In this document: one piece after another, positions 1 through 44,589 of the stretch | Numbering within the stretch: the stretch's first letter is position 1 | Layout of the letters: every line of letters begins with the position of its first letter | NCBI GenBank assembly: GCA_036524255.1 | Contig: DATDCP010000463.1 | Span: 1 to 44,589 of the forward strand | Length of the DNA stretch: 44,589 nt | From: Chitinophagaceae bacterium | GTDB lineage: Bacteria; Bacteroidota; Bacteroidia; Chitinophagales; Chitinophagaceae | Direction of reading: 5' to 3' | The notes under the pieces: model-generated | Told to the model about the DNA's origin: nothing | Seen by the model: only the letters and a program-made list of their open reading frames with translations | Database searches by the model: none | Translations under genes and position numbers: made by a program

Positions 1-498
1 ATCAAAAGCGCTGATGTTGGAGAACTTGGTGCAAACATAATTCCAACAAAAGCAGAAGCTATGCTTGACCTCCGACTTGTTTTAGGAAATGAAGTGGATA
101 AACAAATTAATAAAGTGACCAGTCATATTGAGAAAAATGGCTTTCATCTTATCGATCATGAGCCCACAGATGAAGAAAGATTGAAATATAAAAAGCTAAT
201 AAAAATAACCCGTGGTATTGGTTACCCGGCCCAGAGAACCTCTTTTGATCTCCCGATTGCACAAAGCATGGTAAAAGCAATACAAGCGACTGTTGACTAT
301 CCTGTTGTTCTTATCCCCTCAATGGGTGGAAGTTTACCCCTTTATCTTTTTGAAAAAACACTAAATGCAAAACTCATCACAGTTCCTGTTGTAAATTATG
401 ATAACAACCAACATGCAGAAAATGAAAATGTACAGTTGAAATTTTTATGGGAAGGAATTGAAACCATCGCCGCCATTATGGTAATGCAACATCAATAA
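1..498 (+). CDS. M20/M28-type metallopeptidase (dipeptidase-like), C-terminal fragment; the 5' end lies outside the window
   Basis: Frame 1 is open from base 1 straight into the listed ORF 61..498, so the gene starts upstream of the window. The tail (..YPVVLIPSMGGSLPLYLF..NYDNNQHAENENV..) resembles the C-terminal lobe of M20-family peptidases. The family call is from memory only. Confidence 0.5.
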   Translation: MKSADVGELGANIIPTKAEAMLDLRLVLGNEVDKQINKVTSHIEKNGFHLIDHEPTDEERLKYKKLIKITRGIGYPAQRTSFDLPIAQSMVKAIQATVDYPVVLIPSMGGSLPLYLFEKTLNAKLITVPVVNYDNNQHAENENVQLKFLWEGIETIAAIMVMQHQ

Positions 499-517
499 AA
501 ACGTTAACCATCCTTAC

Positions 518-1141
518 TTAACCCTTCGGTTTGGTTACAGGTGGTTTTTGTGTTGTCGTCGGTTGCTTTACGGGATCAGGGTCGTCACCAAGGTAAAGAA
601 GATTTTGAGGTAATTCTGTGAGTTTAAGTTCTCTTGCTACTGCAATAAAAATATTATCGATCTTAAATCCTCCCTCATAAGTTTGAGGTTTTAGTACCAA
701 AGTATATTTTTTTCTTGCCAATACTTTTTTATATGCATTTACTACCAGGTTGTACAAGCCTTGTGATAATACTCCTCTTTTTTCGTTTGATTTGTTTTGA
801 GCGATCTGCTGCCAGTAAACAATATTGACCATTGCTTTTTGCCGGTCGGCATATACCATATCAAGAATTGCTTTTGACTTTTTTCCGGCAGCCACCTGTG
901 CAGAATCTATTTTGTATGTACTGTCGAGCCGCTGGTATTCCGATTCATAATATTCCCGAAGTGATCCTAATGAATCACGGTCAAAAATTTGCATAAGGCT
1001 ATCTACATTTTGATAGCCAGGCATGGCTTGTACCATTACGTCAACATCAAATACACCAATTTTTAATGTTTGTGATCTTGCATCTACTGAAAAGAATAGT
1101 AAAGCAGTAAAACTTAAAGCGAATGATAATATTTTTTTCAT
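518..1141 (-). CDS. OmpH/Skp-family periplasmic chaperone
   Basis: Signal peptide MKKILSFALSFTALLFFSVDARSQ followed by KIGVFDVDVMVQAMPGY, which is typical of OmpH-family N-termini. The ~200-aa size and helical K/Q/E-rich body fit, and there is a Pro/Thr/Lys-rich tail. Confidence 0.7.
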   Translation of the reverse strand: MKKILSFALSFTALLFFSVDARSQTLKIGVFDVDVMVQAMPGYQNVDSLMQIFDRDSLGSLREYYESEYQRLDSTYKIDSAQVAAGKKSKAILDMVYADRQKAMVNIVYWQQIAQNKSNEKRGVLSQGLYNLVVNAYKKVLARKKYTLVLKPQTYEGGFKIDNIFIAVARELKLTELPQNLLYLGDDPDPVKQPTTTQKPPVTKPKG

Positions 1142-1243
1142 AATTAAGAATATTAAAAATCTATAATGTCTTATGGGGACGTGAAAGTAAGATTTACTGT
1201 TGAGTAATTTGCCAGGATAAAAATGATTTTTTATAACTCGTTT

Positions 1244-1633
1244 TTAAAGATTGCTTATGATCATCTCCTGTACCTTTTTCATTTGTTCAGGTGTCATTTT
1301 CAATTTGTCCTTTGTAAAATTCAGATCATTTGCAGAATTAATTGGGATCAAGTGCATGTGTGCATGTGGCACTTCTAACCCGACCACCTCAATACCGCAA
1401 CGATTACAATTGAAAGATCTCTCAATGGCTTTAGCAATAGGCTTTGCAAAGAGTAGCATTTCTGAAAGATATTCATCCGGCAGATCAAAAAATTTATCGA
1501 TCTCAGTTTTAGGTACTACCAATACATGACCTTCACGCAAAGGAAAAATATCAAGAAAAGCAAAGAATTTTTCATTCTCTGCAATTTTATAAGATGGAAT
1601 TTCACCAGCTATGATTTTTGAAAAGATTGTCAT
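1244..1633 (-). CDS. HIT-family (histidine triad) nucleotide hydrolase
   Basis: Carries the histidine triad HAHMHLIP. The N-terminus MTIFSKIIAGEIPSYKI matches canonical HIT starts, so I trimmed the listed ORF (1244..1732) to the internal ATG at 1631..1633. The extra 33 codons lie in a repeat-rich spacer. Confidence 0.85.
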   Translation of the reverse strand: MTIFSKIIAGEIPSYKIAENEKFFAFLDIFPLREGHVLVVPKTEIDKFFDLPDEYLSEMLLFAKPIAKAIERSFNCNRCGIEVVGLEVPHAHMHLIPINSANDLNFTKDKLKMTPEQMKKVQEMIISNL

Positions 1634-1641
1634 ACCACCGA

Positions 1642-1734
1642 AGATTTTAGATTTCAGATTTACGATTGCGGATTTGATGTAGTTCCAATTCATAAGAATA
1701 TTCGACACAAATCTAAAATCTGCAATCCGCAATC
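1642..1734. repeat. Two interleaved perfect inverted repeats in the greA-HIT spacer
   Basis: AGATTTTAGATTT (1642..1654) is the exact reverse complement of AAATCTAAAATCT (1709..1721). GATTGCGGATT (1664..1674) is the exact reverse complement of AATCCGCAATC (1724..1734). The order is L1-L2-R1-R2, so the two helices cross. Confidence 0.8.
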
Positions 1735-1746
1735 TAAAATTTGGAA

Positions 1747-2220
1747 CTAAAGAGAGATATTTTCAACTTTAAACTTCAATATTCCTGCCGGTGCCTGTAC
1801 TTCTGCAACTTCGCCTGGCTTTTTACCAAGCAATCCTTTACCAATTGGTGATGTAACAGAAATTTTCCCCATTTTCAGGTCAGCTTCGTTCTCACTTACC
1901 AATTGATAGGTGACTTGTTTTTTAGTATTCATATTTGTAAGCGTCACCCTTGTAAGGATAGAAACCTTACTTGTATCAATACTGCTTTCATCAAGTACTC
2001 TTGTATTTGCAAGGATGCCTTCCATTTGCGCAATCTTTGACTCTAAATGTCCTTGCGCCTCTTTTGCTGCATCATATTCTGCATTTTCTTTAAGATCTCC
2101 TTTTTCTTTTGCTTCAGCAATGGCCCTTGAAGCCGCTGGGCGGTCAACAGATTTCATACGCTGTAAATCGATCTTCATTTGCTCAAGGGTATCCTTTGTC
2201 ACATAATTAAAACTGCTCAT
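1747..2220 (-). CDS. greA: Transcription elongation factor GreA
   Basis: 157 aa with an N-terminal coiled-coil carrying the acidic tip (..KEKGDLKENAEYDAAKEAQ..) and a C-terminal globular domain (..SPIGKGLLGKKPGEV..). Preceded by a perfect AAGGAGGT. Confidence 0.92.
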   Translation of the reverse strand: MSSFNYVTKDTLEQMKIDLQRMKSVDRPAASRAIAEAKEKGDLKENAEYDAAKEAQGHLESKIAQMEGILANTRVLDESSIDTSKVSILTRVTLTNMNTKKQVTYQLVSENEADLKMGKISVTSPIGKGLLGKKPGEVAEVQAPAGILKFKVENISL

Positions 2221-2264
2221 TATTACCTCCTTTTATATTTACAAACCAGGTGTCACGTTTGCAG

Positions 2265-2305
2265 ACAAAAAAAATAACAACGCCCCAGTGTTTGCTGAAG
2301 CGTTG
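2265..2305 (-). terminator. Intrinsic terminator 45 nt upstream of the greA start codon
   Basis: On the minus strand, CAACGCTTCAG caaaca CTGGGGCGTTG forms 11 bp including two G-U pairs and is followed by ttattttttttg. Confidence 0.65.
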
Positions 2306-2452
2306 CATTTATATATACAAATATAGAAAATTACTTCTTTGGTCGAATGAGAAACAAAAAATTTTCTCAGGGTCTTTCTAAAAATCAGGTTTCAATAGCA
2401 CGAAAGTATACCTAAGGGTTTCAGAAAAGCGGAATAATCAGGCCACTATATT

Positions 2453-3379
2453 TTAAAGAAATCCCAATTTTTGAAGCAAGACCTCACTCATTTTTAAAAA
2501 TGCTTCATGACTATAACCTGCAATATGTGGACTAATGACCACATTGGGCTGATCAAGTAACCAATGAAAAAGTAAGCTTTCTTCGGCTGTTAAAGAAGAT
2601 GGCTTTTCATTTTCTAATACATCTAAACCGGCCCCTGCTATAACCCCATTTATTATCGCCTCCTTCAGATCTTGTGTATTTACAATTTGACCTCTTGACG
2701 TATTTAATATCCAGGGTTTTTGTTTTAGCGATTGAAAAAAATCATGATTTGCTAAATAATGCGTTTCATCGGAAAGAGGTATATGGAAACTGATCGCATC
2801 AGCATAACGACATACCTGCTCAAGGCTTGCTTCCTTTATATACTCTTTACTAAAGCCAAACTTATATTTATCATACGCTAATACTGTTACATTAAACGAC
2901 TGCAGCAATTGAGCAAATGCACTGCCTGTGTTACCATAACCAATAATGCCGATCGTTTTACCATAAAGTTCGGTGCCCCTGTTCTCATCACGCAACCATC
3001 TACCTTCTTTCAATTCCTTTTGCACTGAGTGAATTTTATTCATCAGGGTTAATAATAATGCCAGCGTATGCTCGGCTACCGCATTTCTATTTCCTTCAGG
3101 GCTGCTGAGGCATTTTATTCCTTTGCTTTCCGCATACTTTACATCTATCAATTCCATTCCGCTTCCAAGTCGACCTATCCACTTAAGATCATTTGCTTTA
3201 TCAATTAAATCCGAATCTACTTTTATTCTTGTAGTTATTACCAGTCCCTCCACTTCATTCATTTGATTAAACAATTCATCATATGAGATCGCAGGTGCAT
3301 TGATAACTTCAAACCCTTTCTGCTTAAGCGTATCGATCAATAATTCATGCGCCTTTGCTGTAATAATAACTTTACTCAT
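2453..3379 (-). CDS. D-isomer-specific 2-hydroxyacid dehydrogenase (phosphoglycerate-dehydrogenase-like), NAD-binding
   Basis: Rossmann motif [16 protein letters not shown], the catalytic-region pattern ..NTSRG..V.. and PHIAGYS, in 308 aa. Confidence 0.8.
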
Positions 3380-3384
3380 TCCTC

Positions 3385-4137
3385 TTATTTCATTTTAAAA
3401 CTAAGCTCACCAAATTCTTTTACTGATAAATGTTCCGCTCTTTTATTAAATATTTCATCTTTCAATATCGTCGGATCGAATAGATGTCTAACAGCATTTC
3501 GCAGCATCTTTCTGCGTTGATTAAACGCCGCTTTTACTAGTCGAAAAAAAGATCCCTCATCCTTCATAGCAACATTTTTTCCCAAAGGCAATAACCTGAT
3601 CACAGCGCTTTTTACTTTGGGCGGAGGTGTAAAAGATGATTCGCTTACTTCAAAAAGATATTCAACTTTAAAAAAAGCTTGTACCAACACACTGGTAACG
3701 CCATAAGTTTTGCTTCCTTCTTTTGCAGCTACTCTTTGTGCCACTTCTTTTTGAAACATCCCTACCACGTTCTCTACATCTTCTTTCCATTCAAGCACCT
3801 TAAACAATATCTGAGATGAAATGTTGTAAGGGAAATTCCCTGTTACAGAGAACCTTTCATTAAAAGGCTTTTCCATGTCAAGGAAATTTTGGTTGATCAG
3901 TTTGCCTTTTAAACCAGCATAAGTGACAAGCAAATAATCTACTTTTTCTGCATCAAGCTCCACTGCCTTAAATTCAATAGTTGGTATTTCCAGCAGGTAT
4001 TTGGTCAACGCACCCCCACCAGGCCCCACTTCAAGCAATTTTTGATGAGGATATTCCTGTATAGCATCCACAATTTTTTTGCAAATGTTTTCATCTTTTA
4101 AAAAATGCTGCCCCAGGGATTTTTTTAGCGTATACAT
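3385..4137 (-). CDS. rsmA: 16S rRNA (adenine1518/1519-N6)-dimethyltransferase RsmA/KsgA
   Basis: N-terminal [14 protein letters not shown]-binding [12 protein letters not shown] and NFPYNISS motif, in 250 aa. Confidence 0.9.
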
Positions 4138-4176
4138 TCTTGCAAATGTACTGGCTTGTTTTTTTAAAATTTTCTA

Positions 4177-4205
4177 AATAAAAAACCTCCCTGCAGCAAG
4201 GGAGG
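4177..4205 (-). terminator. Intrinsic terminator after the 4235..6220 gene
   Basis: On the minus strand, CCTCCC ttgctgca GGGAGG is followed by ttttttattt. Confidence 0.75.
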
Positions 4206-4234
4206 TCTTTAATAAAAACAATTATGAAAACCTG

Positions 4235-6220
4235 CTATTCCAAAACAACAAAACGTGTAGTAAGTGTTTCCTGGTTTATTTTTAATAAGGCATTATATAC
4301 GCCAGGCTGCCAATTTTCATTGGTCTCGGCTGTAAATATATTTGTGCCTTTTTTAAGCATTTGATTTATCACTGAAACTGTTCGGCCCTGCATATCGACA
4401 AATAAAATTTTTGCCTGTGTATCCGATGATGAGGTTATACTCATTTGAAATTTTCCACGCACCGGGTTTGGCGAAATTGTAATACCTGTCTTTAATGATG
4501 ATTTTGTATCAATTCTTAAAATACGACTGTATGAAAAAGAGCCATCCTGGTTTATCATTCTAATTCGAAACTCAACAAATGAAGAAGCTCCAAATGGAAG
4601 ATCATAATTAAAATTGTAAGTGGCATCTTCTTTTAAATTGCCATTAGCAGAGACTGTTCCTGCATCAACAAACCCTCCGCCATTTATGCTTGATTCAACT
4701 ACAAAAGATCTTACAGTTGAATTATTCGTCACAGTCCATTGCAATTCAGCTTTTTTATCACCTGAATTAAGGACTCCTGAAAAAGATCTGAACCTTGCAG
4801 GAAGTACGTTACAAGTGGTGTCTCTTAGAATAGTTATGGTATCGGTTGCATAAGCATTACAACCTGCCATCAATCTTTGTGTTACAATATATGTTCCAGG
4901 CTGATTCACTTGTATCCAGCTACCAGAAGGATGTGTATAAACGATATTACCTCCGATAGTAGACCACGAATAAACAGAAGTTGAATGTGGATTCGCAACA
5001 TAAATATCACTTACTATGGTGTCAGCCATTCCACAAAAAACAGGAAGTTCTGCAGCTAAATCAGCTCTTGGAGCCAAGAATAGATCAATAGGAGCAACAA
5101 AGTCTTTCAACTCTGCAGTAAATGATGAAGATGCCCTTGTTTTTACAACAAGCCTGTTAAATGGTGATCCGCAGACATCTCCTCCTAATAAGGTTACAGG
5201 ATCAAGTCCAAGTTTGGAAAGGTTAACTGAAAATTCCATGAATTGATCCTTACCATAGTTAACTGCCATACTATTATCCTGCAACACTGTTTGAAAAGGA
5301 CCTGCCCATGTATTGGTATTGCTACCTAAACCTGTATAAAATGCCCCGGCAGTTTTTGGTAAAATACTTGCATAACCATAAACTGCACCTGCACTGGCAC
5401 CATCAAATTGGCCTGACCAATTGAATTGTGTAGGTATTATACTTAATGCAGATTGATGTACCCAGATACGGGCTTCTATATTTGTCAAGGTAGAACTCTG
5501 ATACTGTCCTGTTAAAATAATATCTCCGGGTCTTGTAATATTTCCAGCTGCATCAAACTGCCAGCTGGTGTGTCCTGCATCAGCACCATAACCATAAAAT
5601 TTGCCTGTTGCCCTGTCATAATAAATATCTGTCTGGTACATCTCAAAATCGAAATAACGGTTACCAGTTGTATTATCTAATGACAGACCACCAAACATCC
5701 ATAAAGAGTCAGTAACATTTGGCCCAGCTCTTCTTACATGCATGAAAACGTCAAGTATATCATTTTTGTCAGGAATTGATTGTACTCCACCTGTCCAATC
5801 TGCGGGACTCATTCCATTTTTATCTGATCCAGCAGTAAAAACAGATGAATCATTTCCATGATAATCCCTTACAAATATTGCATCAAGCCAAAGCCTGTTG
5901 TTTACAACAGTAAACTTCGGCCTGCTCATTGAACGAAATAAAGGAGCCATTCTTTTTGGCCAGGGGGAGACGTCGCTTAAATAACCAGCAACAACGGATG
6001 CAGCACCGGTAGTATCGATCACAAAAAATCCAGTTCCGGCGGTACCATTATTAAACCAATCATCATTTCCGCTTTGTACGAAACCATTGAAATAGTTTGC
6101 CCTTAGATCGGCATCTACTCCAAATGCGGCCTTAATAATTGGCGTGGTAATTTGTGCGGAAATAAAGACCGAAAAAAATACCACCCCTATAACAGTGAGT
6201 AAAATTTGTTTCATAAGCAT
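4235..6220 (-). CDS. Secreted protein of unknown function with FN3-like module and T9SS C-terminal sorting domain
   Basis: Signal peptide ..VVFFSVFISAQ. The C-terminus has ELQWTV..FVVESSINGGGF..FRIRMINQDGSFSYSRIL, then ISPNPVRGKF.. ..GVYNALLKINQETLTTRFVVLE, which is the Por_Secre_tail pattern. Confidence 0.75.
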   Translation of the reverse strand: MLMKQILLTVIGVVFFSVFISAQITTPIIKAAFGVDADLRANYFNGFVQSGNDDWFNNGTAGTGFFVIDTTGAASVVAGYLSDVSPWPKRMAPLFRSMSRPKFTVVNNRLWLDAIFVRDYHGNDSSVFTAGSDKNGMSPADWTGGVQSIPDKNDILDVFMHVRRAGPNVTDSLWMFGGLSLDNTTGNRYFDFEMYQTDIYYDRATGKFYGYGADAGHTSWQFDAAGNITRPGDIILTGQYQSSTLTNIEARIWVHQSALSIIPTQFNWSGQFDGASAGAVYGYASILPKTAGAFYTGLGSNTNTWAGPFQTVLQDNSMAVNYGKDQFMEFSVNLSKLGLDPVTLLGGDVCGSPFNRLVVKTRASSSFTAELKDFVAPIDLFLAPRADLAAELPVFCGMADTIVSDIYVANPHSTSVYSWSTIGGNIVYTHPSGSWIQVNQPGTYIVTQRLMAGCNAYATDTITILRDTTCNVLPARFRSFSGVLNSGDKKAELQWTVTNNSTVRSFVVESSINGGGFVDAGTVSANGNLKEDATYNFNYDLPFGASSFVEFRIRMINQDGSFSYSRILRIDTKSSLKTGITISPNPVRGKFQMSITSSSDTQAKILFVDMQGRTVSVINQMLKKGTNIFTAETNENWQPGVYNALLKINQETLTTRFVVLE

Positions 6221-6254
6221 AAATTGATATCCTCAAAATCATTCTCTCAATACT

Positions 6255-6297
6255 TAAATAAACAGGAAAAGAAAAGGTGGTGGTGGACCTTTCCTGC
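6255..6297 (-). terminator. Probable intrinsic terminator after the 134-aa gene
   Basis: On the minus strand, stem CAGGAAA/TTTCCTG is followed by tttattta. Confidence 0.55.
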
Positions 6298-6310
6298 TTA
6301 AATAAATAAT

Positions 6311-6715
6311 TTAACGTTGTACAACACGGATCGTTTCTACAGGAGAATAATGGGTAGTGCCATCATTCATGTGACAAGCAACCCTGTAATAAATCATTCC
6401 AGGAAAAATGCCTTCATCTTTCCATGAAAATTTTACTGCGCTGTTACAAGGGATCTCATTGATAACATCATAGAATTCACCGAGATCATAAGATCTTTCA
6501 ATGGTAAAGCATGTAACACCTGCTGGCGAATCAATACCCCAGTTCAATACAACATTCTTTTTTGACTGGTGATGAATACGGAAATAAGTAAAGTCATGTG
6601 CTACATTACCTGAAACAGAAGTAGTTGTATTATTAGCAACTGTTTCATTTTTACCTGAAAACGTAAAGCCGGTGAATGCAATAAATGCAACGGCAAAAAC
6701 AAAAAGCTTTTTCAT
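6311..6715 (-). CDS. Small secreted protein consisting only of a signal peptide plus one FN3-like 'LNW..ERS..G..F..YYR' module
   Basis: Signal peptide MKKLFVFAVAFIAFTGFTFS, then VLNWGIDSPAGVTCFTIERSYDLGEFYDVI..YYRVACHMNDGTTHYSPVETI. There is no T9SS tail. Confidence 0.65.
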   Translation of the reverse strand: MKKLFVFAVAFIAFTGFTFSGKNETVANNTTTSVSGNVAHDFTYFRIHHQSKKNVVLNWGIDSPAGVTCFTIERSYDLGEFYDVINEIPCNSAVKFSWKDEGIFPGMIYYRVACHMNDGTTHYSPVETIRVVQR

Positions 6716-6849
6716 AAGGTAGAATTTTTAATGATATGAAAGTAGTCCAGGCTAGTTCCCCCAACAAGGAACATTTACCAATAAAATACACTCAGAACAT
6801 CCAATTCAACTTTGAATTTTTAGGGTTAAATCAGGAGGTAGGCTTACTA

Positions 6850-6880
6850 AGAAAAAACCCTCTCCAAAAAGAAGAGGGTT
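6850..6880 (-). terminator. Intrinsic terminator after the giant repeat protein gene
   Basis: On the minus strand, AACCCTCT tctttttgg AGAGGGTT is followed by ttttttc. Confidence 0.7.
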
Positions 6881-6921
6881 TTAATAACAAATGTAATGGG
6901 TGTTTAAAGTTTTTGATTGGC

Positions 6922-9900
6922 TTAACCTCTTTTTATAATTTTTCTATTAATAACATTATTGTCTGAAATTACTCGTAGAATATAAAAGCCTGCTGGAAGT
7001 TTCTCTGTATTATCAATATTAATTCTATTTCTGCCTTTTACCAGGTTATAACTTCCAACCTTCACCTTATGCTGGTATTGATCTAGAATTTCAACCTGAA
7101 CTAATCCATCATCACCAGAAATAAGATCAAATTTCACATTCGAATTGAACGGGTTGATCAAAGACTCGATTTGAAGCCCAGCTTTATCACCTATTAATTG
7201 AATTACTTTAGAATATTTAAATTTATTATCCTGCGTATTAATTGCCTTTATTCTATAATAGCTAATTGTATTGTCTAAGAGTTCCGGGTCTGTAAACCGA
7301 TAAGAATTATTTTCAGCATCGGGATGTTTGAATCCTACCAGTTCACCGATCTTTTCAAAATAGCTGCCATCCTTACTTCTTTGAATTTCGTAAGTCACAG
7401 GTGTGGTTTCCTTTGAGGTATTCAAATACAATACAGCTTGATTATTTTCATTCCTTCCCCGGAAAGAAAGGATATCATTATTTAAAAGGAACCCACATGG
7501 ATCAACATTAAGAGTTATTTCAGCTGTTTCATTGAACTTGCAAGTAGAGCTGGCAAGATTTGAAGCTGATGTTGCTACTGCCACCCTATATACACTGCCA
7601 CTATCAGAATAATAGCCAATAAATGGAGGATAATCTACAGTATACTCATATTCCGATCCATTCCAGGTTGGACTTGCAGTTCCACCGATTCCTGTAGAAG
7701 TCCAGGTAACGCCGCCATCTATACTTTTTTCCCACCTATAATGATTATAGTTGTTGTAGAATGAGCGTACAACAGTTGACATTTCAACTAAATTACTATC
7801 GCATAAGAAAGGGTTTGGACCGGGAAGCAAATCCAGTTCGGGACTACAGGTCTTCAGGGCTATATCATCGATCGCCCAGTCATTTCCGCCACCACCAGGT
7901 GCATTATTTCTAAGGGACATGGTGAAGCTGGTTTGCGATGGCCCGGTTTTATATACAAAAGCTCTTTGAACCCATTGATTCAGGGTATCCGATCCTGTTT
8001 GGGTTCCGCCCAATCCCATGTAACGTAAATTACCGGTGGTATAATAGTCCACACCATCTATTGCAATTGCGATATTAGGTCTGACACCTGTAGAATCGCC
8101 TGGACCAGTTGGAAGGTAACTGCCGTTACTTGAAAAACGACCAAGCGAATCACAACCACATTTATAACAAATATTTTTAAACCAGGCGGATATTTCATAG
8201 TACGTGTCAGGGCAAGCGCCTGAAACATTAAAATCAAAAGCAATGTCAGTTTTATAAGAGGCGTTAATTGCCAGCATATATCCGCCAGAACTACCAGGAC
8301 TAGCTGGCAAATTTCCTTTAGTCAAATTCGTTGCGCCAGTATGGTCACCACTGATATCCCAAACACCGTGAACACGGGCTGCATTGGATTTAGTCAATAA
8401 TTGATTCGTGGATCCGAGAGCACTGGTATTATTCGGAATTCCATAGTAGTAATCTTGTGGAGTACTTGTGTTAAATGGTGTATATAAATAATTGGTATTA
8501 GGTGATGTGCCCCTGTTTTGTGTGGTTCCTGTTCCAAATGTTCCGTTACTTTCATCACCCAAAATATTCGTTTGCGACACACTGTTCGGGCATGAACCAG
8601 GGCTTTGAAAAATCATAATGCTGTCAGGTGGGAATTGGATAGTAGAATAAACACCGGTAGTTTGATCACGATAACTGAATGCGCCACCTCCAAAATTTAT
8701 TGTCTGACCATAGGATGCATTTACCACGACCCGATAGGTGGCAAGAATAATACAGTTCGCACTGGTGCCGGTATTAAATCTCGGTACAGATGCACTATTT
8801 AAAGTACCTCTTGCTGTTCTGCTTGCTCCTGTTCCCATATTAATTTGAATGGCTGTGTCAGTTCCTACACCTCCCGCGATCATCCACCCCGCATCAGAAT
8901 CAGCATTACTTTCAGTGAAGTATTTATATCGTTTCCCTTCGTTTGTTCTTAGTGCTATAGAATCATAATAGTGCAAACCACCACCTGCTTTCAATGTATC
9001 ATAATAAGCGACACTGTCGATAAATCTTATACCGCCTCCGTTTGGCCTTACAACCAGCGTAGCCCTTATTTCTAAAATATCTCCCGGATCTATTGTGCCC
9101 CCCGTAGCGGTATCACTCAAGTTTACATAGCTTTTCGAATAATCCAGTATCGCACTTGCTGTTGCAACGGGGTCGGTGACACAAATAGTAAATCCATATG
9201 TACCACCTGCAGGAGGTGCCATATTTGTATTTGTAGTTATTCTTATGTAATACGTGTTACCTACAATCAATCCTGCTCCTCCTGGTGTTGTGGCTGTGTT
9301 TAATGTTGTTGGTGAAGCTGCAACTGTCAGGCAGGCAAGAGAGGTTGCAATACCACCGCAGCCTCCTGAAAAAGTAAGTAATTGTATTCTGGGACTGGCT
9401 GTAAGCAGATTTCCACCAATATTGTCGAGTCTAATTGAAGGATATGCAGTTTGAGCAACAAAACTGTACCATACCTCCGGAGATGAAGCATTACCACATC
9501 CTGGTAAGCCTGCTGTTGCAGTTGCATTTACTAATGTACCTGCTATATTTGAACAGGTAGTTCCACTTGTTAACATAGTTGCGCCTGTACATAAATCATT
9601 AGAAGGTGCTGCTGCTGCAGCAGTTATACAAATATTGAAATTGGCGACAGTACCTGTACCCGAAGGGTTTACCCCAAAATTGGCAATTCTTACATAGTAT
9701 GTTGTACCAATCAATAATCCTCCTTGTGTCAACGTATAAGTTGACGCACAACCTACAGGAACAAGTGCAGCACAAATTCCACTGAATATTTGAATTCTTT
9801 GCGCAGTAAAACTTGAACCTATACTACCTAATGTAATTGTATGAGAAGCCGCAGTAGCAACAAATGAATACCATACATCATAATAAGTCCCTGCTGCAAC

Positions 9901-11346
9901 ACATCCTGTCAAAGCCGAAATTGTAGGTGTTGCTAAATCCAGCGTCCCTGATATTGAGTTGCATGTTGCTCCTGGAGTAAGAGTTATGGCCCCTGTACAT
10001 AAATCATTAACAGGCGGTTCTTGTAAACAAATATTAAAATTCCAACCACTGGTCGATGAGGCGGTAGGATTTGATGTTACATAAACCCGAACATAGTAGG
10101 TGTTACCAATTGTTAATGTAGTTAAAGATAATCTTCCTCCTGTGGTACTTACAGGTTGGCAGCCCAAAGATGCTAAAACACCTGCACAATTATTTGTACT
10201 GCTGCTTAACATTTGAACATATGTAGTCGCAGTTGAAAGGTTGTTACCAAGACTGCTTATCGTTACTGCATGCGTAGTAGAAGTAGCTACGAAAGTAAAC
10301 CATACATCATATGTGGTAGTTGCAGAAACCCCCGTACCACATGCTCCTGTTGGTGCCGAATTAGTAGCGAAACGAAGATTTGATGTAATGTTATTGCACG
10401 TGGGTGCTGGGTTTGACGTCAATACTGTTGCTCCGCTACAATTGTCATTTGCCGGCGGGGGATTGGGATGAGAAACGCATATATCAAAACGGCTATTATT
10501 ATTTGATGTTGGCCATGAGCCAATATTTGATACACGAACGTAATAGGTATTACCAATCGTTAACCCGGTAGCAGTAAGAGTTGTTGTTCCGCACATTAAA
10601 GATGTTAAAGAGCCACAGCCACCACTGAATAATTGTAATTCGGGATTTGTAATATTCGATCCAAGACCACTGACGGCAACAGTTTGAGTGGTGCCTGCTG
10701 CAATAAAGCTAAACCATGTATCAAAATGCAGACCTGCTGATGCACAGCCAACCGGTATGCCGGCACTGGCAGTTGCATATCTCAACGTGTACTGACTATT
10801 ATTACAAGAGGTATTTGATGTTAGCAAAATAGCTCCAGCACATTCGTCATTAGTTGGCGGCGTGCCCGGATGTGTCACGCAAATATCAAACTCTCCATTC
10901 GAAGTCACAGCAGCTCCTACATTTGATACCCGAACATAATAAGTATTGCCTACAGTTAACCCTGTACCAACAAGTGAAGTGGTACCGCAAACCAGGGATG
11001 TTGGCGTTCCGCAGCTACCGCTGTATAATTGTATTTCGGGGTTTGTTATGCCCGACTCAAGACTACTTATTGCAATACTATGGGTTGCATTAGTTGCGGT
11101 AAACCTGAACCATACATCATAGTGTACACCTCCGGATTCGCAACCAACTGGTAAACCTGCACTGGCTGTTGCATTCTGAAGATCGTAGCCGTTATTATTA
11201 CAGTTTGTTGATGATGATCTGTTGATAGCATTTGAGCAGTTATCATTGGATGGTTGTGCAAAAATATTGAATGAGAAAAATAAAGAAACGAAAACAAGCA
11301 AAGTTGTTTTTGGTAATAGTTGCAGTGGCCGTAAAGGTGGTTTCAT
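6922..11346 (-). CDS. Giant T9SS-secreted surface protein with five tandem Cys-rich ~131-147-aa domains
   Basis: Start moved to MKPPLRPL..FSFNIFAQ (ATG at 11344..11346), which gives a normal signal peptide. It has five repeats, a long beta-rich middle, an FN3-like module (VTYEIQRSKDGSYFEKIG..YYRIKAINTQDNKFKYSKVI) and a T9SS tail (..INPFNSNVKF..GFYILRVISDNNVINRKIIKRG). Confidence 0.85.
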   Translation of the reverse strand: MKPPLRPLQLLPKTTLLVFVSLFFSFNIFAQPSNDNCSNAINRSSSTNCNNNGYDLQNATASAGLPVGCESGGVHYDVWFRFTATNATHSIAISSLESGITNPEIQLYSGSCGTPTSLVCGTTSLVGTGLTVGNTYYVRVSNVGAAVTSNGEFDICVTHPGTPPTNDECAGAILLTSNTSCNNSQYTLRYATASAGIPVGCASAGLHFDTWFSFIAAGTTQTVAVSGLGSNITNPELQLFSGGCGSLTSLMCGTTTLTATGLTIGNTYYVRVSNIGSWPTSNNNSRFDICVSHPNPPPANDNCSGATVLTSNPAPTCNNITSNLRFATNSAPTGACGTGVSATTTYDVWFTFVATSTTHAVTISSLGNNLSTATTYVQMLSSSTNNCAGVLASLGCQPVSTTGGRLSLTTLTIGNTYYVRVYVTSNPTASSTSGWNFNICLQEPPVNDLCTGAITLTPGATCNSISGTLDLATPTISALTGCVAAGTYYDVWYSFVATAASHTITLGSIGSSFTAQRIQIFSGICAALVPVGCASTYTLTQGGLLIGTTYYVRIANFGVNPSGTGTVANFNICITAAAAAPSNDLCTGATMLTSGTTCSNIAGTLVNATATAGLPGCGNASSPEVWYSFVAQTAYPSIRLDNIGGNLLTASPRIQLLTFSGGCGGIATSLACLTVAASPTTLNTATTPGGAGLIVGNTYYIRITTNTNMAPPAGGTYGFTICVTDPVATASAILDYSKSYVNLSDTATGGTIDPGDILEIRATLVVRPNGGGIRFIDSVAYYDTLKAGGGLHYYDSIALRTNEGKRYKYFTESNADSDAGWMIAGGVGTDTAIQINMGTGASRTARGTLNSASVPRFNTGTSANCIILATYRVVVNASYGQTINFGGGAFSYRDQTTGVYSTIQFPPDSIMIFQSPGSCPNSVSQTNILGDESNGTFGTGTTQNRGTSPNTNYLYTPFNTSTPQDYYYGIPNNTSALGSTNQLLTKSNAARVHGVWDISGDHTGATNLTKGNLPASPGSSGGYMLAINASYKTDIAFDFNVSGACPDTYYEISAWFKNICYKCGCDSLGRFSSNGSYLPTGPGDSTGVRPNIAIAIDGVDYYTTGNLRYMGLGGTQTGSDTLNQWVQRAFVYKTGPSQTSFTMSLRNNAPGGGGNDWAIDDIALKTCSPELDLLPGPNPFLCDSNLVEMSTVVRSFYNNYNHYRWEKSIDGGVTWTSTGIGGTASPTWNGSEYEYTVDYPPFIGYYSDSGSVYRVAVATSASNLASSTCKFNETAEITLNVDPCGFLLNNDILSFRGRNENNQAVLYLNTSKETTPVTYEIQRSKDGSYFEKIGELVGFKHPDAENNSYRFTDPELLDNTISYYRIKAINTQDNKFKYSKVIQLIGDKAGLQIESLINPFNSNVKFDLISGDDGLVQVEILDQYQHKVKVGSYNLVKGRNRINIDNTEKLPAGFYILRVISDNNVINRKIIKRG
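9169..11253 (-). repeat. Five in-frame tandem coding repeats (131, 134, 147, 137 and 146 codons)
   Basis: Each unit reads (P)P.ND.C..A..L.....C.. ... YDVW(F/Y).F.A ... GNTYY(V/I)R(V/I) ... F(D/N)IC(V/I). Unit boundaries were counted by hand from the translated ORF (residues 56..750 of the listed 1498-aa frame). Confidence 0.85.
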
Positions 11347-11476
11347 AGAAAATTGAATTCTTTGATTTCGAAGGATGTTGGATGTTACAAAGAAACCCTT
11401 AGAACTGTTATTTATCAAGAGTGGTTTTGCTGAATTCTTTATAGCAGTTTTACGAAAACAAATTGGGTACTTATGC

Positions 11477-11508
11477 TTGTATAAAAAAAAAGAAGATTAC
11501 TACTTTTG
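11477..11508 (+). promoter_or_regulatory. Bacteroidota-type promoter of the 11526 gene, with an A9 tract in the spacer
   Basis: TTG at 11477..11479 and TACTTTTG at 11501..11508 give a 21-nt spacer. The spacer contains nine consecutive A at 11483..11491. The ATG is at 11526. Confidence 0.55.
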
Positions 11509-11525
11509 GCAAAATCCAATTTTGT

Positions 11526-14500
11526 ATGAAAAACTCCACCAAAGTTTTTACACTTCTATTATTTTCAATTTTATTTTCTTCTTTCTCATTATTTGCCCAG
11601 GTTGGGACTAATAATGTATGTAGTGGCGCCTTTAACATTGCACCTGTTACAGGTGCCTGCCCTGCTACAACATATAGTCTTCAAAATGCAAATGCAACAA
11701 CAGGCTTAGGAGCCGGTAATTATGATGCCTGGTATAAGTTTACTACACCAGCCAATATTCGAAATGTTGTAGTATCAATACCGTCTTCTGCCGGCGCTAA
11801 TTTATCTCCTGCTAACTTTTTTATAGAAGCATTTCCATCAAATACATGCCCAACAGATTTAACAGGTTCTTTGGGAGTAGCTACTGAAGGTGCTACAGGT
11901 TTATCACTTACAAATCTCACCCCCAATACAGAATACTTATTTAGGGTGTATAGTACCACCAACCCAACTGGCGGCACAGCAGCCAGCTGGAGTTATACTG
12001 TTTGCGTTTCTTATATATCAGTAGCAAATATTGTCGCTGGTAAAATGAATGAAGTTTACAGGCAAACAATAATATCGCCAGCTATGGCACTTGCAGACCC
12101 CTGGGAAATTACTTATGGGACTGATAATTATTTATGGATCACAGAAGCAAAAGGTTATAAGGTAAATAGAATGAACCCTGTCACCGGTGCTAAACAAGTT
12201 GTGTTGGATGTTTCTCAGGGAAGTACATTTTTGCCTGTAGCTGATCAACCATTTAACGCTCAATTTAATATTGCAACAAATAACCCGCAGGGTGGTTTTG
12301 CAGGATTGGCATTACATCCAAACTTTACAGGTGCAGCAGGTGGCCAAAATTATGTGTACGTTTCGTATGTGCATACTTTTCTTAGTGGTGTTGCTTATAC
12401 AAACAGGATTGTTCGCTTTGTTTACAATACAATTACCAACAGGTTAGAATCACCGGTATCTATATGTGATACTATACCCGGAAGCGGGGATCATAATTCT
12501 CAAAGAATGATTATTGCCCCTATAACAAAAGGTGGTTCTGATTACTATTTATTTTATGCAGCAGGCGATATGGGTGCAGGCCAGCAGTTTCCAACATCTG
12601 CTAACATAACCCGCCCGCAAAAAGCACAGGTACGAAACTCCTATGAAGGAAAAATTTTGCGTTTTGCGTTGTCTGATACCTGTTCTGGTACAGGTAATGA
12701 AAAATGGATACCAGCCACCAACCCTTATAATAATGTAGCACCAATTGTAGGCAAAAGTGCAGTATGGTGTACCGGTATAAGAAACAATCAGGGCTTTGCA
12801 TATAACCCGGAACTTAATATTTTATATGGGGCATCTCATGGCGCATTTAGTGATGATGAAATAAATATCATTGAAGGTTTTAAAAATTATGGTCATCCTT
12901 TAATAGTAGGCTATGCAGATGGTAATTATAATGGTACTACAACACCAGGATTAAGCACTAGTATTTCAGCAGGGGTACCCTTTGGCTATACTGGTGGTTC
13001 TTTTACAGTTGATGGCCAGGCAGCTGCAGCCGGTACCTGCCCGCCAATTGGTAATGAAGTAACAAACATGAATAACATTAATGCAGATTCACTTTTATAT
13101 GGAGCTTATAGGAATCCATTATTTTCTGCTTATCCCGGCCCAGCGTCAGGAACAGGGGCAGTTTCAACTATTTGGAGTGCTGGATCAACTCCAGGTGGTG
13201 CGGGCTGGCATTCAGAGGCATGGTCTGGTTTGGGCTATTATGGAAACACTTATATCCCGGGTTGGAAAAATACTTTGCTGGCCGCTGGTTTAAAATGGGG
13301 AAGAACGATACGATTAAAGCTAAATGCAACAGGCACTGCAGTTATACCAACTGCTGGCGCCGATACTGCGACATATTTTCAGAGCGGTAATCGTTACAGA
13401 GATATGGCATTTTCACCCAATGGAAGAGATATTTATTTGTCGATGGATAGAAGTGCTGCTGGTTCTGCTGGTACGGTTGGTAACCCCCCTGATGTTGTTG
13501 GAGATTGTTTAGGCTGTGTAGTACGGTATGAATTTTTGGGTTATCCAGCAGCTGCAACAGCACTTGCCGGGAGTACTATCTCAAAATCAATTGATGTTAC
13601 TGATGGTGCTGCAAATAGTATTAGTAACGGTACAACAGTTACTATAAATGCTCAAAATGGCAATACTAATTATTGGGTGCCTATTACAGGTCCTGATGGA
13701 AATATAATGGCAGAAATATATGCCAATGGAAATAATCTTGGCACTGTAACTTCATCATTCTATAAAAATTCAGGAGGAATTAGAAGTGCTCCTGGAATAA
13801 AGTATTTAGATAGAAACATAACCATCACCCCACAGTTTCAGCCAACTTTGCCATTAGGTTCACCATTGGTAAAAATAAGACTGTATATTTCAAAAGCAGA
13901 GTTTGATTCGCTGGATACAGATCCGTTGAGTGGCATCTCGTCTATTAACGATTTAAAAATCTTAAAAAACAACGACCCTTGTAGTTCGGCAATGATAGGA
14001 AATGCAACATTGTTTAATCCGATAAATACCCTCCCTGCAGACTTGCAGCATGGAACTAATGGATACGTATTACAAACAAATATTCCTTCTTTTTCATCTT
14101 TCTATTTTGCAGCCAATCTCAGTACCTTGCCTTTGGACCTTATTACATTCACCGGTCAATTACAAAACAATAATTCAGTATTATTAAACTGGAAAACGGA
14201 GAATGAGATCAATACTTCTCATTTTATTGTGGAAAGAAGTGCAGATGGTATTCGTTTTAATGGCATTGGAAATGTAACTGCCAATGGAAGAAACAATACA
14301 GGTGGTTCTTTTAGTTATGCAATTACCGACAATGATGCCATTAATCAATCATCACAGCGACTTTATTACAGGTTGAGAATGGTTGATATTGATGGCAATT
14401 TCAAATACTCAAATATTATTTCTGTATCGTTCCCTCTTATTACTGGAAAGTTAAGTGTATCTCCAAATCCGGTACTCACTTCAGTAAAAGTCGCCATTAC

Positions 14501-14696
14501 TTCTGAAGCTGATGGAAGGGTTCAATGGAAGTTGACAGATAATGTTGGAAAGGTGATACAAACAGGATCAGAGTATGTGAGAAAAGGCGCCGGAAATAAC
14601 TTTACTATTAATATGAATAGATTATCAACAGGTACGTATAATTTAAGTGTCACAGGTGCCGGTATTGATCAGAATGTAAAAATGCAAAAACTGTAA
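11526..14696 (+). CDS. T9SS-secreted PQQ-type sugar dehydrogenase (GSDH/YliI-like beta-propeller) with one N-terminal Cys-rich domain
   Basis: Start moved to MKNSTKVFTLLLFSILFSSFSLFAQ. One copy of the NDxC-type domain lies at nt 11601..12014. GSDH motifs present: DPWEITYG..LWITE, GLALHPNF, GDHNSQR, EGKILRF, GIRNNQGFAY, HGAFSDDEINII..KNYGHP. C-terminal LNWKTENEINTSHFIVERSADGIRF..YYRLRMVDIDGNFKYSNII, then SPNPV.. T9SS tail. Confidence 0.85.
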   Translation: MKNSTKVFTLLLFSILFSSFSLFAQVGTNNVCSGAFNIAPVTGACPATTYSLQNANATTGLGAGNYDAWYKFTTPANIRNVVVSIPSSAGANLSPANFFIEAFPSNTCPTDLTGSLGVATEGATGLSLTNLTPNTEYLFRVYSTTNPTGGTAASWSYTVCVSYISVANIVAGKMNEVYRQTIISPAMALADPWEITYGTDNYLWITEAKGYKVNRMNPVTGAKQVVLDVSQGSTFLPVADQPFNAQFNIATNNPQGGFAGLALHPNFTGAAGGQNYVYVSYVHTFLSGVAYTNRIVRFVYNTITNRLESPVSICDTIPGSGDHNSQRMIIAPITKGGSDYYLFYAAGDMGAGQQFPTSANITRPQKAQVRNSYEGKILRFALSDTCSGTGNEKWIPATNPYNNVAPIVGKSAVWCTGIRNNQGFAYNPELNILYGASHGAFSDDEINIIEGFKNYGHPLIVGYADGNYNGTTTPGLSTSISAGVPFGYTGGSFTVDGQAAAAGTCPPIGNEVTNMNNINADSLLYGAYRNPLFSAYPGPASGTGAVSTIWSAGSTPGGAGWHSEAWSGLGYYGNTYIPGWKNTLLAAGLKWGRTIRLKLNATGTAVIPTAGADTATYFQSGNRYRDMAFSPNGRDIYLSMDRSAAGSAGTVGNPPDVVGDCLGCVVRYEFLGYPAAATALAGSTISKSIDVTDGAANSISNGTTVTINAQNGNTNYWVPITGPDGNIMAEIYANGNNLGTVTSSFYKNSGGIRSAPGIKYLDRNITITPQFQPTLPLGSPLVKIRLYISKAEFDSLDTDPLSGISSINDLKILKNNDPCSSAMIGNATLFNPINTLPADLQHGTNGYVLQTNIPSFSSFYFAANLSTLPLDLITFTGQLQNNNSVLLNWKTENEINTSHFIVERSADGIRFNGIGNVTANGRNNTGGSFSYAITDNDAINQSSQRLYYRLRMVDIDGNFKYSNIISVSFPLITGKLSVSPNPVLTSVKVAITSEADGRVQWKLTDNVGKVIQTGSEYVRKGAGNNFTINMNRLSTGTYNLSVTGAGIDQNVKMQKL

Positions 14697-14728
14697 CTGA
14701 TCTCAGAAATCTTCTAATCACATATTTT

Positions 14729-14757
14729 AAAAACCCCGGTATAATGCCGGGGTTTTT
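14729..14757. terminator. Bidirectional intrinsic terminator between convergent genes
   Basis: The sequence aaaaaCCCCGGtataatgCCGGGGttttt has a GC stem flanked by an A-run and a T-run. Confidence 0.85.
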
Positions 14758-14788
14758 GTTGCACATTCAAAAATTTTAGATGGATCAT

Positions 14789-16849
14789 TTAAAACACGCT
14801 TAAGGAAACTCCTCCATAATAATTTCTGCCTGGTGCTGCATTATAATAGCGGCCTCCGGCAGCATTAATATCATTGCCGAGACTATATGTAACATCAAAT
14901 GCATTGTCAATTCCTGCAAAGAATTCAAGCTTGTTCTTTTTCTTCAGATCTTTTCTCCAACCTATTCTTGAACCTAAAAGATTATAAGAAGAAGCAAATT
15001 CAGTGTTGGCATCATTTAAGGGAATAGGATCGCTGTAATAGTAAGTAAGATTAATATAGATGCCGGGCCTGGTAGAAATATCTAATCCTGATGCCACCGT
15101 ATTTTTAGCTACACTCGGTAATTTTTTTCCGCTATAGTCATTTGTAAGTTGTTTGAAATCGTCATAGGTAAAATTATTCCATGTATAACTAGCCCATACC
15201 CTGGCCGTATTGACAAATGAATTACGTTGCAAGAGTAAATAAGAAACCTGTGACTCAACCCCTCTCTGTTTTGTTGAACCGGCATTGACAAAATAATCGC
15301 CATTACTTGCATCTCTTCTTTGTACAATTGCATTCTTTAACCGGTAATCAAAAATATTGACTTCTGCATATAATCTCCGTTGCAACCAACTACTTTTAAA
15401 TCCTGCTTCATAATTAATTCCATGTTCTGCATTCAGCTCAGTGCTTATTACACTGGTTGAAGGCAATACTTCGGCCACTGTTGGTGGAGAAAAACCTTTA
15501 GCTACGCTTGCATATAAATACAGGTCTGCTACAATTTTTTTTGAGATCGCCAATCTTGGTGCAGCTTCATTTTTATAAGATCTTTCTTGCTCCGGTAATG
15601 AAGGAATAGAAAGTCGTTTTATTTTTATTGATGATTTATTAATGCTAAGACCAGCAGTAATATTTATATCATACTTCAATCTCAGATCTGTTTGAGCAAA
15701 GATTGACCAGATACCATTACTTACATCATCATTCGTAAGTGTGGTTGTTGGATTGCCATTTACATTTTGATATGTATGTATATTGAAGTAGCCTTTTTGC
15801 GCCTCTGCACCAAAAATCACTTTTACTTTATCGTTCACAGTAGAAGGCTTCCATGTGAATACAGTCCTCCCCCCGAAATGCGGTTCATTTCTTGTTTCAT
15901 AATTCCGGAAAGTTGGGTTCTTAATTTTCGAAAGTGCACCATAAAAAATTAAACTGTTTTCAAAGTGATCATTGAATTTAAAATGATTATTAAATCCTCC
16001 CAACAACGTTTTCTGATAAATAGCCGCCTTTGCCCCATCCGCACTTGGGAATATTCCCGCTGCAGGACGAGATGCCTGGGGATTTTTTTGATATTCTGCT
16101 TTTGTAAGAGCACCTGGTGTTTCATAAAACAGATCGCCATAGAGAAAATTGAAATGCAACGTTTCCTTTTTACCTGAGCTGATCTTAGTTTGCCATGTAG
16201 CAATATCTCTTCGCATTTTTGTGTGATCCCTGTAACCATCACTTTGCTGGTGCGTATAAGTAAAAGAATTTCTGAATTTATCCTTGCCCTGGTTAAACTG
16301 AACATTTAAATTACTATGATCATAACTGCCATAAGACATATTAACTAATAACCCGGGTTCAGGATGCGCAGCATTACTATTGATCAAAATTGCTCCTCCT
16401 GTTCCTGCTCCATACAGGCTTCCTGCCGGCCCTTTGATCACCTCTATTGAGTTGAAATTATAATAACTCAATTGATTTAAATAAGTATTGCCCCCGGGGT
16501 CGGTAAATGGGATCTCATCCCAATAAACTTTTACATTTCTTACACCAAATGGTGAACGCAAAGTACTCCCCCTGATATTCATGCGGTAACTGCCGGGAGA
16601 ACGTTCTTCCATCCTAACTCCCGGTGTACTATTGAGTGCCGGAAGAATATTTGTATTGCTGAATCGTTCAAGACCGCTTTTACTTATTTTATTAATTGCA
16701 GCAGGAACTTTTCGAAGACTTTGATTTTGTTCATATGCTTTGACGATCACTTCACCAAGTGTTTGTGAAGTGTCAGCAACAACATTTTGTGAGCTTGAGA
16801 AATTATAAATGGCCAAACAAACGAGCAGGCAGGTGGCAGTTTTTCGCAT
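14789..16849 (-). CDS. TonB-dependent outer-membrane transporter (plug + 22-strand barrel type)
   Basis: Start moved to MRKTATCLLVCLAIYNFSSSQ. Plug motifs are present (..VIVKAYEQ.., NIRGSTLRSPFGVRNVKVYWDEIPFTDPGG). The long barrel ends in a terminal aromatic residue (..GGVSLSVF). Confidence 0.85.
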   Translation of the reverse strand: MRKTATCLLVCLAIYNFSSSQNVVADTSQTLGEVIVKAYEQNQSLRKVPAAINKISKSGLERFSNTNILPALNSTPGVRMEERSPGSYRMNIRGSTLRSPFGVRNVKVYWDEIPFTDPGGNTYLNQLSYYNFNSIEVIKGPAGSLYGAGTGGAILINSNAAHPEPGLLVNMSYGSYDHSNLNVQFNQGKDKFRNSFTYTHQQSDGYRDHTKMRRDIATWQTKISSGKKETLHFNFLYGDLFYETPGALTKAEYQKNPQASRPAAGIFPSADGAKAAIYQKTLLGGFNNHFKFNDHFENSLIFYGALSKIKNPTFRNYETRNEPHFGGRTVFTWKPSTVNDKVKVIFGAEAQKGYFNIHTYQNVNGNPTTTLTNDDVSNGIWSIFAQTDLRLKYDINITAGLSINKSSIKIKRLSIPSLPEQERSYKNEAAPRLAISKKIVADLYLYASVAKGFSPPTVAEVLPSTSVISTELNAEHGINYEAGFKSSWLQRRLYAEVNIFDYRLKNAIVQRRDASNGDYFVNAGSTKQRGVESQVSYLLLQRNSFVNTARVWASYTWNNFTYDDFKQLTNDYSGKKLPSVAKNTVASGLDISTRPGIYINLTYYYSDPIPLNDANTEFASSYNLLGSRIGWRKDLKKKNKLEFFAGIDNAFDVTYSLGNDINAAGGRYYNAAPGRNYYGGVSLSVF

Positions 16850-16900
16850 AGTATTGGTTTGTCGTTGATACAAAATTACATTATTCAACTCCGAAAAACT

Positions 16901-16926
16901 AAAACCGCCAGTAAACTGGCGGTTTT
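16901..16926 (-). terminator. Intrinsic terminator of the 16972..19623 gene
   Basis: Stem AAAACCGCCAG/CTGGCGGTTTT (11 bp), followed on the minus strand by ttttagttttt. Confidence 0.8.
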
Positions 16927-16971
16927 GTACTTCAAAAACTATTTTTTTGAAACTATCATAATGTTCATTTT

Positions 16972-19623
16972 TTACCTGGCAATTACAATTTTTTCTGTCC
17001 TTATGTTTTTCCCGTTGTCTCCTTTAACTCTCAACACATATATTCCATTTGAAAGATTGTTTATATCAACCCTTGTAGCAAGCTCCCTTGTTTGAATATT
17101 TCTTACAAGCCTTCCACTTATATCAAATAATTGCACCATCCTGTTTTCAACAGCATAATTATATATCATAAAATAAGTGCGGGCCGGGTTGGGATATACA
17201 TCAATGCTTTTATCTTTCACATCATCAGATACTTTACTTTCAGTAAGCAATTGACTCATTGCTTTTGCTGAACCTGATGGTTGATATGTGAATTCCAAAA
17301 TACTTCCAGCATTTGCAGGTGTTGTAGTCACACCTCCTGTCGGTCCGGATGTAGAACCACTGGAGTCACAAGCAACATATATTTTTAAGCCATCTGGTGA
17401 TACAACTACATCTCTAAACCGTCCCATTCCACGGAAGTAATTAATTGTATCAGAGATTATACTCTGCCCGTCATTACTCAATTTATATCTAGCAACAACA
17501 CCTCCTTTCAACGTGGCTATTAATAATGAGTTTTGCCAACCCGGGATTGCACTGCTTCCATAAAATTCTGTACCGGAAGGTCCGATCGAAGGCCATGTCA
17601 TATTATCACCGCCAGAAGGAGGATTAGAGGAAGGGAATATCGAACGTAAGGGCTCATTTGCATTGAGTGTAGCACAATTGTTTTGTTCATTAACTACAGC
17701 AAACCCACCTATTGTCTTCCCATTATAATTACCATCGCAATAACCCGCAACTTGTGGCCATCCATAATTTCGGCCAACTTGTATAGCATTTATCTCATCA
17801 TCACTGAATGGCCCATGTTCACTGCTGTATAAAATGTCTGTCCCATTTACATTACCCCATACAAGACCTTGCGGATTACGATGACCCAAGGTATATACTG
17901 CATTTGTAAATGGATTATCCGCAGGTATCCATGATTCTGCCCCATCTGGTTCAGTGTTTAGTCTCAAAATTTTTCCTTCGTAGATATTAATATTCTGCGC
18001 ATTGTTAGCTCGTGAAATATTATCATACTGTCCTGCGCCCATATCTCCTGCTGAATAATATAATTTAAGATCAGGGCCAATAGAGAGCCGTGCTGAATTA
18101 TGATCATTGCTTCCGGGGATATTTTCCAATACTGTAACAGGACTTTCCAAAACAAGAGTTGAAAAATTATATGTATATCTTTCGATCCTTATTTTTCTAA
18201 CAGTATTGCTTAACGATTGATAAGTATAAGAAATATATACATAAGGTTTGCCTGTTAAAAATTCCGGATGTAACGCAAGCCCCATCAATCCATCCTGCCC
18301 ACCGCCCCGAACCATTTTAGAACCTAACGTAAGTGGAACAGTTTTTAAATTAGTTATTAGGTTTAGACAACTCACTCTTCCTGCAAACCGCTCAGTGTAC
18401 CATATATTATTATCAGGCCCATAAACCAGGTCATGTGGCATTCTTTGATTGCCAATGACCGTACGCACAGAAAATGATTCATTAGCAAGTGTTTTCGGTA
18501 TAGTTGATACACTCATCGGACTGCTTGTTGACTGATTTCCTAAGGCATCTTTAGCAACCACCGTCATTGAATATGTAGTGTTTGGTAAAAGACCAGTAAC
18601 ACTATAGGAAGTACCAATGAGAGTAGCACTATTCATTTTTACCCCATTCCTATAAACATCATACCCTGTCACACCTACATTATCAGTAGAAGCTGACCAT
18701 GAAAATGTAAATGATGTTGTTACAATATTTGTGGCTGCAAGATTGGATGGCGCAGTTGGTGGCTCTGAATCCGGAGAATTTGTAGTAACATTTAATGAAG
18801 TACTTGGGGTACTTTGGTTACCAGCTGCATCTTTAGCTTTTACAAAATAGCTATTAGTAGATCCGGCAGCCAATCCTGAAACATTGTAAGATGTAGATGT
18901 AATGTTTGAAGGATTAATTTTTATTCCATCCTTGTATACATCATAACCCGTAACACCAACATTATCTGTAGATGCAGTCCAGCTTAAATTAAATGAAGAA
19001 TTGGTGATATTTGATGAAGTAAGGTTGGATGGAGCAGTTGGTGGCTGTGCATCCATACTGTTGTTAACAGATAAGTACGCTCCCGGAATTACTTCACTTG
19101 GTGCTGATACACTTTGTCCGGGCCTGGCCCAACCTACCGCCATATTATCACTGCCGCTACCCTCTTTCATTAACGCCTCTACATAATATTTTTGACCTGC
19201 TAATAAAGGAATACCAAGTGATTTTTGTGTGCCGGATTTATTCCATTGTCTTGACTTTGTAGCACTCGTGTTATAAGCGATCCTTCCTTTGTTAGCCGGA
19301 TCTATGGTTGTGCTTAACCAAAGTTCTGCACTTTCATCACTGGCGATCCAGAAAACATAATTACCACTGATCGGCGGGCAGATATACCCATATACCTTCA
19401 TTCCAAAATTATTCCCACTGTTACCCGGTATTTCAAAAATGGTATAGGTTCCTGAAGTGGTGGGGTTGTTTGGATAGTTTGAGTTAGAAGTAAGGTTACT
19501 TACAGAAGATCCGTTAATGTTATTCCAACGTTGATAGTTGATGCTTCCAAGACCCGGACAACTTTGCGAAAATGAGTTTAAAAAAATAAATACAAGGACG
19601 GTGGTACCGTAGAGGTTTTTCAT
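16972..19623 (-). CDS. T9SS-secreted PQQ-type sugar dehydrogenase (GSDH beta-propeller) with N-terminal PA14-like domain and two FN3 domains
   Basis: Signal peptide, then a PA14-like pattern (..GYICPPISGNYVFWIASDESAELWLS.. ..AGQKYYVEALMKEGSGSDNMAVGW). Two FN3 domains follow (PPTAPSNL..SW.ASTDNVGVTGYDVY..). GSDH motifs: GLMGLALHPEF, NDHNSARL, EGKILRL, GHRNPQGLVW, EHGPFSDDEINAI..RNYGWP. T9SS tail: VYPNPARTYF..GIYVLRVKGDNGKNIRTEKIVIAR. Confidence 0.85.
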   Translation of the reverse strand: MKNLYGTTVLVFIFLNSFSQSCPGLGSINYQRWNNINGSSVSNLTSNSNYPNNPTTSGTYTIFEIPGNSGNNFGMKVYGYICPPISGNYVFWIASDESAELWLSTTIDPANKGRIAYNTSATKSRQWNKSGTQKSLGIPLLAGQKYYVEALMKEGSGSDNMAVGWARPGQSVSAPSEVIPGAYLSVNNSMDAQPPTAPSNLTSSNITNSSFNLSWTASTDNVGVTGYDVYKDGIKINPSNITSTSYNVSGLAAGSTNSYFVKAKDAAGNQSTPSTSLNVTTNSPDSEPPTAPSNLAATNIVTTSFTFSWSASTDNVGVTGYDVYRNGVKMNSATLIGTSYSVTGLLPNTTYSMTVVAKDALGNQSTSSPMSVSTIPKTLANESFSVRTVIGNQRMPHDLVYGPDNNIWYTERFAGRVSCLNLITNLKTVPLTLGSKMVRGGGQDGLMGLALHPEFLTGKPYVYISYTYQSLSNTVRKIRIERYTYNFSTLVLESPVTVLENIPGSNDHNSARLSIGPDLKLYYSAGDMGAGQYDNISRANNAQNINIYEGKILRLNTEPDGAESWIPADNPFTNAVYTLGHRNPQGLVWGNVNGTDILYSSEHGPFSDDEINAIQVGRNYGWPQVAGYCDGNYNGKTIGGFAVVNEQNNCATLNANEPLRSIFPSSNPPSGGDNMTWPSIGPSGTEFYGSSAIPGWQNSLLIATLKGGVVARYKLSNDGQSIISDTINYFRGMGRFRDVVVSPDGLKIYVACDSSGSTSGPTGGVTTTPANAGSILEFTYQPSGSAKAMSQLLTESKVSDDVKDKSIDVYPNPARTYFMIYNYAVENRMVQLFDISGRLVRNIQTRELATRVDINNLSNGIYVLRVKGDNGKNIRTEKIVIAR

Positions 19624-19845
19624 AAACAGTGGCGTTTAGGTTAAAAATAAATTGGTTCGCTAAAAAATAAAGTTATAACGATTGTTTTAATTAATAAACA
19701 AATATTGGCTGATTGAAATCAATATTACTCAAAATGAAATTCAAACGCCTGATAGCATTAACTCATTTTTTATTGAAAAGCAGGATCGTTCATGTTAAAA
19801 AATGGGTTATTCTTAATTATGTATTTTTACATCAATACATTAAAT

Positions 19846-20934
19846 ATGACCCCGACAACCAAACCAATAATCGGTATTACTTGTGGCGATCTAAATGGAA
19901 TAGGAACCGAATTAATAATCAAAGTCTTTTCAGACAGCCGCATCCTTGAACTATGTACTCCTGTAATATTTGCTTCAAATAAGGTCATTAATTTTTATCG
20001 TAAGACTTTGCCGGAATTTAATTTTAGCTGGCAGAATATAAAAGATCTTTCCCGCCTGAATGCAAAACAAATGAACATCTATAATTGCTGGGAAGAAGAT
20101 GTAAACATTACGCCAGGTCAACTAACCGAGACTGGTGGAAAATATGCTATAAGATCATTACAGGCTGCTGTAAATGCATTAAAACAAAACCACATAGATG
20201 GTCTTGTTACAGCGCCAATTCATAAAAAAAATGTACAATCAGAAGAATTCAATTACACGGGCCATACACCTTTTTTAAAAAGTTATTTCGGGGTAAATGA
20301 TGTAGTAATGCTATTGTTTGCAAATGAATTTCGTGTTGCATTGGTTACCGAACATATACCTGTCAATGAAGTAGCGGCAAAAATTTCTAAAGAAATTATA
20401 ACAAGGAAACTGAATATTCTAAATGAAAGTCTTCAAAAAGATTTTGGAATTGATAAGCCAAAGATCGCGGTTCTCGGATTAAACCCTCATGCAGGTGATG
20501 AAGGCTTGATTGGAAAAGAAGAAGAAACAATAATTAAACCTGCAATAAAGGAAGCAAAACAAAATAATATGTTAGTGACAGGTCCATTCAGCGCTGATAG
20601 TTTTTTTGCAAAACAATATCATAATCGTTTTGATGCTGTGCTTGCCATGTACCATGACCAGGGACTTGTTCCTTTTAAAACACTTGCTTCAGGCGAAGGT
20701 GTTAATTACACGGCAGGTCTTCCTGTCATTAGAACATCACCCGACCATGGAACTGCTTTTGATATTGCGGGAAAAGGAAAAGCAGATGAATCTTCATTCC
20801 GTATAGCAGTTTTTGAATGCCTTACTATTATTAATAAAAGAAAAGAATTTGAAGAAAGCCACAAAAATCCTTTGAAAAAAATCACTTCTGCAATTCTTGC
20901 CAACCAGGAAGATGAAAGGATCGAAGAAAATTAA
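19846..20934 (+). CDS. pdxA: 4-hydroxythreonine-4-phosphate dehydrogenase PdxA
   Basis: Start moved to MTPTTKPIIGITCGDLNGIG. Motifs GLVTAPI.K, GHT.F, GLNPHAGD.G, MYHDQGL, RTSPDHGTAFDIAGKG. Confidence 0.9.
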   Translation: MTPTTKPIIGITCGDLNGIGTELIIKVFSDSRILELCTPVIFASNKVINFYRKTLPEFNFSWQNIKDLSRLNAKQMNIYNCWEEDVNITPGQLTETGGKYAIRSLQAAVNALKQNHIDGLVTAPIHKKNVQSEEFNYTGHTPFLKSYFGVNDVVMLLFANEFRVALVTEHIPVNEVAAKISKEIITRKLNILNESLQKDFGIDKPKIAVLGLNPHAGDEGLIGKEEETIIKPAIKEAKQNNMLVTGPFSADSFFAKQYHNRFDAVLAMYHDQGLVPFKTLASGEGVNYTAGLPVIRTSPDHGTAFDIAGKGKADESSFRIAVFECLTIINKRKEFEESHKNPLKKITSAILANQEDERIEEN

Positions 20935-20971
20935 ATTAACAGGCATTTGATCAATGCTTCTACTTATTATT

Positions 20972-20999
20972 AAAGATCACAAACTGTGATCTTTTTTTT
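20972..20999 (+). terminator. Intrinsic terminator after pdxA
   Basis: Stem AAAGATCAC/GTGATCTTT followed by a T-run. Confidence 0.8.
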
Positions 21000-21420
21000 A
21001 TATCCATGAACATATAAACTTCTTGTTCTATAATTTTCTTTCAATATTTCTTCCAAAAAAAATTATCGTTCATGTTTTTACCCTTAGTAATTTTTCTAAC
21101 CTCCGTTTAAGTAGCTTCAGAAAAAAAGTAGAACTACTACTTATAAAAAAACCTTACTCTTACGTAGAAAAATCTCTTAGAAAAACTATGAGATTTAAAA
21201 AGTGAAATATACTTTTATGCTAGTAATTAATCCGGTACCCGAGTGAGTCCTACCAAGTAACTTTCTCGGTTAAGTATCAAAAAAATTTAGTTGTAGTGTT
21301 TTAGGAAGCCATCGGGCTGAGAGGCTTTTGCTTTGATATCCGGATGAATAAAAATGTATATCGCTCAATTAAACCATACTTATTATTATTCAAAAATTAA
21401 TCACCCCTAAAAAGAAAACA

Positions 21421-21960
21421 ATGAAACATTTCTTCAAATTAACATGTGCAGCTGCAGTTCTTACAGCCGGAATTATTACTCTTTCTTCATTCAATAAAGC
21501 GAAGAAAGCAACAACAAGCGTTGATGCATACAGCATTCAACTTCTACCCACAACGGAGTCGAGCCGTGGTGCTGGTAATTATGAATGGACATGGGTTCTT
21601 ACTAATCCTAATCCGGGTAATGGTGAAAATGGAACATTACAGAACGTAAGTCATTTTGATATTGCTTTAAATGCAGTAGCAGAAGCTGCATTAGTTTCAG
21701 CAGAATACAGTTTTGATGGTATTACCTGGGTAAGCGTTCCGATTGAAATGGAACGTGATCCCGCGATCAGGGCATGTACCGGCGTTGATGTATTAAAATT
21801 CAATGCTGGAACTGTTGGTGACCAACCTACTTATTATAGAGCTACATTTGACCAGGAATTCTCTGCTAATCCATATGCAACTTCATGGATCAAAGGTGGT
21901 TCTCGTTATGGTTGTAATATGGCCTTCTTTACTGGTGTTGGTGCATCAAGTAATAACTAA
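21421..21960 (+). CDS. Small secreted protein of unknown function
   Basis: 179 aa with an N-terminal hydrophobic signal (MKHFFKLTCAAAVLTAGIITLSS) and no motif I recognise. It has its own terminator at 21981..22009. Confidence 0.65.
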   Translation: MKHFFKLTCAAAVLTAGIITLSSFNKAKKATTSVDAYSIQLLPTTESSRGAGNYEWTWVLTNPNPGNGENGTLQNVSHFDIALNAVAEAALVSAEYSFDGITWVSVPIEMERDPAIRACTGVDVLKFNAGTVGDQPTYYRATFDQEFSANPYATSWIKGGSRYGCNMAFFTGVGASSNN

Positions 21961-21980
21961 AATTTATTTATAAATAAAAA

Positions 21981-22009
21981 AGCTGCGGATAACTGCGGCT
22001 TTTTTATTT
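21981..22009 (+). terminator. Intrinsic terminator after the 179-aa gene
   Basis: AGCTGCGG ataa CTGCGGCT forms 8 bp including two G-U pairs, followed by tttttattt. Confidence 0.55.
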
Positions 22010-22161
22010 CAACAACACATTTTTATACAAGTGAGTCATTTTTGATCCATTTGTATTGAACTCTTAAAAAAAATTGGTGTGCTGATTTAAGCTTTGAATT
22101 AAAATAGCTTGATCATTATTATTCTCTAAGTGTTTTTTTGTAGTACCCTAAATCCGTTCAG

Positions 22162-24801
22162 ATGAAGACAACTATACCAATTATTCCCTTCAGGCCCAAT
22201 TTTAAATTTGTGCGAAACTGGTTCATTAACCTGTTTGTTGCCTCTTGGTTTCTTGTACCCACCTCGTCTTTTTCGCAGTGTACAAACTATACAGTTAATT
22301 GGGACTATCTTGATTTTTTTCATAACACACCAGGATCATGGTATTATGTTACTCCCCCAGCAGGGAGCAATCCTTTTGTTACGAACGCAATGAAGCAATC
22401 TCAAAACTTTGCCTTGGGACCAACCAATGTGCTAAATATTGCGACTTTAATTCAAGTTGCTGGAAGTGGTGTATTCTACGGTGATCTTACAAATCATTTA
22501 GGTGAGATTGCTGGATATACCGGAGCGGATGTATCGTTCACCCCAACAGCAAATGGTCAAACTATTATTTTTACTTTTTTGAATGAAGTAACAAATGCAA
22601 GTTTTACCTTATATGGTGTAGATAGACAACAGGTCATTAGTGTAGCCGCGACTAATACTGGTGGTACAGCGCAAACTGTAACAGCTGCTACCTATGCTTC
22701 CAGTATTCTAACAATTTCCGGAGCACCCGGAAAAACAATTACTGCAAGTAATACTACAAGTACGTCTCCTAGCAATACAGGTAGTGCTACTTTTACCGTC
22801 ACTACATCTGTAAAAACAATTACTTTAACTGTAAGTACCCTTGGAAGTATTCCAACATTTTGGCTTTCTGATATTATAGCTTGTTCTCCGGATCCAGGTT
22901 TTCCAACAGACTACTATAAGCCATATACGCAACCTTATACTGGTCAACCTGCTTATTTCCTCGCTAATCCGGATTTTAACCTAAATGTATATATGGTAGA
23001 TCCTGTTAACAGAACTGCCGATCTGTTATTTACTGATCCGGGTATTGGAGGCAATGCATTAAACTCAATAGCATATGACCCGGTAAATAAATATGTTTAC
23101 TATGTAATGAATGGCTCCGGTGCAGGCGCTGGCAACAGGTCACTAAAAAGATATGATGTAACTACAAACAGTATCACAACGGTTCTTGCGGATATAAATT
23201 CATTAGGAGTACCTACGTTTACGCAAGGAGTTGAAGCAGCTTCAGCTGCTTTTTATAATGGTTGTTTATACTTAGGAGTAGAAGGCTCCGAAACAGGTTC
23301 ATTTACCTCAAATACCGAGGCTATCATATGGCGAATTGATTTTAGTGGCACGACGCCCATAAGAGCTTCACAGGTTTTTGGTATGCTAAACGATGATGGT
23401 GCAGGCCAACCCAGTCATGACTGGGGAGATATTATTACTAGAGATGGCAATATAATTACACATGCGTCAACCCGACTTACACCGTCCTACCAAAGTAACT
23501 GGATCCATTTTAACATGACCACAAGCACCTCTACAAATACATATCCGGGATATGCTGATACGTCGGGACAGCTTGGTCAGATTTATGACGGCACAGTCTA
23601 TAGAGTAGATAATCAAATAGCATTATATAATAATAATGGTACGACTGCTGCAGCAAACCCAATATCAGTTACCTCTTGTTCGCCGTCCTGGAACAACAGG
23701 CCGGCAAATGATGCATCGGATCCTTTTAGACCAGCTCTTGATTTTGGAGATGCACCGGCTACTTATGACCCTGTTGCTTTATCTCCGGCTGCAAATCAAA
23801 AAGCATGTAATAACTCAACATTGAGAATAGGTTCGGCGTGGGATCGTGAATGGGTATTAGGTAGTTCATTGAATGCTACAGGAGATGGGACAGATGAAGA
23901 TGGTGTTTCTACCGTTTCTATTATGGTTGCTGATGGCATTTCATATAATCATGTACAGGAAGTAACTGTTCTGAATAATACAGGTGCTCCTGCTTATCTG
24001 GCCGGATGGCTCGACTATAATGCAAATGGGGTCTTTGATCCCTCTGAAGGAGTTGTGGTTACAGTACCAAGCAGCGCTTCACCACAAACAATAACACTTG
24101 GTTGGACTGGAATTACTATAGCACCGGGTACACCGAATAGTTTTTTACGAGTAAGGCTTTATTCCGGAGCGCTAACTACAAGCAGTGCAACAGGCTGGTT
24201 GGCTGATGGCGAAACCGAAGATTATCCTGTACTTTCTCAGGCGATGCCACTTGTTATCGAGTTACTTGATTTCACTGCAACTCTAACGAGAGATAAAAAT
24301 GTTTCATTAAACTGGAGAGCATATGTCGATGACGAAGCAAAGGGTTTTGAAATAGAAAGGAGTAAGGATCAGAATAATTGGGAAAAAATAGGAGCTGTAA
24401 ATTTAAAGACATCGAACTTTACAACAGATTATAGTTTCCTGGATCAACTACCATTACAGGGAAAATCTTATTACCGCCTGAAAATGGTGGAAAAAACAGG
24501 TTCATCAAGATACAGCAAGACAAGGCTGATACAAATTGATCAGCTTATTACAAAACTCAGGATATACCCTAACCCTGCTAAAAATGATGTTACCGTTTCA
24601 TTTAATTCTTCAATGAATCAATCAGCGACATTGATCATCAGATCAATAGCCGGAGAAGTAATGATGAGGAAATCAATCACCCTGGCTGAGACGGACAACC
24701 GGGTAAGTGTGTCAACAAATGGACTAAGCAATGGCTTATACGTTGTTGAGCTAATTACTCCCGAAAAAACATTCGTCAATAAGTTAACTGTAGCACATTA
24801 A
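22162..24801 (+). CDS. Large T9SS-secreted protein with GEVED-like domain, FN3-like module and T9SS tail
   Basis: Signal-like N-terminus, then a Thr/Ser-rich beta-rich body. DFGDAPATYDP..DEDGV..WLDYNANGVFD..GETEDYPV resembles the GEVED domain. This is followed by LNWRAYVDDEAKGFEIERSKDQNNWEKIG..YYRLKMVEKTGSSRYSK and IYPNPAKNDV..GLYVVELITPEKTFVNKLTVAH. Confidence 0.8.
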   Translation: MKTTIPIIPFRPNFKFVRNWFINLFVASWFLVPTSSFSQCTNYTVNWDYLDFFHNTPGSWYYVTPPAGSNPFVTNAMKQSQNFALGPTNVLNIATLIQVAGSGVFYGDLTNHLGEIAGYTGADVSFTPTANGQTIIFTFLNEVTNASFTLYGVDRQQVISVAATNTGGTAQTVTAATYASSILTISGAPGKTITASNTTSTSPSNTGSATFTVTTSVKTITLTVSTLGSIPTFWLSDIIACSPDPGFPTDYYKPYTQPYTGQPAYFLANPDFNLNVYMVDPVNRTADLLFTDPGIGGNALNSIAYDPVNKYVYYVMNGSGAGAGNRSLKRYDVTTNSITTVLADINSLGVPTFTQGVEAASAAFYNGCLYLGVEGSETGSFTSNTEAIIWRIDFSGTTPIRASQVFGMLNDDGAGQPSHDWGDIITRDGNIITHASTRLTPSYQSNWIHFNMTTSTSTNTYPGYADTSGQLGQIYDGTVYRVDNQIALYNNNGTTAAANPISVTSCSPSWNNRPANDASDPFRPALDFGDAPATYDPVALSPAANQKACNNSTLRIGSAWDREWVLGSSLNATGDGTDEDGVSTVSIMVADGISYNHVQEVTVLNNTGAPAYLAGWLDYNANGVFDPSEGVVVTVPSSASPQTITLGWTGITIAPGTPNSFLRVRLYSGALTTSSATGWLADGETEDYPVLSQAMPLVIELLDFTATLTRDKNVSLNWRAYVDDEAKGFEIERSKDQNNWEKIGAVNLKTSNFTTDYSFLDQLPLQGKSYYRLKMVEKTGSSRYSKTRLIQIDQLITKLRIYPNPAKNDVTVSFNSSMNQSATLIIRSIAGEVMMRKSITLAETDNRVSVSTNGLSNGLYVVELITPEKTFVNKLTVAH

Positions 24802-24818
24802 AAAGTAAGTATATTAAT

Positions 24819-24859
24819 AGAAATAAAAATCATCCAGAAAGAGGATGATTTTTATTTCT
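24819..24859. terminator. Bidirectional intrinsic terminator between convergent genes
   Basis: A 17-bp perfect stem AGAAATAAAAATCATCC/GGATGATTTTTATTTCT with a 7-nt loop. Confidence 0.85.
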
Positions 24860-24877
24860 ATTTTATTGTTTTAAAGA

Positions 24878-27664
24878 TCAGTTTTGCGAATGTGGTTCTT
24901 TCTTTTGCATTTTATTCGAGCCAAAACGATTAAAATTATAACTCATGGTAAGCATAAAAAAACTTGGCACCACGTTGGCTTTCACATCTTCAAAATAATT
25001 TTCGCCAATTATCCTGTTGATACCATTATTCTGTTTTAAGATATCATAAATTGTGAATTTGATCTCGCCAGTATTAGTTTGAAAGAATTTCTTTGCAAAA
25101 GATAGATTCCATAAAAAGACATCCTCATTAAAACCGGCACTACGTCCTGAATTGATATAAAAATCAAGATCAGTAAGAAAGTAAAAACGGTTTTTGAGCC
25201 GGTAAGTGAAATCAGCTGAATAGGCCTGGTTGAAATATTTTGTATTCGCCCCGGTTTCTACCTCATAAGAAACAAGGTTAAAAACAAAAGCGCCGCTAAC
25301 AGACAGGTCAAACTGATCTTTCCCATAATTTATGCCGGCAGATTGATTCACCTGGAAAGTTGAAGTGAAATTCTTTTGTTTGTATAAAAGATTTGCATCC
25401 CGGCTCAGGTACATCATATTGGTAAGATTAACATTCAATCCCTTTATTTTTTTAAAAGGGAAATTCAAGGACCCGGAACCAGAGATATTAACCGACCCAT
25501 TCATATTTTCAGGTTTATAAATGATAGTGACCGGGTTCAATGAATCAATGCTGTTAACAATTTTATTTCCTGTATAGTTGACACTAAGATTTGCAGAAAA
25601 ATATCGTTGAGAGGCTAAGGCAAAGGAATTATAATTAATATTAACGTTATTTACAAACTCCTGCTTTAATGAAGGGTTTCCTGTTTTTATCATCAAAGGA
25701 TTACTAACATCAGGAACATCCTGTAATTGATTTACATTTGGCGCATTTGTTCTTCCCCTGTAATAAACTTTTATATTTTTTGAACGTGTGATAGCATAAT
25801 TAAAATTGGCAGTTGGAAAAAGATTAGTGAATCGTTGATGAATAGTAGTGTCTTTCCCCGTTGAAAGAGTAACACTCCTGTTTTCTAAATTGCTAACCTG
25901 GTAGCCAAGGCCAACCTGGTAATTGAACTTTTTTAATTGATGCCTGAAATTGAATCCTGTCCTGCTTGAAGTATTTGAGTAATCAAAATAATTTGAGAGC
26001 TGTGAATTCAATTGATCATACTTCCCAGAGCTTGAATCGTAATCATATGTTTTTTTATCTGAAATAGTATTGCTTGATGAAAAAGCATAGTTTATTTCAA
26101 AAAGTTTATTTCTATCAATAGGCTCGGTATAAGAAGCGCTGATCGTATTAATTCCGGTCTCGTTTTCCTGGAATGTCTTCTGGTTAAGATCTATAAAAGA
26201 AGCAATAGAACCATCGTTATTGTACGCAGTGATCGGAGAAATGTTATAGCCTTTTGAATCACTGCCGCCCGGGCTATTTCTCCAGCCTAAAGTAAATGTT
26301 CTGCCTACTCTTTTAAATTTTCTGCGGTAAAGTAATTCACCTGAATAATTCATTCCGTCCCTGTCGTCCTGTTTATTTGTTCTTACTTCAGTAGCCATGT
26401 ATTTTTCAATCCCATCGGAAAATGTAACACTTGTGTCAACTGTTATTCCTTTGTATTGCTGTTTACTAAAATTGGCTGTGTATAATAGGGAATTAACAGA
26501 ATCGATAACATATTCCCATCTTGCATTTACTCTGTGAGTTCTGTTACCATGAATAATATTGCTATAAGTACTTGTTTCGGATGCGGAATCCCCCGGGAAA
26601 GTATTTCTTCTGAATTTATTTTGTTCAAGAATATTCGAATTATCTGAATAAAAATAACTGCCTCGAAAATCGATCTTAGGACCCCATGAATCATTAAAAT
26701 TTATTCCCCCGGAAAGTGGCCGGCTCACTCCTCCCGATGTACCACCCGATGCATTCGCCATGCCCGAGCCTGTACCTCCGCCATTGGAAAATGATGAACC
26801 TCCTTGTGATGAGGCATCAGTAAACGTATAACTTACTTTATTTGTGTTGTTTGCCGAACCAACTAATGATATACGCTGATCACCTCTGAAGTGATTGAAA
26901 GAAAAATTTCCTTCGTAACGGGAATTGCTACCAATCCCTGCAGTAGCTCTTCCGAAATCACCTTTTCTTTTATCTTTCTTTAATTTAATGTTGATGGATT
27001 TTGTGCGACTACCATCATCGATCTTTGTAAATCTTGCTTGCTCACTCATATCGTCAAAGACCTGAATCTGGTCCACCATATCAGCTGTCAAATTCTTTGT
27101 TGCAATTTTGGGATCGGTTCCAAAAAATTCTTTCCCATCCACATATACCTTTTGCACTTGCTCCCCCATGGCTTTAATTGTTCCGTCTTTATGCACCTGC
27201 ACTCCTGGTATTTTTTTTAACACCTCTTCTACAGTTGCGTCGGGTTTTGAGTTAAAGGCATTTGCCTTGAATGAAATTGTGTCTCCATTCATTTTTACCG
27301 GACTTGCATCAGTAATAACAACACCAATAAGCGTTTTAAATTCCGGTTTCATTATTATTGTTCCAAGATCTGCAATGCGGTTAACAGCAGAAATGGAAAA
27401 AGTTCTTTTATAAACTTCGTAACCGGAGAATGATATGAATAATTGATAATCGCCGATGGAAAGATTTTTTAGTTCGAAGGAGCCTTTTGAATCAGATATG
27501 GTATAACCAACAAGTGATGAATCCCTTTTTTGTAAAACAGAGATCGTTGCATTGCTAAGTGTTTGGAGGGTGCTGTCACTAAGTTTGCCTTTTACTGCGC
27601 CTTGCTGAGCAGATAAAAAATAAGGGAATAAGCCACTTAGAATCAATAGGGCAAGGGTTTTCAT
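24878..27664 (-). CDS. Outer-membrane beta-barrel family protein with N-terminal carboxypeptidase-regulatory-like domain (TonB-receptor-like)
   Basis: Signal peptide ..FPYFLSAQQ. A CarboxypepD_reg-type Ig-like domain is present (GAVKGKLSD..ATISVLQKRD..GYTISDSKGSFELKNLSIGDYQLFISFSGYE), followed by a plug-like segment and a long alternating beta pattern. Confidence 0.8.
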   Translation of the reverse strand: MKTLALLILSGLFPYFLSAQQGAVKGKLSDSTLQTLSNATISVLQKRDSSLVGYTISDSKGSFELKNLSIGDYQLFISFSGYEVYKRTFSISAVNRIADLGTIIMKPEFKTLIGVVITDASPVKMNGDTISFKANAFNSKPDATVEEVLKKIPGVQVHKDGTIKAMGEQVQKVYVDGKEFFGTDPKIATKNLTADMVDQIQVFDDMSEQARFTKIDDGSRTKSINIKLKKDKRKGDFGRATAGIGSNSRYEGNFSFNHFRGDQRISLVGSANNTNKVSYTFTDASSQGGSSFSNGGGTGSGMANASGGTSGGVSRPLSGGINFNDSWGPKIDFRGSYFYSDNSNILEQNKFRRNTFPGDSASETSTYSNIIHGNRTHRVNARWEYVIDSVNSLLYTANFSKQQYKGITVDTSVTFSDGIEKYMATEVRTNKQDDRDGMNYSGELLYRRKFKRVGRTFTLGWRNSPGGSDSKGYNISPITAYNNDGSIASFIDLNQKTFQENETGINTISASYTEPIDRNKLFEINYAFSSSNTISDKKTYDYDSSSGKYDQLNSQLSNYFDYSNTSSRTGFNFRHQLKKFNYQVGLGYQVSNLENRSVTLSTGKDTTIHQRFTNLFPTANFNYAITRSKNIKVYYRGRTNAPNVNQLQDVPDVSNPLMIKTGNPSLKQEFVNNVNINYNSFALASQRYFSANLSVNYTGNKIVNSIDSLNPVTIIYKPENMNGSVNISGSGSLNFPFKKIKGLNVNLTNMMYLSRDANLLYKQKNFTSTFQVNQSAGINYGKDQFDLSVSGAFVFNLVSYEVETGANTKYFNQAYSADFTYRLKNRFYFLTDLDFYINSGRSAGFNEDVFLWNLSFAKKFFQTNTGEIKFTIYDILKQNNGINRIIGENYFEDVKANVVPSFFMLTMSYNFNRFGSNKMQKKEPHSQN

Positions 27665-27839
27665 GAATTGGATTTATCGATATAAAGATAATTCCTGTTT
27701 TTGCTTTTGTAAAGCATTATTAGCTTGAAATCATCAATATAAAAACGAATAAAGGATGTTTTTATTTGGGCAAATAATAAACTCGAAAATACCCTGAATA
27801 TAGAAAGAATATTTACGTAGAAGAATTACTGAAAAGTGT

Positions 27840-28526
27840 TTATTTAAAAATAGACTCATTAACTCCTTTGTTTATTAGATACTCAGTGTATGTGATCTCT
27901 ACTTTTCCCTTTTTGTTTTTAAGATTATCATCTGGCTTTTTTTCAGCCCCATCATCATAATCGAATGTAACCCCCTTTGGCAATTTATAATCCTTTGTAT
28001 TAAAAGAAAAAATGACTTTATCAGGTAAGCTATATTCTATGTATTTGCCATAGCTCATTTCCAGTTCATAAGTACCATTATCTCTTGTGGTGTTTTTCGC
28101 CTTTTTTATCAATTCTGTTTTTTCATCAATATAAAGCGTAGATAAAACAATCTCAGAGTTTTCATCTGATGGCAATAGCTTGAGAATTCTTAATCCAGTA
28201 GAGGACTCAGTACCAGCATCAACTATTTCATAATTTCCGGACCCGGAAAGAAATTTAGCAAGATTAATATTGACCGATCCTTTTGGAATAAACGAGATAC
28301 CATTTTCATTTACAATTCTCATTCTATCGGGTTTTTTATAATACACTTTCACTGATGCGATCGGCGCCTTTATAAAAACCACGTTTGTTTTCAATTTCCC
28401 TTTGGCAGTGTAATCATTTACCTTTTCCAGTTTTGCTTTTATTTTATTTATCAGCTCTTGCGGAGTTTGCGCCGAAAGTTGAAAGAACAAAAACAAAGCA
28501 AAAAATAGTATGAATATTTTTTTCAT
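27840..28526 (-). CDS. LolA-like periplasmic (outer-membrane lipoprotein-sorting-like) protein
   Basis: Signal peptide, then ..EKVNDYTAKGKLKTNV...VKVYYKKPDRMRIV.., which resembles LolA-like half-barrel proteins. Its start is 1 nt after the permease stop. Confidence 0.6.
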   Translation of the reverse strand: MKKIFILFFALFLFFQLSAQTPQELINKIKAKLEKVNDYTAKGKLKTNVVFIKAPIASVKVYYKKPDRMRIVNENGISFIPKGSVNINLAKFLSGSGNYEIVDAGTESSTGLRILKLLPSDENSEIVLSTLYIDEKTELIKKAKNTTRDNGTYELEMSYGKYIEYSLPDKVIFSFNTKDYKLPKGVTFDYDDGAEKKPDDNLKNKKGKVEITYTEYLINKGVNESIFK

Positions 28527-28527
28527 T

Positions 28528-29409
28528 TCAACTTAAAATATTTTTTCTTTTAAAATACCAAAAAGCGATCCCTAAAAAAACTACTGTGTATCCAATAAGT
28601 ATCGCTGCGCTTTTTACTATAGCAGAAAGGTTTTCAATAGATCCTTTATCTGTTACCCCATCAACTGCTTTTACATAAAAAAATCCTTTCCATCCCAACA
28701 TATGTGTTGTAAACAGGTAGGGTTTTATCGTTTCATCATAAAATGGGATCTGCATTTGAGTAAGTATTGTAAAAACAATAATAACACAAACCGTTACTAC
28801 AATTGGTCCTACGGAATTGTCTGAAAAGACAGAAAGCATAAAAGCTAATGATGTTACACATATAAGTCCAATGGCTGCAAAACAAAATGCAAGGGCATAA
28901 CGCCACAACACATCATCTGATTCCATTACATTAAACTGAAGTTCCCTTGGTACGCCAAGCCAGTTCACACCAAATAAAAGTATACTCAGAAACAATGCAA
29001 GTACCGCCATCCATATTAACAATACCAATGTATAAAAAACAGACGCGGTAAATTTTACAAATAACAATTGTATCCTGCTAACTGGTTTTGATACGAGCAG
29101 TCGAAGTGTTCCCATGTTTGCCTCACCGGCAATCGCATCGCCTGATACCAATGCAACAAGAATTGGAACATGAATAAGTAAAAGATTTAAGATAATAAAA
29201 CAAACGAGATAGCCATTCAAAATAATCTTGGTTGGTATTTCTTCAAAGCTATCTCCCAATCCACTCATCATCAGGCTAACATATTCTTCTCCGCCAAATT
29301 TTAATGCTATTTGAATTAGAATAATGATCACTGCGATAACAGCAAATGCGATATATGTTCTTGGTCTTTTGAAAATTTTAAATATTTCTATTTTCAGCAA
29401 TTGTATCAT
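28528..29409 (-). CDS. ABC-2-type transporter permease
   Basis: 293 aa with about six hydrophobic spans. Its start is 1 nt after the ATPase stop. Confidence 0.75.
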   Translation of the reverse strand: MIQLLKIEIFKIFKRPRTYIAFAVIAVIIILIQIALKFGGEEYVSLMMSGLGDSFEEIPTKIILNGYLVCFIILNLLLIHVPILVALVSGDAIAGEANMGTLRLLVSKPVSRIQLLFVKFTASVFYTLVLLIWMAVLALFLSILLFGVNWLGVPRELQFNVMESDDVLWRYALAFCFAAIGLICVTSLAFMLSVFSDNSVGPIVVTVCVIIVFTILTQMQIPFYDETIKPYLFTTHMLGWKGFFYVKAVDGVTDKGSIENLSAIVKSAAILIGYTVVFLGIAFWYFKRKNILS

Positions 29410-29410
29410 A

Positions 29411-30319
29411 TCAATGAGATGTAAGAGATAAAAAGTAATCTTCCAATGAATTTTTTTTCTGAATTGAAAATATATCCTGTTTCATTTCTCCCATTTGCTG
29501 AACAAAAGCCGGCACTTCCTCTCTTTTCATTTGCATAATGATCTTTTGCCCGTTTACTGAAATGATCTTATTTGCCCAGGATGTTTGCTTCAGCAGCAAT
29601 TCAAATTCATTTGCAGATCTGGTTTCAACTTCTATTCTCGATTGTTCAGGATTCAATAATTCATTCATATTTCCCTCTGCAATTTTTTTCCCTTTATGAA
29701 TAATCAGTAATGAATCTGCTACTTGTTCCATTTCACTTAATAAATGAGAGGAAATAAATACAGTTTTTCCCAGATCCTTACTCAGGTGATTAATTAGCTG
29801 TCGTATATCGGCGATCCCTTGTGGATCCAGTCCATTCATAGGTTCATCTAAAATAATTAGATCAGGATCATGAACCAGGGCTACAGCGATCCCCAATCTT
29901 TGTTTCATTCCCTGTGAATATGTTTTTATTTTACTATCTGCTCTTTCAGCGAGGCCCACTTTCCCCAGTTTATCCATTAATTGTTTGCGTTTAAGTTTTA
30001 ATCCGCTCATTGTTGCAAACAAATTCAAGTTCTCAATTGCAGTAAGATATTTATACAGATCAGGTTTTTCAATTATGGCACCTATTCGTTGCAAAATTTC
30101 TTTTCTATGTGTGGAAAGATCAAGGTCAAAAATTCTTATTTCACCATTGGCAGGTCTAATTAAGCTCAGCAGCATTCGTATAGTAGTAGATTTTCCTGCA
30201 CCGTTTTGACCCAAAAAACCATAAACACCGTTCTCTTTTACAGTAAAAGTCAAATTATCAACTGCGATGATTTCGTTGAATGATTTCGTTAATCCACTAA
30301 CATCAATGATTGAAGACAT
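29411..30319 (-). CDS. ABC transporter ATP-binding protein (ABC-2 exporter type)
   Basis: Walker A GQNGAGKST, signature YSQGMKQRLGIA, Walker B LIILDEP, H-loop SSH. Confidence 0.92.
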   Translation of the reverse strand: MSSIIDVSGLTKSFNEIIAVDNLTFTVKENGVYGFLGQNGAGKSTTIRMLLSLIRPANGEIRIFDLDLSTHRKEILQRIGAIIEKPDLYKYLTAIENLNLFATMSGLKLKRKQLMDKLGKVGLAERADSKIKTYSQGMKQRLGIAVALVHDPDLIILDEPMNGLDPQGIADIRQLINHLSKDLGKTVFISSHLLSEMEQVADSLLIIHKGKKIAEGNMNELLNPEQSRIEVETRSANEFELLLKQTSWANKIISVNGQKIIMQMKREEVPAFVQQMGEMKQDIFSIQKKNSLEDYFLSLTSH

Positions 30320-30338
30320 ATAGTAATAGTACGAAATT

Positions 30339-30346
30339 CAAAATTA
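30339..30346 (-). promoter_or_regulatory. Candidate -7 box (TAATTTTG) for the ABC operon
   Basis: The plus-strand CAAAATTA is TAATTTTG on the minus strand, 20 nt upstream of the ATG at 30319. I found no clear -33 TTG. Confidence 0.35.
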
Positions 30347-30413
30347 GCTCAAAAATTCTTCATTGAGAATGAGTCCTTTCAAAATAAGATAACAAAAATC
30401 CCCTTGGAAAAAC

Positions 30414-30520
30414 TTGCATGCGCTGATTGCACATATTACGTTTGTGATGTCGTAGAATAATGGAAGCATCGAAGGAAAAATTACGATAAACGATCCGTTA
30501 CTAATTCAACCCTAAGGAAA
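30414..30520 (+). promoter_or_regulatory. Cassette 0 promoter plus conserved leader
   Basis: TTG at 30414..30416 and TACGTTTG at 30437..30444. The leader has ATCCGT at 30493..30498 and TCAACCCTAAGG immediately before the ATG. Confidence 0.6.
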
Positions 30521-31144
30521 ATGAAAAAAATTATTACCCTGTTATTAATTAGTTTTTCAATAACCGCTCAATCAATCAACGCACAATTAGACCTGGCTTT
30601 TGTTTCCAATTTCAGTGCTAACCCAACTAATTCCTCCAATCGACTTACCTGGACAATCGCAAGTAATCAGAGTGTGAGTAGTTTCGAAGTTGAAAAAAGC
30701 ACCAATGGAAAAGACTTTAAGACTATTGCAATATTGGAAGTAACAGAAGAATTTAATACAGAAAATTATACATATACTGATACTGCGATCAGTGCAGACA
30801 AAATAATGTATCGTCTTAGAGTATTGATCAGGAGGAGCCAGCATGATTTTTATTCAAGGATTATTATAGTCAAGTCCAAAACGAAGCTTGATGACAATAT
30901 CAGGATCATGGAAAACCCTGTAAAGGATAAGCTTTTTTTCAGTTACAATTCTGCAAAAGTGCAAGTAGCAGATATCAAAATATATAGCCTGACAGGAAAA
31001 ATTTTAGTTAATCAAAAAATAAGCAGTTTTAAAGGAAATAATTTAATAACTATTCCATTAAGCTCAGTCTTTGCACCTGGAATGTATGTGATTGAAATTA
31101 ATACTGATATTTTAAACCAAACCGCAAAATTCGTAAAACAATAA
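30521..31144 (+). CDS. 'Headless' T9SS surface protein: signal peptide + FN3-like module + T9SS tail
   Basis: 207 aa. LTWTIASNQSVSSFEVEKSTNGKDFKTIA..MYRLRVL, then ENPVKDKLFF..GMYVIEINTDILNQTAKFVKQ. It is a paralog of the tails of the next three genes. Confidence 0.8.
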   Translation: MKKIITLLLISFSITAQSINAQLDLAFVSNFSANPTNSSNRLTWTIASNQSVSSFEVEKSTNGKDFKTIAILEVTEEFNTENYTYTDTAISADKIMYRLRVLIRRSQHDFYSRIIIVKSKTKLDDNIRIMENPVKDKLFFSYNSAKVQVADIKIYSLTGKILVNQKISSFKGNNLITIPLSSVFAPGMYVIEINTDILNQTAKFVKQ

Positions 31145-31190
31145 CAGCTTTTTCATAAAATACTAATACAAGCCATTAGCCAAAAGAAAA

Positions 31191-31217
31191 AGGCCCTTTA
31201 TAAAAAGGGCCTTTTTT
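31191..31217 (+). terminator. Intrinsic terminator of cassette 0
   Basis: Stem AGGCCCTT/AAGGGCCT followed by tttttt. The stem is related to the GGCCC stems ending the 3' elements. Confidence 0.8.
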
Positions 31218-31425
31218 ATGTACAAACAGATCTAGCAACAAATACATGCTCTACACATAAACACAAGATCATCATTTGTGAATGCAGTTGAATAATTCGT
31301 TGATCTACGAACTGCAATGATAAAAGACATAAAGTAATTATACTAAGTTCAAAATTAGTTTTAAAAAAAACATTATTGAAAATGAAACTATTGAGATCTT
31401 ACTTAAAAAAAACCCGTAGAAAAAC

Positions 31426-31607
31426 TTGCAACAATTAAATGTGCATATTACGTTTGTGTCAGCGTAAGAACAATCCAAAGTATCCACGAAAAACAACGAT
31501 AAGCAATCCGTACTGATACCTCTTCTAAAAGAACCATTTTCCGGTAACATTACGGCTGCTTCAAAAAATTCGAAAAATCGATCCGTTTAATATTCAACCC
31601 TAAGAAA
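31426..31607 (+). promoter_or_regulatory. Cassette A promoter plus ~150-nt conserved leader
   Basis: TTG at 31426..31428 and TACGTTTG at 31449..31456. AATCCGT at 31505..31511 and ATCCGT at 31581..31586. Stem CCGTACTGATACC (31508..31520) with GGTAACATTACGG (31543..31555). TCAACCCTAAG lies before the ATG. Confidence 0.6.
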
Positions 31608-32726
31608 ATGAAAAAGATCTTTACCCTTTGCACCCTTGTAACATTGTCACTTTTTGCGAATAACTCATATTCGCAGATTAATGTAAACTTTGATAATGGG
31701 TTTGCCCCCCTTCAAGCCGATTGCTGGCAGTTCACTAACATGATGCATGCAACCACCCCTTCCGGTTATGTTATTAATGGGAATGGAAGTGCATACTCAG
31801 AGCCACCAGTAAGTTCCGACAGTTTACGTATTATGCGTACACCGTTCCTCGATTTTGGAACTGTTGTCGATGTATCTTTTGTTTACAGAATTAGCAGCAA
31901 TCTAAATGGCCTTGCAACAAGGTTTATAAAACTTGACCTGGTGAATTCTGCAGGAGTAGTTGTTCAGACTCTTGACAGCTTTAACATCAGTAATGCCGCT
32001 ACAACTTCTACTTTATACAGCCAGACGTTTGCGGTTAATACTCCAGGTATGTATAGATTTTCTCTTACCATGGGTGGAAAAACAGGAGCTGGTAATGTAA
32101 GAACATCAATTGATGATCTAAATGTAAATGCCCCGGTAATAGGCTGTGACGCTGTCGAAGTAAACAAGGTATTGCCTGTTCATCTTATCGCTTTCCAGGG
32201 TAACCTTAATAAGAATAATAAAGTAACTCTTAACTGGACTGTTGCTGATAATGAGATCGCCGGAAATTTTGAAGTAGAAAGAAGTTTTAACGGAAGAGAT
32301 TTTACAACGGTTGGTTTTGTATTTGCTTCTGAAAAAATGGGAACTGAAAACTATATGTTTTATGAAACAATAAGTGGTACAGATAAAGTGATGTATCGTC
32401 TTAAAATGATCGATAAACATCATGAAGTTAGTTATTCAAGAATACTGATCTTCCAGTTGAAATCTACGACCACTAATAATATCAAGATCATCGGTAACCC
32501 TGTAAACGATAAACTTACTTTCAGCTACACTTCTGCAGGCACACAAATGGTTGATGTAAAAGTTTACGATATAAGTGGCAGAATATTATTAAATAATAAA
32601 GTAAATAGCCTGGAAGGCAGCAACGTGATAAGCCTGCCATTAAGTTCAACTTTCAAGGCTGGTATGTATGTGGTAGAAGTAAATAACGGAACCGAAGTTC
32701 ATTCATCAAAATTTGTAAAGCAATAA
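31608..32726 (+). CDS. T9SS surface protein with ~170-aa beta-rich head + shared FN3-like/T9SS tail
   Basis: Signal peptide ..LFANNSYSQ and a head of unknown family. The tail is almost identical to that of the next gene. Confidence 0.85.
   Translation: MKKIFTLCTLVTLSLFANNSYSQINVNFDNGFAPLQADCWQFTNMMHATTPSGYVINGNGSAYSEPPVSSDSLRIMRTPFLDFGTVVDVSFVYRISSNLNGLATRFIKLDLVNSAGVVVQTLDSFNISNAATTSTLYSQTFAVNTPGMYRFSLTMGGKTGAGNVRTSIDDLNVNAPVIGCDAVEVNKVLPVHLIAFQGNLNKNNKVTLNWTVADNEIAGNFEVERSFNGRDFTTVGFVFASEKMGTENYMFYETISGTDKVMYRLKMIDKHHEVSYSRILIFQLKSTTTNNIKIIGNPVNDKLTFSYTSAGTQMVDVKVYDISGRILLNNKVNSLEGSNVISLPLSSTFKAGMYVVEVNNGTEVHSSKFVKQ
32171..32726 (+). repeat. Copy 1 of a 556-bp near-identical direct repeat (partner at 34474..35029)
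   Basis: Both copies run from ATTGCCTGTTCATCTTAT.. to the stop codon with no indels. By eye I count roughly 20 substitutions. Confidence 0.9.
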
Positions 32727-32799
32727 AACATTATTAACTCAATTAACTTTTCATTTCTTAGATAATACTTCTATTTCATTGAAAAAAATCGAATTGAAT

Positions 32800-32829
32800 A
32801 AAAGCCGAAAAAAATTCGGCTTTTATTTT
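32800..32829 (+). terminator. Intrinsic terminator of cassette A, inside a 126-nt insertion
   Basis: Stem AAAGCCGAA/TTCGGCTTT followed by tattttaaaa. Confidence 0.75.
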
Positions 32830-32852
32830 AAAAAAAGAAATTAAATGTTCAA

Positions 32853-33036
32853 ACAAGCCATCTTCCCGAAATCTGGAGGGAGCAAAGGAAGATAGGAACA
32901 AGCAATCCTCGTCAATCAAAAAGATCTCCTGATACTAAGTCAAAGATTCTGACGACTGGTTAAACCCTTGAAAAATTTTCATACACTTAGAGTATCAACG
33001 GAGACGGGCCCTATTTCTATAGGGCCTTTTTTATTT
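32853..33036 (+). ncRNA. Conserved structured 3' element, copy A (candidate 3'-UTR-derived or stand-alone small RNA), ending in an intrinsic terminator
   Basis: Nearly identical to 35038..35220. Hairpin ATCTTCC/GGAAGAT; long-range helix TCTCC-TGATAC-TAAG with CTTA-(GA)-GTATCA-(AC)-GGAGA; terminator GGCCCTAT ttct ATAGGGCC + tttttt at 33007..33036. Confidence 0.45.
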
Positions 33037-33238
33037 ATAATAGATCAGGACAAAAGAACATATCTTCTTTACAATAAAAATCAGATCATTATTTGTGTTG
33101 CCTGTTGAATGATTTTTTAATACACATCTTAAATGTTACAAGACTTAAGCATTAGACTAAGTTCTAAAATTTGTTTTAAAAAAATTTGTTGAAAATGAGT
33201 CTATTGAAATTTTACTTGAAAAAAACCCTTAGAAAAAG

Positions 33239-33412
33239 TTGCAACAATTAAATGTGTGTATTACGTTTGTATCAGCGTAAAGAATCCACCGATCCCCGAA
33301 AAACTCCGATAAGTAATCCGTACTGATACCTCCTCTAAAAAAAATTTCCCGGTAACATTACGGTAGCTTCTAAAGTTAGACACAACAATCCGTCATACAT
33401 CAACCCTAAGAA
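33239..33412 (+). promoter_or_regulatory. Cassette B promoter plus ~140-nt conserved leader
   Basis: TTG at 33239..33241 and TACGTTTG at 33262..33269. AATCCGT at 33315..33321 and 33387..33393. Stem 33318..33330 with 33351..33363. TCAACCCTAAG lies before the ATG. Confidence 0.6.
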
Positions 33413-35029
33413 ATGAAAAAGATTTTTACACTTTCCGTTCTTGCCATCTCTGCCACCTTCTTAAATGCGCAGGTAGTACTTAACGAGATCTATACCGATC
33501 CAGGTAATGGCAAAAATGAATTCTTTGAATTCTACAATACAAGTTCAGACCCTGTACCACAAAACATGGACAACTATACCTTGGTAGCTTATTATGAGGA
33601 ACCAGGTAAAACTGGTTTCTACGTATTGGATCTTCCCAATCAAACAGTAGCTTCTAAAGGTTTTTATGTAGGTTCATCTGCAAACCCATTTAAAGTGCAG
33701 GGACAGACAAATGTTGCAGCGGATTTTGTATGGAACGCAATTCCTGCCGGTGGTTACCTGAAAAAATTCGAAAGATCAGGAGCTATTTACACTGAGGTCG
33801 CTGTTCCTGCAAACCTTAATGATCTTTTTGTGGCACGTTCTGGCACGGGTTGCATACAACATATTTTAGTTTTCCAAAATGGATTACTTATTAATGGAAT
33901 TGTTACGGGAACAAATTTTGCCATTTTGCCAACTTATCTTAAAACAATGCCCCCATTGTTTGTAGATATGAGCGGTGCTTCAATAGACTTTACAGTAAAT
34001 TTTAATTCTTTTAATGATAACCAGTTCGAATATGTGAATTCAGCTGCAGGTAATGACAATGGCTATATGCGTCTTAGCGATGGTAAGTGTGGTGTATGGG
34101 CTAAAAGTAGCTCTGCGGTAAATCATACTCCCGGTCAATCAAATGGATCGGCTTCTGGTTCAGCCGGAGATCTTTCGATCAGCAACTACATTACTGAATT
34201 AGAAAGCGATTTTACGAAATCCTTGTTAGTGTATAATGTCACTTCCACAACCTTATCAGCGTTCCCGGTTACAATCCAGGTATATGAAGACTTGGGAATA
34301 ATAGGACAATTGGATGCGGCTGATCTAATAGTCGATTCAAGAGTGCTTTATACTTTAACTGAAGGTGACCAGTTTGTGATCATACCTTCCAGAACTTATC
34401 CGGCAATTATTGTTGCAAGAACTCCTTCGGGATGCTTTGACCAGGTTATTGCAGTACCTAATAGCTTAAAGCTATTGCCTGTTCATCTTATTGCTTTCCA
34501 GGGAAACCTTAATAAGAATAATAAAGTAACTCTTAACTGGACTATTGCTGATAATGAGATCGCCAACAATTTTGAAGTAGAAAGAAGTTTTAACGGAAGA
34601 GACTTTACAACGGTTGGTGTTGTATTCGCTTCTGAAAAAATGGGAACTGAAAACTATATGTTTTATGAAACAACAACTGGTACAGATAAAGTGATGTATC
34701 GTCTTAAAATGATCGATAAACATCATGAAGTTAATTATTCAAGAATACTGATCTTCCAGTTGAAATCTACGACCACTAATAATATCAAGATCATTGGTAA
34801 CCCTGTAAACGATAAACTTACTTTTAGCTACACTTCTGCAGGCACACAAATGGTTGATGTAAAAGTTTACGATATAAGTGGCAGAGTATTATTAAATAAT
34901 AAAGTAAACAGCCTGGAAGGCAGCAACGTGATAAGCTTACCACTAAATTCAACTTTCAAGGCTGGTATGTATGTGGTAGAAGTAAATAACGGAACCGAAC
35001 TTCAATCATCAAAATTTGTAAAGCAATAA
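33413..35029 (+). CDS. T9SS surface protein with lamin-tail-domain (LTD)-like head + shared FN3-like/T9SS tail
   Basis: The signal peptide is followed by VVLNEIYTDPGNGKNEFFEFYNTSSDPVPQNMDNYTLVAYY, an LTD-type pattern. The tail LNWTIADNEIANNFEVERSFNGRDF..YRLKMIDKHHEV.. GNPVNDKLTF..GMYVVEVNNGTELQSSKFVKQ completes the protein. Confidence 0.85.
   Translation: MKKIFTLSVLAISATFLNAQVVLNEIYTDPGNGKNEFFEFYNTSSDPVPQNMDNYTLVAYYEEPGKTGFYVLDLPNQTVASKGFYVGSSANPFKVQGQTNVAADFVWNAIPAGGYLKKFERSGAIYTEVAVPANLNDLFVARSGTGCIQHILVFQNGLLINGIVTGTNFAILPTYLKTMPPLFVDMSGASIDFTVNFNSFNDNQFEYVNSAAGNDNGYMRLSDGKCGVWAKSSSAVNHTPGQSNGSASGSAGDLSISNYITELESDFTKSLLVYNVTSTTLSAFPVTIQVYEDLGIIGQLDAADLIVDSRVLYTLTEGDQFVIIPSRTYPAIIVARTPSGCFDQVIAVPNSLKLLPVHLIAFQGNLNKNNKVTLNWTIADNEIANNFEVERSFNGRDFTTVGVVFASEKMGTENYMFYETTTGTDKVMYRLKMIDKHHEVNYSRILIFQLKSTTTNNIKIIGNPVNDKLTFSYTSAGTQMVDVKVYDISGRVLLNNKVNSLEGSNVISLPLNSTFKAGMYVVEVNNGTELQSSKFVKQ
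34474..35029 (+). repeat. Copy 2 of the 556-bp near-identical direct repeat (partner at 32171..32726)
   Basis: See copy 1. The encoded tails differ at about ten amino-acid positions. Confidence 0.9.
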
Positions 35030-35037
35030 CCTTAATA

Positions 35038-35220
35038 ACAAGCCATCTTCCCGAAATCTGGAGGGAGCAAAGGAAGATAGTACAAGCAATCCTCGTCAAT
35101 CAAAAAGATCTCCTGATACTAGCCAAAGATTCTGACGACCGGTTAAAACCTTAAAGATTTTCATACACTTAGAGTATCAACGGAGACGGGCCCTATTTCT
35201 ATAGGGCCTTTTTATTTTTT
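35038..35220 (+). ncRNA. Conserved structured 3' element, copy B, starting 9 nt after the stop codon and ending in an intrinsic terminator
   Basis: Same helices as copy A. The terminator stem is 35189..35196 with 35201..35208, followed by a T-run to 35220. Confidence 0.45.
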
Positions 35221-35272
35221 ACGTTTAAACACAAAAAAAGACAGTGTATCGTAGTTTTTCATCGCATATTGC

Positions 35273-35469
35273 TTGCTTTCCCAATAAACACGTAGTAGAT
35301 TTGTTAAGAAGATTTCGTCAAATATCCGACGTAAAAACCATCTAAGATAATCCGTACTGATACTCACTCTAGAAACAATTCCTTTTCATTACGGCATTTT
35401 CAGCTGGTGGTTAAGATCAGAGATCATTAGACCTTTTTAATCCGTTTTTGATAATTCAACCCTAAGGAA
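35273..35469 (+). promoter_or_regulatory. Cassette C promoter plus ~165-nt leader
   Basis: TTG at 35273..35275 and TAGATTTG at 35296..35303. AATCCGT at 35349..35355 and 35439..35445. Stem CCGTACTG (35352..35359) with CATTACGG (35387..35394). TTCAACCCTAAGG lies before the ATG. Confidence 0.55.
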
Positions 35470-37089
35470 ATGAAAAAATTTTTTACTCTTTGTGTGCTAA
35501 TATGCATTGTGATCGTATCAAGATCCCAGGCTGTATTAAACGAGGTTTACCCGCAACCTGGAAACGGTTATCATGAATTCTTCGAGCTTTACAACGAATC
35601 TGACACTGCTGAAAATCTAGATAATTATACAGTTGTCATTTATTATGAAGAAGGGACTACATCCGGATTCTATGTACTTGATCTTCCTACCGCATCTGTA
35701 GCAGCACATGGTTATTATGTAGGCGCTTCGCAAACTTCTTTTGATATTCAGGCTCAGCTGGGGCAAACCGCAAATTTCAGTTGGAACTCAATGCCTGCTG
35801 GTGGTTCATTAACGAAATGGCAAAAGAATGGATCTTCTTATACATCAGTTGCAGTACCTGCAAACCTTAATGATCTTTTAGTAAAAATTAATGGTGGTGG
35901 TGGTGGTGTATTTCATGTTTTTGTTTATAAAAATGGAATTATAGTAAATGGTCTCATTGGAGGTATTAGCACAAGCGTTGTACCGGCTTATATAAAAACA
36001 ATGCCGAATTTACCTGTCGATATGAGTGGCAGTTCACCTGACTTTATTATCAACTTCAATACTACCGCTGATAACAGTTTAGAATACCTGACTAATTCCG
36101 TAGGTACAAACAATGGTTACTTCCGCAGTTCTGATGGATTATGTGGTGATTGGTTAAAAAGTGATTCTCCGGGACAACATACACCGGGAGCAACAAATGG
36201 CGCATCACTAAGTTTAATTTCTTCAAACCAATTTTCAATTGGGGCTGTTATATCTGCTTACACCTTTGATCTAAGCAAATCTCTGCTCACTTATAATATA
36301 TCATCAGCTCCTGCAGGTGCCTTTCCTCTTACAGTTGAGATATATGCTGATCTCGGTATTGCGAGTGAATGGGATATAAACGACAGCCTTATTGATTTGA
36401 GAACCATCCTCAGTGCATCTTCCGGTAACCAGGATATAGTATTATCATCATTAAATACTGCTGTAATTGTTGTTGTAAAATCAGCAAATGATTGTTATAA
36501 CAAAAATCTTCCCGTTGCAAGCTATTTGTCAGTATTACCAGTTGAGTTGATCAGCTTCCAGGGCAACATAAACAAAAGCAATAAGGTATCACTTGAATGG
36601 AAAGTGATGAGTAATGAAACAATTGATCGTTTTGAAATACAAAGGAGCTATGATGGGAATGAATTTAAAACAATTGGAATCGTATTTGCAAGCGAGAAAA
36701 AAGATAATGAAGACTACATGTTCTATGAAACGATCAACAGTTTTGATAAAGCAATGTATCGTCTTAAAATGATTGACAAGAACAATAAGGTCACTTACTC
36801 CAAAATATTGGTGTTTCAGTCAAAAGCTGCAACTACCAGCAATATCAAGATCATCGGAAACCCTGTGAATGATAAACTCACCTTCAATTATTCATCTTTT
36901 ACAGAACAGGTAATTAATGTAAAGATTTATGACATGACAGGCAGGGTTATCATGAGCAATAAAATAAATAGCCTTGAAGGAAGTAATACTATATGTTTTC
37001 CTTTGGCCTCAAATTTTAAAACGAATATGTATGTACTAGAAGTAAGTAATGGATCTGATATTCAAACAGCAAAATTCATAAAGCAATAA
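35470..37089 (+). CDS. T9SS surface protein with LTD-like head (diverged paralog) + FN3-like/T9SS tail
   Basis: AVLNEVYPQPGNGYHEFFELYNESDTAENLDNYTVVIYY. The tail is LEWKVMSNETIDRFEIQRSYDGNEF..YRLKMIDKNNKV..GNPVNDKLTF..MYVLEVSNGSDIQTAKFIKQ. Confidence 0.85.
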   Translation: MKKFFTLCVLICIVIVSRSQAVLNEVYPQPGNGYHEFFELYNESDTAENLDNYTVVIYYEEGTTSGFYVLDLPTASVAAHGYYVGASQTSFDIQAQLGQTANFSWNSMPAGGSLTKWQKNGSSYTSVAVPANLNDLLVKINGGGGGVFHVFVYKNGIIVNGLIGGISTSVVPAYIKTMPNLPVDMSGSSPDFIINFNTTADNSLEYLTNSVGTNNGYFRSSDGLCGDWLKSDSPGQHTPGATNGASLSLISSNQFSIGAVISAYTFDLSKSLLTYNISSAPAGAFPLTVEIYADLGIASEWDINDSLIDLRTILSASSGNQDIVLSSLNTAVIVVVKSANDCYNKNLPVASYLSVLPVELISFQGNINKSNKVSLEWKVMSNETIDRFEIQRSYDGNEFKTIGIVFASEKKDNEDYMFYETINSFDKAMYRLKMIDKNNKVTYSKILVFQSKAATTSNIKIIGNPVNDKLTFNYSSFTEQVINVKIYDMTGRVIMSNKINSLEGSNTICFPLASNFKTNMYVLEVSNGSDIQTAKFIKQ

Positions 37090-37099
37090 AAATATTTAA

Positions 37100-37236
37100 G
37101 AGCACATCCGTACCGTCAAACAAAGTCTCCCGATACTAAGCCAAAGAATCTGTAGATTGGTTAAACCCTTGAAGTATTTCATACACTTAGAGTATCAACG
37201 GAGACGGGCCCTATTTCCATAGGGCCTTTTTTATTT
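37100..37236 (+). ncRNA. Conserved structured 3' element, copy C (lacks the first hairpin), ending in an intrinsic terminator
   Basis: Has ATCCGT at 37106..37111 and the long-range helix TCTCC-CGATAC-TAAG with CTTAGAGTATCAACGGAGA. The terminator is GGCCCTAT ttcc ATAGGGCC + T-run, and the T-run overlaps the stop of the convergent wHTH gene. Confidence 0.4.
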
Positions 37237-37518
37237 TTGTGTAAGGTAAGCCTGCAGATTTTTTACATACTCTTCGAATGCTTTGATCCCGATTGACGTT
37301 ATTTTACAAATTGTTTGAGGATAATTGTCTTTAAATTGTTTTATTACCTCGATATAACCTACTTCTTTTAATTTTTGAATTTGCACACTTAGGTTTCCGG
37401 CTGTGGCATTTGTGTTTTCCTTTAAAAAAGTAAACTCTGCTTCTTTTACACTTATAAGAAGTGACATCACAGCCAATCGTAGTTGAGAATGCAATATGGG
37501 ATCAAGATCTTTAAACAT
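37231..37518 (-). CDS. Small winged-helix transcriptional regulator (HTH_34/ArsR-MarR-like)
   Basis: 95 aa. LDPILHSQLRLAVMSLLISVKEAEFTFLKENTNATAGNLSVQIQKLKEVGYIEV is a typical wHTH pattern. It overlaps the upstream gene by 8 nt. Confidence 0.75.
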   Translation of the reverse strand: MFKDLDPILHSQLRLAVMSLLISVKEAEFTFLKENTNATAGNLSVQIQKLKEVGYIEVIKQFKDNYPQTICKITSIGIKAFEEYVKNLQAYLTQK

Positions 37519-38182
37519 TCAATTGGGCTTGTTCCTTTTTATACATTCGATATTCTTTTTCCATAATAACCCCCGGTACCAGCCAGGCAAGTACAGCTGA
37601 TGCTGCAGTTAACAAAAGATCTATTTTGATTGATGTATATATAGCAACAATACAACAGATCCAGCAAAAAATGCCGCCCCACAGCATTGGTTTAAATTTA
37701 CATGCTGCGCCAGTTATAAATGTTGGCATACCATATAGCATTAAAAAAAGCGGACCGACAAATTCATAAAACCCATAAGAAACACCATTACCCGTTGCTG
37801 GTTTATATTGATTGGTCCATGCACCCCATTCATTAAAAATATTATTGCAAATAAGTATCAGTAAAAAAATACAAATCCCAAATCCAAGCCATATATAATC
37901 CAAATATGGATCATCATAAGATTTTACTTTTCGTTCTTTTTTCTCCCTTATACTTATTAATATTTGTGGAATGATGGCTACAAGAGTAAGCAAATAAATA
38001 TCAAATGGAAGTCTGTACGCAAAATGAACCTCTGATAATCTTACCAAAGAACATATTGCGATAACTGCTCCCCACATGATAGCGCCGATACCGGTATCAT
38101 GGTAAGATTCTTTGGCCTTATTGATCATCATCGTGATCAGGTGCAGGCTTTCTTGTTCTGTTAATTTTTTTTCCTGTTCCAT
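37511..38182 (-). CDS. Integral membrane protein, unknown function (paralog of the next gene)
   Basis: N-terminal amphipathic EQESLHLITMMINKAKESY followed by about 5-6 hydrophobic spans. Confidence 0.7.
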   Translation of the reverse strand: MEQEKKLTEQESLHLITMMINKAKESYHDTGIGAIMWGAVIAICSLVRLSEVHFAYRLPFDIYLLTLVAIIPQILISIREKKERKVKSYDDPYLDYIWLGFGICIFLLILICNNIFNEWGAWTNQYKPATGNGVSYGFYEFVGPLFLMLYGMPTFITGAACKFKPMLWGGIFCWICCIVAIYTSIKIDLLLTAASAVLAWLVPGVIMEKEYRMYKKEQAQLNV

Positions 38183-38186
38183 AAAC

Positions 38187-38777
38187 TTATTTGTTTTGGA
38201 GTTTTTCTTTTGCGCTCAATACATGACCGGGGATAATGTAAGATATCAATATAGCCAATGCCATCAACAATAATTGCCAGTCAAACGATACATAGACCCC
38301 AATTACCATAATAGGTAAACATAAAAGTCCCGTCCATTTTAAGAGGGGGAATTGCATTAATGCTCCCATAAAAAAGCAGGTAACTGCATATACAAGTATA
38401 TACAATGGAAACGAAATAGCCCACAAATCATACTTACCGAAGAAAAAAGCGAGCCCGGTATAAAGAATACCCTGGCTAATGCCAAAGACCTTCATGGTTT
38501 CTCCCACAAAAGTTTTTACAGCAATTTTCCTGGAATCCCTTACCCCTTTAATAATACTTGCAATTGCTCCTATCCAAACGAGGTTCCAGGCAAGATAGGG
38601 TTGCTCAAAGTCGGTGAACTTCTTTAGACCGAAATTCAAAAGAGCCGCTATGAAGATCAACCAGCCCCAAAGCAAAAGGTAAAAAGAATTATTTGCTACA
38701 TCCTGTTTTGCTTTTTCAATCATTGATTGAATAAGATGCAAGCTTTGTTCGGCAGAAAATTTTTGGTTGTTTTCCAT
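38187..38777 (-). CDS. Integral membrane protein, unknown function (paralog of the previous gene)
   Basis: N-terminal AEQSLHLIQSMIEKAKQDV followed by about 5 hydrophobic spans. There is a 4-nt gap to the next gene. Confidence 0.7.
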   Translation of the reverse strand: MENNQKFSAEQSLHLIQSMIEKAKQDVANNSFYLLLWGWLIFIAALLNFGLKKFTDFEQPYLAWNLVWIGAIASIIKGVRDSRKIAVKTFVGETMKVFGISQGILYTGLAFFFGKYDLWAISFPLYILVYAVTCFFMGALMQFPLLKWTGLLCLPIMVIGVYVSFDWQLLLMALAILISYIIPGHVLSAKEKLQNK

Positions 38778-38794
38778 AATGGTTAATTATAAAA

Positions 38795-38830
38795 ATGAAA
38801 ACCAAATGCCCTGTTAGAAACAGGGCATTT
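38795..38830 (-). terminator. Probable intrinsic terminator after the 221-aa gene
   Basis: Stem AAATGCCCTG/CAGGGCATTT (10 bp), followed on the minus strand by ggttttcattttt. Confidence 0.55.
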
Positions 38831-38844
38831 AATTATTTAAACAA

Positions 38845-39510
38845 CTATTTATACAGAGATAAGAAATAACCTATTTGATTTTTTCCCCAATTAGGATGAA
38901 TTGAAGTTTCTGGCTTGAATGTTTCAAAAAGTTTCTGTGCTTTTTCAAAAAGTATTTTTGCTTCTTCTTTGCTTCCTCCAAATTGTTCAGGTGTGTAATA
39001 TTTATCTTGTGCCTCTAATAAATATACCCTGGGATTATCAGGATTCATTTTTTTTGCTTCATCCAGCATCATCGTTGCTTCGGGACCGTAAGTCATATAA
39101 CGGTTCGTAGGATCACCTAACATTCTCAATGTTGCGATCATTTTCTTTACAATAAATATTTCAGAGCTTTTCTTCATTAACTCTTCAGCTTTTTTTATTT
39201 GCTTATCTGCTTTATCAGCATAAGGATCTGTTTTATCAGCTTTCGCTGCCATCATATCACTACCGGCGCCAACAATAGTACCAGCACTGGCATTGCAATA
39301 AGCAGCATAATAATAAGCAAGCCCCTGGTTTTTTTCTGCATCTGCAATTCGCTCAAACGCATTTGCTAGTTCGATATAGTCTTCAGCTGTCTGTACGCTA
39401 TCAAGCATAACTATTTTACTCTCCATCGCTTTTACAAACTTGTCTGGCATTTGTGCAAATGAAAAGCTCGCAACAAATATTGCGGATAAAATAAAAATTG
39501 ACTTTTTCAT
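38845..39510 (-). CDS. Secreted all-helical (TPR-like) protein of unknown function
   Basis: Signal peptide MKKSIFILSAIFVASFSFAQ and a helical, Ala/Lys/Glu-rich body. It starts 30 nt downstream of the TonB-dependent receptor gene. Confidence 0.65.
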   Translation of the reverse strand: MKKSIFILSAIFVASFSFAQMPDKFVKAMESKIVMLDSVQTAEDYIELANAFERIADAEKNQGLAYYYAAYCNASAGTIVGAGSDMMAAKADKTDPYADKADKQIKKAEELMKKSSEIFIVKKMIATLRMLGDPTNRYMTYGPEATMMLDEAKKMNPDNPRVYLLEAQDKYYTPEQFGGSKEEAKILFEKAQKLFETFKPETSIHPNWGKNQIGYFLSLYK

Positions 39511-39540
39511 TGTTTATCGTTTTAAGTTTTTGAAATAATA

Positions 39541-41808
39541 TTAATATAGGCGATCATTAACTACATTCTCTGTCCTGTCAATACCAAAGCTGAAAAAAGC
39601 ACCTAAATAAACAAACATTCTTGCGGGAGGTACAATTTGTTCTTTTCTTAATCCATTATAAGAATACTCATACCCATAAACTTGTTTTATATTAAAGGCA
39701 TTACTCACCTGCAAAACGTACACGACAAAGCTTTTGGCATCTGGTTTTCCAATCTTAGGCAGATAATTAAAAGAAATACTGAAATTGTGATAATCCTGAA
39801 CTTTTCCCATATCAGCAAAATAATACTTGCTTCCATCAAATCGTACATCATAATATGGCCGGCCACTGGCATAGTTATAGGCGCCATTGAATTGCATCTT
39901 CCAGGGCTGAACAAATTTCTTGATCACGAGGGAAGCAGTATGTACTGCGGCAAAGTTGGGAGTGGTAGCATAAGGAAAGTTCAAATAATCTCTTTTAGTA
40001 TCAAGAAATGAATAAGAGATCCAGTAATCAACATTCTTAATTGTTTTTTTATCTCGCCAGAAAAATTCAAATCCTTTTGCATCGCCAAATCCTTCGTTAT
40101 TGATAGCAACACCATTTTGTGAATTCAAAATCCCTGTCTTGATCAGGTTGTCATACTTCTTATAAAAGATCTCAGCACGAAAAGTTCTTACAGCATTTAC
40201 CTTCATATACTGAGCTATATAATGGGTTGCTTTCATAAATCCCAGGTTATTTGGAGAAGGCAGGTATCTTGCTTCAGGATTTTGATAGAATATTCCATAA
40301 GCCAGTGACGCTTGTGCTTGTTTAGCTACTTTATAAGCCAAAGAAAAACGGGGAGCAATATTTGTTTTATCGAGGTACGAAGATTGTTCTAACCTGGCTC
40401 CCACTTTCGCTGCCAGCTTGTTCGTTAGATAAATATCACTCTCTGCAAAAAGCGATTTTACATTTTCCTTTAATCTGCCTGGAAACTGCTGACCACTATA
40501 GGTAGTATAAACAGATTTTTGATCACTGTAATTATATTCACTACCAAACCGGATTGCTGATATCCCTTTTAATCTTCTTTCAAGTACCAGTTTTGCATTG
40601 AAGTAATTGCCATCCAGATCAAGATTAAAAGTTTTAAATTCAAGTCCGGGCAGCAGCACTTCGTTTTTACCGGCATCCTTCATCCCGGATTTTATATTAT
40701 CCTCGTTAAGTGTATAAGAAAATCCTGCATACATTTTCCATTTCTTACCAAGGCTTTCCTTCCAGGAAATGTTGTGATACATATTAAAATTTTCTAATCC
40801 AAACCGATCAAAATAACCAATTGAATCAAGGCTCTTCTCAGTAAAATCAAAACTGTTTTTGCCGAAATAGCCATAATATTTTATCATACCGGTTGCTGAT
40901 GTTTTAAACCGGAAATTAAAATCCCCGCTATGAATTGCCGGTACTTTGGAATAATCCTGTTTTTGCTTAATGACTGCAAAGGCCAACCCAAGATTGGTGT
41001 AACTATACGCTCCTCCCCAGGAGAATTTTTTATTTTTTGACAACTCCTGGTATCCGCCATTTACGCCAATGACTGATAAGCCAAAGCTTGCGGAAGTTCG
41101 TTCCGGCAAATCAATTGATTCAAGTATCAATGCAGATGACAAGGCTTGTCCATACAATGCTGAATAGCCTCCTGTACTGAACACTGTTCCTTTAAAAAGA
41201 AATGGAGAAAATCTTCCATACCCTGCAATGTTTGGGGCGCCGCCCTGGAAAAAATTATTGACTAGTGTACCGTCAATAAAAATTTTTGTTTCAGCTGCTG
41301 TACCGCCACGAACAAATAATCCCTCACTCTCTCCTACTTGCTGTGCACCGGGCAATGTTTTCAACGCACCCGTAACATCACCATTTGCACTTGCTGTTGT
41401 TACTATGTCAATCGGATTTAAAACAGCTGCTGCTCTTTTTCTATCGCTTGCCTCAAATGTTCCTGCGCTGATAACTACAGCGGATAATTCAGTTATTTCT
41501 TCTTTCAGCACAATATCAATTGTCAATATTCCTTTTCCTTCAAGTTTTATTGTTTGTTCAAATGGTCTATAACCAACAGAAGTTGCTGCTAAAATGAATT
41601 CACCTTTCTCAGAAGTTTTAAAAGAATATTTGCCGGACGAATCACTTGTAGCACCATCATAAGTATCCTTCAAGGTAATACTAACACCAATAAGAGGATT
41701 TTTTTTGTCTGTTACTTTTCCCGCAATTGTTGTTTGGGCCGAAAGCACATTAGAAACGCAAATAAGAAGGACAAAAAATAAAATTTGATTAATAGGTCTC
41801 ATGATCAT
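39541..41808 (-). CDS. TonB-dependent receptor with N-terminal carboxypeptidase-regulatory-like domain
   Basis: Signal peptide, then TIAGKVTDKKNPLIGVSITLKDTYDGATSDSSGKYSF..GYRPFEQ (CarboxypepD_reg). Plug motifs are present (..DIVTTASANGDVTGALKTLPGAQQVGESEGLFVRGG..), followed by a long barrel. Confidence 0.85.
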   Translation of the reverse strand: MIMRPINQILFFVLLICVSNVLSAQTTIAGKVTDKKNPLIGVSITLKDTYDGATSDSSGKYSFKTSEKGEFILAATSVGYRPFEQTIKLEGKGILTIDIVLKEEITELSAVVISAGTFEASDRKRAAAVLNPIDIVTTASANGDVTGALKTLPGAQQVGESEGLFVRGGTAAETKIFIDGTLVNNFFQGGAPNIAGYGRFSPFLFKGTVFSTGGYSALYGQALSSALILESIDLPERTSASFGLSVIGVNGGYQELSKNKKFSWGGAYSYTNLGLAFAVIKQKQDYSKVPAIHSGDFNFRFKTSATGMIKYYGYFGKNSFDFTEKSLDSIGYFDRFGLENFNMYHNISWKESLGKKWKMYAGFSYTLNEDNIKSGMKDAGKNEVLLPGLEFKTFNLDLDGNYFNAKLVLERRLKGISAIRFGSEYNYSDQKSVYTTYSGQQFPGRLKENVKSLFAESDIYLTNKLAAKVGARLEQSSYLDKTNIAPRFSLAYKVAKQAQASLAYGIFYQNPEARYLPSPNNLGFMKATHYIAQYMKVNAVRTFRAEIFYKKYDNLIKTGILNSQNGVAINNEGFGDAKGFEFFWRDKKTIKNVDYWISYSFLDTKRDYLNFPYATTPNFAAVHTASLVIKKFVQPWKMQFNGAYNYASGRPYYDVRFDGSKYYFADMGKVQDYHNFSISFNYLPKIGKPDAKSFVVYVLQVSNAFNIKQVYGYEYSYNGLRKEQIVPPARMFVYLGAFFSFGIDRTENVVNDRLY

Positions 41809-41874
41809 TTTCGCTTTGGGACAATAAAAATAAAGTAGTTTATAATATAAACCAAATTTATTTTTTGGGCTTTC

Positions 41875-41905
41875 AAATAAAAAAGGCTCCCTCTTGAGGA
41901 AGCCT
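41875..41905 (-). terminator. Intrinsic terminator directly after atpA
   Basis: On the minus strand, AGGCTTCC tcaaga GGGAGCCT (one mismatch) is followed by tttttatttg. Confidence 0.65.
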
Positions 41906-41928
41906 TTGATCTATTTTAAACCTTTAGC

Positions 41929-43512
41929 TTATTTTACCTTGTACTGTGGTATCAATTGCTTTGCCATCTCCACCATCTTCTTAAGTCCTTCTTCTGGCAA
42001 ATTACCTTTCTTGAATTCTCCCAATACATCAGGAAGTTTGTTTTCCATTTCCATAAGGAAATGATCTTCAAATTCTCTTACTCTATTTACAGGTACATCT
42101 TTTATCAAACCATTTGTACCAAGATAAATAATGGCTACCTGTTTTTCCACTGAGAATGGAGTGTATTGTGGCTGCTTCAAAATTTCCACGTTACGGGCAC
42201 CCTTATCCAATACATTTTTAGTAGCAGCATCAAGATCACCACCAAATTTTGAGAAAGCTTCCATCTCACGATAAAGAGCCTGGTCAAGTTTCAATGTACC
42301 GGCAACTTTCTTCATTGATTTGATCTGTGCATTACCGCCAACACGGCTTACTGAGATACCTACGTTGATCGCAGGACGAATACCAGAGTTGAACAAGTTT
42401 GTTTCAAGGAATATCTGTCCGTCAGTAATTGAAATTACGTTTGTTGGAATATATGCTGATACGTCACCTGCTTGTGTTTCGATGATCGGTAACGCTGTTA
42501 ATGAACCACCCCCTTTCACTAAATGCCTGATCGTCTCAGGTACATCATTCATTTGTTTTGCTACATTATCATCGGTAATAACTTTTGCAGCTCTTTCCAA
42601 TAAACGGCTATGTAAATAGAATACGTCACCAGGATAAGCTTCACGACCAGGAGGACGACGAAGCAACAATGATACTTCACGGTAAGCAACAGCTTGTTTA
42701 GAAAGGTCATCATAAATGATCAATGCTGGCCTTCCGGTATCACGGAAAAATTCACCGATCGCCGCACCAGCAAACGGAGCATAGAATTGTAACGGAGCAG
42801 GGTCACTTGCAGAAGCTGCGACGATGATCGTGTATTGCATGGCACCCGCATCCTGCAAAGTTTGCATAACGCCTGCAATGGTTGATGCTTTTTGACCAAT
42901 CGCTACATATATACAGTAAACAGGTTTACCTGCTGCGTAAAATTCTTTTTGATTGATAATCGTATCAACACAAATTGCGGTCTTTCCTGTTTGACGGTCA
43001 CCAATTACCAATTCACGTTGACCACGACCGATAGGGATCATCGCATCGATCGCTTTGATACCAGTTTGAAGAGGCTCTTTTACCGGCTCACGGAAAATTA
43101 CACCCGGAGCTTTTCTTTCAAGCGGCATTTCATAACGTTCGCCAGTTATCGGACCACGACCATCGATTGGTTCGCCCAACGTATTTACAACACGACCAAC
43201 CATTCCTTCACCAACTTTGATAGAAGCGATCTGTCCTGTACGACGAACTTTAGAACCTTCTTGTATACCACCAGTATCTCCCATCAATACCACACCCACA
43301 TTATCTTCTTCAAGATTCAATGCAATTGCACGAACCCCATTTTCAAATTCAACAAGTTCACCATAACGAACATTGCCCAATCCATAAACACGGGCAATAC
43401 CATCACCCACCTGCAACACGGTTCCTACTTCTTCCAGGTCGGCGCTGGCGTTAAAGTTGCTTAACTGCTGACGCAGTATCGCACTAATTTCTTCCGGTTT
43501 GATCTGTACCAT
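41929..43512 (-). CDS. atpA: F1 ATP synthase subunit alpha
   Basis: Walker A GDRQTGKT and highly conserved blocks (..[21 protein letters not shown].., ..[32 protein letters not shown]..). Confidence 0.97.
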
Positions 43513-43524
43513 ATTTCTATTTTT

Positions 43525-43728
43525 ACCCCCAACCCCTAAAGGGGAGTTTTGAAAATTTTCTTTTCAATATAGCAACGTAGGGATTCGATGCCTTTTATTT
43601 TATTTATGAAGCGAGCAACAGTAATTCTATTAAACATTTGTTACCTCGCACTCTTCAACATTCTGTAATTCTAATTATCAAAAGAACTCTTCCACCTAAG
43701 TCTCCCCTTTAGGGGGACAGGGGGTTGG
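43525..43728. repeat. ~200-bp element bounded by G/C-rich terminal inverted repeats (MITE-like) in the atpH-atpA spacer
   Basis: The left end is ACCCCCAACCCCTAAAGGGGAG (43525..43546). The right end is CTCCCCTTTAGGGGGACAGGGGGTTGG (43702..43728). They share CCCCTAAAGGGGAG in inverted orientation plus a C5/G5 run with a small indel. The interior is AT-rich. Confidence 0.45.
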
Positions 43729-44292
43729 TTATCTCACCTTATAAATAAAGTCATTATTCTCAAACTGCTTTGCTATCTCTTTTAGATCATACGCTATGCT
43801 TGCATCCACCATTTTATCTCCTGTCTGCAGAATAAACCCGCCAATGATATCTTCTTTCACAACAGTTTCCAGTTCTATATTCTGCATTTCTGTTGTTGAT
43901 CTGATATGATCAACAAATGCTTTTTTCAGATCATCACTCAATGGATATGCAGTAGTAAGTTGAACAGGAAATATTTTTTTTATCTCTTTGTACTGATGAA
44001 TAAATGCAGTTGTGATCTCGGGCAATGCACTTTCTCTTCCTTTATTGATCAGCAGCTGGATAAATGTATTCGTTAACAGGCCAATATTATTTTGTGCAAC
44101 AGCTTTTACAATTTTTCCTTTTGTATCAGACTTGATCACCGGGCTACGCAGCATTGTTACAAAATCACGATTGCCTTTACAAAGCGATTGCAACCATTCC
44201 ATATCATCAAACACTTTCTCAAGTTCACCCCTTTCAGTAGCAAGCCCGATCAGTGATTTTGCATATCTCGTAGCTAATCTTACGTTGGACAT
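43729..44292 (-). CDS. atpH: F1 ATP synthase subunit delta (OSCP)
   Basis: 187 aa. The start ..RYAKSLIGLA.. and the position between atpF and atpA fit the delta subunit. Confidence 0.85.
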   Translation of the reverse strand: MSNVRLATRYAKSLIGLATERGELEKVFDDMEWLQSLCKGNRDFVTMLRSPVIKSDTKGKIVKAVAQNNIGLLTNTFIQLLINKGRESALPEITTAFIHQYKEIKKIFPVQLTTAYPLSDDLKKAFVDHIRSTTEMQNIELETVVKEDIIGGFILQTGDKMVDASIAYDLKEIAKQFENNDFIYKVR

Positions 44293-44296
44293 ATTC

Positions 44297-44374
44297 AGCT
44301 TTTAGCTTTTAGCCCTTAGCTTTTAGCTGGCACCGTATTTTTTGCTAACGGCTAACAGCTAATAGCTAACAGCT
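44297..44374. repeat. Long imperfect hairpin made of heptamer repeats (AGCTTTT x4 facing GCTAACN x4) in the atpF-atpH spacer
   Basis: 44297..44327 pairs with 44344..44374. By hand I count 25 Watson-Crick pairs and 1 G-T pair over 31 positions, with a 16-nt loop. Confidence 0.7.
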
Positions 44375-44378
44375 TTCT

Positions 44379-44589
44379 TTAATTCAATTTTACTTCGTTA
44401 ACAAGCCCTTTAATATGAGCTTCCTGGTCTGCTTTATTCCCCAATTCCCTTCTTAATATTTTTTCAGAAACCTCGATCACCATTTTACCTACCTGGTTCT
44501 TTACATCAGTAATAGCCGCCATCTTTTGTGCTTCAATAGCCGCCATTGCTTCTGAAACTATTTTTGAAGCTTCAGTTTTTGCAGCTTCT
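44379..44589 (-). CDS. atpF: F0 ATP synthase subunit b, C-terminal part (5' end outside the window)
   Basis: My manual minus-strand translation gives ..EAAKTEASKIVSEAMAAIEAQKMAAITDVKNQVGKMVIEVSEKILRRELGNKADQEAHIKGLVNEVKLN* with the stop at 44379..44381. The charged helical sequence and the position upstream of atpH fit subunit b. It is not in the supplied ORF track because it is truncated. Confidence 0.7.
   Translation of the reverse strand, partial: EAAKTEASKIVSEAMAAIEAQKMAAITDVKNQVGKMVIEVSEKILRRELGNKADQEAHIKGLVNEVKLN

Follow-up and report, generated by a model that had tools for sequence, protein, structure and literature searches.

Phase and antigenic variation are known from the invertible promoters and shufflons of Bacteroides and from gene conversion with silent cassettes at pilE/pilS and vlsE. 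At the RNA level, many 3′-UTR-derived sRNAs and structured 3′ UTRs have been described in Proteobacteria, the usual layout of such sRNAs being a conserved seed placed just upstream of the shared terminator. Candidate 3′-UTR-derived sRNAs also exist in Bacteroides thetaiotaomicron (PMC7366714). Among T9SS cargo, the RgpA/Kgp/HagA adhesin-protease paralogs of Porphyromonas gingivalis exchange domains by homologous recombination (PMC5266723). The locus described here lies in a window of 44,589 nucleotides, the whole stretch of DNA that was analysed, from an uncultured soil Chitinophagaceae bacterium, and comprises four adjoining genes for secreted surface proteins, all on the plus strand (Table 1). 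Our preferred reading, to which we give a probability of roughly 0.72, is that these genes form a tandemly duplicated, lineage-specific family of T9SS cargo built on one conserved expression-and-secretion framework, with family-specific RNA control elements.

Coordinates, strand and a common end of ~185 aa with a T9SS sorting domain, as given in a first-pass annotation, were confirmed for all four open reading frames, and the motifs it quoted (EVERS, YRLKMID, KF[VI]KQ, VLNE.Y, EFFE.YN and DNYT) are present in the translations. In the common tail an FN3-like module is joined to a type A sorting domain for T9SS, with Por_Secre_tail above threshold in every gene (31–38 bits for Pfam PF18962, cut-off 27 bits; 34–46 bits for TIGR04183, cut-off 23 bits). 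Since the 185-aa tail profile begins at residue 22 of gene 1 and runs to its end, this gene is a signal peptide fused directly to the tail, the headless form that the annotation had described. In genes 3 and 4 the LTD family (PF00932) matches with E ~1e-7 and 31–32 bits, slightly below its gathering score of 34.3 bits. The tail architecture is not exclusive to the array, being found also in four other T9SS cargo genes of the window.

Table 1. Positions of the array features in the window
Feature	Position	Strand	Description
Gene 1	30521..31144	+	207 aa: signal peptide, FN3-like module, T9SS type A CTD (tail 22–207); head absent
Gene 2	31608..32726	+	372 aa: signal peptide, MAM/CBM-like jelly-roll head (residues ~23–180), tail 188–372
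Gene 3	33413..35029	+	538 aa: signal peptide, LTD-like head with beta-sandwich region, tail 355–538
Gene 4	35470..37089	+	539 aa: signal peptide, LTD-like head, beta-sandwich region, tail 355–539
Predicted promoter, gene 1	30414..30444	+	TTGCA ... TAcgTTTG; pattern match; kept in orthologous loci
Predicted promoter, gene 2	31426..31456	+	pattern match
Predicted promoter, gene 3	33239..33269	+	pattern match
Predicted promoter, gene 4	35273..35303	+	TTGC ... TAgaTTTG; pattern match
Leader, gene 1 (short)	30445..30520	+	segment between two ATCCGT boxes lost; ATTCAACCCTAAGG before ATG retained
Conserved leader, gene 2	31457..31607	+	box ATCCGTACTGATAC at 31506–31519; nhmmer E 3e-37
Conserved leader, gene 3	33270..33412	+	box at 33316–33329
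Conserved leader, gene 4	35304..35469	+	box at 35350–35363
Terminator hairpin, gene 1	31187..31216	+	GGCCCTTT..AAAGGGCC, then T run
Extra terminator-like hairpin	32803..32828	+	AAAGCCGAAAAAAATTCGGCTTTT; between gene 2 stop codon and 3′ element
3′ element, copy 1	32852..33036	+	first hairpin with GGAGGGAG loop; strand TCTCC.GATAC; core 32986–33005 near-invariant; terminator 33006–33027
3′ element, copy 2	35037..35218	+	core 35168–35187; terminator 35188–35209
3′ element, copy 3	37094..37236	+	first hairpin absent; core 37186–37205; terminator 37206–37227; fold z-score −2.8
Gene-conversion tract	34470..35036	+	gene 3 tail and stop-codon context replaced by gene 2 type sequence
Fossil of divergent ABC ATPase gene 5′ end and upstream region	31296..31366	−	repeat D10; 79% identical to 30285–30355

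The pattern TTGC-N16-22-TAnnTTTG, taken from the Bacteroidetes promoter motif (PMC7366714), has five matches in the window, four of which stand before the four array genes. Measured from these predicted promoters, the leaders of genes 2–4 are ~140–165 nt long, whereas 5′ UTRs of B. thetaiotaomicron have a median length of 32 nt (PMC7366714); that of gene 1 is only ~75 nt because of an internal deletion, and a full-length gene 1 leader is found in loci L007 and L008. Terminator hairpins are predicted 3′ of every gene. The earlier claim that each gene has its own promoter, long leader and terminator thus stands as a prediction for all four, except that the leader of gene 1 is short. Leaders and 3′ UTRs are indeed repeated, with 3–4 matches of their motifs against 0.08–0.15 expected by chance, although the idea of private conserved RNA parts for every gene does not extend to the 3′ side of gene 1, which carries a terminator and no long 3′ element. 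Promoters, monocistronic transcription and UTR boundaries are all predicted from sequence.

Genes 2–4 are followed by a 3′ element of 150–190 nt. Of ~97 copies identified without use of the core sequence, 84 have an identical stretch of 26 nt preceding the terminator, CATACACTTAGAGTATCAACGGAGAC. Within its own element the core pairs through TCTCC.GATAC with GTATC.AAC.GGAGA, each helix position being paired in at least 41 of 46 haplotypes, and the changes seen in the TCTCC.GATAC strand are more often G-U-compatible than not (39 vs 18). Covariation cannot show in the core because it is near-invariant. Fold z-scores of the elements are modest (−0.8 to −2.8) and an RNAalifold consensus contains little structure besides the terminator; the secondary structure of the elements is weakly supported. 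Gene-3-type flanks have a separate terminator upstream of the 3′ element, and the flank containing the extra hairpin in Table 1 is of gene-3 type in other genomes. Transcription through the 3′ element may be weak in such flanks, or its conservation may have a DNA-level reason.

Comparable arrays occur in related genomes. In eight independent contigs the array is flanked by an ABC transporter and an HTH_34 gene, with gene 4 orthologs at 92–66% amino acid identity, and genome and metagenome scans yielded ~100 further loci. The commonest gene order is no head, MAM-like, LTD, LTD; several variants occur, with gains, losses and reordering of array genes between genomes. Heads vary while leader, tail and 3′ element stay constant, and at least seven head classes are carried on the same leader and tail. 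Tails cluster by paralog type across genomes, gene 3 of the window being the exception. The fossil repeat D10 recurs in L003, L004, L006 and L007, with a weaker copy in the window at ~33100–33185, and marks the edge of an ancient duplication unit. The comparison indicates that the locus is an old syntenic paralog array present in many uncultured Chitinophagaceae.

The exceptional tail of gene 3 is the product of recent gene conversion from gene 2. The tract begins at the head–tail junction and is 95–100% identical to gene 2, as against 57–80% to gene 3 orthologs, while the gene 3 head is 85–95% identical to those orthologs. Between genes 2 and 3, 99% of four-fold sites in the tract are identical, and dS of the gene 3 tail is 1.5–3.0 compared to 0.36–0.43 for the head. 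This recent conversion accounts for the near-identity of genes 2 and 3 in their tails and 3′ elements. Recombination is also seen in locus L006, whose second MAM-type gene bears a promoter and leader of gene-3 type. With dN/dS of 0.10–0.24 for heads and 0.06–0.35 for tails, the heads are under purifying selection and show no sign of diversifying selection.

Evolution of both UTRs is much slower than that of synonymous sites. When the window is compared with L010, identity is 30–42% at four-fold sites (close to the random level of 27%), 67–72% in leaders and 65–74% in 3′ UTRs. For gene 4 in the window and L007 the values are 50% for four-fold sites, 89% for the leader and 93% for the 3′ UTR, and the old paralogs (genes 2 and 3 against gene 4) share ~40% of tail four-fold sites but 77–82% of their 3′ UTRs. 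The two elements are also confined to the family. Where downstream sequence is present, the leader box lies ~92–175 nt upstream of a signal-peptide gene with an MKK/MKT-type start (161 of 166 occurrences; of the other five, four are cut by contig ends and one reflects an unrelated ATG chosen by the start-codon rule), and all complete, unbroken reading frames downstream of it end in the shared tail. Every 3′ core was found downstream of a family gene. Profile searches located neither element elsewhere in the window, not even at the four T9SS cargo genes outside the array that share the tail architecture, and an Rfam search with both matched no family. Our literature search found no description of a conserved 5′ leader and 3′ UTR element on T9SS cargo, and to our knowledge none exists. 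The new part of the finding is the RNA, a leader and a 3′ element found on this family only and far better conserved than synonymous sites.

Under the preferred reading, each gene would most likely be transcribed singly from its predicted Bacteroidetes sigma-A-type promoter, giving an mRNA that opens with a long leader running into an A-rich start-codon context and, for genes 2–4, closes with the 150–190-nt 3′ UTR, nearly invariant over the 26 nt that lead up to the terminator hairpin. The protein would comprise a Sec signal peptide, a variable, putatively binding-type head, an FN3-like spacer and the type A C-terminal sorting domain, and as predicted from established T9SS biology would be exported by this system, then attached to the cell surface or released. 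The array probably arose by ancient segmental duplication of a unit that included the divergent promoter region and first codons of the ABC ATPase gene; its paralogs would since have persisted as distinct lineages under purifying selection, with homologous recombination between conserved leader and tail sequences occasionally reshuffling heads and tails and altering copy number. Because the leader and 3′ element are selected and confined to the family, we infer that they are cis-acting post-transcriptional control elements (of translation, stability or processing), through which all paralogs would come under the same regulation. They do not resemble components of a switching machine.

Switching between paralogs, or variation of the cell surface, is what the first-pass annotation had suggested. 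A programmed locus of that kind would express only one cassette at a time, or would swap cassettes to alter the surface. Differing heads on a constant framework, the head–tail recombination event in this lineage and the differing array content between genomes are all in keeping with it, and P. gingivalis T9SS cargo is known to diversify by domain rearrangement and allelic exchange (PMC5266723). However, we found no invertible promoter (no inverted repeats flank those of the array) and no recombinase, invertase or integrase within ±10 kb in the eight loci, and silent cassettes are absent, as every copy is intact with its own predicted promoter; neither switching nor antigenic variation is therefore supported. 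The paralog types are moreover old and orthologous across genomes, in many of which the same four-gene order recurs, the heads are under purifying selection, and the recombination observed is of evolutionary timescale. We consider programmed switching very improbable and abandon this part of the annotation. Even less credible is that a recent duplication of the whole segment left the shared UTRs behind as neutral remnants with no function. Segmental duplication did produce the units, as D10 attests, and the gene 2 and gene 3 copies are nearly identical, but near-saturated four-fold degenerate sites are far less conserved than the UTRs of orthologs and old paralogs, and the 3′ core is unchanged in ~87% of the ~97 copies, from many species.

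The non-coding blocks could instead act as DNA, as transcription-factor sites (e.g. for the HTH_34 protein, whose gene follows gene 4 in all eight syntenic loci) or as recombination hot spots. ATCC(G) boxes occur three times per leader and again in the 3′ element, conservation is clearer in primary sequence than in structure, and gene-3-type flanks place the 3′ element behind a terminator. Yet all the boxes are on a single strand, 3′ of the predicted start sites, and each copy of the 3′ element closes with a strand-specific terminator; after gene 4 this element faces a convergent gene, not a promoter. Together with the G-U-compatible bias, an RNA-level signature, this makes a DNA-level role improbable. 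A more specific RNA role would have the 3′ core and terminator, as a 3′-UTR-derived sRNA or within the mRNA, base-pair with the leader box of all paralogs; through this feedback, a cassette that is expressed would affect the others, allowing cross-repression, dosage balancing or mutual exclusion. A 16-nt core stretch, UUAGAGUAUCAACGGA, is complementary to the leader box UCCGU-AC-UGAUAC-N4-UCUAA, and the best predicted duplex falls exactly on this box in every leader (−14.9 to −17.8 kcal/mol). When 114 gene 5′ regions from seven loci are ranked, family leaders take the first 14 places (one of them was filed as non-family in the computation), with a mean duplex energy for the family of −14.7 against −9.9 ± 2.0. 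In shorter element variants, compared by eye, the internal partner strand appears to be gone while the core is unchanged, which suggests that the core is constrained by a partner besides its internal helix. Against this, the duplex is broken by two bulges and does not stand out genome-wide, with chance sites in the window going as low as −20 to −23 kcal/mol; the 18 family values, coming from homologous leaders, amount to a single observation; leader-box variants include both wobble-compatible and disruptive changes; and the pairing of the core within its own element could make the cross-complementarity a by-product of two related stem-loops. In these models core–leader pairing is possible, and we regard a riboregulator of this kind as a tentative idea, on balance unlikely.

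The tandem arrangement of related surface-protein genes, their division into constant and variable portions and the occurrence of gene conversion among them recall phase- and antigenic-variation loci, a candidate that we rejected since the array has no inverted repeats, recombinase or promoterless silent copies and its variable parts are under purifying selection. Integron gene cassettes are likewise short units lined up on one strand, with a conserved structured repeat at the end of each, but the units of the array have their own predicted promoters and encode mutually homologous proteins, no integrase or attI lies near it, and an ordinary intrinsic terminator closes the repeat. With 3′-UTR-derived sRNAs the array shares a conserved, single-strand-capable segment directly upstream of a terminator shared with the parent mRNA, conserved beyond neutral expectation; unlike them, the element is confined to one array, where two or three paralogs carry it, belongs to no Rfam family, and has as its best predicted target the leader of its own gene family. 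Closest are the T9SS type A CTD cargo families such as RgpA/Kgp/HagA, which likewise combine a signal peptide, variable functional domains and an Ig/FN3-like domain before a conserved CTD of ~80 aa, with domain exchange between paralogs. In contrast to these, the present family forms a compact syntenic tandem array in uncultured soil Chitinophagaceae, its heads are non-catalytic, putatively binding-type folds or are absent, and it has a 5′ leader and a 3′ UTR element of its own, both conserved.

The four same-strand genes proposed in the first-pass annotation are all present in the window (see table), and each protein exceeds the curated cut-offs of two T9SS sorting-domain profiles at its extreme C terminus, scoring 31.1–37.6 bits with PF18962 (Por_Secre_tail; cut-off 27 bits) and 34.3–46.3 bits with TIGR04183 (cut-off 23 bits). 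A profile of the last 185 residues, comprising an FN3-like module and the type A sorting domain (CTD), reaches the C terminus of every array protein, bearing out the claim of a common tail of that length. Its coverage of gene 1 begins at residue 22, and we therefore read this gene as a signal peptide fused straight to the tail. All four N termini open with MKK, run on into a hydrophobic stretch and carry an A/S-Q site, together a putative Sec signal peptide; the AlphaFold2 models have a low-confidence helix at residues 9–15 (gene 2) and 2–17 (gene 4). The tail architecture is not peculiar to the array, as four further cargo genes in the window have it (E of 1e-15 to 1e-28 for the 185-residue profile against their C termini); the heads among these large genes include GBD_T9SS_assoc repeats, a glucose/sorbosone dehydrogenase and a GEVED domain. 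T9SS core genes are absent from the window. The host is nevertheless likely to possess the T9SS machinery and to secrete these proteins through it, judging from the eight CTD-bearing genes found in all in 44.6 kb and from the assignment of related MAGs to Chitinophagaceae.

Features of the array and its surroundings, by position in the window
Feature	Position	Strand	Remarks
Other T9SS cargo gene	4235-6220	-	FN3-like + CTD tail
Other T9SS cargo gene	6922-11418	-	FN3-like + CTD tail
Other T9SS cargo gene	11463-14696	+	FN3-like + CTD tail
Other T9SS cargo gene	22162-24801	+	FN3-like + CTD tail
ABC ATPase gene	29411-30319	-	
Part of gene 1 leader	30465-30520		
Gene 1	30521-31144	+	207 aa, headless
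ABC ATPase 5'-end fossil	31296-31366		71 nt, 79% identical to 30285-30355; upstream of gene 2
Gene 2	31608-32726	+	372 aa, MAM/CBM-like head
Anti-start sequence	32748-32761		gene 2 3' flank
Second terminator-like hairpin	32803-32828		between gene 2 stop and 3' element
Weaker ABC ATPase 5'-end fossil	about 33100-33185		upstream of gene 3
Inverted match to anti-start sequence	33406-33419		gene 3 start region
Gene 3	33413-35029	+	538 aa, LTD-like head
Gene 3 switch point	about 34470-34487		head-tail junction
Gene 4	35470-37089	+	539 aa, LTD-like head
HTH_34 gene and membrane protein genes	37231-38777	-	

The AlphaFold2 model of gene 2 (mean pLDDT 78) shows three beta-sandwich domains, whose best PDB matches in Foldseek are the MAM-Ig-FN modules of receptor phosphatases and the carbohydrate-binding modules CBM4 and CBM22. 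On the strength of model and matches we read the predicted order as a MAM/CBM-like jelly roll, then an FN3/Ig-like module, then the CTD. Gene 4 is modelled (pLDDT 69) as a row of Ig/FN3-like sandwiches, with a beta-sandwich in the region that matches the lamin-tail domain (LTD). As to the LTD-like heads claimed for genes 3 and 4, PF00932 matches both at E about 1e-7, although the scores of 31.4 and 32.5 bits fall just below its gathering score of 34.3. Many orthologs carry a precomputed PF00932 match. Domain, model and fold comparison recognised no catalytic domain in the array proteins, and searches of both protein profiles against PDB sequences returned nothing useful.

A Bacteroidetes-type promoter motif, TTGC-N16-22-TAnnTTTG after the summary in PMC7366714, has five occurrences in the 44.6 kb of the window, four of them in front of the four genes, in keeping with the claim that each has its own, predicted promoter. 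The same holds for the terminators, as a G+C-rich hairpin with a T run, a predicted terminator, lies 3' of every array gene. Leader and 3' sequences repeat between the units, with motifs far commoner than in shuffled sequence. The long conserved leader attributed to every unit measures about 140–165 nt in genes 2–4 but only about 75 nt in gene 1, which lacks about 75 nt between two direct ATCCGT boxes and was apparently shortened by deletion between them; for comparison, 5' UTRs of B. thetaiotaomicron have a median length of 32 nt (PMC7366714). In the related loci L007 and L008 the headless gene is still preceded by a full-length leader. Gene 1 also has no long 3' element, the 150–190-nt 3' UTR segment of genes 2–4. 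The bases preceding ATG match the A-rich pattern described for Bacteroidetes translation starts (PMC7366714). The leaders contain no ATG, ruling out an upstream ORF. Neither RNAalifold, which gave one weak CCGUA:UACGG helix (-1.7 kcal/mol) devoid of compensatory changes, nor fold z-scores of -0.8 and -1.6 pointed to a convincing conserved secondary structure in the leader. The CCGUACC box presumably recalls 16S rRNA helix 45, a likeness too short to be meaningful.

Similarity between the units could reflect neutral remnants of duplication, the null named in the first-pass annotation. We reject it because leaders and 3' UTRs are far better conserved than four-fold degenerate sites in every comparison made. 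Between the window and the related locus L010, four-fold sites are 30–42% identical, near the random expectation of 27%, compared with 67–72% for leaders and 65–74% for 3' UTRs; for gene 4 in the window and L007 the values are 50% at four-fold sites, 89% in the leader and 93% in the 3' UTR. Among old paralogs within the window (genes 2 and 3 versus gene 4), tail four-fold sites are about 40% identical and 3' UTRs 77–82%. The elements are also specific. The leader box ATCCGTA(C/T)(C/T)G(A/G)TAC (ATCCGTACTGATAC box) occurs 166 times in all DNA examined (±10 kb per related locus), and 161 occurrences lie about 92–175 nt upstream of the MKK/MKT-type start codon of a signal-peptide gene whose ORF, wherever complete and unbroken, ends in the shared tail. 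Four of the remaining five are cut by contig ends, and in the other the start-codon rule chose an unrelated ATG. Every 3' core lies downstream of such a family gene. Profile searches found neither leader nor 3' element elsewhere in the window; the four further cargo genes, which share the tail architecture, lack both. Rfam covariance models gave no match in the whole window at gathering thresholds, and only terminator-like chance matches in 30200-37400 at E up to 5. Leader and 3' element are thus under purifying selection and exclusive to the array gene family, and as the main explanation we infer that they are family-specific cis-acting control elements operating at the RNA level.

Of about 97 copies found independently of this sequence, 84 agree exactly in the 26 nt preceding the terminator, CATACACTTAGAGTATCAACGGAGAC; the others show single-base differences, mostly within the first seven positions. 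The near-invariant 20-nt core, CUUAGAGUAUCAACGGAGAC, adjoins the terminator in all copies. In minimum-energy folds of the 3' element, TCTCC.GATAC pairs with GTATC.AAC.GGAGA around a variable middle, followed by the terminator, and at every one of the ten helix positions no fewer than 41 of the 46 distinct haplotypes form a pair. Substitutions in the variable strand include 39 that are G-U compatible and 18 that are not, a count inflated by sequence relatedness and transition bias, where just 6 of 30 possible single changes keep the pair. This predicted helix is supported, not proven. Fold z-scores of the element are modest (-1.4 and -2.8), and the terminator stem contains a compensatory A-T to T-A exchange. 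A further helix, P3 (TAAG:CTTA), was dropped because the number of haplotypes that pair falls as low as 23 of 46, and a minus-strand small ORF (MKIFKVLTGRQNLWL...) was ruled out by eye owing to 1-nt indels inside it between copies. Leader and 3' element share AAGCAATCC, GATAC and TTAAACCCTTGAAG versus TTCAACCCTAAGAAA; we treat this as a resemblance only, because the leader profile misses the 3' elements at E below 10. Two oddities mark the gene 2 flank. Its second terminator-like hairpin, an arrangement that belongs to the first LTD gene in other genomes, poses the question of how the 3' element behind it is transcribed. Nearby, TTTTCATTTCTTAG forms a 14-nt perfect inverted match to CTAAGAAATGAAAA at the start of gene 3; this anti-start sequence recurs in gene-3-type 3' flanks of three related loci (L003, L004 and L009) and could be an inverted gene-start remnant or an anti-translation-initiation element.

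Arrays of this kind are widespread among relatives. A scan of species-representative genomes with a 24-nt 3' core returned 23 loci, all in MAGs of uncultured Chitinophagaceae or Bacteroidota, and a metagenome scan with the leader box added 76 further loci on JGI contigs. Gene 4 orthologs, on long metagenomic contigs, share 92–66% amino-acid identity. On these contigs the array keeps its position: upstream are the ABC transporter operon and a gene for an outer-membrane beta-barrel, downstream an HTH_34 gene, and the ATP synthase operon is close by; the ABC transporter operon is missing in L006. In 8 of 8 syntenic loci the HTH_34 winged-helix gene lies directly 3' of gene 4 in convergent orientation, and a regulatory link to the array is possible. 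In the window there is overlap between it and the beginning of a gene for a multi-pass membrane protein lacking any Pfam match, beyond which lies another such gene. Most often the array genes are ordered as in the window (headless, MAM-like, LTD, LTD); variants have lost the MAM-like or the first LTD gene, have two MAM-like genes or a changed order. Other heads, of 420, 442, 465–468 and 757 aa, also occur, as do cadherin/Big-like heads in gene 2 homologs sharing the tail. Altogether at least seven different heads are combined with the one conserved set of leader, signal peptide, tail and 3' UTR, and across relatives the heads vary on constant tails and UTRs. Among the related arrays L025 (about 5642-6070, flipped orientation), L085, L050 and L059/L107, a gene-4-type signal peptide is joined straight to the tail, the head being deleted, and the same leader also precedes new heads, 420, 442 and about 757 aa in size. 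In L025 the gene-2-type tail end is almost identical in three or four genes, an apparent case of tail homogenisation. On the 2-Mb contig carrying L009 and L031 many genes are frameshift-split, including the first LTD gene and ATP synthase genes; the pattern suggests assembly error through long-read indels and not genuine pseudogenes.

The paralogs are old, since in different genomes tails of one paralog type group together, with 30–60% amino-acid difference between types. Duplication took in the divergent intergenic region as well as the opening codons of the ABC ATPase gene. Fossils of that 5' end precede genes 2 and 3 and are kept in several other genomes, from which we conclude that the ancient duplication unit extended into this neighbour. 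The one clear exception to the type-wise clustering is the gene 3 tail of the window, 94% identical in protein to the gene 2 tail and 99% at four-fold degenerate sites, on a head whose orthologs are the heads of gene 3 in L003 and L004. Relative to orthologs, dS is 1.5–3.0 in this tail and 0.36–0.43 in the head; the switch point is the head-tail junction, and the converted stretch extends beyond the stop codon. Likewise, gene 2 of the window has a 3' flank with extra terminator that elsewhere is that of gene 3, and L006 has a MAM-type gene behind a gene-3-type promoter and leader. These combinations indicate that heads and tails are swapped by homologous recombination through the conserved flanks, on an evolutionary timescale.

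Exchange of this sort differs from the paralog switching or surface variation suggested by the first-pass annotation, for which we found no support. Invertible-promoter or shufflon-type phase variation was rejected: no inverted repeats flank promoters or gene segments, where only terminator hairpins and scattered chance-level pairs occur, and no site-specific recombinase was found in 8 syntenic loci, where genes called up to 10 kb to either side were covered, or among the window ORFs examined. Silent-cassette antigenic variation of the pilS/vls type involves one expression site, promoterless partial donors and diversifying selection, none of which the array has. In all four copies a promoter motif precedes an unbroken ORF with its start codon, dN/dS is 0.10–0.24 in heads and 0.06–0.35 in tails, and the identical four-gene order recurs across many genomes. 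Integron-like cassettes were likewise dismissed, as each unit has its own promoter and no integrase is present. In sum, the observation of the first-pass annotation is confirmed and its interpretation supported in part, with no evidence of programmed switching at the array.

A more specific mechanism would have the 20-nt core and terminator form a family-private riboregulator that binds the leader box of every paralog and couples their expression. The core would act as a 3'-UTR-derived sRNA or through 5'-3' UTR pairing, access to it would be gated by the internal mimic strand TCTCC.GATAC, and the pairing may link the output of alternative T9SS surface proteins, whether through mutual exclusion, dosage balancing or the like. 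Complementarity exists between the core stretch UUAGAGUAUCAACGGA and the leader box UCCGU-AC-UGAUAC-N4-UCUAA, the most stable duplex predicted for each leader sits on the box (-14.9 to -17.8 kcal/mol), and family leaders fill the top 14 places when the 5' regions of 114 genes in seven loci are ranked by core pairing. However, these leaders are homologous, so that the duplex energies are not independent, chance sites elsewhere in the window outscore them, and variants of the leader box mix compatible with disruptive changes. For these reasons we hold the riboregulator to be unlikely, and target prediction for the 3' element to be only suggestive. As in known 3'-UTR-derived sRNAs, the core is predicted to share the terminator of its parent mRNA; by eye, no TAnnTTTG box lies upstream of the 3' element.

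Cis-acting control by leader and 3' element, our preferred reading, would bear on a large group of proteins. Environmental Bacteroidota have very large T9SS cargo families and, to our knowledge, almost nothing is known of the post-transcriptional regulation of individual cargo genes; the phylum is not known to have Hfq or to use classical Shine-Dalgarno pairing. The array is a compact natural test case for such control. Should its elements govern translation, stability or paralog sensing, they would add a new regulatory layer to surface-protein repertoires; should they be ordinary stability elements, the array would simply be a well-documented case of duplication and gene conversion shaping tandem T9SS paralogs. 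A further use of the conserved flanks could be as a ready-made expression and secretion scaffold for Chitinophagaceae. Leader and 3' element are a new feature, worth experiment, on an otherwise known class of protein family, for the array proteins belong with the familiar multigene families of T9SS cargo, whose evolution proceeds through duplication and the exchange of domains. Among described systems in the literature, the one match found was an analogy: the T9SS surface proteins of P. gingivalis, which undergo domain rearrangement and allelic exchange, are the nearest documented analogue of the head and tail exchange in the array (PMC5266723).

Follow-up and report, generated by a model that had tools for sequence, protein, structure and literature searches.

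Conserved 5' leaders and a complementary 3' UTR element in a tandem family of T9SS-secreted protein genes from a soil Chitinophagaceae bacterium

Four genes (0, A, B, and C) forming a tandem array in an uncultured soil Chitinophagaceae bacterium were found to carry in their leaders a family-specific cis-acting RNA module that is maintained by selection. These leaders, which make up a new and uncatalogued family, are approximately 70-160 nt long and contain (A)ATCCGT motifs, an imperfect hairpin (except in leader 0), and the TCAACCCTAAG box at the ATG. Analysis of the surrounding 44.6-kb stretch of DNA, hereafter termed the window, also yielded a new observation, namely a structured 3' UTR element of the same genes whose last ~50 nt are essentially invariant. 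We assign a probability of roughly 0.4 to the reading that this element serves as an "anti-start-site" sequence masking translation initiation, either in cis or as a 3'-derived small RNA.

Locus organization and predicted transcription start sites

The four genes are a tandemly duplicated family of T9SS-secreted proteins with genuine long 5' UTRs: a T9SS type A sorting domain (Por_Secre_tail, PF18962/TIGR04183) is located at the C-terminus of all four proteins, and each N-terminus shows the MKK-hydrophobic pattern of a signal peptide. Scanning of ten flanking ORFs identified an ABC transporter, a LolA-like protein, an HTH_34 protein, and unknowns as neighbours, the HTH_34 gene (37231-37518) being convergent to the array and syntenic in distant lineages. 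The regions upstream of the cassettes are 70-76% alike and carry CAT and TAATTTTG relics, and the tandem duplication unit included a relic of the start and promoter of the divergent ABC gene. In addition, the 95% identity between genes A and B across the 3'-terminal 570 nt of the CDS and across the 3' element indicated recent gene conversion between them.

The original prediction held that all cassettes start from near-consensus promoters, and such a promoter was found at each of them. Based on a definition of the Bacteroidota housekeeping-sigma promoter as TTG at -33 and TAnnTTTG at -7, approximately 19-21 nt apart and conserved in orthologues, start sites were predicted on the plus strand for all four genes from TTGC-N20-TACGTTTG at 30414-30444 (gene 0; conserved in relatives), 31426-31456 (gene A), and 33239-33269 (gene B), and from TTGC-N20-TAGATTTG at 35273-35303 (gene C). 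Conservation of the promoter was mostly at least 85-95% among 74 leaders. TAnnTTTG is depleted window-wide (34 copies vs 63 ± 8 expected), and its only plus-strand copies between the upstream gene and the ATG are those in these four promoters. The distances from the -7 box to the ATG, 76, 151, 143, and 166 nt for genes 0, A, B, and C, agreed well with the leaders of about 75, 150, 140, and 165 nt that had been proposed. Transcription starting close to the ATG would have spoken against the proposal, but no nearer promoter was found, and the leader is represented in low-depth metatranscriptome contigs, which reach 72 to 160 nt upstream of the ATG, with RNA contig starts at 31448, 31475, 31480, and 31536 in the leader A region and at 33297 over leader B. 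Such leaders are indeed unusual for the phylum, given the published median 5' UTR of 24-32 nt in Bacteroidota (PMC9723704). Upstream of -33, moreover, lies a conserved TTATTGAAAATGA box, showing that regulation at the DNA level exists too.

Leader architecture

The module opens with a 5' block, which may be followed by an irregular hairpin; then come an A-rich linker, a proximal AUCCGU, and the UUCAACCCUAAG box abutting AUGAAAAA. All four leaders lie on the plus strand. Leader A (31462-31607) has a conserved 5' block (GUAUCC, CGAAAAAC), a distal AATCCGT at 31505, a proximal ATCCGT at 31581-31586, and the box at 31594-31604. The hairpin, proximal ATCCGT, and box of leader B (33275-33412) are located at 33311-33369, 33388-33393, and 33400-33410, respectively, and leader C (35309-35469) carries the proximal motif at 35440-35445 and the box at 35456-35466. 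The short leader 0 (30450-30520), with ATCCGT at 30493-30498, TCAACCCTAAG at 30506-30516, and the ATG at 30521, corresponds to leader A minus the segment between its two AATCCGT repeats, and it has no hairpin. Every ATCCGT copy of the original prediction, in the leaders as well as in the 3' element of gene C, was recovered in place, and the proximal copy indeed precedes the ATG by 25-30 nt in all four leaders.

The box TCAACCCTAAG occurs exactly four times in the window (30506, 31594, 33400, and 35456), each copy ending 2-4 nt before an ATG, and none of 100 shuffles reached four matches with one mismatch allowed. The proposed invariance of this box at the start codon thus held within the window (4/4) but not across the family, as the exact 11-mer was found in 25 of 41 related leaders, the others differing by 1-2 nt with variants that include CUACG and GUAAG. 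These 41 leaders are those whose loci would have entered the sample without them; because the box served as bait in collecting the leaders, its apparent invariance in that sample is inflated.

ATCCGT is not enriched window-wide (13 copies vs 12 ± 3 expected), and eight of the 13 copies lie on the plus strand between 30493 and 37111. Within the leaders of relatives it is the most recurrent 6-mer, at least two copies being present in 77 of 118 distinct leaders. This recurrence is in line with the main rival explanation, in which a sequence-specific RNA-binding protein would recognize repeated single-stranded (A/G)CAAUCCGU, present in two to three leader copies, one ~7 nt before the start-site box, and in another copy in the 3' element, and would thereby control translation or decay. 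A binding protein would also accommodate the same-sense AAGCAATCC in leader A (31501) and in the 3' elements of genes A and B (32900 and 35084), a repetition that antisense pairing does not account for, as well as the conservation of the hairpin 5' arm and loop in sequence rather than in pairing. However, no candidate is encoded among the neighbours listed above, relatives have variants of the proximal motif (ATCCAT, ATCTGT, and TTCGCG), and the presence in the 3' UTRs of sequences complementary to the motifs would be left unexplained. We therefore regard such a protein as possible, though somewhat unlikely.

Conservation across relatives

The leader family comprises 118 distinct promoter-bearing leaders (129 distinct upstream regions) from Chitinophagaceae MAGs and soil metagenomes, among which the promoter-to-ATG distance is preserved in three classes. 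The family C-terminal region was detected in 102 of 120 complete downstream ORFs, the rest being mostly chance pattern matches or frameshifted fragments. Loss of leader conservation in orthologous loci had been named as an outcome contrary to a regulatory leader; across species, leader identity was instead 0.66-0.81 vs 0.45-0.65 at 4-fold sites.

A search of Rfam 15 at gathering thresholds gave zero matches in the window, and at E ≤ 5 the region 30300-37400 gave only sub-threshold matches, which cluster on the gene 0 and gene A terminators or within coding sequence, with none in the leaders or the 3' element cores. Neither a uORF nor an attenuator was found in the leaders.

The leader hairpin

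As had been described, the stem is present in leaders A (arms 31508-31520/31543-31555) and B (33318-33330/33351-33363) and shortened in leader C (35352-35359/35387-35394); it was further found to extend outward by a helix AAGCA/UGCUU. The hairpin of leader A (31501-31561, plus strand; covariance model E = 4e-24) consists of P1 AAGCA/UGCUU, P2 CCGUA/UACGG, and P3 UGAUACC/GGUAACA, closed by a loop of ~22 nt with conserved CUCUAAAA and UUUCCC. Leader B matched the model with E = 1e-24 and leader C with E = 2e-14, the latter having an outer helix CCAUC/GGUGG (35338-35342/35406-35410) around the shortened hairpin (35352-35394). In the leader alignment, 82% of cells were paired vs 27-40% in slid controls, and RNAalifold recovered this hairpin as the sole one. 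In the covariance analysis suggested with the original prediction, covariation was modest and confined to the outer helix, with some 4-5 independent compensatory events there (pair 8-74 is GC 65, AU 25, and GU 9); the shuffle controls were exceeded (0/500), though relatedness inflates this figure. The inner helices are invariant, too conserved for a covariation test, and the 5' arm CCGUACUGAUAC is nearly so. The leader stem showed no excess of G-U over A-C (65 vs 55), and leader folding energies were ordinary (z = -0.8 to -1.4). The hairpin is dispensable, as leader 0 is the long leader without the inter-AATCCGT segment, and yet some 207-aa orthologues have kept it.

The dispensability of the hairpin and the ordinary folding energies would suit a passive role, in which mRNA-stabilizing end structures and an efficient A-rich start serve very highly expressed secreted proteins and the similarity of the paralogs is a relic of the tandem duplication and gene conversion described above. 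Gene conversion, however, homogenizes within a genome and not between species, and across species the leader still surpasses synonymous sites. Moreover, stabilizer hairpins normally tolerate pairing-preserving changes, while here the sequence itself is fixed, and the 3' core remains invariant where 4-fold sites are near saturation (see below). A purely passive role is thus considered doubtful.

The hairpin arms also read as one 12-mer, CCGTAnTGnTAC, in inverted orientation, and these 12-mers together with the ATCCGT direct repeats might be DNA operators bound by a transcription factor, for example the HTH_34 protein, downstream of the start site. The convergent, syntenic HTH_34 gene, the box upstream of -33, and the lack of a G-U excess in the stem are compatible with such operators. 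Among relatives, however, the distance between the arms ranges from ~16 to 31 nt, unlike a fixed protein-DNA geometry, and compensatory and register-shifting changes preserve the helix; the spacing between ATCCGT copies (72-90 nt) is likewise variable, and the complementary 3' UTR motifs are far from any promoter. Operators of this kind are accordingly judged improbable.

In its length and conservation, and in its conserved internal and terminal loops, the 5' UTR might further recall a riboswitch or another ligand-sensing leader. Nevertheless, the features of a multi-helix aptamer and an expression platform were not found: RNAalifold gave a single hairpin without a multi-helix junction, no U-tract follows it, neither a terminator/antiterminator nor a covarying start-codon-sequestering helix is present, and near the start site there is no helix other than an invariant 4-bp UUCA/UGAA. 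Together with the zero Rfam matches in the leaders even at E ≤ 5, the deletion of the hairpin in leader 0, and the nature of the genes, which encode secreted proteins of unknown function and not metabolic enzymes or transporters, this makes ligand sensing very improbable.

The 3' UTR element

The 3' elements, all on the plus strand, end in a core followed by a terminator. That of gene A (32856-33032) comprises a 5' hairpin, a long-range stem, the core (32976-33005), and the terminator (33006-33027), and is preceded by an extra terminator-like hairpin at ~32803-32826. The element of gene B (35041-35213) contains the invariant core UUUUCAUACACUUAGAGUAUCAACGGAGAC (35158-35187) and its terminator (35188-35209), and that of gene C (37093-37232) the core (37176-37205), the terminator (37206-37227), and ATCCGT at 37106. 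The 3' UTR of gene 0 has one piece of the element only, CTTTTTCAT, directly after the stop codon (31148-31156, plus strand) and the exact complement of AUGAAAAAG; of 22 orthologous 3' UTRs, 14 have TTTTCAT at this position. While the 3' UTR of the 207-aa gene is otherwise different, GCUUUUUCAU is kept right after its stop codon; CUUAG and ACGGA are absent from it, which counts against the anti-start model.

Among 77 distinct copies of the element, conservation of the final ~50 nt is at least 95%, and the core was invariant in 74 of 90 pattern matches in family loci, in which 4-fold sites are near saturation. The 5' arm varies mostly in a wobble-compatible manner against the invariant 3' arm (G-U 41 vs A-C 18). 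The few low-depth metatranscriptome contigs over the element all read through the terminator, with no separate 3' fragment among them.

Complementarity between the leader and the 3' core

The earlier work had noted only ATCCGT in the 3' element of gene C; the leader motifs turned out to have a complementary 3' counterpart that is even better conserved. The core UUUUCAU-ACA-CUUAG-AGUAUCA-ACGGA is collinearly complementary to the conserved leader pieces UCCGU, CCUAAG, and AUGAAAA, and it also matches the hairpin 5' arm and loop (UCCGU-ac-UGAUAC-cucc-UCUAA). Compared with 3000 random windows, the window on the hairpin 5' arm ranked at the 2.5th percentile. Pairing of the family start regions with the 3' core gave a mean of -14.2 kcal/mol vs -9.5 ± 3.3 for 240 other start regions of the same loci, the family median lying at the 6th percentile of these controls. 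Lineages with rearranged 3' UTRs retain contiguous anti-start sequences just before their terminators, UUUUCUUAGGG in lineage L095 and a condensed UUUUCUUAGGACGGAU in L179, the latter complementary to AUCCGU+CCUAAGAAAA at every position. When the 3' segment of each lineage was paired with the start region of that lineage, five of eight lineages fell at the 3rd-7th percentile, the other three showing no excess pairing. Dinucleotide-shuffle z-scores ranged from -0.3 to -2.5, a generic local-alignment scan placed the start regions only 1-2 SD above the window background, and perfect 8-mer anti-start words were just 2.4-fold enriched in the family 3' UTRs. Each of these statistics is only suggestive, and the family members are non-independent observations.

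Two features are left unexplained by the anti-start model: the UUCAACC portion of the box, and AAGCAAUCC, which occurs in the same sense in the leader and the 3' element. The box variants CUACG and GUAAG are without mirror changes in the invariant 3' core, which also counts against it.

Read as DNA, the 3' core is an imperfect inverted copy of the start region, and the resulting repeat encloses either each CDS or, between genes B and C, the spacer that bears the promoter; the complementary blocks could thus be conceived as inverted repeats for site-specific inversion and phase variation. An invertible switch is nevertheless scarcely credible: the repeats are short and broken into blocks (5+5+7 nt, unequally spaced), no 3' element lies upstream of genes 0 and A, which both have the box, contigs of this locus from four soil metagenomes are in the reference orientation only with no strand-switch joints, and no recombinase gene was evident in the ten flanking ORFs.

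Comparison with known systems and proposed mechanism

Among the closest known counterparts is the icaR mRNA of Staphylococcus aureus, in which a 3' UTR segment complementary to the initiation region of the same mRNA has been established to pair with it and block initiation (PMC3868564). The outcome proposed for the array would be alike, with a blocked start site or altered decay. In icaR the target is the Shine-Dalgarno sequence and RNase III is involved, whereas the phylum studied here does without Shine-Dalgarno pairing and the predicted target is therefore the box, the start codon, and AUCCGU. Unlike icaR, the array would pair in interrupted blocks and has a 3' element common to the whole set of paralogs, so that action in trans is possible.

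CpxQ, SroC, and DapZ are 3'-UTR-derived small RNAs of enterobacteria. Like them, the array has a conserved segment directly preceding the intrinsic terminator that closes a protein-coding mRNA, its 3' part being much better conserved than the remaining UTR; in contrast to them, its small RNA is putative and its predicted targets are the parent gene family itself. No Hfq-type chaperone is known from this phylum. Leaders under CsrA-type regulators (CsrA/RsmA) contain repeated motifs, one at the ribosome-binding site, and the present leaders are similar in that a short motif is repeated along a long leader, one copy beside the ribosome-binding region and another in a hairpin. Their motif is GGA, however, whereas that of the array is AAUCCGU, with a putative binding protein, and the distal copy is partly base-paired and not in a loop. 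Stabilizer hairpins of the ompA type sit at the 5' end of the leader. Both they and the array hairpin belong to long leaders of abundant envelope or secreted protein mRNAs, but the latter lies ~40 nt from the 5' end, is conserved in sequence and not in pairing alone, and can be lost with the gene retained, as in leader 0. Flavo-1, an orphan Bacteroidota leader motif (mentioned in PMC9723704), resembles the present family as a lineage-restricted structured 5' UTR that was found computationally and has no known function. The array leader, in contrast, matches no Rfam family, not even Flavo-1, in sequence or structure and is limited to one T9SS cargo gene family in soil Chitinophagaceae, where it is paired with a 3' UTR element.

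Initiation in Bacteroidia is tuned by mRNA structure and by A at -3, not by Shine-Dalgarno pairing (PMC6847099), and therefore the open A-rich start region would be the control point. According to the anti-start reading, this region would be masked by pairing with the invariant core, which directly precedes the terminator in the family's 3' UTRs, either in cis between the 5' and 3' UTRs or in trans once the 3' end accumulates as a small RNA. Because the 3' segment also matches the hairpin 5' arm and loop, the local hairpins at both ends would compete and set the extent of the long-range pairing. We infer that the two ends pair and that their pairing would repress translation or change mRNA stability; the leader module of this secreted protein family probably controls translation.

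Promoters and long leaders of the T9SS array

Gene 0 (30521-31144; 207 aa), gene A (31608-32726; 372 aa), gene B (33413-35029; 538 aa) and gene C (35470-37089; 539 aa), arranged in tandem on the forward strand, all encode proteins carrying a T9SS type A sorting domain (PF18962/TIGR04183) at the C-terminus, and the two largest begin with an N-terminal lamin-tail domain. The array is flanked by a divergent ABC transporter operon on one side and a convergent HTH_34 gene on the other. Homologues of the array proteins were found only in metagenomes and Chitinophagaceae-labelled MAGs, and none of them bore a functional name.

Every feature described in the original prediction, namely the box (an 11-mer adjoining each ATG), the ATCCGT copies, the promoters and the stem, was present. 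The four promoters, described as TTGC-N20-TA(CG/GA)TTTG, were all located in the window, and in each cassette (a gene with its own promoter and leader) they supplied the sole forward-strand TAnnTTTG upstream of the ATG. This octamer, the Bacteroidota -7 element, was depleted across the window (34 copies vs 63 ± 8 expected, exceeded by 100 of 100 shuffles), which is compatible with selection against spurious promoters. The distances from the -7 box to the ATG were 76, 151, 143 and 166 nt in cassettes 0, A, B and C, respectively, so that the leaders are indeed long when set against the median 5' UTR of 24-32 nt in the phylum (PMC9723704). A sigma-70 promoter scan of the window, run with a tool whose model excludes the Bacteroidota promoter type, remained at chance (29 sites vs 25.6 expected). 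A TTATTGAAAATGA box was observed ~40 nt ahead of the -33 element at 31374-31387, and also at 30361-30374 and 33186-33199; it shows 85-95% conservation in 74 leaders and, distinct from the leader, may be a transcription-factor or UP-like site.

Transcription was assessed with metatranscriptome contigs (Logan) of relatives, which covered leader A with starts at 31480, 31475, 31448 and 31536, and leader B with a start at 33297. None of the leader-covering contigs reached upstream of the -7 box, and one started 12-14 nt before the predicted start site. The contigs, which are of low depth, may include DNA carry-over and have unmapped 5' and 3' ends, are consistent with the predicted start sites, short of proof.

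The TCAACCCTAAG box occurred exactly four times in the 44.6 kb, each time adjoining an ATG, a result matched by 0 of 100 shuffles. ATCCGT was not enriched across the window (13 copies vs 12 expected), and 8 of the 13 copies lay on the forward strand within the array. Box-like sequences were also seen at the ATG of two other genes for likely secreted proteins (22140-22164 and 21395-21423): the gene for an 879-aa GEVED/T9SS protein has GTACCCTAAATCCGTTCAGATG at its ATG, with ACCCTAA and ATCCGT adjacent, and that for a 179-aa protein has CACCCCTAAAAAGAAAACAATG.

Conservation of the leader among relatives

Relatives were collected by two pattern scans with the box as bait, one of genome contigs and one of metagenomes. 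The genome-contig pattern let too much through: of the 118 stretches returned, about 100 were chance matches. The true ones, sorted by context, comprised 14 Chitinophagaceae or Bacteroidota MAG loci in which the match was followed by RAAATGAAAAA; the metagenome scan yielded 120 soil or rhizosphere contigs. Pooled, the scans gave 163 occurrences of the box, with 129 different regions upstream of it; 118 distinct leaders carry the promoter, and their promoter-to-ATG distances fell into three classes (~75, 140-160 and 160-193 nt). The family C-terminal region was common to 102 of 120 complete downstream ORFs, and within the collected loci the box was practically limited to the array protein family. 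Use of the box as bait introduces an ascertainment bias, while no search pattern included the promoter, the 3' element or the 5' arm of the hairpin; among 41 leaders dispensable for locus retrieval, 25 carried the exact 11-mer and the remainder deviated by 1-2 nt. A different small protein family of ~128 aa (MKKNFTCTLICLFGF…; L122, L140, L149, L169) shares a TTCAACCCTAAG box, with the full long leader besides in L140, and BLAST gave no match between this family and the C-terminal region of the array family.

The original prediction was to fail if leader conservation disappeared in orthologous loci. Such conservation was retained, since in the same orthologue pairs identity was 66-81% in the leaders and 45-65% at 4-fold degenerate sites. 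In these pairs it reached 79-87% in the promoter and 61-74% in the region upstream of -33, including the TTATTGAAAATGA box.

Architecture of the leader hairpin

Read from the 5' end, the leader consists of a 5' block (GUAUCC, CGAAAAAC), CGAUAAGCAAUCCGU leading into an irregular hairpin, an A-rich linker, the proximal (A)AUCCGU near the ATG, and UUCAACCCUAAG(R)AA-AUGAAAAAG. The stem was found as first described and proved longer, with an outward extension AAGCA/UGCUU. Across 108 distinct sequences, 82% of the cells were paired vs 27-40% with slid partners, and the covariation score, which is inflated by the relatedness of the sequences, exceeded those of 500 of 500 shuffles. Real double changes occurred only in the outer helix (pair 8-74, GC 65, AU 25 and GU 9; pair 9-73, including AU 5); two compensatory pairs were found in L156, two flipped pairs in L128, and a C-G to A-U change in the L199 group. 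The 5' arm CCGUACUGAUAC was nearly invariant, the 3' arm was variable (GGUAACAUUACGG, UGUAUCAAUACGG, UUUAUCAUUACGG), and the spacing between them ranged from ~16 to 31 nt among relatives.

Whole-leader consensus folding recovered the hairpin and nothing else that folds consistently, apart from an enclosing helix without covariation in type C leaders (the class resembling leader C). Folded singly, the leaders did not outperform shuffles (z = -0.8 to -1.4), and the strand asymmetry test was negative for the leader stem (G-U 65 vs A-C 55). DNA operators, as an explanation of the conserved sequences, are improbable. In most relatives' type C leaders (L045, L060, L081 and others), 24-27 nt (UUUUAUCCAAUAAUCCUGGGGAAACUUAA) are inserted after the second hairpin and ahead of the proximal AUCCGU (~35428), an insertion absent from leader C of the window.

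Leader 0 corresponds to a long leader that lacks everything between the two AATCCGT repeats, and several orthologues of the 207-aa gene retain the long form; the hairpin is thus an optional module. An upstream ORF or leader peptide was rejected, as leader A lacks an ATG and minus-strand ORFs of 80 aa or more overlap none of the leaders, and so was an intrinsic attenuator, as neither a U-tract nor a terminator follows the hairpin. Rfam searches, at the gathering threshold and at E ≤ 5, returned nothing in the leaders or the 3' elements, and a riboswitch is highly improbable.

The 3' element and the history of the array

The 372-aa and ~540-aa genes are followed by a structured 3' element of ~140-190 nt (32856-33032, 35041-35213 and 37093-37232), which the 207-aa gene lacks. 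In each of the 77 distinct copies, from many species, a variable hairpin on the 5' side is combined with a long-range stem and an intrinsic terminator. The final ~50 nt, UUUUCAUACACUUAGAGUAUCAACGGAGAC with the terminator, show essentially no variation, being at least 95% conserved with synonymous sites near saturation; this end is far better conserved than the coding sequence. Because the element was in no search pattern, its invariance is unbiased. Changes in the 5' arm of the long stem were mostly wobble-compatible, with a modest asymmetry (G-U 41 vs A-C 18); the element is structured as RNA, on the strand of the mRNA. A short ORF on its minus strand was rejected, the frame not being conserved between copies A and B.

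A hairpin covariance model matched only the three leaders in the window and none of the 3' elements; that the two are homologous hairpins is thus no more than an impression gained from similar motifs. Gene A has a terminator-like hairpin of its own (AAAAGCCGAAAAAAATTCGGCTTTTATTTT; 32795-32830) before its 3' element, so that this copy may form its own transcription unit or rely on read-through; it is preceded by no TAnnTTTG promoter. Downstream of a 542-aa gene (L095:6620-7190), two tandem ~150-nt units, each of terminator-like GAACCCGGG… hairpins plus a conserved spacer, precede the standard 3' element.

The array originated by tandem duplication, as indicated by relics of the ABC gene start codon upstream of cassettes A and B. 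Those relics of the divergent gene's first codons (…AGACAT…) were seen at 31300-31360 and 33112-33170 (cf. 30290-30350), together with one of its minus-strand TAATTTTG promoter box upstream of cassette A (31350-31357), and mark the boundary of the duplication unit. Genes A and B have unrelated N-terminal domains, and they share 95% identity over the final 570 nt and in the 3' elements (32157-32726 vs 34460-35029; 32856-33032 vs 35041-35213), which points to a recent gene conversion or segmental copy within the array. Passive stabiliser elements, combined with duplication and gene conversion, are quite unlikely as an explanation. An invertible switch was rejected as scarcely credible, since four metagenomes showed the reference orientation only. 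The HTH_34 winged-helix gene (37231-37518, minus strand), convergent to the last cassette, retains its position in distant family lineages (L110, L127, L179), and its product is thus a possible local regulator.

Complementarity between the leader and the 3' core

The core, that is, the invariant stretch before the terminator of the 3' element, is collinearly complementary to conserved pieces of the leader (ACGGA/UCCGU, CUUAG/CUAAG, UUUUCAU/AUGAAAA), and it also matches the 5' arm and loop of the hairpin (UCCGU-ac-UGAUAC-cucc-UCUAA). Family start regions paired with the core at a mean of -14.2 kcal/mol vs -9.5 ± 3.3 kcal/mol for 240 other start regions of the same loci (median 6th percentile), and the hairpin-arm window ranked at the 2.5th percentile against 3000 random windows. 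Weak signals were obtained from duplex energies vs dinucleotide shuffles (z = -0.3 to -2.5), a generic scan of the window by local alignment (start regions 1-2 SD over background) and perfect 8-mer anti-start words in the family 3' UTRs (2.4-fold enrichment). Among all the tests, only those set against native start regions or based on divergent lineages reach a suggestive level.

The most telling support is comparative: lineages with rearranged 3' UTRs retain condensed anti-start sequences directly before their terminators (UUUUCUUAGGACGGAU in L179, UUUUCUUAGGG in L095, UUAGGACGGA in L127 and CUUGGACGGUU in L214). When the 3' segment of each lineage was paired with the start region of that lineage, the result lay at the 3rd-7th percentile in five of eight lineages, with no excess in the other three. 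The 207-aa gene has GCUUUUUCAU directly after its stop codon, and exact TTTTCAT occurs in the 3' UTR of 14 of its 22 orthologues. As the lineages compared are related and hence not independent trials, the link between leader and 3' core is suggestive, short of established.

Ribosomes of Bacteroidia operate without Shine-Dalgarno pairing, and initiation depends on an unstructured start region and an A at -3 (PMC6847099), a profile that the box region matches with AAA or GAA before the AUG. In the reading that we favour, with a probability of about 0.4, the 3' core would mask the start region, either in cis or in trans as a 3'-derived sRNA common to the paralogs. By the cis route, the core would pair with the start region of its own mRNA, in the likeness of icaR, where the 3' UTR masks the start site in cis (PMC3868564); by the trans route, a small RNA released from the 3' end and shared among the paralogs would mask their start regions. 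The local partner arms might then serve as decoys against the long-range pairing. The fuller version, in which a dedicated invariant 3'-UTR anti-start-site element, cis-acting or a shared sRNA, pairs with the leader motifs UCCGU, CCUAAG and AUGAAAA and so gates the whole secreted-protein array, and decoy hairpins at both ends set the equilibrium, is somewhat doubtful. The main rival is a sequence-specific RNA-binding protein, which is favoured by what masking leaves unexplained, namely UUCAACC, the same-sense AAGCAAUCC in both UTRs and the box variants that have no mirror in the 3' core; we regard it as unlikely.

Implications for T9SS cargo expression

The leader is a new family among the conserved cis-acting 5' UTRs, restricted to soil Chitinophagaceae and a single T9SS cargo family and accompanied by a matched 3' UTR element; literature searches on T9SS genes or the array protein family yielded no description of such a leader. 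An anti-start-site role of the 3' UTR element, plausible though unproven, would considerably raise the interest of the family. To our knowledge, post-transcriptional control in Bacteroidota is poorly charted, because the phylum has neither Shine-Dalgarno-based initiation nor the classical Hfq and CsrA systems. The leader is clearly delimited and under selection, has a defined hairpin and fixed start-codon motifs, and exists in 118 distinct versions; together with the invariant 3' element it offers a handle on the control of start-site access in this phylum. Without pairing of the two ends, the leader would still be of use to motif catalogues as a new orphan RNA. If the ends pair, icaR-type and 3'-sRNA logic would extend to a new phylum and to a Shine-Dalgarno-free start site, in what would be the first translational circuit of the 5'-3' UTR (or 3'-sRNA) type in Bacteroidota, one that coordinates paralogous genes for T9SS cargo. 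The family may also reveal how T9SS cargo expression is coordinated in abundant uncultured soil Chitinophagaceae.

Follow-up and report, generated by a model that had tools for sequence, protein, structure and literature searches.

The enterobacterial sRNAs CpxQ, SroC, DapZ, and MicL are derived from 3' UTRs and share the terminator of their parental mRNA. Sibling sRNA families with tandem copies, such as Qrr1-5, LhrC1-5, and OmrA/B, consist of free-standing genes with promoters. Furthermore, 3' UTRs can be cis-acting regulators, as for icaR of S. aureus, which pairs with its own 5' UTR, and for hilD of Salmonella. To our knowledge, Bacteroidota have neither Hfq nor ProQ. In Bacteroides thetaiotaomicron, candidates for UTR-derived sRNAs are on record, and the Bacteroidetes -7 box has the consensus TAnnTTTG (PMC7366714). 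NarS is reported to be another 3'UTR-derived sRNA sharing the terminator of the parental mRNA (PMC7038943). Moreover, Rfam contains orphan structured-RNA motifs obtained by comparative genomics of the Weinberg/Breaker type (PMC5737381, PMC8632094).

In an uncultured soil bacterium of the family Chitinophagaceae, an element is present behind each of three secreted-surface-protein genes arranged in tandem, which, judged from comparative sequence analysis, is a real candidate for a new regulatory RNA, because related genomes share its 29-base core without change and no catalogued family matched it. The window, i.e., the whole analyzed stretch of 44,589 nucleotides (contig DATDCP010000463.1), harbors exactly three copies, all on the plus strand and each ending in an intrinsic terminator that is readable on this strand only. 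The sequence AGTATCAACGGAGACGGGCCC occurs three times in the window, with a chance expectation of 0.00, and the three copies score 163 to 181 bits in a covariance model of 115 homologues, whereas the rest of the window reaches at most 32 bits. These are the three copies of the preliminary description, with 5' ends that agree within 1-10 nt. The locus comprises the following features:

31146..31225, plus strand: 3' region of cassette 0, a vestige with ACAAGCCAT and a GGCCC terminator (~30 bits, terminator only)
31608..32726, plus strand: parent gene of copy A, 372-aa T9SS cargo protein with Por_Secre_tail
32727..32830, plus strand: spacer from the stop codon of gene 31608-32726 to copy A, closing with its own terminator (32800-32829)
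32852..33036, plus strand: copy A, long type, AACAAGCC boundary through T-run of the terminator (181 bits)
32858..32895, plus strand: hairpin H0 of copy A, CCATCTTCC, conserved purine-rich loop CGAAATCTGGAGGGAGCAAA, GGAAGATAG
32904..32917, plus strand: conserved linker of copy A, AATCCTCGTCAATC
32924..32939, plus strand: 5' arm of helix P1 of copy A, ATCTCC-TGATAC-TAAG
32976..33005, plus strand: invariant core of copy A, TTTTCATACACTTAGAGTATCAACGGAGAC
32986-33005, plus strand: 3' arm of P1 of copy A, the last 20 nt of the core
33006..33036, plus strand: intrinsic terminator of copy A, GGGCCCTAT/ATAGGGCC with T-run
33413..35029, plus strand: parent gene of copy B, 538-aa protein with LTD and Por_Secre_tail
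35037..35220, plus strand: copy B, long type (163 bits)
35043-35080, plus strand: H0 of copy B
35088-35101, plus strand: linker of copy B
35108-35122, plus strand: P1 5' arm of copy B
35158-35187, plus strand: core of copy B
35188-35220, plus strand: terminator of copy B
35470..37089, plus strand: parent gene of copy C, 539-aa protein with LTD and Por_Secre_tail
about 37090..37238, plus strand: copy C, C type, without H0 (173 bits)
37106-37121, plus strand: linker of copy C, ATCCGTACCGTCAAAC
37125-37140, plus strand: P1 5' arm of copy C
37177-37205, plus strand: core of copy C
37206-37238, plus strand: terminator of copy C
37231-37518, minus strand: HTH_34 gene, convergent to copy C

Homologues comprise 144 copies on roughly 100 contigs, all at the same syntenic locus; about 128 of the copies are unique. 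The contigs are MAGs and metagenomes of Chitinophagaceae and Sphingobacteriales, with source genomes that are all uncultured. The element occurs 2-4 times per locus on tandem paralogues, and the position of the locus between an ABC transporter and the HTH_34 operon is fixed in all genomes. Among 41 individually checked copies, 34 lie 85-258 nt past a T9SS gene ending in ...KF[VI]K[QH]*, and the remaining seven share this locus type, but there the gene is farther upstream, reduced, or cut by the locus end. Scanning 185,579 species genomes for an exact 20-mer yielded 24 stretches, and those examined were confined to one locus type, with 1-3 copies each, which argues against a dispersed repeat (REP/MITE-like). 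No recombinase domain is present among the called genes of three loci (L001-L003), and, compared with an integron-type arrangement, each cassette has its own TAnnTTTG promoter and the locus is syntenically fixed. In a protein-anchored locus sample without bias as to the RNA, every locus whose cargo protein is at least 51% identical has the 29-nt block UUUUCAUACACUUAGAGUAUCAACGGAGAC in essentially invariant form. Loci with HTH_34 codon position 3 at 44-62% and positions 1 and 2 at 86-96% identity show a core identity of 100%. One locus (L018) has an intact core despite replacement of its cargo gene, of the sequence upstream, and even of the terminator; there, the partner of the P1 3' arm is relocated. 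The element is not an artefact of local duplication, and these comparisons argue for purifying selection on the core.

Within the window, copies A and B had been described as almost identical outside coding sequence, and blocks of 100% identity were indeed found (32852-32895 = 35037-35080 and 32898-32937 = 35082-35121). Between B and C, the last 100 nt are 88% identical versus 66% for the coding C-terminal regions. Both A and B are located within a recent duplication including about 560 nt of coding sequence with 96% identity, and further duplication-unit relics occur upstream of cassettes 1 and 2 (families D5, D11). Such a setting would suit a neutral hitch-hiker, i.e., a coding or duplication-unit relic with copies that are similar through recent duplication or gene conversion only. 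However, a core that is invariant between genomes with near-saturated synonymous sites contradicts this reading, and local alignment of the element against the cassette coding sequences revealed no detectable similarity (z <= 2.2), which leaves the degraded end of an ancestral coding sequence, the refuting scenario named at the outset, unsupported. Element indels are 1-2 nt long and not multiples of three, and the minus-strand MK... ORF shifts its frame between long and C type and has lost its ATG (CAT>TAT) in several lineages. A hitch-hiker has next to no chance of being the right explanation. A small protein-coding gene was rejected as well, as there is no conserved reading frame; on the plus strand, copy A has no ATG. 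Searching the whole window with Rfam 15 at gathering thresholds gave no hit, and in E-value mode (30300-37300) nothing matched the three copies; the matches in this range concerned coding sequence, the spacer before copy A, and the terminator region of cassette 0. The earlier statement that no named Bacteroidota RNA family has this sequence thus holds at both thresholds.

Helix P1 is formed by TCTCC-TGATAC-TAAG with CTTA-GA-GTATCA-AC-GGAGA and is present in the MFE fold of each of the three copies. In the predicted ensemble its probability exceeds 0.5 in 120 of 130 unique copies, and its pairing amounts to 89-99% versus 26-46% in slid controls. The 3' arm is frozen, and in the 5' arm nearly every change is A>G or C>U with G·U pairs retained: column 91 has AU 84, GU 31, other 0; column 83 CG 107, UG 7, other 1; and column 86 CG 109, UG 4, other 0, counted per sequence and not per evolutionary event. 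U and G positions, which have no wobble option, are almost fixed, and eight short variants have other 5' arms in other registers, with pairing to the fixed arm kept. As the G·U pairs of P1 are A·C mismatches on the opposite strand, the wobble-only pattern points to an RNA read on the plus strand, and the long-range helix proposed from the host sequence is therefore corroborated by one-sided substitutions as expected of an RNA helix. Concerning the compensatory changes that were to be sought in homologues, wobble-compatible one-sided changes are present in P1, but no double change occurs among the aligned homologues, since the 3' arm never varies. From the gapped alignment, RNAalifold did not recover P1 and proposed no more than a local AUAC/GUAU hairpin of 4 bp within the core. 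The frozen 3' arm opposite a drifting 5' arm suggests a second constraint on the sequence itself, beyond pairing. Hairpin H0 had been assigned to copies A and B only; in homologues its upper 5 bp CUUCC/GGAAG are conserved, whereas the lower ATC/GAT part is not, and variants with compensation exist in L072 (CCATCATCC/GGATGATGG), L082 (CTTTC/GAAAG), and L060 (CTCTTC/GAAGAG).

A frozen sequence could also be a site at the DNA level, either an operator or roadblock for the adjacent winged-helix regulator HTH_34 or a recombination homology tract among the cassettes. In 68 of 76 loci, the convergent HTH_34 gene has its stop codon 22-39 nt away from one copy (the T-run of copy C even overlaps this stop codon), HTH_34 is 85-100% identical across loci, and an invariant sequence with the short palindrome ATAC-N7-GTAT would fit a DNA-binding protein. 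Nevertheless, the wobble-only pattern of the P1 5' arm is strand-specific and sensible for RNA only, and the block is always joined to a plus-strand terminator, which is needless for an operator. Moreover, the block is found at gene 3' ends, 110-260 nt from the next -7 box, no such block is present upstream of cassettes 0 and 1, and five loci have kept HTH_34 at 85-88% identity without the core. Recombination tracts, for their part, fail to account for the conservation between species, and a DNA site is thus quite improbable.

The intrinsic terminators at 33006, 35188, and 37206 have 9-bp stems with five G-C pairs followed by T5-8, as is characteristic of rho-independent terminators, and are called on the plus strand only, exactly as the preliminary description had read GGGCCCTAT/ATAGGGCC and its T-run. 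Across the 115 homologues the stem is 99.9% paired, with 35 AU<->UA double changes at one pair, and the terminator adjoins the core in every copy. The GGCCC terminator of cassette 0 is called on both strands; between 31146 and 31225 core and P1 are absent, so that cassette 0 indeed keeps only this terminator and the ACAAGCCAT start. With a strong terminator abutting P1 in every copy, the element might be a purely cis-acting 3'-end module, i.e., a compound terminator, insulator, and stability structure without a trans partner or released sRNA, which would protect the mRNA 3' end and keep transcription from running from one tandem cassette into the next or into the convergent HTH_34 operon. Its copies lie between tandem promoters or close to the HTH_34 stop codon (the 68 of 76 loci mentioned above), it has no promoter of its own, and target searches with the core were empty: complementarity to cassette 5' UTRs and start regions was no better than chance, no target of the 29-nt block above chance occurs in the window, and the roughly 0.85 Mb of related loci contain no complementary site that recurs. 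However, a stabilizer or terminator needs no 29 invariant nt, as such helices covary freely, like the terminator stem here. The P1 3' arm stays constant while its partner drifts and, in L018, even relocates, and for cassette 0 a plain terminator suffices. Therefore, we regard a purely cis-acting module as possible, albeit unlikely.

In its architecture, with a variable hairpin and a highly conserved junction closed by a helix and the terminator immediately after it, the element is also reminiscent of a riboswitch-like attenuator. P1 and the junction would then set terminator formation and hence read-through into the next cassette or, in the case of copy C, transcription running antisense into the HTH_34 operon. 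Listeria and Clostridium provide examples of antisense RNAs that converge on a regulator gene and are controlled by a riboswitch. Here, however, inspection by eye revealed no competitor of the terminator stem, each predicted fold of the three copies contains the strong terminator in complete form, and P1 does not overlap with it. Since the element is furthermore placed after its associated genes and not before them, and the downstream cassettes have promoters of their own, attenuation is very improbable.

It had also been suggested that copy A exists as a separate transcript, as an independent terminator precedes it. This terminator is present, but belongs to a conserved spacer: homologous spacers with the AAGCCGAAA..TTTCGGCTTTT hairpin precede 29-33 of 80 long-type copies (about 40%). 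A -7 box TAnnTTTG at a sensible position before the element was found in none of 123 copies; at most 80 nt upstream, the motif occurs in 2/80 long and 0/43 C-type copies. In contrast, it is located 51-56 nt upstream of the cassette 5'-UTR motif in 105 and within 110 nt in 111 of 116 cassette leaders. Therefore, a transcript of its own is not favored for copy A. An independent sRNA gene parked behind each cassette would have to use a non-canonical or alternative-sigma promoter. It would explain why the element is still fully conserved where a conserved terminator parts it from the ORF (copy A and about 40% of the long type), why the 5' boundary AACAAGCC is conserved with and without the spacer terminator, and why several copies exist per genome, like sibling sRNAs. 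Yet TAnnTTTG is missing at a plausible distance in 121/123 copies, and the core was found in one locus type only. Copy B starts 8 nt past the stop codon of gene 33413-35029, and for copy B and all C-type copies the distance from the respective stop codon is 8-20 nt, so that a promoter would fall inside the conserved coding end. The chance that such a gene exists is accordingly small. The copies carry the sole strong terminator and start near the stop codon or after the conserved spacer, i.e., location in the 3' UTR and a terminator shared with the parental mRNA, two features of 3'UTR-derived sRNAs, are both found. As a canonical -7 box is lacking upstream, only the processing route would fit for such an sRNA, and for the about 40% of long-type copies behind another terminator co-transcription requires read-through.

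Overall, the claim of a conserved, structured, non-coding plus-strand element closing the cassettes, either as sRNA or as 3'-UTR module, passed all tests run. With a confidence just short of even, we favor a co-transcribed 3'-UTR RNA module of T9SS cargo mRNAs, in which the frozen block is a trans recognition site partly masked by P1. Transcription would start at the cassette's own promoter, proceed past the stop codon and, in about 40% of the long-type copies, past a first, weaker terminator, and stop at the strong intrinsic terminator of the element. The transcript is predicted to fold into the optional 5' hairpin H0, the roughly 16-bp P1, with a variable hairpin and an unpaired conserved stretch inside it, and the terminator stem abutting P1. 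The working part would be the frozen block, half in the loop and half as P1 3' arm; its single-stranded part is CAUACACUUAGA. A trans factor, an RNA-binding protein or another RNA, would read the block sequence-specifically, with P1 masking part of it. In this way, the mRNAs of the paralogous cargo genes would likely be controlled in a coordinated manner at the post-transcriptional level, via 3'-end stability or processing, and the tail may be set free as a stable 3' fragment of 140-185 nt that acts as a 3'UTR-derived "sibling" sRNA. More specifically, but doubtfully, the block could be the docking site of a dedicated RNA-binding factor that couples the fate of cargo mRNAs to T9SS or cell-surface status, with paralogue tails that cross-regulate each other and act on the HTH_34 operon via copy C. 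If true, this would be the first such post-transcriptional circuit for T9SS cargo and the first functional sRNA/UTR family in Chitinophagaceae. A read-through transcript of the HTH_34 operon would, in the same scheme, be perfectly antisense to all copies.

Compared with the known systems, the element resembles 3'UTR-derived sRNAs in its position straight after the stop codon, in the intrinsic terminator in common with the mRNA, in a highly conserved, seed-like stretch just before this terminator, and in a non-coding part that outdoes the adjacent coding sequence in conservation. Unlike these, it is repeated within the locus on tandem paralogues, and its 29-nt block is half buried in a helix. 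With Qrr, LhrC, and OmrA/B it shares near-identical copies per genome, own terminators, and a common invariant core, whereas its copies have no promoters and are tied to paralogous ORFs. Similar to icaR and hilD, it represents a long, conserved, structured 3' UTR on specific mRNAs that could control stability or translation, but, unlike for icaR, 3'-5' pairing with the cassette 5' UTRs is no better than chance. Like the orphan motifs, it is defined by conservation and a predicted helix and is phylogenetically narrow; it differs from them in having no Rfam match, in its location at gene 3' ends instead of 5' leaders or free intergenic regions, and in its support by one-sided instead of two-sided covariation. 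The element can be assumed to be a new RNA family, the general kind of which is already known.

The window carries four tandem genes for cargo proteins of the type IX secretion system (T9SS), cassettes 0 to 3, and the last three are each followed by a copy of the conserved, structured non-coding element. The array is flanked by a divergent ABC-transporter operon on one side and a convergent operon ending with an HTH_34 regulator gene on the other:

30521-31144, plus strand, cassette 0 gene, with Por_Secre_tail (type IX secretion C-terminal sorting domain)
31608-32726, plus strand, cassette 1 gene, with Por_Secre_tail
32852-33036, element copy A, after the gene 31608-32726
33413-35029, plus strand, cassette 2 gene, with Por_Secre_tail and lamin-tail domain
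35037-35220, element copy B, after the gene 33413-35029
35470-37089, plus strand, cassette 3 gene, with Por_Secre_tail and lamin-tail domain
about 37090-37238, element copy C, after the gene 35470-37089
37231-37518, minus strand, HTH_34 winged-helix regulator, 95 aa, end of the convergent operon

The preliminary description had reported three copies behind the cassettes, a higher similarity of B and C in the element than in much of the protein-coding heads, and a cassette 0 that keeps only start and terminator, all of which was borne out. A 21-mer of the common 3' part occurs three times in the window (0.00 expected), and a covariance model of the common module finds exactly three copies there, with 181, 173 and 163 bits, at these coordinates. 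Copies A and B are nearly the same sequence, and B and C agree to 88% over the last 100 nt, versus only 66% in the coding C-terminal regions of their genes. In the 3' region of cassette 0 only ACAAGCCAT and the terminator are left of the element. This terminator (31187-31216, AAAAAGGCCCTTTATAAAAAGGGCCTTTTTT) has A-/T-runs on both sides and is readable on both strands, unlike the terminators of copies A-C, which are readable on the plus strand only. The region upstream of cassette 1 (31315-31366) matches the ABC start region (30304-30355) at 81%, and that upstream of cassette 2 (33178-33280) matches the one upstream of cassette 1 (31365-31467) at 87%. Both repeats reproduce the start-codon surroundings of the divergent ABC-transporter gene, so the duplicated unit reached from the 5' end of this gene through one whole cassette. 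On the other flank, the operon with HTH_34 (37511-39510, minus strand) has three genes upstream of the regulator, encoding 223, 196 and 221 aa, whose synteny is kept in all related contigs examined. The 223-aa protein has no match in the Pfam scan, and the orthologs of all three are without Pfam family in related contigs. HTH_34 and these three proteins are a conserved regulator/unknown-protein module adjoining the cargo array.

The 538-aa protein has abundant close and distant homologs in uncultured Chitinophagaceae MAGs, and in three syntenic contigs the element follows the same genes, with proteins 84%, 67% and 57% identical to those of the window. Scanning 185,579 species genomes for an exact 20-mer yielded 24 stretches from about 20 MAGs, labeled as Chitinophagaceae, Chitinophaga, Sphingobacteriales or Bacteroidota. 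Among 41 individually checked copies, 34 follow a gene ending with ...KF[VI]K[QH]* at a distance of 85-258 nt; the remaining seven share this locus type, and their gene either lies farther upstream, is reduced, or is truncated by the end of the locus. Since the 20-mer scan fixes the 3' arm of the long-range helix P1 by construction, a second sample was anchored on the protein alone (77 metagenome loci, protein identity 92% down to 40%). In total, nhmmer gave 151 matches; 150 of them reached 25 bits or more, and 144 (about 128 unique) could be extracted in sufficiently complete form. In the protein-anchored sample the 29-nt core is present in every locus with a cargo protein at least 51% identical, and it is missing in 19 of the 20 most distant loci, most of these with a protein match of 40-47%. 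Among its carriers the block, CATACACTTAGAGTATCAACGGAGAC, is nearly invariant, with few variants, mostly in visibly decaying copies. As a yardstick for selection, seven related loci with the core at 29/29 were used (L010, L014, L015, L018, L021, L072, L082), in which HTH_34 is conserved to 86-96% at codon positions 1 and 2 and only to 44-62% at position 3; therefore, selection on the core is stronger than at the replacement sites of the regulator. The element is a strongly selected, real feature, confined to a single locus within a single clade of uncultured Chitinophagaceae-like bacteria, and it is extremely improbable that it is a neutral relic. An origin as the degraded end of a coding sequence, named in the preliminary description as a refuting case, is not upheld: the 10-mer CTTAGAGTAT is common with cassette 0, but alignment of the whole element to the four coding sequences gives z <= 2.2. 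Two further ideas were dropped. A dispersed repeat does not fit, and an integron cassette seems unlikely, since the locus keeps a fixed position and the cassettes have promoters. A small minus-strand ORF starting from the reverse complement of TTTTCAT does not hold its reading frame, and several copies lack its start codon.

In the distant loci (cargo protein 40-47%) a covariance-model search gave only matches of 15-35 bits, most of them adjoining a terminator hairpin. Five of these abut HTH_34, and their clades bear other conserved pre-terminator blocks. Such blocks lie at the same positions (L090:2060-2250, L093:1910-2100, L096:6400-6590, L104:1770-1965, L085:4480-4640, L086:7700-7870), for example AAGTTTAGGCGTTGGATTATTATATAGAGAAC adjoining HTH_34, and L085 and L086 have a block of roughly 230 nt in common. 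Thus, a conserved 3' tail seems to be a general property of the locus, with a lineage-specific sequence.

The copies were sorted into four types:

Long type (A, B): boundary AACAAGCC, hairpin H0 (CUUCC/GGAAG closing the conserved loop YGAAAUCUGGAGGGAGCRAA), linker AAUCCUCGUCAA, common module
C type (C): AUCCGUACCGUCAAA and common module; the last copy, adjoining HTH_34, in the window and in L001-L003
Third type: AUCCUUAUUAUC and common module
Short variants (eight loci): inner hairpin deleted
Common module, in order: P1 5' arm (G/A)UCUCC-YGRUAC-UAAG; variable hairpin P2; conserved single strand GUUAAAMCCUUGAA..UUUUCAUACA; P1 3' arm CUUA-GA-GUAUCA-AC-GGAGAC; terminator, abutting the P1 3' arm

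In the proposed fold P1 and H0 should be paired, leaving CAUACACUUAGA accessible. Base pairs were counted on 115 unique copies, tallied per sequence and not per event. P1 is paired to 89-99%, versus 26-46% in controls that shift the partner by 1-3 columns. Its 3' arm never varies, and therefore no double changes occur in P1. Where the 5' arm has A or C opposite U or G, nearly every substitution is A>G or C>U, so that a G·U pair is kept (column 91: AU 84, GU 31, other 0; column 83: 107, 7, 1; column 86: 109, 4, 0; column 101: 99, 14, 1), and its U and G positions, which lack a wobble alternative, are almost fixed. Read on the minus strand, the G·U pairs become A·C mismatches. The 5' arms of the short variants (UCUCCGGAUA, CUCUUUUUGAUA, GUCUUC, CACCGUU) lie in various registers and all complement the fixed arm. 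In single-sequence ensembles the 3' arm is paired far upstream with a probability >0.5 in 120 of 130 unique copies (mean 0.87), and the competing local hairpin reaches 0.02. RNAalifold did not recover P1 from the gapped 115-sequence alignment, to which gaps interrupting the 5' arm columns may contribute, and single-copy z-scores are modest (-1.2 to -2.7). The long-range helix of the preliminary description is backed by explicit pair counting and per-sequence ensembles, but not by RNAalifold or two-sided changes; the compensation sought there appears in the terminator stem (classical AU<->UA, 35 cells in the 115 copies) and in a few H0 variants (L072, L082, L060). The element works at the RNA level, on the plus strand. 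This RNA-specific substitution pattern speaks against a DNA operator or roadblock for the adjoining HTH_34 regulator, which has little probability, even though 68 of 76 loci have a convergent core copy positioned 22-39 nt from the last aligned HTH_34 codon.

One arm of P1 and the adjacent loop are frozen, and the opposite arm adapts to them; a helix kept for shape alone lets both arms drift together. L018 (4245-4900), a distant syntenic locus of a Sphingobacteriales groundwater MAG, has an ABC ATPase 57% and an HTH_34 88% identical, and its array is cut to one 138-aa protein which keeps the middle conserved domain and lacks the T9SS sorting domain. There, the upstream sequence differs, GGAGA has its partner in a downstream UCUCC instead of the upstream one, and the 29-nt core stands unchanged ahead of a completely different terminator. 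The frozen arm and this intact core amid replaced surroundings argue that the core sequence itself must be read by something, that is, recognized by a putative factor. An element acting in cis only, as compound terminator and stabilizer, is unlikely, though to be reckoned with.

The Bacteroidetes -7 box has the consensus TAnnTTTG (PMC7366714). Between 30300 and 37300 it occurs five times on the plus strand, once before each of the four cassettes and once as a chance match within the T-run of copy C. Over all loci, a box is found <=110 nt upstream of 111 of 116 cassette 5'-UTR motifs (105 of these at 51-56 nt), but among the elements themselves just 2 of 80 of the long type and 0 of 43 of the C type have one <=80 nt upstream. 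The simplest reading of the element is therefore the 3' UTR of the upstream gene. A conserved spacer between ORF and element, present in about 40% of the long-type copies, counts against simple co-transcription, since such copies would need read-through. The terminator before copy A (32800-32829) belongs to this spacer, which precedes 29-33 of the 80 long-type copies. In the window (32727-32830) the spacer starts with ..ACTTTTCATTTCTTAGATAATAC and ends in its own terminator, AAGCCGAAA..TTTCGGCTTTT; its start is loosely like the core (TTTTCAT..CTTAGA.A.) and is unscored by nhmmer. The required read-through is the main argument for an independent sRNA gene, a reading we consider improbable; of the independent terminator and separate copy A transcript described before, the terminator is real, but a promoter box is rarely near the elements. 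Even less probable is a conditional attenuator. At copy C (terminator 37206-37238) the T-run overlaps the stop codon of the convergent HTH_34 gene, and, in minus-strand reading, GUCUCCGUUGAUAC comes after the hairpin, with no U-run. Transcripts of the HTH_34 operon may hence run antisense through copy C, complementary to all copies.

We tentatively prefer, at just under an even chance, a co-transcribed 3'-UTR RNA module. The element would be transcribed together with the upstream cargo gene, the frozen 29-nt block would be a sequence-specific recognition site partly masked by P1, and its recognition would control the fate of the cargo mRNAs. Possibly, the element would also be freed as a 3'UTR-derived sibling sRNA.

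In each of the leaders of cassettes 1-3 (31449-31555, 33262-33363, 35296-35394) a canonical TAnnTTTG -7 box is followed, about 53 nt past it, by the conserved motif AATCCGTACTGATAC, which is able to pair with CATTACGG, about 30 nt beyond the motif. This 5' UTR of roughly 170 nt is conserved across all related loci, and distant loci without the 3' core still carry it as AATCCGTACTGTTGAC...CATTACGG; as the leader outlives the core, it is another candidate RNA element, the older of the two. By eye the core looked complementary to AATCCGTACTGATAC and CCCTAAGAAAATGAAAA, and pairing between the 3' tail and the 5' UTR or start codon of the cassettes was considered on the model of icaR. However, the pairing here is no better than chance. 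RNAduplex on both strands of the window places these sites only 7th and 8th (-17.8 and -17.7 kcal/mol; background -9.5 ± 3.2, best chance site -23.5), Smith-Waterman scores give z <= 1.6 against shuffles, and the persistence of the leader motif with its own partner in loci lacking the core also speaks against tail pairing. The best chance site (27841-27900) was dropped, as it is not conserved (one related match at <=2 mismatches), and no recurrent site complementary to the core was found in related loci (contexts of ±6-10 kb).

The element offers a sharply defined handle, a 29-nt invariant sequence with a testable helix, which lends itself to cloning, probing and use as bait, in 2-4 copies on fast-evolving surface-protein paralogs adjoining a very conserved regulator operon. 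Should the block prove to dock a protein or RNA, it would represent a new family of regulatory elements in a widespread soil lineage; should it be no more than an elaborate terminator, it still shows insulation between tandem surface-protein cassettes. To our knowledge, post-transcriptional control in Bacteroidota beyond gut Bacteroides is almost unexplored, and we know of no RNA-level regulation of T9SS cargo genes. In agreement with the preliminary description, which knew of no named RNA family, Rfam gave no match at gathering or E-value thresholds, and a full-text literature search found no paper describing the motif and nothing comparable for Chitinophagaceae or T9SS cargo genes. The element is thus a candidate new family in a known category, the bacterial 3'-UTR regulatory RNAs or 3'UTR-derived sRNAs. 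The UTR-derived sRNA candidates documented in Bacteroides (PMC7366714) provide the precedent.

Follow-up and report, generated by a model that had tools for sequence, protein, structure and literature searches.

The question raised by this locus is why the 3' ends of a tandem gene family carry a segment antisense to the translation start of the very same genes. The locus lies in a window (the whole stretch of DNA analysed) of 44,589 nt, read on the forward strand of contig DATDCP010000463.1 from the Chitinophagaceae bacterium assembly GCA_036524255.1, and comprises four tandem paralogs, called Z, A, B and C (Table 1). A T9SS type A C-terminal sorting domain is recognised by Pfam in all four proteins, and the B and C proteins have in addition an N-terminal lamin-tail-like (LTD-like) domain, slightly below the Pfam cut-off; the Pfam scan covered nine proteins of the window. 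On the minus strand, the segment 37231-38777 encodes the HTH_34 regulator together with two membrane proteins that gave no Pfam hit, all convergent on gene C. As the 3' end of the regulator gene directly adjoins the element terminator in many MAGs, this arrangement can be considered as syntenic.

In the preliminary description, the 3' elements that follow genes A, B and C were said to contain a segment antisense to start regions of the form CTAAG(N2-4)ATGAAAA. The segments were indeed found at these places and the start regions at all four genes, the two being complementary over 7 bp, a loop and 5 bp. In element C, the segment is present and only its quotation has to be corrected, as the quoted 16-mer, TATTTCATACACTTAG, begins at 37175 and is off by one.

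Table 1. Coordinates of the genes, start regions, leaders and 3' elements of the locus (positions are those of the window).
Feature	Position	Strand	Sequence or remark
Four tandem paralogs, T9SS cargo	30521..37089	+	Z 30521-31144, A 31608-32726, B 33413-35029, C 35470-37089
Gene Z start region	30512	+	CTAAGGAAAATGAAAA
Gene A start region	31600	+	CTAAGAAAATGAAAA
Gene B start region	33406	+	CTAAGAAATGAAAA
Gene C start region	35462	+	CTAAGGAAATGAAAA
Gene A extended start region, proposed target	31581..31614	+	ATCCGTTTAATATTCAACCCTAAGAAAATGAAAA
Putative Bacteroidota-type promoter, gene A	31426..31456	+	TTG 31426-31428, TAcgTTTG 31449-31456
Leader site 1	31507..31519; also 33317-33329, 35351-35363	+	TCCGTACTGATAC, invariant across species
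Z-type 3'UTR segment just past gene Z stop	31149..31156	+	TTTTTCAT
Stop-proximal anti-start segment, gene A 3'UTR	32748..32761	+	TTTTCATTTCTTAG, exact 14-nt complement of gene B CTAAGAAATGAAAA
First terminator-like hairpin after gene A	32804..32829	+	GCCGAA..TTCGGC + T run
5' hairpin module, long (type 1) element A	32852..32920	+	CCATCTTCC..GGAGGGAGC..GGAAGATAGG..AATCCTCGTC
5' strand of long-range helix, element A	32925..32939	+	TCTCC-TGATAC-TAAG
Anti-start segment, element A	32976..32990	+	TTTTCATACACTTAG
Near-invariant 30-nt block, element A	32976..33005	+	TTTTCATACACTTAGAGTATCAACGGAGAC
Intrinsic terminator, element A	33006..33032	+	GGGCCCTAT/ATAGGGCC + T run
Element B (type 1)	35036..35213	+	directly after gene B stop; block 35158-35187, terminator 35188-35213
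Anti-start segment, element B	35158-35172	+	TTTTCATACACTTAG
Element C (short type 2, without 5' hairpin module)	37100..37232	+	block 37176-37205, terminator 37206-37232
Anti-start segment, element C	37176-37190	+	ATTTCATACACTTAG
HTH_34 winged-helix gene	37231-37518	minus	convergent with last family gene C (Pfam)

The anti-start 15-mer is the 5' end of the 30-nt block TTTTCATACACTTAGAGTATCAACGGAGAC, which adjoins the intrinsic terminator and constitutes the 3' arm of a 3'UTR element of 140-180 nt in total. The 3' two-thirds of the block form the 3' strand of a long-range helix: in consensus and centroid folds, UCUCC-GAUAC-UAAG is paired with CUUA-GUAUC-GGAGA, which leaves UUUUCAUACA(CUUAG) unpaired in the loop. 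Among 95 unique copies, the UCUCC-GAUAC/GUAUC-GGAGA part is paired in 97-99%. The CTTAG, previously described as sequestered by the internal CTAAG, is paired in about 90% of cells over the 95 copies, and this pairing shows no covariation. All the variation of the long helix is found on its 5' strand, mostly as A to G or C to U changes, the 3' strand being frozen. As these changes mostly give G-U pairs, which on the opposite strand would be C-A mismatches, the element acts as an RNA of the + strand. The terminator stem contains one covarying AU/UA pair. Metatranscriptome contigs of very low depth, extending from 34913-34948 to 35063-35136, run from the coding sequence of gene B across its stop codon at 35029 into the element, which is thus a co-transcribed 3'UTR. 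No Rfam 15 family reached the gathering threshold in the whole window, and a permissive Rfam scan of positions 30300-37300 gave chance-level matches only (E of at least 0.08). The element is a previously undescribed RNA element, and it is clearly real.

The long elements begin with a 5' module (32852-32920 and 35036-35100) made of the stem CCATCTTCC/GGAAGATAGG and of GGAGGGAGC, which is invariant and has a potential pairing partner in GCAATCCUC. An H-type pseudoknot is possible there, and the sequences of the 5' module are too conserved for it to be amenable to a covariation test.

The distribution of the block was established by a scan with the 20-mer CTTAGAGTATCAACGGAGAC in one genome per species, which gave 23 loci, spread over about 18 MAG species of Chitinophagaceae or Bacteroidota; all 23 are downstream of a paralog ending in ...KF[VI]KQ* and having the same start region. 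A second scan, independent of the block and anchored on the start region, led to 100 metagenome contigs and to 113 unique family genes with a 3'UTR; the block is present in 72 of these 113, and 53 of the 72 have it as the exact TTTTCATACACTTAGA. The identity of the block is 97-100% over these MAG species (about 18) and metagenome contigs (about 100). When the relatives are compared with the window genes, protein identity is 50-80% and identity at four-fold third sites, which are near saturation in the family, is 0.25-0.6, as against 97-100% for the 30-mers. This difference indicates strong purifying selection rather than recent duplication. Conservation begins exactly at TTTT and extends through the terminator. 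The unpaired ACA is conserved at 93-95%, level with the paired bases, so that pairing with the start region cannot be the sole constraint on the block.

A lineage represented by L014, L023 and L107 carries TTTTCTTACACTTAG, which breaks the pairing with the U of AUG. The first family gene of this lineage has a strongly diverged block, TTTTTTCAATCCTGGAGTTTCGACGGATAG, and its start regions are canonical.

On the side of the proposed target, the start regions of the four + strand genes have in common the form CAACCCTAAG(G)AAA(A)ATGAAAAA, and the equivalents of the extended gene A start region open with ATCCGT at 30493 (Z), 33388 (B) and 35440 (C). CTAAG N2-5 ATGAAAA occurs seven times in the window against 0.18 expected; four of the seven are the start regions themselves, in sense, and the other three are antisense copies. 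The anti-start segments of A, B and C are paralogous and thus not independent. The third antisense copy, TTTTCATTTCTTAG at 32748-32761, had been overlooked in the preliminary description. Its caveat that part of the match is generic was justified: 5 of 25 unrelated genes of the window also begin with ATGAAAA, which makes the TTTTCAT half of the anti-start segment generic. TTCAACC, the best-conserved piece of the start region, is without match in the block, and the start region is kept in some family members without the block.

Each gene is preceded by a putative promoter of the form TTG ... TAnnTTTG, which we take to be the Bacteroidota promoter consensus, and then by a leader of about 150-165 nt (about 150 nt for gene A, the transcription start of which is a prediction). 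The second complementarity reported earlier, between GTATCAACGGA and the TCCGT(AC)TGATAC of the leaders, was confirmed as well: this part of the block is complementary to leader site 1, in all three leaders, through 11 bp with a 2-nt bulge. Leader site 1 and the start region are as frozen as the 30-nt block. The leaders (31470-31607 for gene A, likewise for B and C; about 160 nt) contain as near-invariant blocks three ATCCG, AATCCGTACTGATAC and CCGGTAACATTACGG (31541-31555); like the three ATCCG, GGTAACATTACGG is an invariant block of the leader. No consensus secondary structure of the leaders was found. ATCCGT is at chance frequency window-wide (13 copies versus 12 expected), yet 8 of the 13 copies are in the family locus.

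Two other readings were examined and rejected. A small minus-strand ORF starting from ATGAAAA is contradicted by indels of 1-2 nt in its first five codons among the copies. That the element arose from the leader by inverted duplication is not borne out: the similarity of the 5' arm to the leader is not significant (p 0.1-0.6), and that of the reverse-complemented 3' arm is marginal (p 0.01-0.1).

The strength of the complementarity was assessed by duplex energies. Between the block and the family start regions, these are -13.8 to -17.7 kcal/mol, with z of -3.5 to -4.2 and p of 0.001-0.007 against dinucleotide shuffles, and when the 29 start regions of the window are ranked, four of the five best belong to family genes. 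Pairing is collinear over the entire length of the block (UCCGU/ACGGA, CUAAG/CUUAG and AUGAAAA/UUUUCAU). When cofolded with the family start regions, elements A and B open their internal helix and form the collinear duplex, with a ddG of -7 to -13 kcal/mol; element C stays closed. As all the copies are homologous, the number of independent observations behind these statistics is roughly one or two.

A sliding scan along both strands of the window brings up about 16 unrelated sites that have a better pairing to the block, the first percentile being at -16.5. Cofolding of the whole elements with the family start regions yields -6.8 to -13.4 kcal/mol for A and B, the non-family mean among the 29 start regions being -6.2 kcal/mol (sd about 3), so that in whole-element cofolding the family genes are not outliers; for element C they are even worse than average. 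The preliminary description had called for a comparison with shuffled controls and had taken equally good matches at unrelated genes as speaking against the idea. The block does beat its shuffles, unrelated window sites pair with it as well as the family does, and the whole-element cofolds do not set the family apart, which partly goes against the idea.

No compensatory covariation was seen between the block and the start region, which can be explained by both partners being frozen. About 7-10 of the rare block variants are wobble-compatible (C to T, for instance CAT to TAT) and about 9 are disruptive (CTT, AAT, TTCT, CTCAG and CCTAG); one start region reads CTACG beside an unchanged block.

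Segments resembling the anti-start segment are also found closer to the stop codons. The 3' end of gene A has two steps: an antisense 14-mer located 22 nt past the stop, followed by a hairpin, and then the conserved element. This two-step layout is seen in many other species. The TTTTCATTTCTTAG module is found in the window and in L065 and L040, whereas other sequences have modules of their own, CTTTCATTTCTTAGG in the L021 spacer, CTTTTCTTAGG(G) in L002, L011 and L007, and CTTTCATCTTAGGTTGAA, which covers TTCAACC too, in L008 and L020. Complementarity to the start region is significant in 10 of 18 stop-proximal spacers, with energies down to -17.6 kcal/mol. The modules keep TTTCAT..CTTAGG and lose the GTATCAACGGAGAC part, and by their sequence they look like diverged copies of the block. 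That complementarity is kept or even improved in such diverged modules suggests an anti-start function and is its strongest support. At the scale of the 113 genes, the longest perfect complement that the start region has in the proximal 3'UTR does not differ in mean length from the sense control, and complements of at least 8 nt are in excess (28 versus 9 of 113).

The L011 sequence contains four tandem modules, each composed of an anti-start-like segment and then a hairpin. On its + strand, at about 6620-7200 and after a family gene ending in KIIKN*, tandem units of about 165 nt end in (CAT)TTCTTAGG and a CCCGGG-type hairpin, and the array closes with a type 3 element bearing the canonical block. 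The Z-type 3'UTR resembles the block and may be a diverged relative; the complementarity of TTTTTCAT alone to the start region is not significant.

All these results bear on the antisense reading put forward in the preliminary description, which is supported by the complementarity, the unpaired site, the conservation, the co-transcription and the diverged stop-proximal modules, and is not supported by covariation or by whole-element specificity. We tentatively retain, at somewhat less than even chances, that the block could be an antisense, anti-start module toggling between its own 5' arm and the leader/start region. We infer this pairing and its effect, for an RNA whose structure, conservation and co-transcription are observed. 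The folding models are compatible with a competition between a closed form, in which the block is held by its own 5' arm, and an open form. On opening, the block would leave its 5' arm, and the freed block would pair collinearly with UCCGU, CUAAG and AUGAAAA and with leader site 1 (UCCGUACUGAUAC), either by a 5'-3' fold-back within the same mRNA or between the mRNAs of paralogs; the form acting in trans could be a terminator-protected 3' fragment. In such a duplex, the start codon would be hidden along with the A-rich tract ahead of it that SD-independent initiation in Bacteroidota requires, and the translation of the family would be damped. The stop-proximal modules (TTTCAT..CTTAGG and hairpin) would act alike. 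Ribosomes of Bacteroidota are known to work without SD pairing (PMC7797042).

A wider version, which we regard as rather unlikely, is that self-targeting 3'UTR modules, sometimes in tandem, act in cis and, as released 3' fragments, in trans, and thereby cross-repress the translation of the whole paralog family. The outcome would be a family-wide autoregulatory RNA circuit independent of Hfq, in which SD-less initiation would make the occlusion of the start region especially effective. Such a frozen many-to-many network would explain the ultraconservation of the 30 nt. Post-transcriptional control is poorly understood in Bacteroidota, which to our knowledge have neither Hfq nor ProQ; we know of few characterised regulatory RNAs in this phylum and of none in soil Chitinophagaceae. 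The element could thus be a concrete entry point to the question of 5'-3' communication or of 3'UTR-derived RNAs in Bacteroidota.

The block could alternatively be kept for another role at the RNA level, as a platform for a protein or an RNase, or in 3'-end formation, stability or localisation, its complementarity to the start region being then incidental or the by-product of a shared motif. We hold this alternative, the main rival, to be almost as likely as the anti-start module. A constraint of this kind is consistent with a conservation that is uniform over the 30 nt, unpaired ACA included, with the absence of covariation with the start region, with pairing energies that are unexceptional compared to those of unrelated sites and start regions of the window, and with the occurrence of the start region without the block. 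The further invariant and unstructured blocks of the leader (three ATCCG and GGTAACATTACGG) are also what factor-binding sites would look like, and a sequence resembling the start region in the sense orientation (TTAAACCCTTGAAAAA versus TTCAACCCTAAGAAAA) is present in the element, which suggests a shared binding factor. What such a role leaves unexplained is that complementarity is kept or perfected in the diverged stop-proximal modules and that the block matches collinearly two separate modules of the leader. Even if the anti-start idea fails, the invariant 30-nt block points to a strongly selected protein or RNA partner.

A conserved single-stranded stretch followed by a terminator, and more conserved than the coding sequence, could also be the seed of a 3'UTR-derived sRNA having other genes as main targets, the likeness to the family being secondary. 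That the 3'-terminal segment is more conserved than the coding sequence and has its own terminator is just what is found in such sRNAs. One candidate target was found in the window: CTCTAAGTGT, at 22124-22133, is a perfect 10-nt complement of ACACTTAGAG, ACA included, it is conserved in L047 and L064, and among the start regions cofolded with elements A and B, that of the gene at 22162 ranks first (-13.6 and -15.1 kcal/mol). This candidate is the only one, in three sequences, and it may belong to the promoter and not to the transcribed part of that gene; a search of 751 kb of related DNA gave no second recurrent site complementary to the block, a stable short RNA was not seen in the sparse, low-depth RNA contigs from metatranscriptomes and from runs of unknown type, and no internal promoter for a separate short RNA was convincing by eye. 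An sRNA directed mainly at other genes is, in our opinion, quite improbable. The gene at 22162 (22162-24801) is an unrelated T9SS cargo gene with a GEVED domain; CTCTAAGTGT precedes its start by about 30 nt, and ATCCGT is found 10 nt before its start codon.

A feature of the DNA itself, such as inversion or recombination sites flanking the next promoter or operator sites for the HTH_34 regulator, is hardly credible: although each terminator-promoter-leader segment is surrounded by inverted repeats (anti-start segment versus start region, GTATCA versus TGATAC), the block (TCATAC-N7-GTATCA) is itself partly palindromic and the HTH_34 gene is syntenic at the array end, the repeats are imperfect (12/15 positions) with variable spacers, a recombinase-like ORF is not evident in the 44-kb window (ORFs, and Pfam on 9 proteins), the mostly G-U variation in the helix is an RNA property, and the block tracks the 3' ends of genes and not promoters, as it is found after the last gene and is absent upstream of the first. 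A DNA inversion or invertible promoter was rejected on orientation counts taken upstream of 180 start regions in 124 sequences, where the same orientation is seen for site 1 (132:1), the -7 box (106:0) and the block (53:0). The single inverted copy of site 1, among 133, is located upstream of one start region.

Coming back to the anti-start module, the closest known system is icaR of Staphylococcus aureus, the 3'UTR of which pairs with the 5'UTR of the same mRNA (PMC3868564). In both cases, a long co-transcribed 3'UTR has a motif complementary to the ribosome-binding region of its own gene, with a block of initiation that is here a proposal. As in icaR, the complementary segment is found within the transcript of the gene, on RNA contigs of very low depth; compensatory changes or a specificity relative to other start regions were not found. 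The two systems differ in that the anti-SD motif UCCCCUG of icaR is directed against an SD and that RNase III cleavage has been shown, whereas the Chitinophagaceae element faces no SD and has a match, interrupted by an internal loop, to the start codon and to the CUAAG that precedes it. It is moreover shared by a whole paralog family and ends in a terminator.

A fold-back of this type is also known for the hok mRNA of the R1 hok/sok system, in which pairing of the 3'-terminal fbi element with the 5' tac element results in fold-back inhibition. The likeness would reside in the extreme 3' end pairing with a 5' translation-activating region and in an alternative fold setting the state of the mRNA. 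By contrast, the hok mRNA encodes a toxin, becomes active once its 3' end is trimmed and is under the control of the antisense RNA Sok, and neither a toxin, nor trimming, nor a separate antisense gene is evident at the Chitinophagaceae locus.

3'UTR-derived sRNAs such as CpxQ, SdhX and s-SodF are released by RNase E, are usually Hfq-dependent and have other genes as targets. Like them, the element has last nucleotides (about 60-180) that are more conserved than the coding sequence, with an unpaired stretch and then a terminator of its own; unlike them, its candidate target is the parent gene family, in Bacteroidota, which are without Hfq.

Pairing between UTRs has been described in cis for B. 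subtilis hbs, between its 5'- and 3'-UTR (PMC5737220), and between two mRNAs for the Listeria hly 5'UTR and prsA2 3'UTR (PMC8722363). These bacterial UTR-UTR pairings affect stability or expression, as is proposed here, but they stabilise or couple expression instead of occluding a start codon, and they concern single genes and not a motif that is 97-100% identical family-wide. Judged by its sequence, the element has the features of the compared systems, covariation and specificity excepted.

Finally, a same-sense look-alike of the 30-nt block, CTTAGAGTATTGATCAGGAG, is found within the coding sequence of gene Z (30815-30834), where it encodes a MYRLRVLIRR motif. It is conserved in Z-type genes on other contigs, and may be due to chance or be a hint to the origin of the block.
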